Notes under the pieces: model-generated
The model's database searches: none
What the model was told of the DNA's origin: nothing
The model's input: the letters and a program-made list of their open reading frames with translations, nothing else
Part shown: positions 1 to 64,000 of the stretch, in pieces
Position numbering within the stretch: the first letter of the stretch is position 1
How the letters are laid out: each line of letters opens with the position of its first letter
Assembly (NCBI GenBank): GCA_019873725.1
Contig: JAIOAS010000001.1
Coordinates: 40,257 to 104,256, forward strand
DNA from: Chloroflexota bacterium
GTDB taxonomy: Bacteria > Chloroflexota > Anaerolineae > B4-G1 > SLSP01
Direction: 5' to 3'
Length of the DNA: 64,000 nt
Made by a program: the position numbers and the translations under genes

Positions 1-91
1 GCAGACGTGGTTGTTTGCGCCGCCGGTCACAGGGAATCACAGAAAGGCCCGCGCGGGTGTAAGCCAACGCGGAGGACAACAATGGGTTCAT
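1..91 (-). CDS. partial ORF (N-terminus only; gene runs off the window start); N-terminus resembles PrimPol-type proteins
   Basis: Minus-strand ATG at 91..89 preceded by GGAGG. Translation MNPLLSSALAYTRAGLSVIPCDRRRKQPRL resembles the conserved N-terminal 'AYAxxGWxVxP' motif of bifunctional primase/polymerase proteins. Only ~30 aa are visible. Confidence 0.3.
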   Translation of the reverse strand, partial: MNPLLSSALAYTRAGLSVIPCDRRRKQPRL

Positions 92-99
92 ACGAGTTA

Positions 100-140
100 C
101 CTCCTTGAGTTGCGAGTTATGAGTTGCGAGTTACTGGTTA
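100..140. repeat. heptanucleotide tandem repeat (GAGTTNN units)
   Basis: gagttgc gagttat gagttgc gagttac, directly read. The same repeat family recurs at 22322-22360 and 23318-23350. Confidence 0.8.
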
Positions 141-168
141 CAGACAAGGGCTGTCTGTTGCTAGAGCA

Positions 169-702
169 TCAGGGAGACAAGGGGTGCAGCGTGAGTTCCG
201 GGGACGGCACGCGGTAGAAGCCGGGATTGCGCCGGATCACTGCGTCGGCCAGCGGTGTTACCAACGGACGCAGCACGATTTGCACTGTCGTCAGATCGGC
301 GTTGCCCCGGTCGAGCGCCGTATCCACGAATACTGCACCCAGCACTGCCTCGAAGACGTCGCTGAGCACCGAGGTGCGTTGGCGCAGGCCGCGAATGTCG
401 GCGCGTTGACTCAAATGCACGGCTTCAGGCAATTCCAGTTGCCGGGCGAAGCGCGCCAGGCTTTCAGCACGCACCAACTCGGCGCGCAGGATGCTCATCT
501 GCCCCGGCCCGAAGTGCGGGAAGTCGCGGTAGAGCCAGTAGGTGACCGCCAGTTCCAACACCGCATCGCCCAGGTGTTCCAGGCGCTCGTAGTTCGGCGC
601 GCCGGCCGAACTGTGGGTCAAGGCCAGGCGCAGCAGATCAGGGTTGACGAAATGGTAGCCCAACCGTTGTTGGAGTTCGTGGGTGAGCGTGGGATTCACG
701 GT
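169..702 (-). CDS. RNase III catalytic-domain protein (Mini-III-like; no obvious dsRBD)
   Basis: Contains LGYHFVNPDLLRLALTHSS...ERLEHLGDAVLELAVTYWLY, the RNase III signature (ERLEFLGDA-type). Probable GTG start at 702 with an upstream GGAGGTG. The first 85 aa of the track ORF overlap the upstream gene and look non-coding. The C-terminus lacks a recognisable dsRNA-binding domain. Confidence 0.6.
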   Translation of the reverse strand, partial: TVNPTLTHELQQRLGYHFVNPDLLRLALTHSSAGAPNYERLEHLGDAVLELAVTYWLYRDFPHFGPGQMSILRAELVRAESLARFARQLELPEAVHLSQRADIRGLRQRTSVLSDVFEAVLGAVFVDTALDRGNADLTTVQIVLRPLVTPLADAVIRRNPGFYRVPSPELTLHPLSP

Positions 703-1133
703 ACACCTCCGGCGTCGAACCAGGGTTCTTCTTCCAGCCAACGGTGGAGCACGTCCATCTCCGGCGCGTCCAGGGTGGCTTTCACAGTCTCCCACAGAAC
801 TGCACCGGACGCGAAATCGGCTAACGCCCAGGTCGCCAAAGTTTCCCACGGGGCGAAGCGTCCTTGCATCCACAGGCTGACCGTGGATGCAGTGTTGGGA
901 AACATCAGGCGATAGGGCGTCAGATCGTCGGTGAACGAAAAATACATCCACACCGCGCTTGGCGGCGTGAGGGTCATTGCGCCCCGTAAGTGTGTCACTG
1001 TGGGATCATCGCGCAACGCGCTACCGGTTTCTTGGATCAGCCGGGCGCGGCATTGCTGTTGTTCCGGGGTGAAGACCACGGGGTGTGCGGGTGCTGCCAG
1101 TACGGGCAGCTTCAGGACAGGGGCAAAGGTCAT
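696..1133 (-). CDS. hypothetical protein (145 aa)
   Basis: ORF immediately upstream of the RNase III-like gene, overlapping its start (translational coupling). No recognisable motif. Confidence 0.4.
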   Translation of the reverse strand: MTFAPVLKLPVLAAPAHPVVFTPEQQQCRARLIQETGSALRDDPTVTHLRGAMTLTPPSAVWMYFSFTDDLTPYRLMFPNTASTVSLWMQGRFAPWETLATWALADFASGAVLWETVKATLDAPEMDVLHRWLEEEPWFDAGGVP

Positions 1134-1265
1134 TGTGTACCTCCTCGTAGGTGACGAGGAAGCCGGCGTCTCCTGTCACGGAGGCGCGACGGCCTCCTCG
1201 ACAGGAATGGAGAAAAGCGCCTGGGAGCCAGTCCACAGGCGCTTTCACGGATGTAGGGCAGAAAC

Positions 1266-1766
1266 CTACTCCTCAGACAACGTAGGCGCGACGCGCTGCA
1301 TGGTCTTGAACCAGACCACCTGTTTCAGTCCACCGGCTACCACCAGGGCGACCACGGCCAGCAAGAGCAGGCCGGGGTGCGCACCGTGACGGGCGGCGAA
1401 GGGAAACAGGCGCGGCGCTTGGGCATACAGCCACAGTAGTCCGGGCACAATCAAGGCCAACAGGAGCAACCACCGCCACCGACCTTGCCGTCCGCGCGGC
1501 TTGCGCCGGGGTGCGGACCGAGGGTGGCGCGGCGTTGGCTGCTGTTGGGACCGCCAGGGGCGGTTCTCCGCTGACGGCAACGCAGGTTCAGCTTGCACGG
1601 CCTGCCGTTGCGGTCGCCAATGCAGGTTCTCCGCTTCACGGGGTTCCTGCCGTGGACACTCCTGGACCTGACGCCCCGGACCGTGCTGCGCAGGGTGACG
1701 GCGATGGACACGGCGTTGCTGTGCAACGCCGTGTATCTGCGTAACGCTGTATAACTGCGTCTCCAT
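1266..1766 (-). CDS. hypothetical small membrane protein (basic, disordered N-terminus plus 2 TM helices)
   Basis: Hydrophobic stretches WRWLLLLALIVPGLLWLY and LLLLAVVALVVAGGL. Starts 3 nt after the stop of the upstream gene (1770), so it is operon-embedded. Low-complexity, high-GC N-terminus lowers confidence. Confidence 0.3.
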   Translation of the reverse strand: METQLYSVTQIHGVAQQRRVHRRHPAQHGPGRQVQECPRQEPREAENLHWRPQRQAVQAEPALPSAENRPWRSQQQPTPRHPRSAPRRKPRGRQGRWRWLLLLALIVPGLLWLYAQAPRLFPFAARHGAHPGLLLLAVVALVVAGGLKQVVWFKTMQRVAPTLSEE

Positions 1767-1769
1767 CGC

Positions 1770-2681
1770 TTACCCCTGGCGCTTCAGTTCGGCCAGCAAG
1801 TCTTGCGCGGCGTCGGCGGTGATACCGTCCAGCGCACTGGCGATGTCAGCTTGGGCAAAGCCCTTGCCGCGCATCAACGCGGTCAGCAGCCGCTTGGTGC
1901 TCTCCGTGGCCGGAGTCGCGTCCACCTTGGCTGCCCGTACCGGCGCAGCAGGCGCATTGCTCTCCTCCTCGACCGGTACGTCGCCGTCAGCCAGTTCACC
2001 GTCGCCGTTAGGACCGGGGTTATGCTCCCAGGCCGCCGCCCACTGCTTGTACGTCTCCCACTCAGCCTCAATCAGGTCGGCCAGTTCGTCCCCCACGTAG
2101 TCCACGTCCGGGTCGAACTCGTCGGAGCGCACAATGGGGGTGGCGCGGCTCTTCTGCCTGGTGCCGCGCATCTCCGGTTCGGCAGCGTGCAGCAACACAG
2201 CGAAGAACACGCTCGGCGCTTTGCCTTGCGTCGCCTTGCGCACCGCCTGCCGGTGTTCGCGCAATGCCTGCGCCAGGTCTTTCGATGCCATTCCCTTGAC
2301 GGTCAGCATCACCGGACCGGCGTAGCCGTTTTCGGTCTCGACGTAGCCCAGGGCTTGCAGTTTCCCGCGCGCCCCCTCTACGAAGCCGCCGAGCCGGTTG
2401 CCGTCCTTGACCCAGGCAAAGCGTGTCGCCAATGGCACAAAGCGCAGCCAGTCGGTGAAGAACACAGGTTCGCTTTCACCGGTACTGAAGATGAGCGTGT
2501 GGTCGACCGCGCCGTTGGGCGTGGCCTTGAGCAGTTCGGCCTGCTCCGCGCTCATCGCAAAGCCCCCGGTCGCTTCACGGGGGTCCAACGTGCTCCCGTC
2601 ATTCACGTACTGGATGAACGGGTATTCGCACACCATTTCCTCTTGCAGAATCTGCGAGTCGTTACGATCTTGCCAGGCCAT
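1770..2681 (-). CDS. hypothetical protein (303 aa), acidic C-terminal half
   Basis: Long ORF with coherent composition. No motif recognised. Confidence 0.5.
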   Translation of the reverse strand: MAWQDRNDSQILQEEMVCEYPFIQYVNDGSTLDPREATGGFAMSAEQAELLKATPNGAVDHTLIFSTGESEPVFFTDWLRFVPLATRFAWVKDGNRLGGFVEGARGKLQALGYVETENGYAGPVMLTVKGMASKDLAQALREHRQAVRKATQGKAPSVFFAVLLHAAEPEMRGTRQKSRATPIVRSDEFDPDVDYVGDELADLIEAEWETYKQWAAAWEHNPGPNGDGELADGDVPVEEESNAPAAPVRAAKVDATPATESTKRLLTALMRGKGFAQADIASALDGITADAAQDLLAELKRQG

Positions 2682-2983
2682 TGCATACCTCCGATTAGAT
2701 TTGTGATTTGCTGATTTGAGATTGGTTGATTACCAGTGGATCACAACGGAGCGGCGCAGTATTCCTCCACAGGGGAGAACGATGCGCCTCCCGTGTGAAG
2801 GACAACAACGAAACACATTGGGTCAGCCGGACGCCCCATCGCCCGGCTGCACCGTGTTGGCGAAGCTGGCGTTGGGGTAGCGCGTGGGTGAACAAGGGTA
2901 TCAATCAGTGCGTCTCCCGCGCACCGACTGTCGATGGGCCGGGGCACAGGAGAGGCCAAAGCAAAGATGGGCAGGGTAAGGCG

Positions 2984-3050
2984 TAAAACGTAAAACGTAA
3001 GGGAAAAAAGGCACCGCCTTTCTTACATTTTACGTCTTTACGTTTTCCTA
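2984..3050. repeat. palindromic intergenic element ('AAAACGTAAAACGTAAG ... CTTACATTTTACGTCTTTACGTTTT')
   Basis: Inverted repeat read directly. Related copies occur at 20026-20095 and 51636-51700 (a partial one at 42045-42065), always intergenic between co-directional genes. Confidence 0.75.
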
Positions 3051-3498
3051 TTGCGTATTGGCAGCCGCAGGAAACGCACCGGGGTTGTCTTCCGGGCGCT
3101 GCCCACGGCTCTGCCTTTCGCAGTCAAATATAGGTATTGAGGTTGTTAAGGTTCTGCCCATTGCGCCCCAACCTGTACAGATCAGAGCCGGATGTGAGGC
3201 CGGAGCCTCGGCATCATCATTGGGTTCAGGCAATGACGATGCCGCGACCACGGACTCGGGGTGGCATTGGAACGCAAAAAGCCCCACGCGGGTAAGCATC
3301 TAACGTGGACAGGGCCGTTCGACGAACGGGAGTCTGTCAAGCGTGAAAAACGTCAGATGCCCCGGTGGGGCTTTCAGGGTATGTCAGGATCCGGCGATGG
3401 GGCCGGAAATGGTACAACAAGGACAGCGTACCCGCAATAGACGCGGGCAGGTCAAGATGGGCAGGTTATGGAACTGGTAAGGAACGATTCTTACTCTT

Positions 3499-3528
3499 AT
3501 TATACCATATCGGAGGGGGTGAAATCAA
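3499..3528 (-). promoter_or_regulatory. sigma-70-like promoter on the minus strand (TTGATT-18nt-TATAAT)
   Basis: Reverse complement of 3499-3528 reads TTGATT tcaccccctccgatatgg TATAAT. Nearly identical promoter boxes occur at 38701-38730 and 52351-52380. Confidence 0.45.
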
Positions 3529-3591
3529 GGGTAGGAAACTGGAAACCCTATGGGCAAGAAAGGTTTACAACAATGGTTGTGCTCTAGCCTC

Positions 3592-4734
3592 TTAAAGAAT
3601 ACTAACCGCCTTGGCTATTTGGCTAATTGCCTCCCGTATATCGCTTTCCGTTGTCATTCGACCTAATGAAATGCGGATAGATGCACTGGCCTGTTCGCGC
3701 GTCAAGCCTATCGCTTGCAAGACATGCGAGGGTTCCATTGCGCCAGTATGACAAGCCGCGCCGGTGCTCATCATCAAACCTGGCAAACGGAGCAGCAATG
3801 CATCAGCTTCGACACCCTCGAAAGTGATATTGGTGGTGTTTGGCAAGCGGGGCGCGTGTTGAGCATTGATTCGCAGTTTGGGGATGGCTTCCAGCAAGCC
3901 ACGTTCCAATTCGGCTTGATACTCCCTCAGACGAGCACTTTCTTGAGGTAGTTCTGCGGCGACAATTTCGCAGGCTGCACCTAAGCCCACGATAGCTGGC
4001 ACATTCGAGGTTCCGGCACGCAGACCGGACTCCTGTCCGCCGCCCTCCAACATTGGGCGGATAGGAATAGAACGTGCTCCGTCACGTATGTACAATACGC
4101 CGATTCCTTTGGGACCGTACAACTTATGTGCGCTGCATGAGAGCAAATCGACACCCCACTCCCGCACATCACAGGGGATTTTGCCTATGGCTTGTGCCGC
4201 GTCCGTGTGAACCAGTGCGCCGTGATGGTGCGCGAGTTCCGCAATTCTGGCGATAGGCTGAAGTGTGCCGATCTCGTTATTAGCAGCTTGAATCGAGACC
4301 AGGAAAGTATCTTCACCTACAGCCTGTTCTAGCTCATCGAGCGATACTAGCCCATTGTAATCTACTGGAAGGATAATTTCCTCAAAGCCTTGTTCAACGA
4401 GCCGCTTGCAGGGGGCAAGTACAGCTTTGTGTTCGATGGCACAGGTGATGATCTTGTGGCGGGCAGTTGGAGCGTACTCGGCTGTTCCTAAAATCGCAAG
4501 GTGATTGCTTTCGGTAGCGCCGGAGGTGAAAACAATCTCAGCAGGGAGAGCCCCAATCAGCGCGGCGACCTGCTCGCGAGCGTTGTCCATTGCTCGCGCC
4601 GCTTTACGTCCCAAAACGTGCAGACCGTTAGCGGGGTTGCCGTAGACTTCACTGAAGTAGGGCAGCATCGCCTGTATAACACGAGGGTCACACGGGGTGG
4701 TAGCGTTATAATCCAGATATATGGGACTGCTCAT
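3592..4734 (-). CDS. class-V aminotransferase / cysteine desulfurase (IscS/NifS/DndA/SspA-like)
   Basis: N-terminal YLDYNATTP and SCSAHKLYGPKGIGVLYIR (PLP-lysine region) are typical of NifS/IscS. It is the last gene of the co-directional defence cluster. Confidence 0.8.
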   Translation of the reverse strand: MSSPIYLDYNATTPCDPRVIQAMLPYFSEVYGNPANGLHVLGRKAARAMDNAREQVAALIGALPAEIVFTSGATESNHLAILGTAEYAPTARHKIITCAIEHKAVLAPCKRLVEQGFEEIILPVDYNGLVSLDELEQAVGEDTFLVSIQAANNEIGTLQPIARIAELAHHHGALVHTDAAQAIGKIPCDVREWGVDLLSCSAHKLYGPKGIGVLYIRDGARSIPIRPMLEGGGQESGLRAGTSNVPAIVGLGAACEIVAAELPQESARLREYQAELERGLLEAIPKLRINAQHAPRLPNTTNITFEGVEADALLLRLPGLMMSTGAACHTGAMEPSHVLQAIGLTREQASASIRISLGRMTTESDIREAISQIAKAVSIL

Positions 4735-4765
4735 AGTTTATCCGGTGGACGAAGATGACGTCGGC

Positions 4766-6193
4766 CTACGACAACTCATACTGAATATCTTCATCATATT
4801 GCCGATACTCCGCATCCAACATATACAATTGATCCCAAACCAGTTGGCGCAGTTCTACTGCCGGGCGCACACAATAGATTTCAAAATCTTCCAGACTGAC
4901 CGCTCCGTGTGGAAATTGCAACTTCATTAGTCCGCTGGCAATCAGATGTACGGCGTCTTCGTTGCGTTTATAGCGTTTTCGCCCCGTTAGAGTGACAGTG
5001 CGGCTGACGTATTGATTGGCACTGACATCTTCACGCAACGCCAGCAAAGCATCACCGAAAAAATCGGATTTTAATCCTATGCCCTGTGCGAAGGATTCAC
5101 CGCTTAGTTTGCGTACCTTCCAACCAGGCAGGATGCCACGAAGACGGTCGAGAAAAGCTGTCTCTTGCAGGAATTCGGGAAGTTCTTTGACCAACGGTGA
5201 AAGGATAGGACGTTGTTCATTATCGAGCTGGATATTTGCCAGCATAACGAGGCTGCACGCACTGGCTGTCTCATACATACCGCCGCGCGTCAAGCGTCCA
5301 TTAGCTAAAAAGCCTTTGAGTCCGCCGACGATTTCCTGCGGTTTCTCGAACTTGAGTGTTTGGACTTCATCTAACACTACCACAGCAAAACGCGCTAGCA
5401 AGCCCCATTGTCCGCTGGCATTGTTGACGAACAACACCGCCGGAGAGACATTTCCACCACTCATCAATCGTACACGTGGATTGATGTTTTCGTACAAGTA
5501 ACTCTTGCCCGTGCCTTTGGGAGCGAGTTCCAGTAGGTGCAGATTCTTTTCCACAAGCGGAAGCAAACGGCAGAGCAAATAAGTCTTCTCATTCTCGGTA
5601 AATGCCCAGGGACTGTAACCCATTGAAGTTAACAGCAGGGCACGCCACTCATCGAGTGTAAAGGCCGCTCGTTTTTCTTTGAATATCTCCAGGTTCACTG
5701 AAGCCTGCATCGGCTTGAAAGAGGTTATAGCAATACCTTCCTGAGTATCCACTAACTCCACTACACCCCACATACCTTGTTTGAGTAGATCAGGGTATGC
5801 TTCCACAATACCGTCGCCAATCTGAACCTCGGATAACCCTAGAAGCTTGAGTTGCGCAACACGCTCCTTAACGCGCCGGGTGAGAACAACTTCAACCTCC
5901 ACCGGCGTAAGCACCTTGACCACTTCACCATTGAGCAGGCGATTTTTGATGATTCTGGCCTCGTCAGGCAAGGGCAGAAAACGATCGGCCCAGGTCTGGA
6001 TTTTGGTCAATTCTTCCGGGGTAACCGCACCTTCCCCTGGAGCAAGGCTATCCAGGATCCATTCGGCTACGTAGGCCGGCACACTGCGCCGGTTCAACTG
6101 GCTAGAGGGTAGACGTCGCTTGTCTATCGCCAAGCGACCAAAGACCTGGCTCGCCTTCTGGTTCAATGCTTCGGGGGTGAGGACATCACTCAT
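4766..6193 (-). CDS. brxL: P-loop ATPase, BrxL-like (BREX Lon-like ATPase family, short form)
   Basis: Walker A LAPKGTGKSYLYENI and Walker B VVVLDEVQTL. Positioned directly downstream of PglZ, as in BREX cassettes. 4-nt overlap with the pglZ stop. At 475 aa it is shorter than canonical BrxL (~680 aa), so the Lon protease part may be absent. Confidence 0.5.
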   Translation of the reverse strand: MSDVLTPEALNQKASQVFGRLAIDKRRLPSSQLNRRSVPAYVAEWILDSLAPGEGAVTPEELTKIQTWADRFLPLPDEARIIKNRLLNGEVVKVLTPVEVEVVLTRRVKERVAQLKLLGLSEVQIGDGIVEAYPDLLKQGMWGVVELVDTQEGIAITSFKPMQASVNLEIFKEKRAAFTLDEWRALLLTSMGYSPWAFTENEKTYLLCRLLPLVEKNLHLLELAPKGTGKSYLYENINPRVRLMSGGNVSPAVLFVNNASGQWGLLARFAVVVLDEVQTLKFEKPQEIVGGLKGFLANGRLTRGGMYETASACSLVMLANIQLDNEQRPILSPLVKELPEFLQETAFLDRLRGILPGWKVRKLSGESFAQGIGLKSDFFGDALLALREDVSANQYVSRTVTLTGRKRYKRNEDAVHLIASGLMKLQFPHGAVSLEDFEIYCVRPAVELRQLVWDQLYMLDAEYRQYDEDIQYELS

Positions 6194-8352
6194 AAGTCTA
6201 GCTCCTTGAGCAGGTCATCAGGCTGCTCGTAAAGTGTCTCAACCTGAAGGTGAGGAACGACTTCGCTCGAGAAAGTAGTGCCGTTGGGTTGGCGGAACAA
6301 CAAGGTGGCCTTTAGATTCTTTTTATCAGACTCGGTCGGCCAGGGTGTTAGGGAGAGGTTAAAGCGAGTCTCATCAAGCGGTGGAATCTGCCAGTTGCCG
6401 CCGACTTGCACACCATGAGAGAAAGAAACGCCTAAACACTCCAGTATTATCTGGCTGGTGTTGATAATCACAACAGTGATTGTTCCAACGTGCTTGGCCT
6501 CGCCCTTGCCACTGATCACAATATTCAGCGCGGGTGTTTTAGCATCGCGCACGAAGACAAACCACGGAACAATAACCTCTTCAGGAAATAATCCGCCGTG
6601 CGGGTAGGGATCATAGCCCGCTTTGTCGTTCTCAAAACTCTCTTCCCCCCAGGCAACCAGCATATCATGCGCCATTTCAAAGCGTTCACCGTGAACGGCT
6701 ATTGTACCAGCGGTTTCGTCTATCGAAAAACCATGCTCGTCAAACTCCAGGTCGAGTTTGCCCCAGGCGACTCGTCCATGGGCTTGCATTCCTTTAGGAG
6801 TTGGTAAGCAGCGTGGTGATTTGGGATTGAGCAGCCGTCCGTGGTCGCTGGTGATGATGATGTGTAGAATGACTGAGTTGGGAAGACTCTGGACAACTTC
6901 AGATATTGCCTGAAGGATGCTCTCCAACTTCGCATGCACTTCCCGTTCCCGCTTGTCTTCACTCTCAAAGTGATAAGCTTTGTCAGGCTGTTCAACACGC
7001 CAGAAAACAACTTCACCAGACCGGATGTCTTTCAGGCCGCGTTTAGGGGAGGTATGATCAGGCAGAATGTATCCCAAAGGAGGATACTGCGGTGATAGCC
7101 GCGGCGGTACGCCTTTGAGCAGGGCATCTTTGGCAAACTCGGTGACGGTGGGCATGGGCGCAAAGCAGTACGATTTTTGCTCAAGCTGCAAACGTTCTAT
7201 TTTGGCCCCCATGGTGTGGATGAAGTCTTCGGCGTCCCAGGCAGGCAGCCCATCCAGGACAACACACAAGGTGAGGGCTTGCGGCGCAGCATCATGCAGA
7301 CGAGCGGAAATTTGGAACGAGAGGTTGCCCGGTTCAAGCAACCAGCGTGGGTAACAGGAGAGATACCACCGGACGAAATCTTGAGCACGTTGGACAATAC
7401 ATGTTCGCGCCTGCTCATCGCCAAAACGCGCTTGCCAGCGACGATAGGGGAGATATTCGGCCTCGAACCAGGCTAACACTGCTGTGGGGTCCTGCGGTAG
7501 AGCAGAGGGTTCTGGCGGCGGTAAGCGTTCTTCGAGTGTCGCGAGCGTTTGCGTGTTGAGATACGGCTGAAGATCGCGTAGAATACCACGGGTAAGAAGA
7601 GGAGTGTTTTGCTCGTAGAACTGAACAGCCAGTTGCGCCAATTCCTGACGTAAGGCAACTGACATCGGGAAAGCAAACATTTGAGCAAAATATACGCCCT
7701 TGCTCTCAATCAACCTTTTCATCCAGGCAGATTTGATTTCTGTCAGCAATGGTTCAGGAACCGGTAGCGGAAATTCATCCAGACTGTCAAGTTTTTCATC
7801 CGCTGCGCCTAGCCATCGCCAGAGTATGGATTTAGCGCCTTCAGAGGTAAACACACGATATAGTCCAGCTTCAGAAGCATTTACCGACCGTCGCTCCAGC
7901 TCAGTGGCGAGATAGTGCAGAATGACAGTTTCGGCATCATCAGGCCGATGCGTGAACAGCCATAGCAGCCAACGCGCAGCATGTTCGCGCGAGGGCGCAC
8001 CTTGCCAAAGCGCATAATCGTCAGGATAACAACAGTTCAGGACAAACGTAGCAGTCATTTGTTCGGGTGAGGCTATGGCCATGCCCATTTTTAGCGCCAA
8101 CTTGTCCGCCTGCTGCTGCAATAAGGCCGGAAAGGTGCGCTGTAAAACGACACGGAGTGATTCTCGATAACAATAAGGTCGTCCGCGCAGGCTATAAAAA
8201 GCCTCTGCCCAGGCACTCAGGCGCTCGCCTCGAATCAGGAGTGGTGTATCATCGGTAGCATAACGTAAGAAATCTACTTCACTGGCGATGACCTGATAGC
8301 CAGGCGGTGCGGGTAGGTCGCCCTGACGGTCGAGTATAACTTCGGTATGCAT
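6190..8352 (-). CDS. pglZ: PglZ-domain protein (alkaline-phosphatase superfamily, BREX)
   Basis: VVLDGLPAWDAEDF and IIITSDHGRLL (the TxDHG motif characteristic of PglZ). Size ~720 aa. The start overlaps the brxC stop (ATGA). Confidence 0.7.
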   Translation of the reverse strand: MHTEVILDRQGDLPAPPGYQVIASEVDFLRYATDDTPLLIRGERLSAWAEAFYSLRGRPYCYRESLRVVLQRTFPALLQQQADKLALKMGMAIASPEQMTATFVLNCCYPDDYALWQGAPSREHAARWLLWLFTHRPDDAETVILHYLATELERRSVNASEAGLYRVFTSEGAKSILWRWLGAADEKLDSLDEFPLPVPEPLLTEIKSAWMKRLIESKGVYFAQMFAFPMSVALRQELAQLAVQFYEQNTPLLTRGILRDLQPYLNTQTLATLEERLPPPEPSALPQDPTAVLAWFEAEYLPYRRWQARFGDEQARTCIVQRAQDFVRWYLSCYPRWLLEPGNLSFQISARLHDAAPQALTLCVVLDGLPAWDAEDFIHTMGAKIERLQLEQKSYCFAPMPTVTEFAKDALLKGVPPRLSPQYPPLGYILPDHTSPKRGLKDIRSGEVVFWRVEQPDKAYHFESEDKREREVHAKLESILQAISEVVQSLPNSVILHIIITSDHGRLLNPKSPRCLPTPKGMQAHGRVAWGKLDLEFDEHGFSIDETAGTIAVHGERFEMAHDMLVAWGEESFENDKAGYDPYPHGGLFPEEVIVPWFVFVRDAKTPALNIVISGKGEAKHVGTITVVIINTSQIILECLGVSFSHGVQVGGNWQIPPLDETRFNLSLTPWPTESDKKNLKATLLFRQPNGTTFSSEVVPHLQVETLYEQPDDLLKELDL

Positions 8353-11300
8353 TATTCCCCCATCAGTTCGTGCAGACGTCTCAAGCACTGGCGGCGGGCT
8401 TCGATATCCTTGATTCGAATAAATCGGTCTTCGATTTGCGCAACAAGGTCTTCTTCCAGTCGCTTTTGCAAGGTTTGCTTGAGTTGCGCCAGCCGAGTAA
8501 GACTCTCGGAATCCAGAAAGGCAGGAGGTTTCTCCAGTTGCTGAAGCAAAGTGGCAGGATTTTCACCCCCCTTGTGGCGCTGGGCAAAAGTTTGCAACCA
8601 AGTCTTGGCCTCTTGGGTCTTCTGTTGATGTAGCTTCTCAATGTTTGCCTTTCTGGTCTCCAGCAAACGCCGCTGCTCAGTACTAAGCAAAGCTCCGTAA
8701 TGCGTTTCGGCTGTGGTGAGTTGTGCTTTGATAACACTCAGGTCATCTGGCGTGTTGCAGGGAAGCCTGTCAAGCTTTTGAAGTTCCTCGAAAAAGGCTT
8801 CGAGTTGGGTGATTCTTTGCTCAGTTTCACACAAGAGTTGATAGAGAGGTGTTCCTTGCACTGAGTCCAAATTGCGCAGTACCAGGTCGCGCTGGTCTCG
8901 CAATTTGTTTATACTGTCGGCATGCTCTATAGATTCAGGCAAAACAGCCGCAATTTGCTCGTATTGGTGTATACGGTTTTCGATTTGTGCGGATTTTTCA
9001 TCGCGTAATTTGGATGTTTTCGGGGAAAGATTAGTTAGTTGCAATAGTCTTTCACGGTAAGCATATAAGGTTGACAGTCCGTGAGAAGGTGCCATACGCT
9101 GCAACTCAGCAACAATCGCTTTTTCGCTTTCCTGTTGTTTTAGTTCCTCATAAACTTGTTTCAGTTTGTCCAGAGCTTCTTCTACGCGCTTTGCTGACAT
9201 GGGATACTCAGTCAAAGCTTTGCGGGCACGTTGGAGTTCCCGCTCGTGCGGTTTATAGTCGCTCAAATCCTTTAGACTTTCATATCGAGTGCAAAATGAT
9301 TCTAACGCGGTCTGCATGGCATCTTCCCATCGGGTTTGCAAAATGCATAGACCCGGTTCGGAAGGCATGACTTGCCGGGGAACAGGAAACTCTTTCAACG
9401 ATTCACGCAACTTGAGCAAGTCGTCAAAACTTGCGGATTGCAAAGCTCGCAACCATGCGCCAGCCCTTTGGTCATATTCTTGCGCCTGTTGCAACGCTTC
9501 CTCAAGGCGCGGACGCAATTGTTCGATCTCTTCTCGCTTGGCTTCGGGTAAACGTGGAGTGGCGAGCGCCTCTTCAAGTTTGACCAGAGCCTCATTCGCC
9601 TCAGCAATCGAGAAGGATTTGCCCTGTCGTATTTGCTCCAATACAGTGTTGGCTTGGTTAAATGCTTCGTCGGGTTTGGAGCGGCCGATAGCAAGCGGCG
9701 ATAGAATACAGATACGGTTAAGGAAGTCCTGCGGGTTTCTCGATTCGTCAAAGAGGCTCTTGAGCTGGCTTAGTGAAACGATCTTACCGCTCAACGACAA
9801 GCGAATTTCGTGCTGGTGGAAACCAATCCATGCGGATAGTAACAGAGTAAGCGTATTGTAATCGTGCCCATAGGGCGGATTGAGCAAGGTAAGCAAGACC
9901 GTTTGAACATGAACATCGTTACAGCCTGCAGGGAAGGTTTCTTCAAGTAAGTTCCAGGCTTCTTGTAGGGCCCGCGAGGTCGGGAGCTGAATAGTATAGT
10001 CTTGGGTTGTCAGCAAGCCCCATTTCTGCATCAAATAGAAGTTAGCCACCTGATATTGCATGTCTTTGTTTGCCAGATTGTGAATACTACTCCCTGCTGT
10101 ATCGCTGAACAACCAACGCGCGATATTTTGTACAGCCGTGCGCAACTGATTGACACCCTTGCCGCCTACAGGTCTGTCAGAAAAATCCACCCGATACACA
10201 TACGCCTGTTTATAGCACTCAGCAATAACCGCCTTAAGTGATAGATTCCTGAGCGTCTGGACCGAGGCGCGATACGCAACGGGTAAAACATAATCTTTCA
10301 AATTTCGCTGGATTTCTGCAAAGTTTCCTGTATCGCCGATCCACTCGTCTACAGCTCGCTTGAAGTTCGCCTCCGCCAATGCGCTTTCTTGTTGATACAT
10401 GACCGTCCCGATTTTTTCCCGTTCCGAACGTCCTAGAGTTTCAAGCGCTTTCATCCGTTGAGCCGTAGCCACCAGGCCAGGCGTAGGATGTTTGGGTAAA
10501 ACGATAATTACTGGCAAAGGATGAGCCAAAGTCCCTAATGCCGAGTCCAACACAGACGGAGCAGTTTGCTGTAATTGTATTTTCTCTTCCTCACTCTGCG
10601 CGATGAGCCAGATGACTACCCCGCGAGAACCCTCTTCAATGCCACTCACTCCTGCACGATAAGGTTGGAGTAGTTTTCTTAGTTCGTCTGTCGTGAATAG
10701 GTCAGCAGTGAATGCCGCTTGGCGTGGCGCCCAATCCCCAATGTTTCCATAATTCAAAGAGATCTCTAGGGCGGGTACTGCCGCGCTTATTTTGCTCATT
10801 AGCGCATGATCGACTGGCGTTTCATCTACTGCCTTTTGGATGATTTTTTCCGTTTCGGGCGAGCGAACTCCAGGAGGAAGGAGAGATGAAATCTTGTTAT
10901 AGGGATCGTACTGAATCACTCTGGCTTCGCTCAGTTCGCGTAAAAGAACCTTGATTCTTTCAACACTTAACCCACACAAATGGCTAAGTAAATCAAGTTG
11001 CGCATCTTTCCGCAGTTTCAGTCTGTCTAGTTCTGCCACAGCTTGCTGCAATAAGAGGGCTTTCAGAACGGCGCGATGTTCACCAGTGAGAGGGATAGGG
11101 GAACTCTCAAGTGCAGTGCGATAGGCTGTATACCAACTCTTGGAAATTTGCTCTCCGAAGAAATCTACCAGTGTAATTGCAAAGACGAAATTAGGACTAC
11201 CATCCAGCAATTGGGCTGGCTGTTGACGCTGGTCTTGCCACATCCGGCGCACAAATTCCAGGGCGGTACGCGGGCTTTCGCCCGCACCTGACTCAAAGTT

Positions 11301-12557
11301 GTGAAACGACAAAATGGCCGTTGTCAATGGATGCAGAGGAAAGCAACCTTTGACCACTTTTTGCGCTGCAGCCTCGACATTCCATTTTAATGCTTCGTCG
11401 TATCTTTTGGAAAAGTAGCTATATAGAGCTTCTCGGCCTCGCGCCAACGCTGGTTTTACAGCACGCTGTTCAAGCCAAGCCGCCCAGGCAACATCGTCTT
11501 GTTTCAGGTAAGCGTCAAGGACACTTTCCATAAGCGAAAACAGCCGAGCGCGTTTGTCCTTGGGCAAACGTTCTAGTTCTTTTTTAACGCTGTCGCGGCG
11601 TTGTCCGAGGGCATAAGTCTCGGCTACGGTATCGACATCATGTTGAGAAAAAGCTAGAAATGCACTTTTCCCAGGGCGCTTGCTGATACCGTTGAGCAAT
11701 TCTTGTAATTTACCTGCCACACGCGAGGCGGCGTACTTTTGCAGGAACAAACTAAATTCATCGAACAGAATCAGTAGACCACCGAAATGATAAGGCACAC
11801 ATACTTTGTCTACCGCCCACAACACCAATTCTTCCAGGTTGACCTCACCACCGAAATCAGGGTAGACGCCCGTGACCTGTTTGAATACCTCGCGGACTAA
11901 CGCATAGGCGCCCTGCTTGCGCAAGTCGCTCGTCAAATGGGCGAGATCAGTGTTTTGGACAGCCAGAAAACTTTCAGCCTTTTGGCGCGCTTCGCCGCTG
12001 AGGTTCTTCAGCCATGCGGCTGCATGAGCATACCAGAAGGGCATTTCCAAACTACGTGTGGCGTTGTGCTCTTGCAGCGCATGTTCTAGGGCACGCACAA
12101 AACCTTCCTGAAGATCGTCGCAGCGGTCACCTTGCAAGCGCACCACTAGAAATTCGCCCTTACTCTTCTTGAAATCGCGGTAGCCGGCCAACTGCGACTG
12201 GTTATTGAGCGCCTGTCCTAGCCGATCCAGCACAATCTTCACCTCTGGTGAATCTGCTGGGCGAGCGAAGAAGTTTGCCAACGCCAATGCTAGGTGGCTT
12301 TTGCCGCGCCCATAATTGGCGGTCAACACAATACGATAATCACCGCGTTCGACGGTGAAAGCTGTCTTTAGCGTATCCAATACGTCTTTGGCGGCGTAGT
12401 CGCGCTGGGCAGCGCCAATGGTCACCGGCGCATGAACGGTGAAAATGTACTTTTGGAGTAATTCGCGATTGAGCTTGGGGTCTTCATAGTCGCTTAGTTG
12501 CACGTCTGAGCGAAATTCACCCTGCATGTCCATGCTAACCAATTCTTCTATACGCAT
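8352..12557 (-). CDS. brxC: BrxC/PglY-like large P-loop ATPase (DUF499-type), 1401 aa
   Basis: N-terminal Walker A VLTANYGRGKSHLALALANFF (GxGKSH, as in BrxC). Very large protein with a coiled-coil-rich C-terminal half. Position upstream of pglZ. Confidence 0.65.
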   Translation of the reverse strand: MRIEELVSMDMQGEFRSDVQLSDYEDPKLNRELLQKYIFTVHAPVTIGAAQRDYAAKDVLDTLKTAFTVERGDYRIVLTANYGRGKSHLALALANFFARPADSPEVKIVLDRLGQALNNQSQLAGYRDFKKSKGEFLVVRLQGDRCDDLQEGFVRALEHALQEHNATRSLEMPFWYAHAAAWLKNLSGEARQKAESFLAVQNTDLAHLTSDLRKQGAYALVREVFKQVTGVYPDFGGEVNLEELVLWAVDKVCVPYHFGGLLILFDEFSLFLQKYAASRVAGKLQELLNGISKRPGKSAFLAFSQHDVDTVAETYALGQRRDSVKKELERLPKDKRARLFSLMESVLDAYLKQDDVAWAAWLEQRAVKPALARGREALYSYFSKRYDEALKWNVEAAAQKVVKGCFPLHPLTTAILSFHNFESGAGESPRTALEFVRRMWQDQRQQPAQLLDGSPNFVFAITLVDFFGEQISKSWYTAYRTALESSPIPLTGEHRAVLKALLLQQAVAELDRLKLRKDAQLDLLSHLCGLSVERIKVLLRELSEARVIQYDPYNKISSLLPPGVRSPETEKIIQKAVDETPVDHALMSKISAAVPALEISLNYGNIGDWAPRQAAFTADLFTTDELRKLLQPYRAGVSGIEEGSRGVVIWLIAQSEEEKIQLQQTAPSVLDSALGTLAHPLPVIIVLPKHPTPGLVATAQRMKALETLGRSEREKIGTVMYQQESALAEANFKRAVDEWIGDTGNFAEIQRNLKDYVLPVAYRASVQTLRNLSLKAVIAECYKQAYVYRVDFSDRPVGGKGVNQLRTAVQNIARWLFSDTAGSSIHNLANKDMQYQVANFYLMQKWGLLTTQDYTIQLPTSRALQEAWNLLEETFPAGCNDVHVQTVLLTLLNPPYGHDYNTLTLLLSAWIGFHQHEIRLSLSGKIVSLSQLKSLFDESRNPQDFLNRICILSPLAIGRSKPDEAFNQANTVLEQIRQGKSFSIAEANEALVKLEEALATPRLPEAKREEIEQLRPRLEEALQQAQEYDQRAGAWLRALQSASFDDLLKLRESLKEFPVPRQVMPSEPGLCILQTRWEDAMQTALESFCTRYESLKDLSDYKPHERELQRARKALTEYPMSAKRVEEALDKLKQVYEELKQQESEKAIVAELQRMAPSHGLSTLYAYRERLLQLTNLSPKTSKLRDEKSAQIENRIHQYEQIAAVLPESIEHADSINKLRDQRDLVLRNLDSVQGTPLYQLLCETEQRITQLEAFFEELQKLDRLPCNTPDDLSVIKAQLTTAETHYGALLSTEQRRLLETRKANIEKLHQQKTQEAKTWLQTFAQRHKGGENPATLLQQLEKPPAFLDSESLTRLAQLKQTLQKRLEEDLVAQIEDRFIRIKDIEARRQCLRRLHELMGE

Positions 12558-12577
12558 TATTCCCTCCCGAAGAATAC

Positions 12578-13042
12578 TTATTTCAGAACACCTTCGGCTA
12601 TCTGGGCCGTATAGCGGCGTTGCATATCAAAGGTAAATAGTTCGGATGTCTCTGCCGGCACGGCCAGTATCAATTTGATGCGCGGGTAAGGCAAGCCTTC
12701 CAACGCCTCGCGCCAGAAACATTCACGTTCGTTCATTTCCAATCCCAGCAAGAGCAAGTCCAAAGTATGCACCAATAAGCAATCTTGCGTTTGAGTTGAA
12801 TGGGCGAGTGTGCGCAGCAAATCCATAAGATGCCGATGTCCATCTGGGCGCGTAAGGCCGGAAAAATGCGTTCCTTCCGGCAAACTTTGCAGATAAGCTT
12901 GCCGTGCATCCAATGCTTGTACATTTAGACGCACAGCAATATCACCTTCCTGGCCGAGGTATGCGCGCGGCATCAACCATACCCCTACACCGGTCCGCGC
13001 GCCGGGTTGACGCAGTGCATCCCGCAGAGCTTCGATGTTCAT
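12578..13042 (-). CDS. hypothetical protein (154 aa), BREX-cluster accessory
   Basis: ORF tightly packed between the DUF4007-like gene and brxC. No motif. Confidence 0.45.
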   Translation of the reverse strand: MNIEALRDALRQPGARTGVGVWLMPRAYLGQEGDIAVRLNVQALDARQAYLQSLPEGTHFSGLTRPDGHRHLMDLLRTLAHSTQTQDCLLVHTLDLLLLGLEMNERECFWREALEGLPYPRIKLILAVPAETSELFTFDMQRRYTAQIAEGVLK

Positions 13043-13045
13043 CGC

Positions 13046-13858
13046 TTACCCCACATACATCTTTTGCAGAGCGTATTCCAGACTGGGCTGTAACAAGACC
13101 ACCTGATAGGGGCGGGATATCCGGTAAAGATCGAGCATACCCTCTTGTTTGAGTTGCAGGAGGAGGCGCGTTAGGCCTTCTTCGCCCAGCAAGAATATCG
13201 AGGCGAAATCCCCCTGGCTCAAGTCATCCAGATTGATCGTGAGCCGCTCATCATAGTGGGCGCGCCAATATTCGGACAGCGCGTAGCCCAAAGCCCAAAG
13301 CGGTGGTGCATCTGTTGAGAGCACGCGGTAAGTTTTGGTGTTTATCTCTTCCACCAAGCCCAAACGTCCTAATCCATCGGTTTTGAGATATGTGCCGAGA
13401 AAAACTGTGATGGTACTACGCACCGAATCCGGCGCGGGGTTTTTGCCTGCTTCTTGCTGAAGAAAGGCCGTCAGATCGGCAATCAGATCGGCGGCGGTGA
13501 AGATGTTGCCCGGCACAAAGCGCGTGCGCACCAAATAGTTCCAAAAGGCCGTAGGGCCATGTGGCGCGGCCAGGTGATAATGCAGCAGCCATTGTGTACT
13601 GACTTTTTCCAGGGTGGGATCATGTTGGGCGACAAAGCGTCCGAAGACGGTCAGTGCATTGCTCTTGTCCAACAACCCGGCACGTAAGGCGTAACGCGGC
13701 ATAGCTTCCTGATAGACTGTTCCTAAGTCTGTACTTTTTCCCAAATCTTCTCGTTTAAAGCCAGGTTTATATTTGGCGAGAGAAATGACTTTAGCAATGG
13801 ATGAACGGGACAGAGAAAACGTACGATGAAAGGTCAGGCTCATATATTCTCTCCTCAT
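13046..13858 (-). CDS. DUF4007-like protein, paralog of the 18356..19273 product
   Basis: Aligns with the 305-aa protein: AMPRYALRAGLLD vs AAAIRYWGLALGLLN, and STQWLLHYHLAAPHGPTAFWNYLVRTRF vs GSLWLLHWLLASNQERGLVWYLIFSRYF. Start adjusted to avoid overlap with the PAPS-reductase gene. Confidence 0.5.
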   Translation of the reverse strand: MRREYMSLTFHRTFSLSRSSIAKVISLAKYKPGFKREDLGKSTDLGTVYQEAMPRYALRAGLLDKSNALTVFGRFVAQHDPTLEKVSTQWLLHYHLAAPHGPTAFWNYLVRTRFVPGNIFTAADLIADLTAFLQQEAGKNPAPDSVRSTITVFLGTYLKTDGLGRLGLVEEINTKTYRVLSTDAPPLWALGYALSEYWRAHYDERLTINLDDLSQGDFASIFLLGEEGLTRLLLQLKQEGMLDLYRISRPYQVVLLQPSLEYALQKMYVG

Positions 13859-14682
13859 TATAGATGACAAATAAGACAACTTTCATCTCCTGATTCGTTC
13901 GCTAAGAAAACGTCTGCTAAGGTCAAATTTACTCTTGATTGCTGTTGACGTTCCAGACGGCGGCTGTACTCTTCTCGAATCACTCTTTGACGTTCGGGAG
14001 AACGTAATTCTCTTAAGCTTTCTCGAGAAGACCACGTATATCGTTCGCCAGTTTCAAGGTTTTCTCTCTCGAAACTTTCGGCTCTTTCATATAAATCTTT
14101 ATGGTTCTCTAGTAGCCCCAACCATTCAATTTTTTGTTGAAAGAAGCAAAAATAACAACCCGAACGCGAACGCCATTCGTAGTATTTGGGCAAACCAAGC
14201 CCACTCTCGTCTAAAATTCGAACGACGTCTTCCCGCTTTATATCATCCTCTATAAAAGGGTAACGCGCTATGATATTTGGTTTGGTAGAAACATAACCTT
14301 TTCGATGTTGTTCATCGGCTCGTATACCAATGTAGTTATAACAAATATCATTACTGATTTCTTCTTCAAAAGGCTTAATCTTTAGGTATTCTGTACACCA
14401 ACGGACTTGTGCTGAAGGTAGAAATCCGCCTCTAGCTTTGAGCATATCTTCAAACGATTGTCTTGCTCTAATCTTTTTAATCTCTCTTCCTAAAAATACT
14501 TCCAATTTGTCCAAATATTCGTACGTTTCCGGCAGTTCTTCGCCTGTATCGCAAAAGACATATTCCAGGTTGGGAATACGGCCGCGCAGATAAATAGCCA
14601 GGGCAGTGCTGTCTTTGCCGCCGGAAAGCGAAACGATGTGCCGTTCAGGACGAATCAAATTTACCTCCTTCAGTCCACACAT
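13858..14682 (-). CDS. brxP: PAPS-reductase-family PP-loop ATP pyrophosphatase (BrxP / DndC / SspD-like)
   Basis: PP-loop IVSLSGGKDSTALAIYL. Cys clusters CYFCFF and CLICHL. GC ~40% versus ~65% in flanking DNA. Confidence 0.8.
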   Translation of the reverse strand: MCGLKEVNLIRPERHIVSLSGGKDSTALAIYLRGRIPNLEYVFCDTGEELPETYEYLDKLEVFLGREIKKIRARQSFEDMLKARGGFLPSAQVRWCTEYLKIKPFEEEISNDICYNYIGIRADEQHRKGYVSTKPNIIARYPFIEDDIKREDVVRILDESGLGLPKYYEWRSRSGCYFCFFQQKIEWLGLLENHKDLYERAESFERENLETGERYTWSSRESLRELRSPERQRVIREEYSRRLERQQQSRVNLTLADVFLANESGDESCLICHL

Positions 14683-14936
14683 ACTTCAATCATTTTGCCG
14701 AAAACCTGCGCCAGCCGACAGGCCACATACAAGGAGACGCGCCGTTTGCCAGACTCAATCTGGGAAAGATAGGAACGGTCAATACCTGCTTGTCGCGCGA
14801 CTTCATCTTGGGTCATCTGGACTTTCTCTCGCTCGGTTTTTAACCGTTGCCCAAAATGTTGGTAGAACTCGTCTTGTTTACTACTGTCAACAAACGAATC
14901 CCCCCGCTTTTCTATGCGGGGGGATTCGTTCATCAT
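14670..14936 (-). CDS. XRE-family helix-turn-helix transcriptional regulator
   Basis: MTQDEVARQAGIDRSYLSQIESGKRRVSLYVACRLAQVF is a classic Cro/CI-type HTH. Low GC. Confidence 0.6.
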   Translation of the reverse strand: MMNESPRIEKRGDSFVDSSKQDEFYQHFGQRLKTEREKVQMTQDEVARQAGIDRSYLSQIESGKRRVSLYVACRLAQVFGKMIEVCVD

Positions 14937-15018
14937 TTCACAATGGGTTAATTCTATGAGAGGTGATACCATTGAGGCCTCCTATGTTGATTGGTGTTTG
15001 GGGTATCTAACGCATTGA

Positions 15019-18000
15019 TCATTGTTGCCCGGCCTTTTTCTGTTGTTTTAACAAGAGCTGCAAAGCCAAGTTGATTACTGCCGGATCATAATTATAGCGA
15101 CTGAGAAAATGGGTCAAGTCTTGTGTGAGCATCTCGGCGCGTTCCCGTGTTTCATCAGATGCTGTTGTCATTTGCGTGAGCGTATCATTTGTGTGTTCTT
15201 GCCACAAAACACCGATATATTGCGCTTGCGCAGAGAAACGTTCAACATCGGCGTCCGTCCACATACGCGCCGGACGGTTGGCAATCACAGCTAAAACACT
15301 TTCCAATGCAGCGCGTGAATCCGCAGCTTCGGCGGCGCGCTTGAGTAGGGGCAGCAAAATGGGGTGTGAAACTCTCGAAACGAGTTGAGTGGCAAGTTGA
15401 CGGAACGATTCCCAACTCGCTTCGCCATCGGGCAAACCGCAAGCCGTCAGCCAGGCATCACGCGCCCAAATTAACAAGTTGGGTGTAGCATTGACCAACG
15501 CATCCAGCGCCGTATTCAGCCGCTCGAAAAAGACCTCGAAGCGATCCTGATCAAATTCCCTTTCCTCGAACGCAGGCAATCCCAACGCTTCCGGCACTTC
15601 CACAAACAGGAACCTTTCGGGAGAGCGTGATGTTTCCACCGCATGGCGCAACTTGAGAGCGATTTCAGGCAGACGGTGGGTGCGCTGGGCATATTCAGGC
15701 AAGGCTTTCATACGGCTAATCACCGTCCGTGCAACCGGCATCACGTAGGGTGACACACCCAGACCACGCGCCATACGTGCCAATACGGCAGCCCGCAATC
15801 CCGTCACGCGGCAGCCTGCCAGTGAGAACATCTCCGGGCGCCGCAGCAGTACTTCCCAATCCGCTACACTCGGCTCGACAAGCAAAGTCCCTTCTTTGTA
15901 GAGCGTCATTTCGTTCTCATAAACCTTGTAGAAAACGGCTAGCATAACCGGTATAACGCCCTGTGTCATGCCAAACGGTGGGGCACTCAGGCGGCCATAG
16001 AGATCGGTCACGGGCTGGGGGTCTGGCAAGCCAGTAAAGACGAAATCATAAATGGCTTGCCATGCGGCAGTCAGATGCAGGCTATTTTCGGCGGGCGGGG
16101 CAATGCGCCAGTTTTCTCCATCCAGGCGGTGCATATCGCCTTTGTGCAGCAAGGCTTCGTACATACTTCGCTCTGGCGGGAACCCCTGGATACCCAAAAT
16201 GGGTTGTTCAGCGCGGGTAAGAATGCCCTCGATGAGCGTGCGGCGCGCTGCTGCCCCCTGCGAGGTCAGCTCGCGGCGGTTGAGCAATTCGTTCCACACC
16301 CGAGGCGAGTGGGGGTAGAGCGCATCGCAAATTTCCGAAAGCAATCCCGAAAGACCGCGTTGCACGTGCTCGGAGACTTTGGCTCCCTGATAGAACCACT
16401 GACAGCCTGCCAGAGCAGAAATCCGATGCGGATTGATAGCTTCATCCAGTTCCAAACGAATCATGCGCTCAATAGAAGCCAACCGCGCCCGCCATTCACG
16501 TCGGGCCACCGGATCGTCACGCAGTTCAGGCGTGTTTTCGCGCACCCAATGTAAACCGCGCAACTCCTGGGCCAGTTCCTTCAGGCGGATTGCACGACCC
16601 GCTACACCGACGACAATCTCTGAGCGGCTGCTGAATGCCTCTGATTGTGCCCATCGCGTGAACTGGTCTATTTCGGTCAATGTACCAGGCAGACATAAAA
16701 GCACCAATCCGCTGGCCTCAGGAGAAGAAATGAGCGAAACCTTGTCCAGATTAAAGGAATCGACATAACGCACATCGAAAAAGCGCTGGGTGCCGGTCTG
16801 ATAGCTATGCCGGCGGGGAAAAAGAGGTCTTGGCGGCAGATACCCTTGCAGCACCTCGGCAATGCTGAAGGTCATCCCCAGCATACCGCGGGCAGTATGT
16901 AAACGTTCCTCAATGTCCACATCACTGCCTTGCCAGACAGCGTAAGTGTCGTTGAAGCGACGATAAACAATAAGCGAGCGACGGCGTAACGCATCTAGTC
17001 CAGCACGTAGGGCAGATTCGTTCCAATCGGGAGCGTAAAACGCGCTCAGGATCATCGCCTCAGTCGCCTGTAGAGGGCCAATTTCCCCTAACCAGTTGAG
17101 CAAGCTAATCGTTTTCAGCAGATCGGTTTCGATTGGGCTAAGATTGGGTGTGTTCTCCAACCGTTCCAATGCTTCGGTCAACGGACGAGCGTGGCCTGAA
17201 GCGTAAATCCGTCCCTGATAATTAGCTGCCAGATAGTCGAACAAATCGGGGAGGCGTAGGAACTCTCCACTTGTGTGGCCGGCGAGAAATTCCTGAAAGC
17301 CAAACGGTTCCTGCGAAGCCAAATAGGCAAAAATCGAACGCTCGTTTTGTGCTAGGCGACGAAAGAAATACGGTAAGGCAACAAACGCACTTGGGTGAAG
17401 GGGATATGCCCGGCAAGCGAGAGTGGTGAATTCGGAGAGGGGTATCGTTGCCGGACGCCAGCCAGCTTCTTCCACGGCTTGTATTGTTTCAGCAAAGGCC
17501 AGTGTCAATGCTGGTGGATCGGGCGTATCGTTCAAGGCACGCGCCAGTAAACGCATTTGCTGAACTGGCGGTTCCAGGAAGGGAATATCCTCAAAACGGC
17601 CTTGCACCTTAGCCCATTCGCGCTGTGTGGTGCTGTCCAGCAAGGCGGCATATTGCTCAAAGGCCTGGTGCAAAATGCCCGCGAAGACCAGCGGCCGCTC
17701 ACCGCTGCGGGCAGCAAACTCGGCTAACTCCTGCAAAAGATAGACATCGCTCTCGTATGGATGGGCGGCGGCGTGCTCCAGAGCTTTGCCCAACTCATCA
17801 AACAGGATTAATGCCCCGCGCGCGCCGGAAGGCGTTTGACTCACTGTTTCCAAGAAGGCTTCCACCCAGCGAAGAAAGACACGGCTATCGGCATGGCGGG
17901 CTTCCTCAAGGCTTTCCCGCAATGCAGGCGCAAACACTCCGGTTTTCAACGTCTGCTCAAATCCACGCGCCAGGCACTCCTGAAGCGGCGCCCGTGCCCC

Positions 18001-18363
18001 CGTCACCGCTACCGTGACGAAACCATCGTTTCCTCCTATCTGCTCTTGCAATCGCTCGGTCAGCAAGGGATCGGACTGCTCCAACATCTTCCAGGCAATC
18101 GTATGTCCCGTTTGTCGCGCATCCAGCAAATGAGCGAGGAACAACCCAAAGAACGATTTGCCCGAACCATACGGTCCGGTCAATATCCAGGCTCTGGCAT
18201 TGCCCGCCAGTCCATCCACAACGCGCCCCAACGCGGCCAACGCCTGTGCTGTCAGAGTGTATCCAACCAGCAGATCGCCGTTAGGTAGATCGCTTTCCAG
18301 CCGCACGGCGCGTAAATTGTTTTGACGAAGGTGAATCACCTCACGTAGCAGCGTCTCAGTCAT
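15019..18363 (-). CDS. second BrxC-like / DUF499-type large P-loop ATPase (SspC-like?), ~1115 aa
   Basis: Walker A ILTGPYGSGKSFFGLFLAHLL. N-terminal region is alignable with the 1401-aa BrxC-like protein. The start is set at MTETLLREV. Confidence 0.55.
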   Translation of the reverse strand: MTETLLREVIHLRQNNLRAVRLESDLPNGDLLVGYTLTAQALAALGRVVDGLAGNARAWILTGPYGSGKSFFGLFLAHLLDARQTGHTIAWKMLEQSDPLLTERLQEQIGGNDGFVTVAVTGARAPLQECLARGFEQTLKTGVFAPALRESLEEARHADSRVFLRWVEAFLETVSQTPSGARGALILFDELGKALEHAAAHPYESDVYLLQELAEFAARSGERPLVFAGILHQAFEQYAALLDSTTQREWAKVQGRFEDIPFLEPPVQQMRLLARALNDTPDPPALTLAFAETIQAVEEAGWRPATIPLSEFTTLACRAYPLHPSAFVALPYFFRRLAQNERSIFAYLASQEPFGFQEFLAGHTSGEFLRLPDLFDYLAANYQGRIYASGHARPLTEALERLENTPNLSPIETDLLKTISLLNWLGEIGPLQATEAMILSAFYAPDWNESALRAGLDALRRRSLIVYRRFNDTYAVWQGSDVDIEERLHTARGMLGMTFSIAEVLQGYLPPRPLFPRRHSYQTGTQRFFDVRYVDSFNLDKVSLISSPEASGLVLLCLPGTLTEIDQFTRWAQSEAFSSRSEIVVGVAGRAIRLKELAQELRGLHWVRENTPELRDDPVARREWRARLASIERMIRLELDEAINPHRISALAGCQWFYQGAKVSEHVQRGLSGLLSEICDALYPHSPRVWNELLNRRELTSQGAAARRTLIEGILTRAEQPILGIQGFPPERSMYEALLHKGDMHRLDGENWRIAPPAENSLHLTAAWQAIYDFVFTGLPDPQPVTDLYGRLSAPPFGMTQGVIPVMLAVFYKVYENEMTLYKEGTLLVEPSVADWEVLLRRPEMFSLAGCRVTGLRAAVLARMARGLGVSPYVMPVARTVISRMKALPEYAQRTHRLPEIALKLRHAVETSRSPERFLFVEVPEALGLPAFEEREFDQDRFEVFFERLNTALDALVNATPNLLIWARDAWLTACGLPDGEASWESFRQLATQLVSRVSHPILLPLLKRAAEAADSRAALESVLAVIANRPARMWTDADVERFSAQAQYIGVLWQEHTNDTLTQMTTASDETRERAEMLTQDLTHFLSRYNYDPAVINLALQLLLKQQKKAGQQ

Positions 18364-19273
18364 AATACCCCCGCAACAACTCATATCCCTGTTCAGGCAA
18401 GATGGTATGCAGGTATATCTGGCGCAATCCGGCGGTCTCTTGCAAGCGCAGCGCACCGTTCGTGAGAGATTCTAATTGCTCTAAATAGGTCATGACACTG
18501 TTTTCATCCAGTTTGAAAATCTGCCCTGGACTGCCTGGTTGATAAACACATTCGTCTACAGTTGCCGTGCGTCGCTGAGCAGCTATTGTGTTCAGGAACC
18601 CAAACAAGGCATAGCCGAACACAGCCGCAGGCAGTGAAGATTTAGCGCCAATGTCAAAACGATAAACCCCATCGCCGGGCGAAAGGCGTAGTAAGTTCAG
18701 ATCCACCAGTGGGCAATCTAGACTTTCCTCGAAGTTTCCCCCCTTACGACCTTGTGACGGGACGTAAGTACGTAGAAAGACATCCACTTCGCGCGTAACC
18801 ATGCCTTCGGTTGTCTCAATTCCCATTTGCGTCAATTGTTTCCTGATGAATTCTGTGATTTGCTGCTTGCGAAACTCAACATCGAAATAGCGTGAAAAGA
18901 TAAGATACCATACTAATCCTCGCTCTTGATTACTGGCTAACAGCCAGTGCAATAACCAAAGCGAGCCAATATCCTCCAGATAGGGGTCCCAGCCGCCATC
19001 GGCCAGCAGGCTGCGCCCCAGTTTAGAAGGTTCGATAGCGCGGGTCTGACTGCCCGCGCCGGGAATATAGTTCAGCAATCCTAACGCCAATCCCCAGTAC
19101 CGAATAGCAGCAGCCATATTCTTCCCGACACCCAATTCCACAAAGGCATCTTCGCGGCTGAAAACTAATGGATCACGCAGAGCGGCATCCAACCCTTTCT
19201 TTAGCCAGCCCTGCCGAAAAACGAATTTTTCATGTCCGCCAAAAGGTGGGCGGGATGAGTGTGTTACGGACAT
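18356..19273 (-). CDS. DUF4007-like protein (possible SspB-like), first gene of the defence operon
   Basis: 305 aa with FVFRQGWLKKGLDAAL near the N-terminus. Paralogous to 13046..13858. Assignment to the DUF4007/SspB family is from memory of that family and needs an HMM check. Confidence 0.45.
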   Translation of the reverse strand: MSVTHSSRPPFGGHEKFVFRQGWLKKGLDAALRDPLVFSREDAFVELGVGKNMAAAIRYWGLALGLLNYIPGAGSQTRAIEPSKLGRSLLADGGWDPYLEDIGSLWLLHWLLASNQERGLVWYLIFSRYFDVEFRKQQITEFIRKQLTQMGIETTEGMVTREVDVFLRTYVPSQGRKGGNFEESLDCPLVDLNLLRLSPGDGVYRFDIGAKSSLPAAVFGYALFGFLNTIAAQRRTATVDECVYQPGSPGQIFKLDENSVMTYLEQLESLTNGALRLQETAGLRQIYLHTILPEQGYELLRGYYD

Positions 19274-19511
19274 TCCTGTTAACTCCCTCGTTAAGTACTT
19301 ATTCTAGAGAACGCCCCCGACGTCTGACGCGCGGGGGCGGGTATGGTATGCTTATGCCCACTACGGCGCGTCATCGCCGATAGTGCCTTTGGGTTGTGGC
19401 TCAAAGGAAGCCCGAGCTGTTCAGAGCTGCGGGTCTATTTTTTTTTGTTTTGGAGGTAAGTATAGGCAGGATGGAGAAAGGGTCAAGTATCGAAACTTGC
19501 GATTCATCAAA

Positions 19512-19545
19512 CTGGCATCCTGAATCCACGATTCAGGATGCCAGT
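19512..19545 (-). terminator. perfect 15-bp stem-loop downstream of the OB-fold gene (possible terminator)
   Basis: ctggcatcctgaatc-cac-gattcaggatgccag. On the minus strand it is followed by UUUGAUG (a weak U-tract). Confidence 0.4.
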
Positions 19546-19568
19546 AGGCCTTGCATAGCATAACAGAG

Positions 19569-19958
19569 TTACTGCCTCTCCTCCTCCCTCCTCCCGACAA
19601 ACCGCCACTGCGTCGCCACGACCTCGACCCTGGCCTGCTGCACAAAGCCCTGCGCGTTCGCCGCCAGTTCATTGCGCTCCGCATCGTCCAAGCCCTCAGC
19701 GCGGCGCACCAGGTGCACCAGGTTCTCCCGCGTGTCGCGCTGCTGCAAGAACCCGGCGACTTCCACCTGGTCGCCCTGCTGCCACGATGGCGCACGCCCC
19801 ACGGCCTGCGGGAAACAGACATCGATGGCGTCGAAGTTCTTGCCATCGGGATTCGGTAACATCCCCGGCTGGCGTGGGATCAACACCCGATACACCGTCG
19901 TCTGATCCGGCGACACCCGCCGCCGAACCACCGTACCTGATAAAGATATGTTGTTCAT
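19569..19958 (-). CDS. OB-fold ssDNA-binding-like protein (PriB/SSB-like)
   Basis: MNNISLSGTVVRRRVSPDQTTVYRVLIPRQ...GDQVEVAGFLQQRD resembles the PriB/SSB OB-fold pattern (N..LSGTV....SP.G.....L). GAGGAG lies 8 nt upstream of the internal ATG. The N-terminal 20 aa of the track ORF are probably not translated. Confidence 0.4.
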   Translation of the reverse strand: MNNISLSGTVVRRRVSPDQTTVYRVLIPRQPGMLPNPDGKNFDAIDVCFPQAVGRAPSWQQGDQVEVAGFLQQRDTRENLVHLVRRAEGLDDAERNELAANAQGFVQQARVEVVATQWRFVGRREEERQ

Positions 19959-20025
19959 ATAGTTATTCTCCTCGTTGATGACAATGATGGTTGTGTATAT
20001 GTTCACTGTCTGGCTCATAATAACG

Positions 20026-20095
20026 TAAAGCGTAAAACGTAAAACGTAAGCGCGCTTCGATGCCCTCTTTACGTTTTACGTCTTTACGCCTTACC
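20026..20095. repeat. palindromic intergenic element (ACGTAAAACG family)
   Basis: acgtaaagcgtaaaacgtaaaacgtaagcgcgcttcgatgccctctttacgttttacgtctttacgcc. Related to 2984-3050 and 51636-51700. Confidence 0.75.
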
Positions 20096-20097
20096 TC

Positions 20098-21585
20098 TCA
20101 TGGCTCCAACACCGCCTGCACCTCGATGACGGGAATCGCCAGGCCGGGCGTGAAGCTGCCACACTGCACGCCGTTGGCGTCGGCCCCGGCGGTCTGGGCA
20201 GCAGCCCAGGTGACCATCTGCGTGAAACCGAGTTTGCGCAAATCGTAAACACACCACGCGCCTTGTTGTTCGCCAGCACAGCCGAACAGCGGCCCGGTCT
20301 GGGTACGCCAACGCCATTCCACGCATTGCTCCAACTGATACCAGTCGGCTTCCCCGGCGTGCTCTCCGTCACTGCACCCACGCGCGGAGATGCCCAACGG
20401 CGGCTCGGCGCGGTAGAAGCAGTCGCCCCACTCGCGGCGCGTGCATTGCAGCTCGTCGTATTTCCACGTCCACTGCGGATACCACCAGGTCTGCACCCCG
20501 CCCTGGTACGCCGGCATATCCCAGGCCAGCACCCGTTCGTCACAGGTACAGTCGCGGTCCTGACACGCCGGATTCCAGCGCGGGCCGTTGGCAGTGAGGC
20601 CATACGACGAGGTCTGGAAGGTGTGTTCCAGGTAGTTGCCTTTGATGGCACTGCCCCCACCATTCCAGGCGCGGTCGCCTACAGAGATGAGCGATGCATA
20701 CGGCGGCGTGAATCCGTAGACCCCCGCCGCCCCTTGCGTCCAGCGTTGCCAGGCCGCGCCGAGTTGCAGGTTGACGCGCGTCCCTTCAACGGGCTGACCC
20801 ACCGGTGACGGACACGCCGGGACATCGCCGGTACTGCTGTAGGCCGCACCGTAGTCTACGGCACAGGGAAATGCCTTGCCCGCAGAAAAGGATTCCACGC
20901 GATTGGGCGCGCCGGTGTACCAGAGTTTGGTCGGCAAGCCCACCAGCGAACGCGGCCACGGGTTACGCAGCACTTGCGCGGGTGGAATCTGGACTTGCAC
21001 GTCGATGTTCCATTGCCAGTCATCACAGGTCTGGTCGATGCCGCCAGGGTAGACATCGGGCACATCCTGGCACGGCCAGTCGCTGCCTTCGCCTGGTTCT
21101 GGCGAGGGACGCGGCGTGGGCGTCACCAGGTCACATTCCCCCTCGGCGGCGCAGCGGGCTTGCACCACGTAGCATTGTCCACCCGGCATACACCACCACA
21201 GGACTACCGTCCAGTCGTGGGGGCAGCCGGGGATCAGCGCATCGCAGCTCATCCGGTAGAACCCGCCACCGGGCAAGCCTGCCGGGGGCGTTGCGGTGGG
21301 TGGCGGTGGTGCAGGTGTGCCGCTCCCACCGCCGCCACCGCCTTCGCCAGGCGTCGGCGCAGGGGGAACCGGCGTTGCACTTCCGCCGCCTCCACCACCA
21401 CCCGAACCGCCGCTGGCGCACTTGAAGCAACCGCTGGTAGGAGCGCCGCAGCAAGCATTCTCCGGCGGCGTACAGCACGCGCCTGCCGGTGTGACGAACA
21501 TCGCCAGCGCCCACAGCACCAGTCCGGTGACCAGCAGCAAGAGGCCGATGCGTAAAACGGTTTTACGTTTGTCATTCGTGTGCAT
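20098..21585 (-). CDS. cysteine-rich secreted/membrane-anchored protein (496 aa)
   Basis: N-terminal TM/signal segment VLRIGLLLLVTGLVLWALAMFV. Gly/Pro-rich linker. More than 25 Cys, probably extracellular disulfides. No enzyme motif. Confidence 0.5.
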   Translation of the reverse strand: MHTNDKRKTVLRIGLLLLVTGLVLWALAMFVTPAGACCTPPENACCGAPTSGCFKCASGGSGGGGGGGSATPVPPAPTPGEGGGGGGSGTPAPPPPTATPPAGLPGGGFYRMSCDALIPGCPHDWTVVLWWCMPGGQCYVVQARCAAEGECDLVTPTPRPSPEPGEGSDWPCQDVPDVYPGGIDQTCDDWQWNIDVQVQIPPAQVLRNPWPRSLVGLPTKLWYTGAPNRVESFSAGKAFPCAVDYGAAYSSTGDVPACPSPVGQPVEGTRVNLQLGAAWQRWTQGAAGVYGFTPPYASLISVGDRAWNGGGSAIKGNYLEHTFQTSSYGLTANGPRWNPACQDRDCTCDERVLAWDMPAYQGGVQTWWYPQWTWKYDELQCTRREWGDCFYRAEPPLGISARGCSDGEHAGEADWYQLEQCVEWRWRTQTGPLFGCAGEQQGAWCVYDLRKLGFTQMVTWAAAQTAGADANGVQCGSFTPGLAIPVIEVQAVLEP

Positions 21586-21596
21586 ATCCACCTCCT

Positions 21597-22307
21597 CTAC
21601 CACGTGTCCGGCGGGGCGGGCAAGGCCAGGGCTTCCCAGCCGGTGAGTCGCCAGACGCCGTCCGTACCCTGGACAAACGTGGCCGTCACCAGGTTGTCGC
21701 GGGCGTCGATCTGGTCATCGCCGAGCTGTGCCAAACACGGCACACTGCCTGTGGACTCGCACATCGCCGGCTCAAAGATGAGCACGGACTGGATGCCAAG
21801 CACGGCCTGGGTCACCGAACAATGCGTCGTATCGTCACAACGAATGGGGTTCTCCGGCCCCAACCCCGTGTGGACGAAGACGAACGGCGTGTCCAGCAAC
21901 GGCCAGGCATAGTCGGCGGCCACGTACTCCCACGCCTGGGCACTGCTGGCCTCGCGGTCGTATGCGAGCAGCGTCGCTTCATCGGCGGCTTCCACGCGGG
22001 TACGCTGTAACAGCACGGCGAACGCTGCGCGCAACGCCTGTTCCTCGGCAGCAGGCGGGGTGAGATACACTGCCCCACTCGTTGTGTCACGCTGTTCCTG
22101 CCACCCGGCTGGCCGTGGCGTCGCCGTGGGCGACGCTGTGGACGTCACCGTGGGAATCGGCGTTGCTTCCAGATCAATGCGCGGCGCGGTGAGCCAGCGA
22201 TAGACCTGGACCCCACCGGCCAGCACGATACCGCCGAAGATGATTCCGACGGCCAGTAAGATGTAGCCGGTACGTTTGAGTTTGATTTGTTGTCGTTGTC
22301 GTTTCAT
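21597..22307 (-). CDS. membrane-anchored hypothetical protein (236 aa)
   Basis: N-terminal TM segment GYILLAVGIIFGGIVLAGGV, a Thr/Pro linker, and a Cys-containing domain. Confidence 0.5.
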   Translation of the reverse strand: MKRQRQQIKLKRTGYILLAVGIIFGGIVLAGGVQVYRWLTAPRIDLEATPIPTVTSTASPTATPRPAGWQEQRDTTSGAVYLTPPAAEEQALRAAFAVLLQRTRVEAADEATLLAYDREASSAQAWEYVAADYAWPLLDTPFVFVHTGLGPENPIRCDDTTHCSVTQAVLGIQSVLIFEPAMCESTGSVPCLAQLGDDQIDARDNLVTATFVQGTDGVWRLTGWEALALPAPPDTW

Positions 22308-22321
22308 AGAGACTCCTCCTT

Positions 22322-22447
22322 GAGAGTTATGAGTTGCGAGTTAAGAGTTGTGAGTTAAGAATGGAAAATCAGCGAATGAGCGAATGAAAGAATGGGCGAA
22401 TTACAACCCACGCTGATTCTCCATTCGCTGATTCTTTTCTCGCTGAT
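22322..22447. repeat. compound heptamer tandem repeats (GAGTTNN and GCGAATG/GAATCAG units) forming a long imperfect palindrome
   Basis: gagttatgagttgcgagttaagagttgtgagtt ... aatcagcgaatgagcgaatgaaagaatgggcgaat ... attctccattcgctgattcttttctcgctgattc. Confidence 0.75.
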
Positions 22448-22930
22448 TCACTCGTACTCCGCCGTTGCCCCCCACGCAGGTCGAGCGCGGCCACGCACCC
22501 TGACGTGCACCGTGGAACCGCCAATGAGGACGACGGGGTGTAAGTCCGCTTGACAGATGAGTTCCACGCGGTTGGCCCATACCTGGGGGACACCGCAGGT
22601 CACCTGCCCACGGGTGTTGGTTGTGGCGATGTTGCGTGCCACGGTCGCGGCGTTGGCTGTCAATGCCACGCGCCCGGTGCGTAGATACAGCGCCACGTCG
22701 AGTTCCTGAGCCGCTGCGTGCGCCGCTGCATCGGCGGCCATTTGCGCCAACCGATAGGTGCGGTACATCAGACCGCCCTCGATGAGCAGCGCCGCCATCA
22801 GCAAGAGCAAAGGAAGCAGCACCAGTACCCACACCAGCACTTGTCCCTGCTCGTCAGGGCCTCGCCAGCGCCCCTTACTCCCTACTCCATACTTCCTACT
22901 CCCTGTCCTCACTGCCATTTCGACTTCCAC
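22448..22930 (-). CDS. TadE/TadG-like pseudopilin
   Basis: N-terminal QVLVWVLVLLPLLLLMAALLIEGG is the TadE-type hydrophobic N-terminal motif. Confidence 0.55.
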   Translation of the reverse strand: MEVEMAVRTGSRKYGVGSKGRWRGPDEQGQVLVWVLVLLPLLLLMAALLIEGGLMYRTYRLAQMAADAAAHAAAQELDVALYLRTGRVALTANAATVARNIATTNTRGQVTCGVPQVWANRVELICQADLHPVVLIGGSTVHVRVRGRARPAWGATAEYE

Positions 22931-23355
22931 CTTTCGATGCGGAACGTCGCACCCTGCCAGAGCGTCACGCGGTCACCGCCGAAGAGCAGCGGGGCCAGCG
23001 GGATGTCATTGACGGGTACGGCGACGCCGGCATAGTTGGTCACCGTCCCGCCACGTTGCCAGCCAGCAGCGTCGAGTTGCCACGCCATTGGCGCAGCGTC
23101 GATCCCGTTAGCGGTCAAGTTCATTGCCGTGGCGCGGTACGCCTGGTACGCAGCCTGGTAAGGATTCAGGCTTTCGACGGCGTAACGCCCACCGCTGAAG
23201 GCAGCCTGGTCAACGGCCAGGGCCACAAAGAGCACGCGCCCAAAGCCGATGACGGCGGCCAGGATCAGGAGCAGCAGCGGCAAGGCAATCAGCATTTCGA
23301 TGAGGGCTTGGCCTTGTTCGTTGCGAGTTGCGAGTTGCGAGTTATGAGTTTGCAT
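22909..23355 (-). CDS. TadE-like pseudopilin
   Basis: NEQGQALIEMLIALPLLLLILAAVIG (the TadE N-terminal 'GQA..E..l..P' motif). Start placed at MQTHNSQ. Confidence 0.6.
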   Translation of the reverse strand: MQTHNSQLATRNEQGQALIEMLIALPLLLLILAAVIGFGRVLFVALAVDQAAFSGGRYAVESLNPYQAAYQAYRATAMNLTANGIDAAPMAWQLDAAGWQRGGTVTNYAGVAVPVNDIPLAPLLFGGDRVTLWQGATFRIERWKSKWQ

Positions 23356-23357
23356 TT

Positions 23358-24677
23358 CTACCTCCCATTGGTAAATGGCATTTTGGTAAGGGTGATCACC
23401 GTGTCCCGCGCGGTTGCCCCTGGTGCGACATAGGTCTCGACCAGGCCGAGGCGGTAGGCGGTGTAGAAGTCGCCGAAGGGTACGCGGACGACTTCCCACA
23501 GTAACGGGCCGGGTGTGACGTCCAAGACGCGGCTATCGTCTGGCAACAAGGCCACTTCCGGGCAGACCACGCACACCGGCTCGTTGCCCAACGTCCACAG
23601 GCTCACCGTCTCGCCCGTATCGTTGACCAAGGTGACGGTGGCTACAACAGGCGTCGGCGTCGCCAGATGTGCCTGCACCAGCCGCGCGCCGACCAGGGTG
23701 CTCGCCGCGATCAGCAAAAGGACACTCAACGCCACACCCAGCCACCAGCGCCGGATGGCCCGTCGTTTGATCTGCGGGGTGACAGGCCGTTGCACAACCA
23801 GCACCCACGTCGCCTGGCGCGGGACGGCCGGGAGCGTGCCCTGCAACCGCTGCGCGGCCAGGTAATGCCACACGGCGGAGACCTCGGCTTGCGTTTCCGG
23901 GTTGTCCAGCCGGTAGACCTGGCCCGGCAACTTGCGCGGGGCCACGGTGAAGCAGTAGCTCACTCCGTGCTCATCCAGCGCGGTAAAAGCCAGGGCATCA
24001 GCGTTGATGTACGGCAAGGTGTCCCCGGCGATGCGCACCGGCCGGTTCAGTGCGTCGGTAGCGATCTGACCGAGTAAGTGCTGCCAGGCGTCGGTTTCCT
24101 GCAGTTGCGCGGCGACATCGCGGCGGTGGGCAGCGACGCGCGCCGCCGTGTCCTCGGCGATCATCCGCCGCTTCATCGCCAGGTCTTGCCGGGTATAGCC
24201 TACGAAACGCACGATGAGCCACAGGATGAGTAACCCAATGCCGCCGGCCACCGGCCACACCCAGCCCGGCAAAGTCGGCCATTGGGCGGGTGTGGCAATG
24301 TCCACAGTCGGAGTCGCACCAGGTAGCACAGTGGGCAGCGCCGTGGACGTCGCCGATTGCGTCACGGTAGGACGTGGCAGAGTCGCTGTTGGTGTACCTG
24401 GTGTTTCCGTGGGCACTGCCAGCGTTGCCACCACCGTAGCCGTCGCCGTAGGCCACACTGCCGTCGCCGTAGGTAGCAGCGCCTCCGGCGTTGCAGTTGG
24501 CAGCGGCTCTGGCGTAGGCGTCGGTGGCTCCGGCGCTTTGGTCGGTGCAGCAGCCGGTTCCTCGACTGGCGCTGCCGCGACCGGCGCGGGTGTGGGCGGC
24601 GGTGTAGGCTTCTGCGCCGCGACCGGCGCGGCCCACACCACCATCCCCAGCACGAGAAGCGTGAGCAATCGACGCAT
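23358..24677 (-). CDS. Pro/Thr-rich membrane protein (hypothetical, tad-locus associated)
   Basis: Signal-like N-terminus. A long P/T/A-rich segment. Central TM helix WPVAGGIGLLILWLIVRFVGY. C-terminal domain of unknown function. Confidence 0.45.
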   Translation of the reverse strand: MRRLLTLLVLGMVVWAAPVAAQKPTPPPTPAPVAAAPVEEPAAAPTKAPEPPTPTPEPLPTATPEALLPTATAVWPTATATVVATLAVPTETPGTPTATLPRPTVTQSATSTALPTVLPGATPTVDIATPAQWPTLPGWVWPVAGGIGLLILWLIVRFVGYTRQDLAMKRRMIAEDTAARVAAHRRDVAAQLQETDAWQHLLGQIATDALNRPVRIAGDTLPYINADALAFTALDEHGVSYCFTVAPRKLPGQVYRLDNPETQAEVSAVWHYLAAQRLQGTLPAVPRQATWVLVVQRPVTPQIKRRAIRRWWLGVALSVLLLIAASTLVGARLVQAHLATPTPVVATVTLVNDTGETVSLWTLGNEPVCVVCPEVALLPDDSRVLDVTPGPLLWEVVRVPFGDFYTAYRLGLVETYVAPGATARDTVITLTKMPFTNGR

Positions 24678-26047
24678 CACGCCGCGCCCCTCCGCTTGCG
24701 CCATATAGCGCCAGCGCCCAACACGGCCAACACCAGGCCGGCTGCGCTGAGGCGTCCCGCGCTTCCTGTTTCCGGCAAAAGCACGATCTGCGTCTGCACC
24801 GGGGTTGCCTCCGGCGTTGCCAAACCGGTCGGCGTTGAGACAACCGGCGGTTTGACCGGCGTGGGTGGCGGCGTGGGTTTCTCGGCGACGTGCGCGGCTA
24901 GACCCGGTACGCGCCGTGAGGCACGGGCGTCGGTGTCAGGCAGCGCCGTTGGCGTTGGCAAAGGTACGGGTTTTTCGGTGGACGGCGGCGCGCTCTGCGG
25001 TAACGTCGCCGATCCGCGCGTCACCCGGAACGTATACTCCGTGCCCAGCCCGTACACGCGCCAGTCATAACTGCGTACCAGCGCGCTGTAGATGCCGTCC
25101 GCCGGTGCTGTCCAGACGATGCGCGAAGCGATGTCGTGCGGGTAGTTGATGTCATCGTTCTCCGCCAGTGGCATTCCACAGTCGGTCGCGGCGAACAGAG
25201 CCAGCAGTGTATCGCCCTGCGGCCCCAGGTTGCCCGTTTCCAGCACGTAGGTCTGCCCGGCGACGGCAGTGAAGGCGAACCAGTCGTTGTCGTTCTCCCC
25301 GGCGAAGTTATCGCGGTAGAAGGTGTCCAGCGCAATGCTCAAGCCTGGACACGTGCCCGGCGCATCCCCGACCTGCACCACGGGTGGCGCAGGGGGGTAG
25401 CCGCGCATCAGTAACGGCAGGAAGATGCGGGTAGGCCGGTAGACATGTACCGTCGCTGAGTCACTGACCGGCCCATAGCTGTCACTGTGCGCAAGGGCAG
25501 TGTTGGTCAAAGCTCGCCCTTCCGTCCCTGCATCCACCGTGGCGCGATAGGTCAGTACGGCGATTTCCTCGTAGCTCAGCGCCGCCAGGTGCAACGTGAG
25601 CGCGTTGTTGCCTACCGTGACACTTCCTTTGTCCGCCGTTACGCTCTCTGGCAGCAAGGCCAAGCCCGCCGGCAGCGTGTCGCTGAGGACGATGTTGGTC
25701 TGCGGGCGCAGCCCGTTGTTGGTCACGGCGACGATGAAGGTCAGTATCTCGCCTGCCTCGGTGCGCGCTGGGGTGATGTCCCGGTATGTCTTTTCGAGCA
25801 CCAACACCTCAGCAGCGTTGATGCCGGACCAGATACCGCCGGTCAACGTGGCGGTCGCGCCCCGCGAGGTAGCGACGCTGGTTTGGCCCAGCGTGCCGTG
25901 CAGGGTGTAGCGCCCGTTGGTCAGCGTGCCGCCGGCGACGGCGTTGGCCGTGTCCGCCGTGACACGCTGCGGGCCGGGGGTTTGCGCCGCCACGGGGGCA
26001 GCGAGCAAGCAACTCAGAAGGAGCAGGAGTAACAGTGTACGTCGCAT
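24677..26047 (-). CDS. LPXTG-anchored surface protein with DUF11-like and pre-peptidase C-terminal (PPC)-like domains
   Basis: Signal peptide MRRTLLLLLLLSCLLAAPVAAQ. ILTFIVAVTNNG is a DUF11/CARDB-like motif. DWFAFTAVAGQTYVLETGNLG is a PPC-domain-like motif. C-terminal LPETG plus a hydrophobic segment plus RKRRGAA is a sortase sorting signal. Confidence 0.65.
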   Translation of the reverse strand: MRRTLLLLLLLSCLLAAPVAAQTPGPQRVTADTANAVAGGTLTNGRYTLHGTLGQTSVATSRGATATLTGGIWSGINAAEVLVLEKTYRDITPARTEAGEILTFIVAVTNNGLRPQTNIVLSDTLPAGLALLPESVTADKGSVTVGNNALTLHLAALSYEEIAVLTYRATVDAGTEGRALTNTALAHSDSYGPVSDSATVHVYRPTRIFLPLLMRGYPPAPPVVQVGDAPGTCPGLSIALDTFYRDNFAGENDNDWFAFTAVAGQTYVLETGNLGPQGDTLLALFAATDCGMPLAENDDINYPHDIASRIVWTAPADGIYSALVRSYDWRVYGLGTEYTFRVTRGSATLPQSAPPSTEKPVPLPTPTALPDTDARASRRVPGLAAHVAEKPTPPPTPVKPPVVSTPTGLATPEATPVQTQIVLLPETGSAGRLSAAGLVLAVLGAGAIWRKRRGAA

Positions 26048-26059
26048 CGTTAGCCTCCC

Positions 26060-28255
26060 TTACGGACACGTTGTCGCCCCGAACGCTGCGCCACGGCTCA
26101 CCGCCACACAGGTGATGGCGTTGAAGATGCCCCCTGCGCCGACGAACTCCGTGTACTTGACGAGCGCGCGCTCCGGCTGCCCGGCCTGTGTGTTGACCAG
26201 CACGTGCGTGGGCGCTTCCAGGCGACTGTGGTAGACTTCGATCCAGCCGTCACTGAAGATCGCTTCGCTCGCCGCGATCTTAGCGGCATTGACGGTCAGG
26301 CGGCTATCGAGGTTTTCCACCTTGATGCCCATCGCGTTCGTCCCGCTGGCCGTATATGTGCCGCCGTAGAGCATCGTTTCGGCGGGAAACGGCGGATACG
26401 CAGACTGCGCCTTGACCATCAGGGCAGCGTTGATGACCGTCCCCCCGCTGGCCGTGGCGGTAACATTTTCCAGCGTGGCGCGTCCGGCGATGAATACTGT
26501 ATAACTGCTATGGGCCGTCCCACTGGTGGCCAGCGTGAGATTGTTCAACCAGACGTTGCTTTTACCGATGGGGACGAGGATGCTCACGCGGGTTTGTCCA
26601 CCGCTGCCAACGTTGGTCACCGTCAGGTCGCGCACGCTGGTGTTGCTGTCCAGGATCAGCGTGGCTTTGTCCACCGGACTGCCGTTGTCGTCGGTGATGG
26701 AGCCTTGCAGCACGGTCACATCGCGGCCTGCGCCTTGTAGATGCACGTAGGGCTTGAGCGTCACCGTCTCGGCGTAGACGCCGGGCGCGAGCCAGATCAG
26801 GTATGGGTTCGTGGCGCTGGCATCGGTGATACTGGCGACGGCGGCTTGCACGCTGGTGAAGTCCCCACCGCTGGCGGCGACGACCAGGGTGCGAGCGTAA
26901 CCCGGTGCAACGGGACTACCACAGCCCCACGTCGCGCCGTTCCATTGCGGCAGTTGTCCGGCAGTGCAGGTTTGCGGGAGTTGATAGGGGGCGGCTACGT
27001 TGAACTGTGTGCCGCTCAAGGCCAGTCCTGTTCCGGCGGTGTAAGTTGTGTTGTCGTCGGCCTCGCAGCTGACAGTGCCATCGGCATTGATGGCGCGGAT
27101 GCTACTCCCTACCGCGCACGTGCTGCTGACGCGGCGCTGCAGGTACGTGGTGTCGGCAGCGAGACTGATGCTACCCGTTGTTCCGCCACCGGTCAATCCG
27201 GTTCCGGCGGTGACGGCGGTAATGTCGCCGCCGCTGTCGTTATCCGCCGCGCATACCCAGGCCGTCCCATTCCAGGCGACGATCTGCCCGGCAATGCAGG
27301 CCTGCGGGAGACGATACTGGGCTGCCAGGTTGAGTTGTGTATCGGAGAGGGTCAGTCCGGTCCCAGCAGTGTAGGTGGTGTCGTTGTCCACGCCGTCAGC
27401 AAACCCTGCGGGTACACCGGTCAACCCTGACCACGGGGCGCCGGTGACGCTGAACGTTGTCCCGTCCAGGCTTAGCCCGAAACCGGCGCTGTAGGTTGTG
27501 TCGTTATCCACGCCGTCAGCGAAGTCGTCCGGGATATGGGTGAAGTTGCGCCAGTCCAGGTAGTAGTCTGCGCCCTGTCCGTTGAGGGTCTCCGCGTCAC
27601 CCGCAGTAAGGGCGTGGGTGACGGTGACGGTTAGCGTGTGTGTCGTGCTCAGCACGTCGATGACGCCGGTGGCGGTGAGATACCCGGCAGCTTGCACGGC
27701 GGATAGCGCATCGGCGTCGGTGTAGAGGGTGTCGTTGTCGATACCGTCGGCAAAACCGTCGGGAACGTGGGTGAGATTGCGCCAGTCGTGGTAGACCTCC
27801 GGCGCAGCCCCGCCCAACAGCGCCGTATCGTCGGCGGTTACAGCATGTTCAGCCTGGGACGCGCCCAGGGCATACGCCACGGCCCCCAACGGCTGGCGTG
27901 GGGTGAGCGTCTCGCCACCCACGGCGATCTCCAGGTAGGTGTCGCCGGTGAAGTGTGCCGCATCGAGGGGTATCTCTGTACCCAAGCGCAGCGCAAAGTA
28001 ACCGTCACGGACGGTCACGGTATGCGTTTCCGGCCCCCAGAGTTGTTGCCCGGCGCTTTCCGCGTCCCACAGGCTGAAGGCCATTGGGTATGCGCCGTCG
28101 GCCACCGGCAGGCCAGTAGCGTCCAGCAAGTGCCCCTGGTAGGTCAAGAGGCGGGAAGTCCCGGTCGGTGCAGGCGGTGCAGCTATAGCGCGCACGACGT
28201 TGGAAATGATGAGAATGCCCAATAGGGCCAGGGTCAGGATTCGTTTTGCTCGCAT
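26060..28255 (-). CDS. large secreted repeat protein (beta-helix/fibre-like), hypothetical
   Basis: Signal peptide MRAKRILTLALLGILIISNVVRAIA. Repeated motif DGFADGIDNDTLYT / DDFADGVDNDTTYSAG / AGFADGVDNDTTYTAGTGLTL / NTTYTAGTGLALSG. Confidence 0.5.
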   Translation of the reverse strand: MRAKRILTLALLGILIISNVVRAIAAPPAPTGTSRLLTYQGHLLDATGLPVADGAYPMAFSLWDAESAGQQLWGPETHTVTVRDGYFALRLGTEIPLDAAHFTGDTYLEIAVGGETLTPRQPLGAVAYALGASQAEHAVTADDTALLGGAAPEVYHDWRNLTHVPDGFADGIDNDTLYTDADALSAVQAAGYLTATGVIDVLSTTHTLTVTVTHALTAGDAETLNGQGADYYLDWRNFTHIPDDFADGVDNDTTYSAGFGLSLDGTTFSVTGAPWSGLTGVPAGFADGVDNDTTYTAGTGLTLSDTQLNLAAQYRLPQACIAGQIVAWNGTAWVCAADNDSGGDITAVTAGTGLTGGGTTGSISLAADTTYLQRRVSSTCAVGSSIRAINADGTVSCEADDNTTYTAGTGLALSGTQFNVAAPYQLPQTCTAGQLPQWNGATWGCGSPVAPGYARTLVVAASGGDFTSVQAAVASITDASATNPYLIWLAPGVYAETVTLKPYVHLQGAGRDVTVLQGSITDDNGSPVDKATLILDSNTSVRDLTVTNVGSGGQTRVSILVPIGKSNVWLNNLTLATSGTAHSSYTVFIAGRATLENVTATASGGTVINAALMVKAQSAYPPFPAETMLYGGTYTASGTNAMGIKVENLDSRLTVNAAKIAASEAIFSDGWIEVYHSRLEAPTHVLVNTQAGQPERALVKYTEFVGAGGIFNAITCVAVSRGAAFGATTCP

Positions 28256-28293
28256 TGTGTGTTGTCCTTTCCTTAGAGATGGATGTGTCACCG

Positions 28294-28716
28294 TTATTCA
28301 AATGCGCCCGGCGCGGGTGGACCGGGGTAGAATTGTTCCCAACGGGTGAACGCCCCGGCGGTGACTTCCGGCGCGGCTAAATCCCACAAGAGCAGGGCCG
28401 GAGCCTGGTAACGGGCGGTGGCCTGGATGCCGCGTTGTAACGTGAGGGAACTGATACTGGTATGTTCCCTGAAGTCCACGTTCGACCCCTGGATGAAGCG
28501 TGCGGCCCACGCCTGGCCGGCGTCCACGGCATTGGCCTTGCCCGCCCTCGTGGTGGCGTCCTGGGCGTAGGCGACGTTGTTGAGGCGTACCCAGTAGGCC
28601 CAGCCGACGCCAATGATCGCCCCGGTCAGGAACAGAAAGACCGGCAAGACCAGCAGCATCTCGATGAGGGCCTGGCCTTGTTCTTTTCGGGATTGTGGTA
28701 CCTGGTTTGTGGTCAT
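28294..28716 (-). CDS. TadE-like pseudopilin
   Basis: KEQGQALIEMLLVLPVFLFLTGAIIGVGW (the TadE N-terminal motif). Confidence 0.6.
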   Translation of the reverse strand: MTTNQVPQSRKEQGQALIEMLLVLPVFLFLTGAIIGVGWAYWVRLNNVAYAQDATTRAGKANAVDAGQAWAARFIQGSNVDFREHTSISSLTLQRGIQATARYQAPALLLWDLAAPEVTAGAFTRWEQFYPGPPAPGAFE

Positions 28717-28791
28717 CGATGTGATTCCTTTCAGGCCGGGGAAGGCGTGCATCCCGCCTTGCGAGATGCGTTACCCTCCCCGGCACACACC

Positions 28792-29076
28792 TTACGGCGC
28801 GGTGATGGTCAAGGCGTTGACGCTGGTGGTCGCCTGGCCGTACTTGCCACGGATGGCGCGGTACAGCGCCAACACCGCGGCGGCGACGACGAAGACGCCG
28901 GCGATGCCGATGATGTACTCCAGCAAGCCCTGCCCTTCCTCGCGGGCCAATGCTTGCTTCACCCGGCCACGCTGCAAGGCGCTGAGCCGCCGCACGACGG
29001 GATGCGCCGCGAGGCGTTGGCTAACCCGCAGGTAGGCCAGGATCACAGTATTTTGTGTGCGTTGCACGATGTTCAT
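28792..29076 (-). CDS. flp: Flp/Fap-family pilin
   Basis: EEGQGLLEYIIGIAGVFVVAAAVLALY matches the Flp motif (G-x4-EY plus a hydrophobic helix). Start placed at MNIVQRTQ. Confidence 0.6.
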   Translation of the reverse strand: MNIVQRTQNTVILAYLRVSQRLAAHPVVRRLSALQRGRVKQALAREEGQGLLEYIIGIAGVFVVAAAVLALYRAIRGKYGQATTSVNALTITAP

Positions 29077-29247
29077 AGGCTTATCTTTCCTCCTTGTGAC
29101 TGAAACTGTTTTGGCTGAACTATGAATAGCTTCGGTTAGTGGGGACACAGTGGGACTCACTGCGCCCCCCGGTAAGGTGCGGGACTGTTATGGTTACTTG
29201 TCGTCATTCAATAGGCATCACCTCCTTTCGTGCCGGGGACAACCAAC

Positions 29248-30156
29248 TCACAGAAAGCCGCCCGTCCCCAGGCTGGCAAAGGCGCGCAATGCGCCGGGCG
29301 TGGCCAACACCAACAGCGTGGCGAGGATAGCGAAGAAGGCCGGGACGATCATCAAGACCGTGTTGCGATAGCCTCGTGCCGTGATGCGCTGGGTCAACTC
29401 CGCCCGTAGCTCCGCGGCCAACGACCGCAATGCCTCGCTCACCCCGCCACCCAAGCGCGCTGCTGTGCGCAGCAGCGTCACGAACGGGATCAGCGGCGGC
29501 AGGTTGCCGTTGTTTTCCAGCAAGGCTTCCACCCCCGCCGCCAGATCGCCGCTGACGTTGTAGTGCGCGGCGACGTAGCGCAGTTCGGCCACGAACACCC
29601 CACCGGGGCGCTCCGCCAACTGCTGCACCGCCTGGGCCAGGGGATACCCCGCTGCCAGGAAGTTCGCCAGCCGATCCAACGCCGAGGCCATATCGGCGAG
29701 CATTTGGTCGTCGCGGCGCGCGACCTTGCCCTTCAAGTCCATATCGGGCAAGAAGAAGCCGAGTACCCCGGTCGCCGCAGCGACGGCAAAGCTCGTCGCG
29801 GGACTGAAACCGCCCAACGAAGCCAGAAGGAGTCCCGCGCCCAAGCCTAGCACCGCCAACAGGGTGGCGCTGGCGACCTTGCAGGCGTAGAAGGTGCGTC
29901 CATCGGGATACGGCGCCCCAACGTGTTGCCAGAACCCCGCCTGCTTGAGTTGGGTTTCGACATCGGCAGCATTGCGGTTACGCAACAACGTCTCCGCCCA
30001 CGTCCCGAACAAGCGATCCACCAGGGGCCGCCGCGCCTGCACCTGTTCCAGGCCCAGGCGCACCCGCAAGGTACGCGGAGCGCGGCGTTGGCCGGCATTG
30101 AGCGCCAGGAACGTGCCCAGACCACCCAGGAAGGCAAACCATAGACTGTAGTTCAT
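29248..30156 (-). CDS. tadC: TadC-like (T2SS F-domain inner-membrane platform protein)
   Basis: ~300-aa polytopic protein with a GspF-like organisation, adjacent to tadB. 4-nt overlap with tadB. Confidence 0.65.
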   Translation of the reverse strand: MNYSLWFAFLGGLGTFLALNAGQRRAPRTLRVRLGLEQVQARRPLVDRLFGTWAETLLRNRNAADVETQLKQAGFWQHVGAPYPDGRTFYACKVASATLLAVLGLGAGLLLASLGGFSPATSFAVAAATGVLGFFLPDMDLKGKVARRDDQMLADMASALDRLANFLAAGYPLAQAVQQLAERPGGVFVAELRYVAAHYNVSGDLAAGVEALLENNGNLPPLIPFVTLLRTAARLGGGVSEALRSLAAELRAELTQRITARGYRNTVLMIVPAFFAILATLLVLATPGALRAFASLGTGGFL

Positions 30157-31037
30157 CGAGTCACCCCTTGGGCTTCCAGGTCGAGTCCGGCCTTGGCGAT
30201 CTTCTGCGAGAGCAGGTAGGCCACCCCGGAGAAGACAATCGCCACCGCCAGCACGATCTGCCCGTCAAGGGTGGCGTAGAAGCCGCCTTCGTAGTCGCGC
30301 AAGGCCAGTTTGAGCAAGGCCAGAAACACGAACGGCGCAATGGCCACAATCGTGCCTTCCAGTTTGGGCTGTGTCTGCCGGGCGCGGACTTCGTTCTGGA
30401 TCTGGATCACCCCGCGCAGCAGGCTTTGCAGTCCTTCGAGCACGGTCTTGAGCTTGCCACCCTGTTGTTCACGCACCGCCAGCGCCTCGGCCAGCATATC
30501 GAAGTAGGGATTGTGACGGCGTTCGGCCACCTGGTAGATGGCGTCGCTCAGCGTCGCGCGAGTCTGCAAGGATGTGACGACTTGCACGAAGTCGCCGCGC
30601 ACCGGCTCACGCATATACGGCGTGGCCTCCTGCAAGGCGGCGGTCAGGTTGGGATTGGCGCTGTAAGCCCGCAGCAGCGTCTCGATGGCCTGGCTGAGGG
30701 CGTTGACGTACTCGCGCTTGAAGCGTTCTTGCCTGGCTGCCCACACCTGCCAGTAGATGACGGGGCCGAGGCAGATGACGACCCCGGCCAGAATCGTCGG
30801 CCCCAGGATGACCAACGCGCCCCCGGCCAATGCTGCGCCGATCCCCAGGCCGGTGAGCAGGAACTCGCGGGCCGACAAGGGGATGTCGGCGGCTTGCAAG
30901 CGCGTGTTGAGTTGCGCCAGCAGTCCGCGTTGGTCGGCGGGCACGACGCGCACGTAAGCCCGTGTGGTCGCCCCGATCCAGGCCAGGAGCACCCCGGCGG
31001 CGGCCAGGGCGGCGAAAAGTAAGGTCGGTGTATTCAC
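30153..31037 (-). CDS. tadB: TadB-like (T2SS F-domain platform protein)
   Basis: ~294-aa polytopic protein upstream of tadC, in a canonical tad arrangement. Confidence 0.65.
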   Translation of the reverse strand: MNTPTLLFAALAAAGVLLAWIGATTRAYVRVVPADQRGLLAQLNTRLQAADIPLSAREFLLTGLGIGAALAGGALVILGPTILAGVVICLGPVIYWQVWAARQERFKREYVNALSQAIETLLRAYSANPNLTAALQEATPYMREPVRGDFVQVVTSLQTRATLSDAIYQVAERRHNPYFDMLAEALAVREQQGGKLKTVLEGLQSLLRGVIQIQNEVRARQTQPKLEGTIVAIAPFVFLALLKLALRDYEGGFYATLDGQIVLAVAIVFSGVAYLLSQKIAKAGLDLEAQGVTR

Positions 31038-31081
31038 TAGACAAGTCCTCCTTTAAGTTACTCGTTGCTTGTTGCTGGAAG

Positions 31082-31690
31082 CTAGAAGCTCGTTGCTGAC
31101 AGCCCGAAGCTGACCGCTGAAGGCTGATAGCTGACGGCTATGTAAAGCATTGTGCCCACCGCCAACCACGGGATGGCAGGGAAGGTGCGGCGGTTGCCGA
31201 TGCGGCGTTCGCCACTGCGCGGGTGTTGCCAGAGCAAGGTCACGACACCGCCCACAAGCAAGGCTGCACCCAAAGCGGCCACGAGGCGTACATCGGGATA
31301 CAGCGCCGTCAGCACGGCCAGCACCTTGCCATCCGCCGCGCCCCAGAGACCTACGTCGGTGAGTACCAGGGCTGCGATCCAACTGCCCACCAGGACTTGC
31401 GCCTGCTCCCCGGAGAGTCCGGCGCAGAACGCGGCGGCCCCGGCAGGGAAGACGGCTGCCGGCGTGTCGGACAGCAGGAACATCAACAGCGCAGAGCCTA
31501 CGGCGACGCCACCCGGTACAACCGCGCCATCCGGTGGGATGACCAGGGTGCGCAGCAATCCCAACACTGCCAGCGGCAAGGCCGTCGCCCAGGCCGGGAC
31601 ATTGTGCGTCCGCAAATCACCGTAGCTCAGCCCGGCCAGCCAGAGGCCGAGCAGGGCGGGCACGAGTGTGACAGCGGTTGTACCTTGACT
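31082..31690 (-). CDS. A24-family prepilin peptidase (CpaA/TadV-like)
   Basis: GDLRTHNVPAW and AADGKVLAVL carry the two catalytic Asp contexts of CpaA-type peptidases. Polytopic. The track ORF is over-extended at its N-terminus, so the start is uncertain. Confidence 0.5.
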   Translation of the reverse strand, partial: SQGTTAVTLVPALLGLWLAGLSYGDLRTHNVPAWATALPLAVLGLLRTLVIPPDGAVVPGGVAVGSALLMFLLSDTPAAVFPAGAAAFCAGLSGEQAQVLVGSWIAALVLTDVGLWGAADGKVLAVLTALYPDVRLVAALGAALLVGGVVTLLWQHPRSGERRIGNRRTFPAIPWLAVGTMLYIAVSYQPSAVSFGLSATSF

Positions 31691-31826
31691 CACTACACAG
31701 CTCCCAGCGGCGCGCACATCGCGGCACACGCCACGAATACTACGAGGCAGACCAGGATCAGCCCCACGACCAGCACCATACTGACCTCGGCTTCGGCTTG
31801 TGTTCCCCATAGAAAACGCATCGTCC

Positions 31827-33164
31827 TCACCCCCGTTTGCAGTAGCGGTGCAGGTTGACCTGCTGCCCGGTGCGCAGGTAGATGCTCTCTTCCAACGTCT
31901 GCGGATACAGACCCGTCCACTGCAAGCCGTTGCCGGTGTCCTGCCACAGCACGTTGATCGCCGGGATGTCGCCTTCCATCTGACGCGACGGCAACAATTC
32001 AGCCACCTCGCGCACAATGCGGCGACGTTGCCCGTTGACCGTGACGCGCTCGATATAGAGCACCAGGTCGAAGGCGTCCACCAGATAGCGGGTGATGACG
32101 CCGGGGGCCATCGCGGAATCGGCCAGTTGCCACATCTGCACCACACGGTTGGCGATCTCGTGAACGCCGTTGGAGTGCAGGGTCAGCAGTTGCCCGTCGT
32201 GGCCGGTGTTGGCGGCCATCAGCACAGAGCGAATCTCCGCCCCGCGCGCCTCACCGGTGACGATGCGGTCCGGGCGCATCCGCAAGGCATTGATCACCAG
32301 GTCGTCCAACGTGATCGGGCGCTGCCCTTCCCCGGTTTCTTCCGTGGTGACCATCGCAATCCAGTTGTCGAGACCTAATTGCAACTCCGGCGTGTCCTCC
32401 ACGGTGATCACCCGTTCTTCCGGTGGCAGTACTGAGCACAACGCATTGAGCGTATTGGTCTTGCCCGATCCCGTTCCACCGGCGACAATGAGGTTGAGAC
32501 GGCCCAAAACACAGTCACGCAAGAAGCCCGCGCTGTCGGCGGTGAGCGTTCCCAGCCGTACCAGGTCATCCAGCGTGCGGGCGACCAGGCGATGGCGGCG
32601 GATGGTCACCGCGACAGGCACGTTGTCTACCAGCGGTTCCATCACCGCGTTGAGGCGGCTGCCGTCGCTCATCTTGGCGTTGACCCGTGGATTGGAGCGG
32701 TCGAAGCGCCGCCCGTGCCGCGCCGCCACACGGTCCACCAGCTTCTGCACCTCGCGGGCGCTCTCGAAGCGCACGCTGGCGCGGTACATCCCGCGTTCGG
32801 CATCGTCTACCCAGATCACGTCCGGGCCGTTGATCATAATCTCTTCCACGGTGGGCATATTGAGATACGGGGTAATGACGCCGTAGCCGAAGATGTCGTA
32901 CTGCAAGCGCACCACCAGGTCTTCCAAAGACTCGGCAAAGGGCCGTCCGTGTTGCAGCGCAGCGTTCGCGTGTTCCTCGACCAGGGCGCGCAGCAGCATT
33001 TCGGCCTCGCGTTCGACAGCGGCGGTGGGCGCGCGCAAGGCTTCCAGGCTGAACTGCCCGGTCAGGCGGTCACGGGCGGCGGCGAGTAAGCCGGTGTAGG
33101 GATCGGGGTACTCCGCAGTCGCGTGCGCGGCGACCCGTTGGGCAAAGGTCGATGGCGCTGCCAT
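31827..33164 (-). CDS. cpaF: CpaF/TadA secretion ATPase
   Basis: Walker A VIAGGTGSGKTNTLNAL and a typical CpaF length and context. Start at MAAPSTFAQRV, overlapping the upstream stop (ATGA). Confidence 0.85.
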   Translation of the reverse strand: MAAPSTFAQRVAAHATAEYPDPYTGLLAAARDRLTGQFSLEALRAPTAAVEREAEMLLRALVEEHANAALQHGRPFAESLEDLVVRLQYDIFGYGVITPYLNMPTVEEIMINGPDVIWVDDAERGMYRASVRFESAREVQKLVDRVAARHGRRFDRSNPRVNAKMSDGSRLNAVMEPLVDNVPVAVTIRRHRLVARTLDDLVRLGTLTADSAGFLRDCVLGRLNLIVAGGTGSGKTNTLNALCSVLPPEERVITVEDTPELQLGLDNWIAMVTTEETGEGQRPITLDDLVINALRMRPDRIVTGEARGAEIRSVLMAANTGHDGQLLTLHSNGVHEIANRVVQMWQLADSAMAPGVITRYLVDAFDLVLYIERVTVNGQRRRIVREVAELLPSRQMEGDIPAINVLWQDTGNGLQWTGLYPQTLEESIYLRTGQQVNLHRYCKRG

Positions 33165-33961
33165 CAGGCCACCTCCGGTGCCGCAGCCTGGGCTTCCCGT
33201 GTGGGGCCGAATGTCCATTCCAGCGTCCGTCCGGTGATGGCCAAGACCGCGAGCGTTGTTTCCCAATCGATCAGCGCTTCGTGTTGGCCGGGGTACAGTA
33301 TCCCGGTCCAGCGCGCCTGCTTGTGGGCGACGTCGTGGTAGACGACGTAGCCGGCGTACAGCGGCGCGCGGCGCACGATGTCGCGCACATTGGCCTCGCT
33401 CCAGTGTCCGCCATTGGGACTGCCGATGCCGCGCCGGTTCAGGTCGGCGGCGATTTCGCGTGGTGACACCCCCTCGATGAACTGCGCGAAGATGTCGGTC
33501 ACGACAGCGGCTTGCTGTTCGTCGCGTACCAGGCTGGGCCCGGTCAGGGCCTGACCATCGGTGGTCTTGACCGTGATAGCCGAGCCGAAAACGTAGCCGT
33601 AGGGCGCTGTGCTACCGTTATGCAGGCCGTACTGTGCCCATAACTGTTTGTTGCTGCCCCTTGCCTGTTCTCGTCCGGCCTCGGCCACGGCTTGGGCTTG
33701 CGCAGCAGGGACAACGGGGCTGTCGGGGACGTAAACGCCACCTTCCCACGCCACGCCCAATTCCTGTTCCAACTCCTCCTGCGTCCGCAGCGCCACACGC
33801 CAGGTAACGTTGGCCTTGCCCATTTGCTCGCGGATATGCCTGGGGGTATACCCCTTGCGTTTCAGCGCCAGTGCCCGGCGCAACATCCCGGTGCGGCGCT
33901 CCGACTCCCCAATGCGCCGCGCGTGCTCTCCCTCACGTTCCAAAAAGATACTTTCCTTCAT
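33164..33961 (-). CDS. serine-recombinase 'Recombinase'-domain protein lacking the catalytic resolvase domain (remnant or domesticated)
   Basis: PYGYVFGS...VVTDIFAQFIEGVSPREIAADLNRRGIGSPNGGHWSEANVRDIVRRAPLYAGYVVY matches the Recombinase (PF07508-type) domain. The N-terminal 120 aa have no S-x-x-Q catalytic motif. Translationally coupled to cpaF. Confidence 0.5.
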   Translation of the reverse strand: MKESIFLEREGEHARRIGESERRTGMLRRALALKRKGYTPRHIREQMGKANVTWRVALRTQEELEQELGVAWEGGVYVPDSPVVPAAQAQAVAEAGREQARGSNKQLWAQYGLHNGSTAPYGYVFGSAITVKTTDGQALTGPSLVRDEQQAAVVTDIFAQFIEGVSPREIAADLNRRGIGSPNGGHWSEANVRDIVRRAPLYAGYVVYHDVAHKQARWTGILYPGQHEALIDWETTLAVLAITGRTLEWTFGPTREAQAAAPEVA

Positions 33962-33974
33962 TGTTCCTCTCTCC

Positions 33975-34125
33975 TTTGCTTGTTACTGGTTGCTGGATAC
34001 TGGATGCTGGATTTAGCAGTGAGCTTCCAGTTTCGAGCATCAAGCTTCCAGCCTCTTGCTTCCTGCATCTTGCCTCTTGCATCCTGCTTCCTGCCTCCTG
34101 CCTCCTGCATCCTGCCTCTTGCCTC
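33975..34125. repeat. heptamer-periodic tandem repeat (CTTGCNT/CCTGCNT units)
   Basis: cttgcttcctgcatcttgcctcttgcatcctgcttcctgcctcctgcctcctgcatcctgcctcttgcc. Confidence 0.8.
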
Positions 34126-35491
34126 ATCTGCCGACGAACACGCTCTGTACCTGTTGCCACAGCCCCGGCTCTTTGCGGCGTTCGGGCTGCTTGAACGCGG
34201 TCGTCTCCCCTTCGATCCGCCCGCCACGGCTAACCCAGGTGTTAGCTAACGGCGGATAAAAGCGTACCGCCATCGACACAATCGCGTCCGAGGTGGGATT
34301 GGGCTTTTCCAGCACGAAGGGCGTCTGGTGGTTGTTGCTGTAGGTGAACTGTGGGTCGTAGGGCACTTGGGCGAACTTCTTCATCCCAATGGTGCTGATC
34401 ACGTCCTTCAGCTTGAGGCCCGCCTCGGTACTCCACTGGTTGATGACCAACTCGAACTTGCCGATGTCCTCCCCAAAGGTCTGCTTCAGGCGCGGCACAG
34501 TCTGACCCGTGGAGTGCATATCGGCCACATCGGGCCGCACCACGGTGAGCACCAGGTCGGCGGCATCCAGTGCGGCAAAATGCACGTCGTTGTTGATGTC
34601 TGGCCCCAGGTCGATGATCACGAAGTCATACAGCTTACGCGCGGTGTCGATGATGGCGCGGGTCAGTACCTGTGTGCGCTGCGGGTCTTCGCGGAACTCC
34701 GCCCGGCCTGCGACCTCCATTGAGGCGATACCGCTCAGGCAGCGCAGCTTCGAGGCCAGCCTGGTGTGCCACAGTTGCACTTTCGTCTGGAGCATCTGCG
34801 GTGGGCAACTGGCGTTCCTGGTGCGCAGATAGTCCAGTAGCACAGCATTGATCAGACCATAGATGTTGTTCGCCGTGGACAGACCCAGGCGGGGGGCGAC
34901 TGCACCGCGGGTCATATCCAGGTCCATCAACAGCGTGTCGCGCCGGGCGAGGACACCTAAGGCGGCCGCGAGATTGATCGCCAGGCTGGTCTTGCCTACC
35001 CCGCCGCCCGTGCCCCACAGGGCGATGACCATGCGTCGCCACCCGGCCTCGGCCAGGGTGTAGAGCGTGGGCGTATCCAGGGCGACGTAGCTGCTGTTGG
35101 CGCGTTCGGCCCTGGCCTGGGTGACGGCCTCGGGGATCAGTTCCAGCAAGCGCCGCAACTGCGCGTCATCGAGGGGCAGCGAGATGTGGCCTTTCATCCC
35201 CAGGGCCAGCAGTTCGTCGGTGCGCGATTCCAGCGGGGGCAGCAGCCCAATACAAGCAATGGGGCGTTCCTCGTAGTGCAGCAGTTCACTGACCAGTTCT
35301 GAGCGGAAGCCGGGCAAAGCAGGCGAGAGCAGGACGACGTCAGCTTCCATTTCGGTGGCGTCGTTGAATACGCCCGATGCTGTGGTCGGCCCGGCGACGA
35401 TCTGCATTTCCGGTATCTCGGACAGTGCCCGTTCCAGCCGTTGGGCGTCGTCCCACACTTTGGTGCCAATGACGATTTTGATGGGTTCCAT
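34124..35491 (-). CDS. cpaE: CpaE/TadZ-like (receiver-like N-domain plus MinD/ParA ATPase)
   Basis: Deviant Walker A ALWGTGGGVGKTSLAINLA. N-terminal receiver-like domain. Start placed at MEPIKIVIG. Confidence 0.7.
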   Translation of the reverse strand: MEPIKIVIGTKVWDDAQRLERALSEIPEMQIVAGPTTASGVFNDATEMEADVVLLSPALPGFRSELVSELLHYEERPIACIGLLPPLESRTDELLALGMKGHISLPLDDAQLRRLLELIPEAVTQARAERANSSYVALDTPTLYTLAEAGWRRMVIALWGTGGGVGKTSLAINLAAALGVLARRDTLLMDLDMTRGAVAPRLGLSTANNIYGLINAVLLDYLRTRNASCPPQMLQTKVQLWHTRLASKLRCLSGIASMEVAGRAEFREDPQRTQVLTRAIIDTARKLYDFVIIDLGPDINNDVHFAALDAADLVLTVVRPDVADMHSTGQTVPRLKQTFGEDIGKFELVINQWSTEAGLKLKDVISTIGMKKFAQVPYDPQFTYSNNHQTPFVLEKPNPTSDAIVSMAVRFYPPLANTWVSRGGRIEGETTAFKQPERRKEPGLWQQVQSVFVGR

Positions 35492-35504
35492 ATTCTCCTC
35501 CTGG

Positions 35505-35705
35505 TAGACGGTAGACAGAGCGCCAGAGGACTGGCGACGACGGTAGACGGGGTGGGGATAAGGGAGAGGGGCGAAAGGGTGAAAACCCGCCCTATACCCG
35601 ACTGTTCGTCTCTCCCACTCACCCATTCACCCACTCTCGCTATCTCCCTATTACCGTGTCTCCGTTTCCCCCTGTCTACCGTCTACCGTATTCCGTCTAC
35701 CGTTC
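35505..35705. repeat. heptamer repeats (GACGGTA / CTACCGT units)
   Basis: gacggtagacagagcg...gacgacggtagacgggg at 35505-35550, and ctaccgtctaccgtattccgtctaccgtt at 35678-35705. Confidence 0.7.
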
Positions 35706-36604
35706 CAAAACACCGCATTGAAATCTTCCCACGCAAAGCCCCGCGTCTCCGGCAAGGCTTGTCCGGCATCCACGGTCGCGCGCCATAAGGCGGGGCGTAC
35801 CGCGAGGGACATCTTGCCGTTGAACACCGCCCAATCCAGGCTCTCGGCGGTGGTTTCGGGGACGAGCACGTCTACGCTCACCACCGGCCCGGCGATAAAC
35901 GGTGCGGGTTGCTGCCCGTCGGTGGTCACTGCCCCATACTGCGGGTTGGCGATCTGTTCGTGGTTGACGCGCACCACGATGGCTCCTGCTACCACCCGCT
36001 TGGTCACCGGCAGTTGCAGCGTGACCGTCACGGGCTGCGTCAACGCCTCATAGTCGGGTAGCGGTTCTGGTGTAGGCGGGGCTGGCGTGACCCCGACGGG
36101 CAAGGGCGGCACGGTGCTGGTCGCCAACTCGGTGGCGCGCACGGTGCCTAACGTGGTGTACAAGTCCACCAGGTCGCCCACCGCGATGTACGGTGTACTC
36201 TCGGCGTCGACCGGGATGGACTTGATGACCAACTGGGGATCGGTGAGGGCCAACGCCAGACGGCGCACCTTCTCGGCGTTCTCACCGGTGGCGATGCGTC
36301 CCCGGTTGAGGACGTCGCCCGCGCGGACCGTCTCAACGAAGACCCCGTCGGCCAGCATCGCCTGCAAGGTTTCCGGCGTCAACACCACTTGCAAGAGCGA
36401 CGCGCTAAACGACTGCTTGTCCAGGGCGATGTAGCCGTTGGTATAGGCGTCTTGCAATGACGTGTACGCTGGAATATCCTGCACCGCGATGGCGACCTCG
36501 TAGGTGGGCGGCGTGGTGAGCTGCGCGAACAGCAACACCCCCACGAACGCGCCCCCGACGAGCAGCAGGCCAACCCAGAATTGAATGGATTTCAGAATAC
36601 GCAT
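35651..36604 (-). CDS. cpaB: CpaB/RcpC-like Flp pilus assembly protein
   Basis: N-terminal TM, then a SAF-like region (YEVAIAVQDIPAYTSL), then an RcpC-like C-terminus. Confidence 0.65.
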   Translation of the reverse strand: MRILKSIQFWVGLLLVGGAFVGVLLFAQLTTPPTYEVAIAVQDIPAYTSLQDAYTNGYIALDKQSFSASLLQVVLTPETLQAMLADGVFVETVRAGDVLNRGRIATGENAEKVRRLALALTDPQLVIKSIPVDAESTPYIAVGDLVDLYTTLGTVRATELATSTVPPLPVGVTPAPPTPEPLPDYEALTQPVTVTLQLPVTKRVVAGAIVVRVNHEQIANPQYGAVTTDGQQPAPFIAGPVVSVDVLVPETTAESLDWAVFNGKMSLAVRPALWRATVDAGQALPETRGFAWEDFNAVFWNGRRNTVDGRQGETETR

Positions 36605-36658
36605 TTCGTTTGTCTCCTTGATGTAAGTGATTTGCTATTAGCTGTCAGCCGTCAGCGA

Positions 36659-37213
36659 TCAGCTTTTCTGACTGCTGGCTGAACGCTGAAAGCTGATCGC
36701 TGAGAGCTTTTTCTTGACGCCCAATGTCTCTTCCCCAATAACCTGCGCTGCCGCCTTCAGGTCGCCGACGACCGCGTGAGCCTGCGGCCATTGCTGCTTA
36801 AGACGGCGCTCGTGCCATTGGGCGACTGGGGTGTCGGCGCTGACAATGAGGATCAGGCCGGCGATGTCTACCAGGGCGGATGGTGGGGTCGTGCCACCGT
36901 CGGCAATGACGTGGCCCAATGCCGCCGCGTCCCACACGAAGGCCATCACCGGCGCTTGCCATACGGTGCAGGCGGCGCTCCACAGCAACGGTTGATGGGA
37001 TTCGACGGCTTGCTCAACAGCGCATCCTCGTTGAGCAGCCGTCCAATGCACGATCCTGCTCAGATCGAGCACCGGCGCGCCTGGCCCGGCCATTTGTAGG
37101 GCCAGTGTACCGTCGGCGGCGTCCAGGGGGACGGCGTTGGCCTGTCGGCACAGGTATTGCGCCAGCGTGGTTGCTCCTAGCCCGCCCTTTGCGCCCACGA
37201 CGAGGATTAGCAT
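36659..37213 (-). CDS. CpaE/MinD-like protein with degenerate Walker A (likely non-catalytic)
   Basis: MLILVVGAKGGLGATTLA: the P-loop Lys is replaced (GGLGAT instead of GGVGKT). Confidence 0.45.
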   Translation of the reverse strand: MLILVVGAKGGLGATTLAQYLCRQANAVPLDAADGTLALQMAGPGAPVLDLSRIVHWTAAQRGCAVEQAVESHQPLLWSAACTVWQAPVMAFVWDAAALGHVIADGGTTPPSALVDIAGLILIVSADTPVAQWHERRLKQQWPQAHAVVGDLKAAAQVIGEETLGVKKKLSAISFQRSASSQKS

Positions 37214-37938
37214 TGGGTGGCCTCCTGCGTGTGCGACGCAAGGTCAATGCCCAACAGTTTGGCGATAGCGGCTTCGGACAACGGTTTGTCCACCGTGATC
37301 CAGCGCGCGGGGAAGGCCCGCCGCTCGCGTCCACCGTCTACCAGGATGGCGTCGTAGCTGATCCGCGCGTCGTCCAGGGCCAGGTCGGGGTACACGGTGA
37401 TCGTGCCGGTGGTCGCCGGATGGTCGGACGGGGTAAGGTCCAGCAATAGATAGGGATCGCCGCGTTGTGCTGCGTCGAAGAGTGCCACGTTTCTGCTCTG
37501 TGCGGCCAGGAGTTTGGCGGCGGTGACCACGGCGGTCGTTGTGCCAACGCCACCGCGTGTGCCGTAGAAGCCGAGGCGCAGTTGGCGGCGCAGTGGCGCG
37601 AAGGGTAACCGTGGGGCAGGCGCGGTGGTGTTAGCGAGGGGCGCGGCCTGCTGCGTTGCCGGTTGCTTTGCCGCCTGCGCTTTCAGGTACGCGGTCAGGA
37701 CCTCGGCGGCTTTGTTCACTTCCGGCACAGGCAACACCGGAATGCCGGGTGTTTCAACGTTGGGAATCTCCGTCCCTTCCAGGGTGACGATCAGTGTGGC
37801 GCTGGTGAGGCGCACCATTTGACTGACCTGGTGCGGGGCGCAGATACCGACGACCAGTACATCGGGTACAGGAGTGACGGCATAGCTCAGGGCTTCGGCC
37901 TGGTCTTCTTGCGGAGCGACGCAGAGAATGGAATGCAT
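37207..37938 (-). CDS. CpaE/MinD-like protein with degenerate Walker A
   Basis: LGFYGTRGGVGTTTAVVTAAKLLA: GKT replaced by GTT. Confidence 0.45.
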   Translation of the reverse strand: MHSILCVAPQEDQAEALSYAVTPVPDVLVVGICAPHQVSQMVRLTSATLIVTLEGTEIPNVETPGIPVLPVPEVNKAAEVLTAYLKAQAAKQPATQQAAPLANTTAPAPRLPFAPLRRQLRLGFYGTRGGVGTTTAVVTAAKLLAAQSRNVALFDAAQRGDPYLLLDLTPSDHPATTGTITVYPDLALDDARISYDAILVDGGRERRAFPARWITVDKPLSEAAIAKLLGIDLASHTQEATQC

Positions 37939-38520
37939 TTAGTCCTCCAGGGTGAAAGGATTGGATGTGATGGGCTGGCTGCCGGGTATCCGCGCGATCA
38001 GGCGTAAGGGTGCGGCGTAGTCAGGGCCGACGTCGAAGACCAGATAGCCTGTGGCCTGTGCGTTGGGCGGCAAAGTGTGATCGGAGAGTGGTGTGCTGTC
38101 CGTGATGCTCAGTGGCCCTTCGACTACGCTCAGGGCAAGTTCTGCGGCTTGGGCGCGGGGGTAGCTATGCCCGGCGTTGTCGTCCAGGGTGAACTCGGCT
38201 TGGGCCAGGTCAAGGCGCACTATGCCCGTGTTCTGCACCTCGGCCAAGACGACGATGAACACGCCGTTCGGCTTGGCGGACAGGTTGAGGCTTAGCGGTT
38301 GCGTCAAGGTCACGGCACTGCTGGCCGTAGGCGGGGCGAGGCGCGTGGCGGTGTATGCCCGTGTAACGTGCAGTTGACCTGCTTTGGGCGTGGCCGTGGC
38401 GACCACCAGTGGGCGCACCGGTAGTGGTTCGATGGGCAATGGCAAGAGCGAAAAGATGTTGCAGCCCAGCAGCAACCCCATCCCGACACTGATCCCTATG
38501 ATTTTGACGATGTTACGCAT
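37939..38520 (-). CDS. lipoprotein, DUF4352-like beta-sandwich
   Basis: MRNIVKIIGISVGMGLLLGC has a lipobox Cys. GYLVFDVGPDYAAPLRL is a DUF4352-like motif. AGGAAA precedes the ATG. Confidence 0.5.
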   Translation of the reverse strand: MRNIVKIIGISVGMGLLLGCNIFSLLPLPIEPLPVRPLVVATATPKAGQLHVTRAYTATRLAPPTASSAVTLTQPLSLNLSAKPNGVFIVVLAEVQNTGIVRLDLAQAEFTLDDNAGHSYPRAQAAELALSVVEGPLSITDSTPLSDHTLPPNAQATGYLVFDVGPDYAAPLRLIARIPGSQPITSNPFTLED

Positions 38521-38539
38521 TTTCCTAACCCCTTTTGAC

Positions 38540-38693
38540 GCAAACAAAAAGGGGAGGACCTGGAACCGAAGTTCCAAGTCCTCCCCTTTTGTTTCCAGGC
38601 CAGTTTCCCTGGCCCGGACGCCGCAGGCTTGAAGGCTTCCTGCGGATCGGAGCGTTTAGCCCCAGACCTTTTCGCGATGGTTGTGCATCACTA
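38540..38693 (-). ncRNA. candidate structured leader RNA / small RNA, copy 1 (promoter to terminator, ~150 nt)
   Basis: Flanked by the promoter at 38701-38730 and the terminator at 38546-38590. The internal sequence CGCGAAAAGUCUGGGGCU..CUCC..CCGCAGGAAGCCUUCAAGCCUGCGGCG is conserved with copy 2 at 52178-52343. Stems CCGCAGG/CCUGCGG are preserved while the loops differ. Confidence 0.5.
38546..38590 (-). terminator. rho-independent terminator / attenuator hairpin (AAAAGGGGAGGAC...GUCCUCCCCUUUUU)
   Basis: 13-bp GC-rich stem, followed on the minus strand by UUUUUGUUUG. An identical stem occurs at 52187-52229. Confidence 0.7.
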
Positions 38694-38700
38694 TATCTCT

Positions 38701-38730
38701 ATTATATCATGCCGGACATGGTGAAATCAA
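38701..38730 (-). promoter_or_regulatory. sigma-70-like promoter (TTGATT-18-TATAAT) on the minus strand
   Basis: Reverse complement reads TTGATT tcaccatgtccggcatga TATAAT. Confidence 0.55.
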
Positions 38731-38772
38731 GTAAGTTTTATGTGCAGAATTCACGGGTTGCGCATATCAAGT

Positions 38773-39108
38773 TTATTGGAATAGCTTTTCCACCAGTTCT
38801 GCTGCTTTGGTGATTGCGACGACTAAGCCACTCGCCGCCGCTACACCTTCGATGGCGGTCCTGGCAGTGGTCAGGTAATCCCCGATTTTCTTCTTGTCCG
38901 GCGCCGGTTTTTCCGCTTCAAGGACGGCCTTATCCAGGTTGTAGCGGGCTTCCACGGCCGGTTCGCCGGTCACGGCTTGTGCCTCGACGGCCTGCTGCAA
39001 TCCACCCTGGAGCTTCCTGAGTTCGCCCAACAGCCCGGCGACGTCGTCCACGGCTCCAAAATTGTATTGGTACGTAACCGTTTGCCCGCGTTGATCGAAA
39101 ATCGTCAT
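38773..39108 (-). CDS. small protein with an N-terminal Q/N/G-rich motif (BASS-like) and a helical C-terminus
   Basis: MTIFDQRGQTVTYQYNFGAVDDVAG shares the (I/V)(Y/F)DQRxQxV..QxN motif with the N-termini of both NACHT-FGE proteins and the C-terminus of the 47045..47527 product. Confidence 0.45.
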   Translation of the reverse strand: MTIFDQRGQTVTYQYNFGAVDDVAGLLGELRKLQGGLQQAVEAQAVTGEPAVEARYNLDKAVLEAEKPAPDKKKIGDYLTTARTAIEGVAAASGLVVAITKAAELVEKLFQ

Positions 39109-39167
39109 TGTTTCCTCCTTTCAGTATCCTGGCTGCGCTTTCCATAGCGCGCTTCTGTCAAACCGTC

Positions 39168-39317
39168 AAAAAATCGAAAAACGCGACGCGCTTCGCGCGG
39201 ATGGGACCTTCGGCCTGCGGCGGTCAGGCGTTGGGCAAACATCCGCGCTCTTCCAGGTTATCCCAAAGGTCCAAAGGCCAAAGGGCCAAATTACAAAGCG
39301 GGCGCTGCGCGCGATGG
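39168..39317 (-). other. conserved ~150-nt 3' element downstream of VR1, ending in a GC hairpin plus U-tract (terminator)
   Basis: Near-identical to 44044-44193 downstream of VR2. Minus-strand end reads CGCGCGAAGCGCGUCGCGUUUUUCGAUUUUUU. Confidence 0.6.
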
Positions 39318-42041
39318 GGAGACGACCACCCGAAAACCGATGAGCCTGAACCAGTTGAGCGGGTAGTACCTGAAGCGAAAGGCGCAGCGGGCGTAGATTC
39401 GATCGTCGAAGAACGCGCCACCCCGCAACACACGGGCGAGCCCATCTCCCGCTTCCAAGTCCTCCCGCTTATCACCTACTCGGTATGGATACTTGAAATC
39501 TGCCTTCTTCCGATCCTCACCCCACAAACTTCGCGTCCACTCCCACACGTTGCCCACCATATCCAGACACCCATACGGGCTACTCCCTTCCGGGTACATT
39601 CCCACGGGCGAAGTGGTTCCCAACCCGCTTTCCTCTGCGTTACATTTCCCTGCGTCCCACTCGTCGCCCCAGGGATAGATACGTCCGTCTGTACCCCGCG
39701 CCGCTTTTTCCCACTCGGCCTCGCTCGGCAAGCGTACTTCTTCGTTCCGACTGATTTTCCCTTCCTTCCGCCACACGCCGGTTAGCCATTGGCAATAAGC
39801 CCGCGCGTCGTACCAGGTCACATATACGACCGGATGATTGGCAACACCCTGCAAGCAATCCGGGTCAGTCGGCCGGTATCCGCTCGCTTCTACAAAGCGC
39901 CGGAACTGCGCCACCGTCACCGGGTACTTGCCGATTTTGAAGGTTGGCAAATTGACTTCGTGTTGTGGTTTCTCGCTATCTTCTGCCATCTTGTCCGCGT
40001 TTGTGCTGCCCATCTTGAACTTCCCTGCCGGGATCTCGATCAATTCATCGAAGTCCCGGTCGTCGCCCAAGACCGCCAGGGCGTTGCCTGCCAGCAGTCG
40101 CACAGTGGCCGGGGCCGTGGAGAAGTCCGGCGCTCGCCACAGGCTTGCCAGCCGCGCCCGGGCTTGTTCTACCAACACCGGCTCCGGGTCGGGCAAATCG
40201 CCCAGACCGCTCGCCGCCAGTTCTGCCGCTGCCAGGCGTGTTCCCATATTGCCTTCCAAATTGCACAACGCCCCGATGAAGGCCGCGCGCTGCTCGTAGG
40301 AAACCGGTGAATCCAGGCTGCCCACCGTCAACAATAAGGCTTCACGCCACCACTCTGCGGTAACAACGCGCGTCAGGAAGTCCGGCGTCCAGTGTTGCGC
40401 CAGGAATTGCGCCGTCAGGTACTCTTGAAACGTCAGGTGGGTAAACTGATAGCGCCCGCCGCGCTCCTCGAACAATCCACCGCGATGTCCCGCTGCTGCC
40501 AAAAAGGGTTCCAACAATGCCGTTTCACCGCGCTGCTCGAAGACAGGAGTCAGGATGCGTCGCACTCCGTTGTCGTCCAGGCTGGCGCCGGCTTGCCCAC
40601 CCTGGTGCATCTGGAACGCCAGATACGACAGCCACTCGCGTTGCTTGCTGGGTGGGCCGCCCGCGCTCACGACGCCCTGACGCGCTCCCGCGTCATCTTC
40701 GCGCCCGGTATACTCGCTGTTCAGGATCACGTCCACGCAGGCGTCGTACAGCTTGGCCCGCTCGCGCGGCAGTTCGCGGCGGCTGTATTTGACGCTCACC
40801 ACCATTGTCACTAACAGCGGGGTGTCAATCAAAGCGGGTTGCCCGCGCTGCCGGCGCTCGGTATTCAAGCGGTTGATCACGCCGGTCAAGTCTGCGCAGG
40901 CGACTTCTCTGTCATGTGGCTGTGCGTAAATCTGCTCGCACCACGCCCCCACCAGCGCGGCAATCTGCTCCTCGGTCAGAGCTTGCACGTCGCAGCGCAC
41001 AAAGTCGCTGCCAAACGGCGCGTCCCGGTAGCCGGCCTCGCGCGCCGTCACCAGACAGCGGTTGCCGGGATACTGGACGGTGAGTAGATGTTCCACTCCG
41101 TCGCGTACCACCCGCCGTTCCGTTACCTGCATTACCTCATCCAGGCCATCCAGCAGGATGAGACAGCCCTTGCCGCCGCGCAGCAGACGCTCGAAGAAGT
41201 CCTCCGCCGCGTCGAAGTTCTTGTAGCGCGCTTTCAGAAACCAGAGCAGGAACTCGCCCAACGTTCCGGCTTCCGGTGTGTGATAGCGATTGACCTGTCG
41301 GCACTGCTCGCGGTAGACTTGCCAAAAGCGCAGCGGGGCCAGCAATGGAACCGGCAAGGCCGCGTCAGGCTGCGGCGGTTTGAGGCGTACATCCAGCGGT
41401 TGCCCTAGCAGCGCCCCGGCCAGCGTCGAGGCGACAAATGCCAGATACGTCGTTTTGCCCGATCCGGCTTTTCCGATGATGGCGATACGGTCGCCCAGCG
41501 TGAGTAGATCGGCCATATCCAATAGCGGCGGTTCAGCGGCTTTGGCCTCGGTGGGCAGTTCTTGCCGTCCGCGCCGTCTGGCAATCTCGCCACCCGGTTC
41601 CACCGCCGGGCGATGTTGCACGCGCAGTGAGGTGTAGATGGTGGTGAGGGGCTTATCCAGCGCGCCGGTTTGTTGGAGATTCTGCAGGCCATGCAGGCGC
41701 GTGCGCGCATATTCCCGGCGTACCCAACCCAGGTAGTCGGCCAACACTTTCGCGAACTCGTCTTCGGTAAGTTTCGGTTTGCCCGGTGCGGTCTGGTAGA
41801 CCTTGAAAAGTTGCACCAGGTTGTGACTGCCGACGACGTTGGCGTCGCCGTTGATGTCTACAGCATCTCCGGCGATATTGGTTTGGGTTGTCACCGTCTG
41901 GTCGCGCTGGTCGTAGATGGTCTTTGCCTCTTGCTCCAGGCCCTTCAATGCCGCCTGGTATAGATCATCCGGCAGCACCCCTGCCGCGTGCAAGTTTTCC
42001 AACTTCTGGCGTTTTGTTTCTAAGTCGGTAGCCGTCATCAA
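39291..42041 (-). CDS. NACHT-family STAND NTPase fused to a C-terminal FGE-sulfatase (C-type-lectin fold) domain; DGR target 1
   Basis: P-loop DRIAIIGKAGSGKTTYLAFV. C-terminus has FGE-sulfatase motifs ([62 protein letters not shown]). VR1 lies in its last ~40 codons. N-terminal Q/N-rich motif TIYDQRDQTVTTQTNIAG. Confidence 0.8.
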   Translation of the reverse strand: MMTATDLETKRQKLENLHAAGVLPDDLYQAALKGLEQEAKTIYDQRDQTVTTQTNIAGDAVDINGDANVVGSHNLVQLFKVYQTAPGKPKLTEDEFAKVLADYLGWVRREYARTRLHGLQNLQQTGALDKPLTTIYTSLRVQHRPAVEPGGEIARRRGRQELPTEAKAAEPPLLDMADLLTLGDRIAIIGKAGSGKTTYLAFVASTLAGALLGQPLDVRLKPPQPDAALPVPLLAPLRFWQVYREQCRQVNRYHTPEAGTLGEFLLWFLKARYKNFDAAEDFFERLLRGGKGCLILLDGLDEVMQVTERRVVRDGVEHLLTVQYPGNRCLVTAREAGYRDAPFGSDFVRCDVQALTEEQIAALVGAWCEQIYAQPHDREVACADLTGVINRLNTERRQRGQPALIDTPLLVTMVVSVKYSRRELPRERAKLYDACVDVILNSEYTGREDDAGARQGVVSAGGPPSKQREWLSYLAFQMHQGGQAGASLDDNGVRRILTPVFEQRGETALLEPFLAAAGHRGGLFEERGGRYQFTHLTFQEYLTAQFLAQHWTPDFLTRVVTAEWWREALLLTVGSLDSPVSYEQRAAFIGALCNLEGNMGTRLAAAELAASGLGDLPDPEPVLVEQARARLASLWRAPDFSTAPATVRLLAGNALAVLGDDRDFDELIEIPAGKFKMGSTNADKMAEDSEKPQHEVNLPTFKIGKYPVTVAQFRRFVEASGYRPTDPDCLQGVANHPVVYVTWYDARAYCQWLTGVWRKEGKISRNEEVRLPSEAEWEKAARGTDGRIYPWGDEWDAGKCNAEESGLGTTSPVGMYPEGSSPYGCLDMVGNVWEWTRSLWGEDRKKADFKYPYRVGDKREDLEAGDGLARVLRGGAFFDDRIYARCAFRFRYYPLNWFRLIGFRVVVSPSRAAPAL
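39318..39438 (-). other. DGR variable region VR1 (3' end of the NACHT-FGE gene 39291..42041)
   Basis: 121 nt aligned to TR (42301-42421). Every mismatch falls at a position where the coding-strand TR has A (plus-strand T). Example: TR gttcctgttcctgttgttcggg vs VR1 gagcctgaaccagttgagcggg. Confidence 0.85.
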
Positions 42042-42245
42042 GCCTCCTTACGTATTACGTTTTACCCGCCGGGTGGCCCGGCTCAGGGAGCGTGTCTTCG
42101 ACACGTGGCCCAGGAGCCGGGCCGGTTCTATCTTCGCCCGGCCGCCCTCACCCTTTCTCCCTTCTCCCTTTGGGAGAGGGGCCGGGGGTGAGGGCGGACG
42201 CGGCCAGGGACGCGGCGCGCCATTATGCCTCGGCCGGAGAGAGTG

Positions 42246-42265
42246 CGTCTGCGAGGACGCAGACG
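42246..42265 (-). other. stem-loop immediately 3' of the TR on the RNA strand (cgtctgcg-agga-cgcagacg)
   Basis: 8-bp perfect stem read directly. A second long inverted repeat (gccctcaccc...gggtgagggc) lies at ~42130-42185. Confidence 0.45.
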
Positions 42266-42300
42266 TGACCCCACCCGGCATTTCCGGCGGAGCATAACGT

Positions 42301-42421
42301 GGAGACGACCACCCGAAAACCGATGTTCCTGTTCCTGTTGTTCGGGTTGTTCCTGTTGCGATAGGCGCAGCGGGCGTTGTTTCGATTGTTGTTGAACGCG
42401 CCACCCCGCAACACACGGGCG
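42301..42421 (-). other. DGR template repeat (TR)
   Basis: Encodes the Asn-rich peptide [37 protein letters not shown] (AAC codons at the variable positions). Homologous to VR1 and VR2 with A-specific differences. Lies 38 nt downstream of avd. Confidence 0.85.
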
Positions 42422-42458
42422 TCTTTCCGCCGATCCCCGCACGTATGGGGCTATCCAT

Positions 42459-42818
42459 TCAGGACGGCCCCGGTGTGCCTTCCGGTTTCTTGATCCAACC
42501 GCCGAGCATCTTCCCGATCTCCTGTACCATCAGCGAGACGTGGCGATACTGGTCTTCGTCCAGCCATTTCCAGCAGTTCGCCAGCCGCAGGTAGAGACGC
42601 ACTTTGTCCAGGTCGGCGTCGGCTTGCCGCAGCAGCAGCACCCGCGCGTGCCCACGCACCCGGTTGGCCTCGATGATGCGCTCCTGGAAATCCAGCAGCG
42701 CATCCTGCAAGCGCCTGGTCACGACGAAACGGTGGCTGCGCGGGAAGTTGAGCGTGTGCGGGATGAGCCACGTGATCAGGTCATACGTTTTCGGGAAAAT
42801 CGGCGCTGCATCGGACAT
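42459..42818 (-). CDS. avd: DGR accessory variability determinant (Avd)
   Basis: 119-aa basic helical protein (FPRSHRFVVTRRLQDALLDFQERIIEANRVRG...KVRLYLRLANCW) between the RT and the TR. Size and composition are typical of Avd. Confidence 0.7.
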   Translation of the reverse strand: MSDAAPIFPKTYDLITWLIPHTLNFPRSHRFVVTRRLQDALLDFQERIIEANRVRGHARVLLLRQADADLDKVRLYLRLANCWKWLDEDQYRHVSLMVQEIGKMLGGWIKKPEGTPGPS

Positions 42819-42874
42819 ATAAGCTTCTCACACCTTGTAGGGCGATTTGCCAAATCGCCCCACACTCAACTCGC

Positions 42875-42920
42875 TGATCGCTGATAGCTGACGGCTGATA
42901 GCTGACGGCTGACAGCTTGA
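42875..42920. repeat. heptamer tandem repeat (GCTGANN units)
   Basis: gctgatcgctgatagctgacggctgatagctgacggctgacagc. Related arrays occur at 31078-31140 and 36640-36715. Confidence 0.75.
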
Positions 42921-43976
42921 TTAAAAGACGGCCTGCCGCGCCACGGCTTTGCGCAGGCCCCAGGTATCGCCGTAGCGCGTGTGGTTGATCCACCCCAGCA
43001 ATGAGGCGACGACGGCCTCTTGTGTCACCTCATTGTCGTTGTACTCGGCGAGCAGCGACCGCCAGCGCCGCCAGTAGGCCACGACTTTGCGGCTTTTGAC
43101 CCGCCGATGCGTAGGATACACCACAAAGCCCAAAAAGGGAATTCCTTCCGTCACTGGTTGCGGCTGCGCGCCGGAGTGGATGGTGAGCCGCAGCAGCGCC
43201 AGCCGTTCCACGATGGCGTCGCGCCAGGCCCACAGCGTCGCTTTGTCGGTGGCGAACAGGAGCAGGTCGTCCACGTAACGCACGTAGCCGCCGCTTTGCT
43301 TGCCGCACTGCAATTCCCGTTTGACGAAGTGATCGAACGGATTGAGCAGGCAGTTGGCCCAGAACTGGCTGGTGAGGTTGCCGATGGGCAAGCCCCTGGG
43401 ACGAAAGACAGAAAAGAGGTCGTCGCCGGGAAAGTAGACCATCGCGTATTCTTCGCTCAGGACGCCTACGCCGCTGGCGAGGATGCGGTCCACCAGCCAG
43501 AGCACGCCGTCGTCAGGGACTTTCTGCGCCAGAATGTCGCGCAAGATGGCGTGGTCAATGGAGGGGAAGAACTGCTTGAGATCGCATTGCAGCACGTAGG
43601 GGAAGCGTTGGGCGAACTGCTGCGCGCGGTCGAGGGCGCGGTGCGTGCCTTTGCCCACGCGGTTGGCGTAGGAATCGGCGATGAAGCTGCGCTCGAAAAT
43701 CGGTTCGATGACATTACACAGAGCGTGATGGACGACGCGATCCCGAAACGGCGCGGCGGAGATGAGGCGGCGCTTGGGTTCGTGGATGTAGAACGAGTGG
43801 TACGCGCCCGGTTGGTAGGTGCGGTCGCGCAATTCCTGTTCCAGTTCCAGCAGGTTATCCGCCAGGCGAATCTCGAACGCGGCGGCGGGCGACTTGCCGC
43901 GTTTGCCGCGCGCGGCCTTGCGGTGCGCCTCGCGCAGGTTCTGCCAGCTACAGACTTGGTCGTACAGGTCGGTCAT
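42921..43976 (-). CDS. diversity-generating retroelement reverse transcriptase
   Basis: RT motifs including [11 protein letters not shown] (YxDD) and the DGR-specific [13 protein letters not shown] ([I/L]GxxxSQ) signature. 351 aa. Confidence 0.9.
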
Positions 43977-43977
43977 A

Positions 43978-44045
43978 GGGAATCAGCGAATGGGCGAATC
44001 AGTGAATCAGCGAATGAGCAAATGGGCGAATCAGCAAATGAGCAA
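43978..44045. repeat. heptamer tandem repeat (GAATCAG / GCGAATG units)
   Basis: gaatcagcgaatgggcgaatcagtgaatcagcgaatgagcaaatgggcgaatcagcaaatgagc. Confidence 0.8.
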
Positions 44046-44193
44046 AAAATCGAAAAACGCGACGCGCTTCGCGCGGATGGGACCTTCGGCCTGCCACGGC
44101 CTGGCGTTAGGCCAGCCTCCGTGCTCTTCCAGATCATCCCAAAGGTCCAAAGGCCAAAGGGCCAAATTACAAAGCGGGCGCTTCGCGCGGTGG
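44044..44193 (-). other. conserved 3' element downstream of VR2 (copy of 39168-39317) with terminator hairpin
   Basis: aaaaaatcgaaaaacgcgacgcgcttcgcgcggatgggaccttcggcctgc...atcccaaaggtccaaaggccaaagggccaaattacaaagcgggcgc is shared with copy 1. Confidence 0.6.
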
Positions 44194-52845: not shown

Positions 52846-54369
52846 CTATTGGGCGAATAGTTGACCATAGGTATCGTCTGAACTGCGCAAATAAACTATC
52901 GGCATAAACCAGGCCGGCGGTTTGTCGCGGAAAATCGCACGTCGTCCACTATTCACGGCATCGGGCAAACGTTTGGATTCGGCTAGCATACTGTAGACGC
53001 GCTCGAAAAACTTCACCATTGCCTTGACCGGCGGCGATCCCTGCATTCCCAACACCGCAGGGATACCGGCCTGAATCAATCCCGGCGCTACACCATTAAA
53101 CACACTGGTCCCCTGTGTGACTGCCGAACCACACGCAGACAAGACGACGAGGCGCGTGTCGGCATTATGGAACAGTGGCGTGAGATCATCCACGCTCACC
53201 GGGTCACTGTGTTTGGCGTCATCTTCAAAGTGCAAATACCCTTTGGGTGGATTGTCGCTCATATCCCCTTGACAGGCTACACATCGGGTCGTATTGGGAT
53301 AGTGCGCTTTATCACACACCGGGCACCGGCGTGCAAATGTACCATGCCCATCAAAATGCACGATATGAAACACCTGGTGGTTGAGCGTGCTTTCCAAAGC
53401 GTCCCACGTGGGCGGATTCAAGTATTCCCAGTCCAGTTTTCCCGCTTGTCGCAGTGGCTCCAATGCTTTGGTGATAGCCTGAACTTCATCAGCGTCCGGC
53501 AATCGGTCTTCATTGTCGGGGCGTGACATCACGAAAAGCACTTTCAACGGCGGTGCAACTTTGAATGGCGTGGGTTTCTCGCCAAACGTGATATAGCGTG
53601 TCAGTTCCAGTCCATTTTTTGTGAGGAGTGGGTGGGTACTACCGTCGTGTAACACTTCCCAGGGGAATTGCGCCAGAAGCGTGTCTTCGGGATCGAAACA
53701 CAACTGGCAGGCTACGGGAGGTTTATCCCGCGCTCGGGATAATTCGGTCTGCATTGGCCCGGCGAAAAGTGCGCGATACAGCTTCTGTCCGACGATTTTG
53801 TGGAACTCCGCGTGGAGACGGTTATCGTGAAGCAATCCCATGTTTTCCAATGCCTGGACATATTCCGCCTTGAAACGCTCCGGCACAAAAGCGCCCACAT
53901 CCAACGCCTTGAGAACGGCCTTCAGTTCGTCAAACGAGAAGGGTAAGTCCACTTCGGCTTTTGGTTCACCGCCGCCGGGAACTTTGAGGCCACGGATTTC
54001 CATCTTCGATGCCTCACAGTGCAGAAGTTGCACGCGAAGCACAGAGAAAGGCTGTTCGTCCGGCGCTGCATTTCCTTCTATCTTCTCGGACATCTGCTGC
54101 AGCAGGCGTTTGAGGTTCTCCATCTCATCCTGCAATTGCTGTATATGAGGATCTTGTGACACAACGCCTGGTTCGACAAATGGCGCTAACTCTTGTCGGA
54201 TTTCCTGAATTTGCTTATCAAGATGCGCGCCTTCTCTGCGGAGACGAAGACGATCAACATCCGACAACGTGCGGCTCAATTGATTGTTCACCGCTTCGTA
54301 CTCCTCAATCAGATTGTTCAAGCGAGTTTGTAAGGCTCTACGTTTGTAGTCAGGCAAGGTGTTGGGCAT
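52846..54369 (-). CDS. CHAT-domain caspase-like protease with N-terminal coiled-coil effector-associated domain
   Basis: Catalytic dyad contexts HIVHFDGHGTF and RLVVLSACGSAVTQ. N-terminal LPDYKRRALQTRLNNLIEEYEAVNNQLSRTLSDVDRLRLRR is shared with three other proteins in the operon. Confidence 0.75.
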   Translation of the reverse strand: MPNTLPDYKRRALQTRLNNLIEEYEAVNNQLSRTLSDVDRLRLRREGAHLDKQIQEIRQELAPFVEPGVVSQDPHIQQLQDEMENLKRLLQQMSEKIEGNAAPDEQPFSVLRVQLLHCEASKMEIRGLKVPGGGEPKAEVDLPFSFDELKAVLKALDVGAFVPERFKAEYVQALENMGLLHDNRLHAEFHKIVGQKLYRALFAGPMQTELSRARDKPPVACQLCFDPEDTLLAQFPWEVLHDGSTHPLLTKNGLELTRYITFGEKPTPFKVAPPLKVLFVMSRPDNEDRLPDADEVQAITKALEPLRQAGKLDWEYLNPPTWDALESTLNHQVFHIVHFDGHGTFARRCPVCDKAHYPNTTRCVACQGDMSDNPPKGYLHFEDDAKHSDPVSVDDLTPLFHNADTRLVVLSACGSAVTQGTSVFNGVAPGLIQAGIPAVLGMQGSPPVKAMVKFFERVYSMLAESKRLPDAVNSGRRAIFRDKPPAWFMPIVYLRSSDDTYGQLFAQ

Positions 54370-54432
54370 TTGTTACTCTCCATAACGATGTGGCTGCGAT
54401 TTCCAAATCGCGTGGTCTGGAATCTCCCACCG

Positions 54433-54978
54433 TTATTTGTACGCCGCCAACTGCGTCGCCAAATCCAGCAAATCCCTGTGCAATTGCGTGGCTTCGTCGT
54501 AGTTCTCGGCCAGCACTTGCAAAAAGATAACCAGCGCATTTTGCCCATCCGCGCGATACTGATCAGCCAGTTGGCTGATGACCATATCCACCTGGGATTT
54601 GGGCATATTCGTCATCGCCACGCTGTAGCGCCACGGCGTCAGCATCTCGTGGGCGAGCACGGCCTGCAACGCCTGGTTGTTGGCGAACTCCGCACACTGC
54701 AAGAGCGTGTTCTTGAGCGGCGACGATAGCTCCGCGGGGATGCCGGACGTGCGCTTGCGCGGCTGTGGCGCAGGAGCGGGTTGGGGCACGCGGCCTTGCA
54801 GTTGGGCGTCAATCTCGGCGATTTCGGCTTCACGAGCCTGCGCCTGGCGTTTGAGCTTGAGTTCGTCTGCCGCGCTCAAGGTGTGGCTCAGTTGGGCCAT
54901 AATGGCATCGTATTCTTCGATGAGTTGCGCCCGGCGAGATTCGAGGGCGCGGCGTTTGTAGTCGGGTAAGGTAGACAT
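54433..54978 (-). CDS. adaptor protein: N-terminal coiled-coil EAD plus C-terminal Bell/EAD-like helical domain
   Basis: N-terminus LPDYKRRALESRRAQLIEEYDAIMAQLSHTLSAADELKLKRQ. C-terminus ELSSPLKNTLLQCAEFANNQALQAVL...GQNALVIFLQVLAENY aligns with the STAND N-terminus and the 160-aa protein. Confidence 0.5.
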   Translation of the reverse strand: MSTLPDYKRRALESRRAQLIEEYDAIMAQLSHTLSAADELKLKRQAQAREAEIAEIDAQLQGRVPQPAPAPQPRKRTSGIPAELSSPLKNTLLQCAEFANNQALQAVLAHEMLTPWRYSVAMTNMPKSQVDMVISQLADQYRADGQNALVIFLQVLAENYDEATQLHRDLLDLATQLAAYK

Positions 54979-55049
54979 ATGTTCATCTCCTGGACTGAAA
55001 TTGATCTAAACCGTATAACAAAACAGTTTCCAAAGATTGTAGGGGTGAA

Positions 55050-58000
55050 TCACATTTTTGTACATACGTCTGTAAGATGTTGAGCATCTTGTTCGACATT
55101 AGGATAACCGATGGCACGCTTAATTTCAATCGACACACGCATCAACTCGCATGCTTCAGCATAATGACCTAGTTTTTCATAGGCTAATCCCAAATTCCAG
55201 CAAACGTTCCCTTCCCCACGACGATCGCCGATTTCACGAACGATCTGTAGTGTTTGCTCGTAGTATCCTATTGCACGCTGTATATCACCTAAAGAATAAT
55301 GGACATTACCAATGTTCATTAGGACTGTTCCATCTCCTCGGCGATCCCCAATCTCGCGATATATCCCTAACGCCTGTTCATAAAACTCAATAGCATTGCG
55401 GGTGTCTCCTAAACTTTTATAGGCGTTTCCCAGATTGCCCAGGACAGTTCCTTCTCCACGCCTATCGCCAATCTCACGCGCAATAGCCAACCGCTGCTCA
55501 TAGTATTTGATAGCCTGCTGAATATCTCCCAAGTTAGCTAGAGCTACTCCTAAGTTGCCCAGAGCATTCCCCTCTCCACGCCGGTCACCAGTCTCACGCA
55601 CAATAGATAAAAATTGCTCATAATAACCGATGGCACGGTGCATATCTCCTAAGTCAGCATAAGCATTTCCTAAGTTACTTAAAACTACTCCTTCTCCGCG
55701 CCGGTCACCAATCTCGCGGGTAATCGCCAATGCCTGCTCGTATAACTCGATGGCGCGGTGTGCATCCCCCAGTGCGGCGTAGACCAGCCCCAGGTTGCTC
55801 AATGCGTTCCCTTCCCCACGCTGATCGCCGATCTCGCGGGCGATCACTAAATACTGTTCATAGTATGTACTGGCGCGGCGCGCGTCCCCCAGTGCGGCGT
55901 AGGCCGCCCCCAGGTTGCCTAGGGCGTTGCCCTCCCCGCGCCGGTCGCCAATCTCGCGGGTAATCACCAATGCCTGTTCGTAGAACACAATGGCGCGGCG
56001 CGCGTCCCCCAGTGCGGCATAGGCCAGCCCCAGGTTGCCCAGAGCGTTGCTCTCCCCGCGCCGGTCGCCGATCTCGCGGGTAATCACCAATGCCTGTTCG
56101 TAGAGCTCGATGGCGCGGCGCGCGTCCCCCAGTGCGGCATAGGCCAGCCCCAGGTTGCCCAGAGCGTTGCCCTCCCCGCGTCGGTCGCCAATCTCGCGGG
56201 TAATCGCCAATACCTGCTCATAGAACTCGATGGCGCGGCGCGCGTCCCCCAGTGCGGCGTAGGCCAGCCCCAGGTTGCCCAGGTGGGCGCCTTCCGCATC
56301 GCGGCGGCCTATAGCACGAGCGGCGCGCAGGGCGGCTTCTAGCCAAGCGATGCGCTCGCGGGGATGCAGACGTAGTTCAAGGATGTAGCTGCCAGCGTCA
56401 AGGTAGGCGTTGCATAGGGAGGCTCGTTCCTGCTCAATATCTATTTCAGTCTTCTTCTTTTCTGATTGGAGATAAGAGGAAAAGAACGAACTAGCCCAAG
56501 CAAAGCCGCTGTGAATATTATGAGCTTCACGATCGTAAAGGGTCAGACCTTCCAGTATGTCTTCATGCCCTTGCAGATAGAGTATATTGGCATTGCGCAA
56601 CATTTGTTCATAGTGTGCGGCGTGACGATAAGCAACAGCATTGCGTTCATCGTCCGTAGTTTGCTCTCTGGCCCATAGACGTATCAAATCGTTCAAAAGA
56701 TAGCGGTCATTGGCTGTCATCAACAGACTTCGGCGCGCCAGAGCATCTAAAACGTCTTCAGCAGATTTTTGATCAATCTTCCATACAGCAATTGCAGCGA
56801 GCTTGTCAAATTCACCAGGGAAGATGCTCAATTGCCGCCATAGGGCTTGCAATTCGGGTGCGAGCAGGTCGTAGCTCAAACGCAGGGCGGCTTCGGCTGG
56901 TTCTAAAAGCCGCCGCTCGTGTTGCAAGCGTTCCAGGAAGCGTTCGACGGGAAGCACAGTGTCGTTCAGCGCCTCACCAGCCCATCGCAATGCCAGGGGA
57001 AGGCAGCTACACAAGTCGGCCAATTCCTCAGCGTAGTCACCTACGCGGGGTGCTATTTGTCGTAACAAAGTACAGGCGTCCACATGAGGCAACGCATCTA
57101 AATCTAGCGAGTGCAAGCCGGGCAGGCTAAAGCGATGCCGGGAGGTCACAATCAGGCGGCAAGAGGCAGGGGGTAAGAGCGGGAGAAGTTGGTCCTTGCC
57201 GGCAGCGTTATCGAAGAGGAGGAGGGCTCGTTGACCATTGAGGGTGGCGTGGTAGACGGTCTGCAATTGCGTGAGATCTTCAGGTAAACGGGCGGTGGGG
57301 TAATAGGTACGAAGGATAGCCGTCATCACCTCGACAGGTGAGAGCGGTGCAGTATCTGTCCCACGCAAGTCCAGGTAAAATTGTGCATCGGGATAACGCG
57401 GCGTCAGCATCTCCGCCAGCTTGAGCGCGAGCGCTGTCTTGCCCGCGCCGCCCATCCCATGCAGGCCGGTAATGAGCGCGCTGCCGCTTTCGATGGTCGT
57501 GCGGAGCATCTCCAGTTCTTCCTCCCGACCGACAAAGTCATGAGGGGGCTGTGGTAATTGATGTAGACGGGCATGGCTGTGTTTTATATGCGACAAACGA
57601 TCTTGCCATCTCTCTATTGCGGCGCGAAGTTCCATCTTTTGTTCTGCGTAATCAAATGAGTCTATCTGACCATTTTTTAAATGCTCCTCAAGCGTTCGAA
57701 GTTCTTGTGTAATAGTTGCAATTTTGCTGTTGACTAAAGTTGACTCAATTTGATTAGCCAGTTCAGCAATTTCCTGTCTACTGGTCAGTTCGCTTAATAC
57801 CCGTAGGAATAGACAAAGAGCGTTTTCATCATGATCATTCCAAAGAGCCAACAACTGGGCGATAAGAGAATCAACCCTTGCACCACGATCAGAAACTGAA
57901 GGGATGACTCCACACCATAGAGCAATTCGAACATCAGCAAATATTGCTTGTAGTTCCTGATCACTGTCAAAAACACTAAGATTCATCAACGTTTTGTGCA

Positions 58001-58745
58001 GGGAACTATACAATGAGGGTGATAGTGCAACAATTTCCTGCGTAGGTCGCTGTTCAGAAGGCCTGCCAGCTTGTTCTTCCGATGAAACTCTCTCGGTTGT
58101 GGTAACTCCCGTAGCAGCAATTAAACGAGTAGTGTTAGTGGCATACGCTACTAATTCAGGATACGATTCCAGACCGGTCACCAGTTCTTGAGTAATGCGC
58201 GCCAATCTCGCTGCTTCCGCTGCGTGCGTAGCCGGATTGACATTTGCACTGGTGGATAAAGCTATAACATCTTCAAAAGCGGTTTGTATTTCCCGTACCG
58301 TTGTTTCCCGCTGCTCCTCAATATACACCATCGCCGCCCACTGCTGCGCCTGGAGTTCGTGCGCGTCCAGGTAGGCATCGGTTTTGGAAAGGTACCGAAC
58401 GTAGTGAATCAACAACCGCGCGACGGCCTCCATCCGCTCTGGGCCTAATGCTGCATCTTGCTTCATTTCCTGCAAGAGGTAGGCACGGACGGCGGAATCC
58501 ATCACATATTGTTCGTAGCCCACCTGCTGGCACAGGTCCGAAAGCAGCAGATCGGCTTCTGCCACCCAGGGGACCTGCTGCACGAATTTGGTGCGCAGAT
58601 AGTTCAACAGTTCGGGCGTCAGCACCAGGGGCAAGGCAGCATGGTAGAGCAGCAGACGGTAGGAAGGTTCGTGGCGTTCCACAAAGCGTGCGACCTTCTG
58701 TTGCGCGATCTGCATCTCTTCCGGCTGGAAAAACGACTCAGTCAT
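55050..58745 (-). CDS. STAND NTPase: N-terminal Bell/EAD-like domain, NB-ARC (AP-ATPase), ~10 C-terminal TPR repeats
   Basis: P-loop LITGLHGMGGAGKTALALKLA, and DNAAGKDQLLPLL (Walker B region). Ten tandem ~40-aa repeats GNLGLAYAALGDARRAIEFYEQALAITREIGDRRGE. The N-terminus (aa ~230-320) is homologous to 47045..47527 and 54433..54978. Confidence 0.85.
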   Translation of the reverse strand: MTESFFQPEEMQIAQQKVARFVERHEPSYRLLLYHAALPLVLTPELLNYLRTKFVQQVPWVAEADLLLSDLCQQVGYEQYVMDSAVRAYLLQEMKQDAALGPERMEAVARLLIHYVRYLSKTDAYLDAHELQAQQWAAMVYIEEQRETTVREIQTAFEDVIALSTSANVNPATHAAEAARLARITQELVTGLESYPELVAYATNTTRLIAATGVTTTERVSSEEQAGRPSEQRPTQEIVALSPSLYSSLHKTLMNLSVFDSDQELQAIFADVRIALWCGVIPSVSDRGARVDSLIAQLLALWNDHDENALCLFLRVLSELTSRQEIAELANQIESTLVNSKIATITQELRTLEEHLKNGQIDSFDYAEQKMELRAAIERWQDRLSHIKHSHARLHQLPQPPHDFVGREEELEMLRTTIESGSALITGLHGMGGAGKTALALKLAEMLTPRYPDAQFYLDLRGTDTAPLSPVEVMTAILRTYYPTARLPEDLTQLQTVYHATLNGQRALLLFDNAAGKDQLLPLLPPASCRLIVTSRHRFSLPGLHSLDLDALPHVDACTLLRQIAPRVGDYAEELADLCSCLPLALRWAGEALNDTVLPVERFLERLQHERRLLEPAEAALRLSYDLLAPELQALWRQLSIFPGEFDKLAAIAVWKIDQKSAEDVLDALARRSLLMTANDRYLLNDLIRLWAREQTTDDERNAVAYRHAAHYEQMLRNANILYLQGHEDILEGLTLYDREAHNIHSGFAWASSFFSSYLQSEKKKTEIDIEQERASLCNAYLDAGSYILELRLHPRERIAWLEAALRAARAIGRRDAEGAHLGNLGLAYAALGDARRAIEFYEQVLAITREIGDRRGEGNALGNLGLAYAALGDARRAIELYEQALVITREIGDRRGESNALGNLGLAYAALGDARRAIVFYEQALVITREIGDRRGEGNALGNLGAAYAALGDARRASTYYEQYLVIAREIGDQRGEGNALSNLGLVYAALGDAHRAIELYEQALAITREIGDRRGEGVVLSNLGNAYADLGDMHRAIGYYEQFLSIVRETGDRRGEGNALGNLGVALANLGDIQQAIKYYEQRLAIAREIGDRRGEGTVLGNLGNAYKSLGDTRNAIEFYEQALGIYREIGDRRGDGTVLMNIGNVHYSLGDIQRAIGYYEQTLQIVREIGDRRGEGNVCWNLGLAYEKLGHYAEACELMRVSIEIKRAIGYPNVEQDAQHLTDVCTKM
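55080..56320. repeat. nucleotide-level ~120-bp tandem repeats (coding: TPR array of the STAND gene)
   Basis: Near-identical DNA repeats such as gcgcgtcccccagtgcggcataggccagccccaggttgcccagagcgttg recur about 10 times. Confidence 0.8.
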
Positions 58746-58751
58746 AAAACC

Positions 58752-59840
58752 TCACGAAGCGTATTGCCCCATCACTTGCCCACGGAGCACGTCAATGACG
58801 TTGCTCAAGCCTTCGGGGTCCATTTGGAACATCGGCGCAAAGCGCGCGATCATTTCGGCGGAAGAATTCTCCCACCGTGCCTGGGGCATAGGGTTCAACC
58901 AGGCGACGTGCGCCGCGACCTGCTTGAGCCGGGCCAGGAACACCGCCGTCTCCCGGATGCGCCGGGAGTTGCGGTAGCCGCGCGCCGCGCCGGCGTCGCT
59001 CACGATCAGGATCACCGTATCCACTGTGCAAGCGCCGAGAATCTCGCTCAGTTCAACCGGCTGTGTCAGATGCGGGTCGGCATAGACCCTCTGGGCGATA
59101 AGATTGTGGAAATAGAAGACGTCTGTCCGCATCAAGGCGCTGTCGTGTTGGGCCGTCGTCGCCAGGTCCCGGTTAAAGCGATGAAACGGCATCATCGAGC
59201 CATTCTGGTCAAGAAACATCAGCAAGTGCGCGTGATTACGCTCGCGGCGGCGGTAAACGGGCGCGATAAAGAAGCCCTGCCGGGCAGCCCGTTCCACCGT
59301 CGCTGCAATGTCCAGCACGTCTGCCGGGCCATCAGGCAAGGGGCGGCGGAGATAGCGCCAGGTGTAGGTCATAAAACGCGAGGAGACCGGCCCGTAGCTG
59401 TGGAAGTCCGGCGCTTCATCCATGTGCGCGGGCGTGAACGGCGCTTTCACCGGCAGCACATTCCATCCCGGCGTTGATTCGGACGCGGCGGCGCGGGGTG
59501 GAATCGTCTCCTGGGGCGGTAAAGATTGCTCTAGGCGTGGGGGTGTTTCAAAAGGTCGTGATGACTCCGGAGTTGTTTCAGGCAAGGTGGGGCTATCTTT
59601 GTGCGTCGCCAGATAGGCCAGCACATTTTCCCATTGCACGCCGAGTTCCCGGCTGTCTTCAGCGGATTTGCACCACAGCAATTCCAGCATGGCATGGAGG
59701 TCTGCATCGTCCTCGACGCCCCATCCGCCGGCGACGGCATCCAATGCCGCCAGCAGTTCACTGACGCCCAGGTTCAACCCTGCGCGACGGCGGTAGGCAA
59801 AAAGCGCCAGCACAATCCGACGAGCTTCGGAGATTTCCAT
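58752..59840 (-). CDS. vWA-like protein partner of MoxR
   Basis: Immediately downstream of MoxR with a TGATG overlap. LMFLDQNGSM is a variant MIDAS-like D-x-N-x-S. The fold assignment is tentative. Confidence 0.45.
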   Translation of the reverse strand: MEISEARRIVLALFAYRRRAGLNLGVSELLAALDAVAGGWGVEDDADLHAMLELLWCKSAEDSRELGVQWENVLAYLATHKDSPTLPETTPESSRPFETPPRLEQSLPPQETIPPRAAASESTPGWNVLPVKAPFTPAHMDEAPDFHSYGPVSSRFMTYTWRYLRRPLPDGPADVLDIAATVERAARQGFFIAPVYRRRERNHAHLLMFLDQNGSMMPFHRFNRDLATTAQHDSALMRTDVFYFHNLIAQRVYADPHLTQPVELSEILGACTVDTVILIVSDAGAARGYRNSRRIRETAVFLARLKQVAAHVAWLNPMPQARWENSSAEMIARFAPMFQMDPEGLSNVIDVLRGQVMGQYAS

Positions 59841-60772
59841 CAGGCTCCTGTGTACTTCAACCAATCAGCCCGGAGTTTGAACAACAGGCTCGGATAGGGC
59901 GGAAGGGCTTCGGGTGAAACTGTGGGAGGCTTCTGATCGGGCAGTTCAAACCCGCGTAGCGCCTCCACCCAATCCAAAAATTCGCTGGTGCCGGGTTTCT
60001 TGAACAGCGCAGAATCCTGGCGGACATCTAAAAATTTCGTGGCGGCAGCTTTGATCAGGTCAGCGTTCGGGCCTTTCTTATCTCGATAGTGCGCGTTGAT
60101 GATAGCTTCCAACTGCTGATCCGGGAACTTCAAGAAGAAGTAGATGCAGCGGCGCAGGAAAGGCGCAGGCAGGTTGCCCTTCTCCTTGTTGCTGGTGATG
60201 AACACGATAGGGCGCAGGGCTGGATTGCCGATAGCGATGGTTTCTTCTGTCTCCAGGATTTTGAATTCCCAGGGATCATCGAGTACGGCGAGCAAGTCGT
60301 TGGGGAAGTCGAGGTCGGCCTTGTCGATCTCGTCAATCAACACAACTGCCGGGCGGTCTTCGACGCAGAAGGCTTTCCCCAATGGTCCAAACCGACGATA
60401 ATCCTTGGGATTGGCGGGATCGCGTTTTGTCCCCGTTTCGCCGCCGTGTCGCTTCACCTCGACATCGTGTAGGCGGAGAATGGCATCATAGGAATACAGC
60501 CCCTCCTGCGCTTTGCTGGTGGAGCGTACATCCCAGCGGTAGAAAGGTAGCCGCAGCTCGTAGGCCACGGCGCGCGCCAGGCGCGTCTTGCCGCAGCCGG
60601 CCTCGCCTTCCAGCAACAGGGGCCGGCGCAGGTAGATCGCCAGGTTGACGGCGCGGATCAGCTCCGGCGTAGCGATGTAGGGTTCGGGCGTGTTGGGGAC
60701 ATCTTCGTGCTCATCTTTGGGTTGTTCTTTGAGATTGCAATGGAAAATATACTGTTTTACGGTGGATGAAGG
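59840..60772 (-). CDS. MoxR-family AAA+ ATPase
   Basis: Walker A LLLEGEAGCGKTRLARAVA and Walker B VVLIDEIDKAD. ~310 aa after trimming the over-extended N-terminus. Confidence 0.8.
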   Translation of the reverse strand, partial: PSSTVKQYIFHCNLKEQPKDEHEDVPNTPEPYIATPELIRAVNLAIYLRRPLLLEGEAGCGKTRLARAVAYELRLPFYRWDVRSTSKAQEGLYSYDAILRLHDVEVKRHGGETGTKRDPANPKDYRRFGPLGKAFCVEDRPAVVLIDEIDKADLDFPNDLLAVLDDPWEFKILETEETIAIGNPALRPIVFITSNKEKGNLPAPFLRRCIYFFLKFPDQQLEAIINAHYRDKKGPNADLIKAAATKFLDVRQDSALFKKPGTSEFLDWVEALRGFELPDQKPPTVSPEALPPYPSLLFKLRADWLKYTGA

Positions 60773-60785
60773 CATAAGGTTCCTC

Positions 60786-61820
60786 CTAATGGCTGTCATA
60801 GTATTCCTCAATGGCGTTGAGCAAGGCCTGGTACGCTTGCGAGGGCTTGCCGTTTTCACTGGCAAGGTAAACGCTTTCGGCCATGGCTGCAATCTGCGCC
60901 GGGGCAACCCCAATGGCAGATGCGCCCAATCCCGAATAGCGCAGAATCCAATCATAAATTTCCGCTTGCTTCCAACAGCGCAGCGGCAAGGGCAACATCT
61001 TCGCCGGATCGAAGTCCTCATCGCAACATTGCATCGCCGGATCGAACGCCTCCATTTGAACCGGCGTGAGCGCCACAACGACGCAGATCACAGTGACCAG
61101 CGGATTTTTCTGGATGATGACCGGCAATCGCTGCACCAACGGCGTCCAAAACTCGCGCACAAACCAGGGCAAAAAGACGCCGGGCAACGCCAGGTGATCC
61201 CAGGTGCGAATCTCTAGCAGGACGATACTGCCATATTGCACAGCGCCTTCCAACGTCTGGCTTAACGAGCGCGCATAGTCCTGCAATTGCAGTGGCGAAC
61301 CCTCGGCAACGCCAGGTGGCGCGCAATCCAGATAGCCGCCCAACCGGCGCATAAATGTCCAGGGGTCCAGCCGGTCGCCGGAGGCCAAGCCAATTTCATA
61401 ATGGCGGAAGTCGCCCGTTCGTTCACTCAAGAACTGCTTCATCCGCTGGATGCACCACTGCCCGCCCATCGAATGCGCATTTTGCAGCATCAACAACGCC
61501 GCGCCGCCTTGCTCTGCCTGAATCCGATTCGTGATGTGGGTCAGGGTGTCGAAAACCTCGGTGAAGTCAATTCTCGGAATGAAAGATTCCAGGTGTCTGT
61601 GCCGTTGCTGGGCCATCGCTTCCGCCGCGCCGAGTTTGCAAAGGCTGAGTTCCTCTTCGTATTCCTCGATTTCGTTGTCGAGGTGCGCCTTTTGTTGCTT
61701 CAGGCGCTCCCTATCCCCAGCGTTCAGAGTATATCCTAACTGTCCAACGACAGCGTTATACTCCTCGTAAAGCTGGTCGAGGTGCTGCTTGAGAATTTCA
61801 CAACGACGGTTTGATGACAT
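60786..61820 (-). CDS. vWA-MoxR-associated-protein-like (N-terminal coiled-coil EAD plus unknown C-terminal domain)
   Basis: N-terminus ILKQHLDQLYEEYNAVVGQLGYTLNAGDRERLKQQKAHLDNEIEEYEEEL resembles the LPDYKRRALE coiled-coil module. Located upstream of MoxR. Confidence 0.45.
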   Translation of the reverse strand: MSSNRRCEILKQHLDQLYEEYNAVVGQLGYTLNAGDRERLKQQKAHLDNEIEEYEEELSLCKLGAAEAMAQQRHRHLESFIPRIDFTEVFDTLTHITNRIQAEQGGAALLMLQNAHSMGGQWCIQRMKQFLSERTGDFRHYEIGLASGDRLDPWTFMRRLGGYLDCAPPGVAEGSPLQLQDYARSLSQTLEGAVQYGSIVLLEIRTWDHLALPGVFLPWFVREFWTPLVQRLPVIIQKNPLVTVICVVVALTPVQMEAFDPAMQCCDEDFDPAKMLPLPLRCWKQAEIYDWILRYSGLGASAIGVAPAQIAAMAESVYLASENGKPSQAYQALLNAIEEYYDSH

Positions 61821-61824
61821 TGGG

Positions 61825-62814
61825 CTATAGTTTCCCCGCTCGCCAACGAGCTTCGAGATCCTCAACCTGCTTCCGTTTTTCTTCCAGGTCAAGTTGCAGG
61901 TGTACGGGAATCGCCGAGGCTGCATACGCCCCGGCCTGCGTTTCCAGGAGTGCCAGGGCGCGGCGTGCCATCACCAATGCGGGCGGTTCCGGGGTAGGCG
62001 GGTTTGCTGTGGACAATGGCTTTGACGTGGATGTGCATTCTAATTGCGCATCAATCTCCCCAATCTGGCGTTCCAGATCATCCGCCGTGCGTCGCAAGCG
62101 CAGACGATCCACGTCGGAGAGTGCGCGATCCAGTTGCGCATTGGCAGCCGTAAATTCCTCGATCAGATGCGCCCGGCGGGATTCCAGGGCGCGGCGTTTG
62201 TAGTCGGACAAAGGATAAGCATTCACAGCATTCTCCTCCAGAAGTTCACTTTCGGATGACGGGAGTTGACCGGATTCATACAATGCTAATAACTCCTTGG
62301 CTTCTTCCATCGTAAACCCACAATATTCAGCATACCGAGCTAGAGCACCCGGATATTGGGACTCCAATTCACGCCCACGCTGCAGAAACAATAGGCTCGA
62401 GGGCATCAAAACAGCTCTGGCTTGAACATTGTGTTCCACGGGTACGATTTGGGCTTCGGGATATGCCTCCTGAATCCTGTTCAGCAATTCTTCAAAACGC
62501 GTCACCAGCACGTTTTCAAATTCACAGTGTGCCGTTACTTTGAGGCGAGTTTCTCGGACTGCCACGACGTGAAATACGATGACGTCTAGATTGGGATGTG
62601 CATTGATGATGTTGCCGGTTTCGTCCTCAGTGATCAATCCACCAGTGATGACGACGCGCCCGTGACTGTAGTCTGAATATGCGCCCCGAAGCGTAAGATG
62701 ACCTCGCTTTCCTAACGAGAAAATGTCAGGCTGGGAATAACGGCTTGTGACATCCTCCAACAAGCGTGCAAAGCGCTCAAATTGCGTATCGACGTAGAAT
62801 TCACGCTCGATCAT
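61825..62814 (-). CDS. hypothetical protein with C-terminal coiled-coil EAD
   Basis: C-terminus PLSDYKRRALESRRAHLIEEFTAANAQLDRALSDVDRLRLRRTADDLERQIGEIDAQL. N-terminal ~190 aa are of unknown function. Confidence 0.45.
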   Translation of the reverse strand: MIEREFYVDTQFERFARLLEDVTSRYSQPDIFSLGKRGHLTLRGAYSDYSHGRVVITGGLITEDETGNIINAHPNLDVIVFHVVAVRETRLKVTAHCEFENVLVTRFEELLNRIQEAYPEAQIVPVEHNVQARAVLMPSSLLFLQRGRELESQYPGALARYAEYCGFTMEEAKELLALYESGQLPSSESELLEENAVNAYPLSDYKRRALESRRAHLIEEFTAANAQLDRALSDVDRLRLRRTADDLERQIGEIDAQLECTSTSKPLSTANPPTPEPPALVMARRALALLETQAGAYAASAIPVHLQLDLEEKRKQVEDLEARWRAGKL

Positions 62815-62817
62815 GTC

Positions 62818-64000: not shown

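Follow-up and report, generated by a model that had tools for sequence, protein, structure and literature searches.

A multicopy structured RNA at the heads of Anaerolineae operons: a putative promoter-proximal attenuator family

What is the role of a promoter that is followed, after some 150 nt of hairpins, by a strong terminator, when the gene it faces begins only a few nucleotides further on? This question is raised by a 64,000-nt stretch of Chloroflexota DNA, referred to here as the window, in which a preliminary description made from the sequence had pointed out two modules of promoter, structured RNA and intrinsic terminator. The class concerned, the Anaerolineae, consists of filamentous bacteria that are abundant in digesters and sludge and have mostly not been cultured; to our knowledge, next to nothing has been learned about how they regulate their genes or about their mobile elements. 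Our search of the literature for a comparable Anaerolineae non-coding RNA, or for the KGGVGR ATPase encoded behind the first module, returned nothing relevant.

In copy 1, the promoter named in the preliminary description is found on direct reading at positions 38701–38730 of the minus strand: The −35 hexamer TTGATT (38730–38725) is separated by an 18-nt spacer from the −10 hexamer TATAAT (38706–38701), which is of the extended type (TGaTATAAT, with the TG at 38709–38708), and 10 of the 12 hexamer positions match the consensus. The hairpins and the strong terminator said to follow are likewise present and resolve into four hairpins, P1–P4, and the terminator. The RNA of about 155 nt (type A; 38541–38697, minus strand) matches our covariance model with 160.6 bits (E = 2.5e-45) and folds into a row of hairpins with a minimum free energy of −86.9 kcal/mol (z = −8.2 against dinucleotide shuffles). 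Read from its 5′ side along the minus strand, it comprises the 5′ hairpin P1 (38691–38674), a purine-rich linker (GAAAAGGUCU), P2 (GGGGC-UAAAC-GCUCC, 38663–38649), P3 (CCGCAGG-AAGCCUUCAAG-CCUGCGG, 38645–38621), P4 (38618–38594), an A-rich linker, and the intrinsic terminator (38589–38546), in which AAAGGGGAGGAC, an inner stem and GUCCUCCCC precede five U residues (written through the U-tract, AAAGGGGAGGAC...GUCCUCCCCUUUUU). As this terminator is palindromic and flanked by an A-tract as well as a U-tract, it could act in both directions. The first gene behind it (37939–38520, minus strand) encodes a lipoprotein with a DUF4352 domain match, and its ATG at 38520 lies 25 nt 3′ of the U-tract, the distance originally estimated.

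The second copy, which had been placed at 52178–52395, was recovered with its promoter at 52380–52351 (minus strand; −35 TTGCAA, an 18-nt spacer and TGgTATAAT) and its RNA, of type B, at 52182–52336 (minus strand; 161.4 bits, E = 1.4e-45; −78.2 kcal/mol, z = −6.4 against dinucleotide shuffles). The order of parts is identical to that in copy 1, while P1, the P2 loop, P4 and the inner terminator stem differ: Copy 2 has a longer P1 (CCUGGAU/AUCCAGG), a UUCG loop on P2 and the P3 loop AACCUCCAAG. The outer terminator stem is the same in both, and the two P3 stems are identical, as had been recognized from the shared CCGCAGG and CCUGCGG arms. What had been taken for compensatory, loop-only changes between the two copies does not amount to covariation, however, as the P2 loops differ and the stems of P2 and P3 do not. 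Between its terminator and the ribosome-binding site (RBS), copy 2 carries a conserved 3′ extension (52090–52181, minus strand) that is confined to type B and was found in 23 unique versions. In copy 2, it contains three ACAGGAU repeats (3–5 in relatives) and two AUCCUGU-like complements ahead of the RBS AGGAGGA, and a nested hairpin within the type B extension is weakly supported (alifold −6.6). The first gene behind copy 2 encodes a 133-aa membrane protein (51688–52089, minus strand) belonging to a narrow family of 13 clusters, and the next a 1316-aa serine-rich protein (47653–51603, minus strand) with a weakly HerA/FtsK-like C-terminus. A promoter scan of the minus strand from 36 to 55 kb gave three good matches, two of which are those of copies 1 and 2. 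Within the window, the covariance model matches exactly these two copies at about 161 bits each (E about 1e-45); no further diverged copies were found with it in the window and all flanks, and its matches on the plus strand correspond to the palindromic terminator.

Beyond the window, the module turned out to be a family. A pattern spanning only P2–P3, run against a set with one genome for each species, returned 41 loci, 26 of which are full modules spread over 11 Anaerolineae/Chloroflexota MAGs, with a maximum of six copies per MAG and single MAGs holding six, five and four. The other 15 loci are unrelated; the pattern matches in Streptomyces, Mycoplasmatota, Uhrbacteria and Proteobacteria proved to be ABC-ATPase coding sequence or plain hairpins. 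Metagenomes, scanned with a pattern for the terminator only, contributed at least 120 stretches, mainly from bioreactor, digester and sludge samples, giving at least 130 instances, with 79–93 distinct sequences among the matches listed. The covariance model was built from the first set of copies, those obtained with the P2–P3 pattern, and about 70 of the 80 listed metagenome loci score above 100 bits with it; at E < 1e-25, it yields 102 matches that represent 79 distinct sequences among the matches listed. The search of relatives with such a model, suggested in the preliminary description, hence recovered more than 100 homologous copies with covariation, so that the lack of covarying homologues named there as grounds for rejection was not encountered. 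Together with the fold z-scores and the model scores of the two window copies, these homologues place the module far outside what chance would produce.

The Rfam scan suggested at the same time gave 0 matches and leaves the RNA uncatalogued: Rfam 15 (4227 models, among them those for riboswitches, leaders, put/EAR-type elements and sRNAs) was run over the whole window at gathering thresholds, and permissive E-value scans of both copies produced nothing but sub-threshold noise from the terminator hairpin (STnc320, 25.6 vs 50 bits; miRNA precursors). The family was also absent from phage and plasmid collections searched by BLAST and from viral contigs in two pattern scans, and the element is therefore not a known phage or plasmid feature. 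Looking up the window lipoprotein by exact match led to no contig. Judged from sequence and predicted fold, the element is a real, previously uncatalogued family of structured RNAs of about 155 nt; it matches no known family, either in sequence or in structure. Its unusual traits are the multicopy occurrence (4–6 copies per genome), an invariant hairpin and terminator arm, extremely strong terminators and the restriction to uncultured Anaerolineae.

Both ends of the module are conserved across this family. Among 89 unique members, the −10 hexamer is TATAAT in 79 and is preceded by TG in 65, and TTGxxx lies 16–18 nt upstream in 87. The sequence upstream of these conserved hexamers is unrelated between copies. 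Hexamers and spacing are those of a sigma-70-type promoter, from which the RNA start is predicted. At the other end, 31 distinct terminator hairpins have stems of 16–20 bp with free energies of −26 to −34 kcal/mol and are followed by T4–T7, so that each combines the GC-rich hairpin and U-tract of an intrinsic terminator and is predicted to be active as such. The outer 12-bp stem (GGGGAGGAC/GUCCUCCCC) is invariant in all 26 copies that had been retrieved with the P2–P3-only pattern. A natural variant, L032, retains P1–P4 as a 5′ UTR and is devoid of the canonical terminator.

The helices between promoter and terminator are maintained by pairing. Genuine compensatory changes occur in P1, P4 and the inner terminator stem and, in distant relatives, also in P2 and P3, so that by sequence comparison all five helices are supported. 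Since P1 and P4 are too divergent between subtypes for alignment with MAFFT, each distinct segment was folded separately: P1 forms a hairpin in the same register in 72 of 72 distinct segments (mean z = −3.3) and begins 9–11 nt past the −10 box, that is, essentially at the predicted 5′ end of the RNA, and P4 forms one in 65 of 65 (mean z = −2.8), with stems of many unrelated sequences that start 2 nt past P3 and end 4 nt short of the terminator. In a model-based alignment, 98.9% of the cells are paired, compared to 39–59% when the partners are slid, and changes on both sides occur at 10 pairs, compared to 2–3 when slid and 5.5 in shuffles; these figures lean towards the structure because the alignment was fitted to the covariance model, and the per-sequence folds are independent of that alignment. 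P2, which has a conserved G·U pair, is compensated in L092, L148, L095 and L164, where the stems GAGGGC/GCCUUC, GCGGGC/GCCUGC, GCGGC/GCUGC and GAGGU/ACCUC occur. Its loop varies (UUCG, UACG, UAAAC, UAAGC or a 14-nt insert), for which reason P2 looks like a spacer hairpin.

P3 behaves differently from P1 and P4. It is invariant in 79 distinct sequences retrieved with the terminator-only pattern (among the matches listed), and its CCUUC/CCUCC loop is nearly invariant, with AAGCCUUCAAG in type A and AACCUCCAAG in type B. Besides a U·G variant, compensated P3 stems are seen in the distant loci L095 (CUGCGGG/CCUGCAG) and L162 (CUGCGGG/CCCGCAG, with C-G replaced by U-A and A-U by G-C). The latter came to light through a homologue of the protein encoded downstream (63% identity) and shows the familiar order of promoter, P1, GAAAAAGGU, P2, P3, ‘CG’, P4, terminator (GGGAGGA...UCCUCCC), U6 and RBS; its P3 loop, ACCUACCG, has not kept the family sequence. 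P3 and the outer terminator stem are invariant in sets that were retrieved by each other, whereas P1 and P4 drift freely across these same sets. This conservation of P3 with its loop and of the outer terminator stem goes beyond what pairing needs and points to sequence-specific recognition. No multi-helix junction or pseudoknot was detected in the conserved structured domain, P1, P2 and P4 behaving like simple hairpins with free loops. Pairing of the P3 loop with J1/2 or with GGAGG in the terminator 5′ arm was considered and rejected as a conserved feature, as it comprises 4–5 nt and is lost between types A and B and in L162.

To which genes does the module belong? About five classes of first downstream gene recur, and the RNA subtype tracks the class. 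Counted among the matches listed, they encode a membrane protein of about 132 aa (38 instances, type B RNA, past the conserved extension of about 90 nt), the DUF4352 lipoprotein (31 instances, at +24), a small ‘MVKAK...’ protein (24 instances, at +25), a secreted protein of about 175 aa (8 instances, type C RNA, with no fixed position) and a 64-aa protein (6 instances, at +35). The upstream neighbors, in contrast, fall into 48 clusters on either strand among the matches listed, so that an association with the upstream Trypco2 and 111-aa genes was rejected. Because about five downstream classes recur against 48 upstream clusters, the module belongs to the operon behind it and not to the genes ahead of it. 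In the lipoprotein and small-protein classes, the start codon follows the U-tract by 21–25 nt, which leaves no room for a promoter; expression of these genes therefore needs read-through of the terminator. A few copies, L055/L117 and L134/L154, have no obvious same-strand gene close downstream, and their contexts look rearranged.

The genes further along give these operons a recognizable character. In copy 1, the lipoprotein gene is followed on the minus strand, down to about 28294, by genes for a 243-aa KGGVGR/ParA-like protein and proteins of 184 and 317 aa and then by those for a CpaE-like ATPase, a T2SSE ATPase, an A24 peptidase, two TadB/C proteins and a TadE protein; by its predicted gene content, this operon is a Tad-type pilus locus. 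The two copies initially assigned to a lipoprotein gene are thus real as modules, but they are members of a multicopy family, and the lipoprotein heads an operon of the Tad-pilus type. Other downstream classes comprise FtsK/SpoIIIE, Replic_Relax, large serine recombinase, DnaB-like and Toprim-like proteins, and on the basis of these Pfam domain matches, the operons resemble the building blocks of an island or integrative/conjugative element. In L109, a type B operon is followed directly by a type A module and its operon, consecutively and in the same direction; in the window, the two module operons are set apart by an additional stretch of about 9 kb that carries conflict-system cargo, a DGR among it. 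The conflict-system cargo of the island comprises DGR, NACHT, CHAT and BREX components. We also rejected the idea that the RNA is linked to the neighboring DGR, for example as TR/spacer RNA or as a hairpin flanking the VR, since the TR/VR repeats and hairpins belonging to the DGR are located elsewhere and the two RNA modules of L109 occur with no DGR.

How, then, might transcription pass the terminator? The geometry described at the outset as riboswitch- or attenuator-like is conserved in more than 100 copies and, with no room for a second promoter in the largest classes, is attenuator-like in a generic sense; the riboswitch half of that description is not supported. Folding with the 3′ arm of the terminator blocked revealed no alternative (antiterminator) pairing that is conserved across subtypes: The best of the resulting structures are about 26 kcal/mol worse, and the 5′ arm takes different 4–5-bp partners in each subtype. 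The downstream genes share no metabolic, transport or signaling theme and represent about five unrelated operon types. No zipper-type complementarity as in plasmid pLS20 is conserved, a 6-nt match of GAAAAG to CUUUUU in the U-tract being all that was seen. Leader-peptide attenuation was rejected, as a conserved leader ORF with an RBS is absent: 24 of the 79 unique RNAs have no AUG ahead of the terminator, and the commonest leader AUG exists only in the AAUG variant of a linker and is missing from the AACA and AAUA variants. Because there is neither a conserved antiterminator helix nor a metabolic theme, a classical riboswitch is not supported, and neither is a ribosome-mediated attenuator.

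Terminators that are too strong for RNA refolding, together with the lack of a conserved competitor helix, point to a factor acting in trans. We therefore tentatively favor, as the best of the readings but at slightly less than even odds and with an sRNA family as the main rival, a shared promoter-proximal attenuator that is opened by a trans factor recognizing P2–P3. The strong sigma-70-type promoter would drive a leader RNA of about 155 nt that ends at the terminator before a promoter-less operon. By default, transcription would halt there, the operons would be kept off and the short RNA would be released. A single factor would bind P2–P3 on the nascent RNA, and possibly also the GGAGGA arm of the terminator; most likely it would be an RNA-binding or RNA polymerase-modifying antiterminator protein encoded by the element or by the host. 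With the factor bound, RNA polymerase would then read through, and the operons headed by the module (Tad-type pilus, membrane protein plus giant serine-rich ATPase, FtsK/recombinase, Replic_Relax and helicase modules) would be switched on together, following the logic of lambda N/nut or of PR′–6S RNA–tR′ and Q. FtsK/SpoIIIE, Replic_Relax, large serine recombinase and Tad/T2SSE proteins are the operon contents typically met in elements that rely on antitermination cascades, and for a terminator-bearing leader of a conjugation operon, pLS20 provides a published precedent (PMC13401043). In the window and in the loci, however, we recognized no protein resembling NusG/LoaP, N or Q, and with a promoter this strong, leakage through the terminator could alone suffice for low constitutive expression, with no regulator involved. 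A more specific and more doubtful version of the favored reading is that the RNA is the cis recognition element of an undescribed antitermination system, either protein-dependent like nut or RNA-autonomous like put, that unlocks in concert all operons (pilus, DNA translocation, replication, recombination and surface protein) in a hitherto unrecognized family of Chloroflexota integrative/conjugative elements.

The 5′ hairpin, the strong promoter and the strong terminator would, however, equally fit a stable stand-alone sRNA. We regard it as rather unlikely, though worth weighing, that the modules constitute a family of trans-acting sibling sRNAs, in which the terminated RNA of about 155 nt would be the product, its position before operons would be secondary, and the P3 loop (CCUUC/CCUCC, anti-Shine–Dalgarno-like) or other single-stranded parts would pair with mRNAs or titrate a protein. 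Loops of the CCUCC type are a known means of masking ribosome-binding sites, and the P3 loop sequence is more strongly conserved than most stems; in addition, each copy has its own near-consensus promoter, a 5′-terminal hairpin, a very strong terminator and a discrete predicted product of about 155 nt, and several copies occur within each genome. Yet the only extended complement of the P3 loop in the 64-kb window is the opposite strand of the element itself, and the distant L162 does without the loop sequence. Moreover, the RNA subtype co-varies with the adjacent downstream operon, upstream neighbors being random, and the terminator must be passed in the main classes, whose downstream genes have no promoter room. 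The attenuator and sRNA readings are compatible, since an RNA that ends at the terminator can serve as a leader and act in trans as well.

A new riboswitch for a small molecule or ion, with P2–P3 and the conserved junctions as aptamer and a ligand that modulates terminator formation, seems improbable to us. The order of promoter, conserved structured domain, terminator and gene is the one expected, there are conserved unpaired nucleotides (J1/2 with GAAAAGGU, the ‘CG’ past P3 and the P3 loop), and a single sensor heading several operons is typical of riboswitch regulons. Nevertheless, terminators of 26–34 kcal/mol are opposed by subtype-specific competitors of 4–5 bp and by no conserved, mutually exclusive antiterminator; a P2 loop that can be UUCG, UACG, UAAAC or a 14-nt insert indicates a simple spacer hairpin; the downstream genes lack a metabolic, transport or signaling theme; and no riboswitch model in Rfam matches. 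Very unlikely, finally, is a DNA-level or passive role, in which the P3 palindrome would be a repressor operator or the bidirectional terminator a recombination-spread insulator and the RNA itself non-regulatory: In almost all copies, the 7-bp arms of P3 are indeed exact inverted repeats around an invariant spacer of 10–11 bp, the palindromic terminator has an A-tract as well as a T-tract, and modules are located at operon boundaries and at a step in GC content, but RNA-type covariation in every helix and the conserved G·U pair of P2, which makes sense at the RNA level, argue against it, P1, P2, P4 and the inner terminator stem keeping their pairing via compensatory changes, and the compensation of P3 in L095 and L162, as well as its U·G variant, preserving an RNA helix and not a specific operator sequence.

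Whichever reading applies, the module represents a well-defined RNA family, with many copies and strong covariation, that is absent from Rfam and marks the 5′ end of each operon in an island or element. As a factor-dependent antitermination leader, the role we tentatively favor, it would define a regulon and a regulatory principle common to a whole class of Chloroflexota elements and would supply a sequence tag with which such elements can be found and delimited in metagenomes. An antitermination system of this kind would have no described counterpart beyond the Proteobacteria, the Firmicutes and their phages, and it would open a way to study DNA mobilization in these uncultured, filamentous bacteria. 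If the RNA is an sRNA instead, it would be among the first sRNA families defined in Chloroflexota.

Several known systems share part of this architecture. As with the sibling sRNAs Qrr, LhrC and the cyanobacterial Yfr2, several near-identical copies per genome each have their own promoter and Rho-independent terminator and display conserved C-rich or anti-SD-like loop motifs; the sibling sRNAs, however, are not systematically fused 5′ of promoter-less operons, and no trans target was found here within the 64-kb window. The put RNAs of phage HK022 and the Bacillus EAR RNAs are cis-acting, RNA-only processive antitermination elements that act on the transcribing polymerase. With these, the Anaerolineae leader has in common a multi-hairpin RNA near the promoter that is present at more than one operon (putL/putR); there is, in contrast, no Rfam match, put and EAR do not include a dedicated strong terminator as a conserved part of the module, and the function of the Anaerolineae leader is a predicted one. 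The conjugation operon of pLS20 combines a leader containing the zipper-type attenuator cATT with conAn processive antitermination; an upstream segment complementary to the terminator extends a long stem, and the leader is single-copy and 456 nt long (PMC13401043). In both cases, a mobile element of a monoderm-type lineage has a terminator-containing leader that separates its main promoter from a long transfer operon, and read-through would decide expression; unlike in pLS20, such complementarity is missing, and the leader is about 155 nt long and repeated before about five operons.

The closest parallels in logic are found in phage lambda, to which there is no sequence or Rfam similarity. The host is a member of the Chloroflexota, the element is not a recognizable phage (0 matches in viral and phage collections), and no N- or Q-like protein was found. 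Compared to boxB, a 5-bp stem with a GNRA-like pentaloop, P3 has 7 bp and a loop of 10–11 nt; a boxA would be CGCUCUUA-like, and a boxA-like CGCUCU past P3 is confined to types B and C (type A has CGUCCU) and falls within the P4 stem. Hence, the boxA/boxB composition of a lambda-type nut site is not found, but the repetition before several operons is: As in lambda N/nut, one RNA hairpin signal recurs ahead of several operons of one element. In the PR′–6S RNA–tR′ region of lambda, a strong constitutive promoter gives rise to a 194-nt transcript that ends at a strong intrinsic terminator, which is opened by Q. The Anaerolineae module has the same succession of a strong promoter, a short transcript (about 155 nt) and a strong terminator, with long promoter-less operons behind.

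Several copies of the leader RNA depart from the canonical layout. In the variant at locus L032 (4332-4477, minus strand; 88 bits in the covariance model), hairpins P1-P4 are kept whole, unrelated sequence stands in place of the canonical terminator and a 1094-aa ORF follows, which makes this copy a potentially useful natural 'terminator-less' control. At L100 (1503-1634, plus strand), unrelated sequence takes the place of the 5' part, and all that is left of the module is P4, the terminator and the type B 3' extension; those at L134 and L154 diverge directly past the 'GCGTCAA' of the lipoprotein-type spacer, and those at L055 and L117 have no downstream ORF close to the RNA. We regard the copies at L100, L134/L154 and L055/L117 as rearranged. 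The type B 3' extension itself (52090-52181 in the window, and the corresponding stretch of the other type B loci) carries ACAGGAU repeats, three to five in number depending on the locus, followed by two AUCCUGU-like complements directly 5' of the RBS; it could be a second control element, either structured or repeat-based.

Conflict-system genes are densely packed upstream of copy 2 (52446-63948) and encode, among others, Trypco2, CHAT-EAD9, EAD9-bDLD1, a 1231-aa NB-ARC-TPR protein, VWA(CoxE)+AAA, iSTAND-EAD9 and EAD9 proteins. At 4766-12557, the window holds BREX-type genes, namely BrxL (4766-6193) and a PglZ-like protein (6190-8388); the adjoining proteins of 1401 aa and 1145 aa gave no Pfam matches. 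Near 20 kb and again near 52 kb, the GC content steps between 0.49-0.54 and 0.62-0.67. The stretch L164 (1-7485), which comes from another metagenome, likewise presents a defence-island setting: its type B copy, a divergent one, adjoins an RT-Cas1-Cas2 adaptation module, a WYL-helicase and a Tubulin_2 protein. Within the copy 1 operon region, a 265-aa ORF (33164-33961, minus strand) flanked by a CpaE-like gene and a T2SSE gene has the 'Recombinase' domain known from serine recombinases but lacks their resolvase catalytic domain, and may represent a truncated or mis-started recombinase.

At L109, which carries both modules, the type A module follows ~400 nt behind the type B operon (membrane protein and 1330-aa protein), whereas in the window ~9 kb is inserted between the two (38700-47650), comprising bDLD1, a NACHT-FGE gene, a diversity-generating retroelement (DGR), a second NACHT-FGE gene and a 111-aa ORF. 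The site between the modules appears to be a hotspot for cargo insertion. The DGR (39167-47226) is complete and has two targets: It consists of a template repeat (TR, 42301-42421), the variable repeats VR1 (39318-39438) and VR2 (44194-44314), a reverse transcriptase (42921-43976, minus strand) and bAvd (42459-42818, minus strand), and the 18 and 14 differences between TR and the respective VR all fall at template adenines. Both VRs form the FGE-sulfatase/C-lectin C-terminal ends of NACHT STAND NTPases (39291-42041 and 44167-47226), so that this DGR diversifies two NACHT-type sensors. Immediately downstream of each VR lies one of two identical copies of the GC hairpin CGCGCGAAGCGCG with a T-rich tail (39178-39199 and 44054-44075, minus strand), and these resemble the hairpin/cruciform structures that flank the variable repeats of DGRs.
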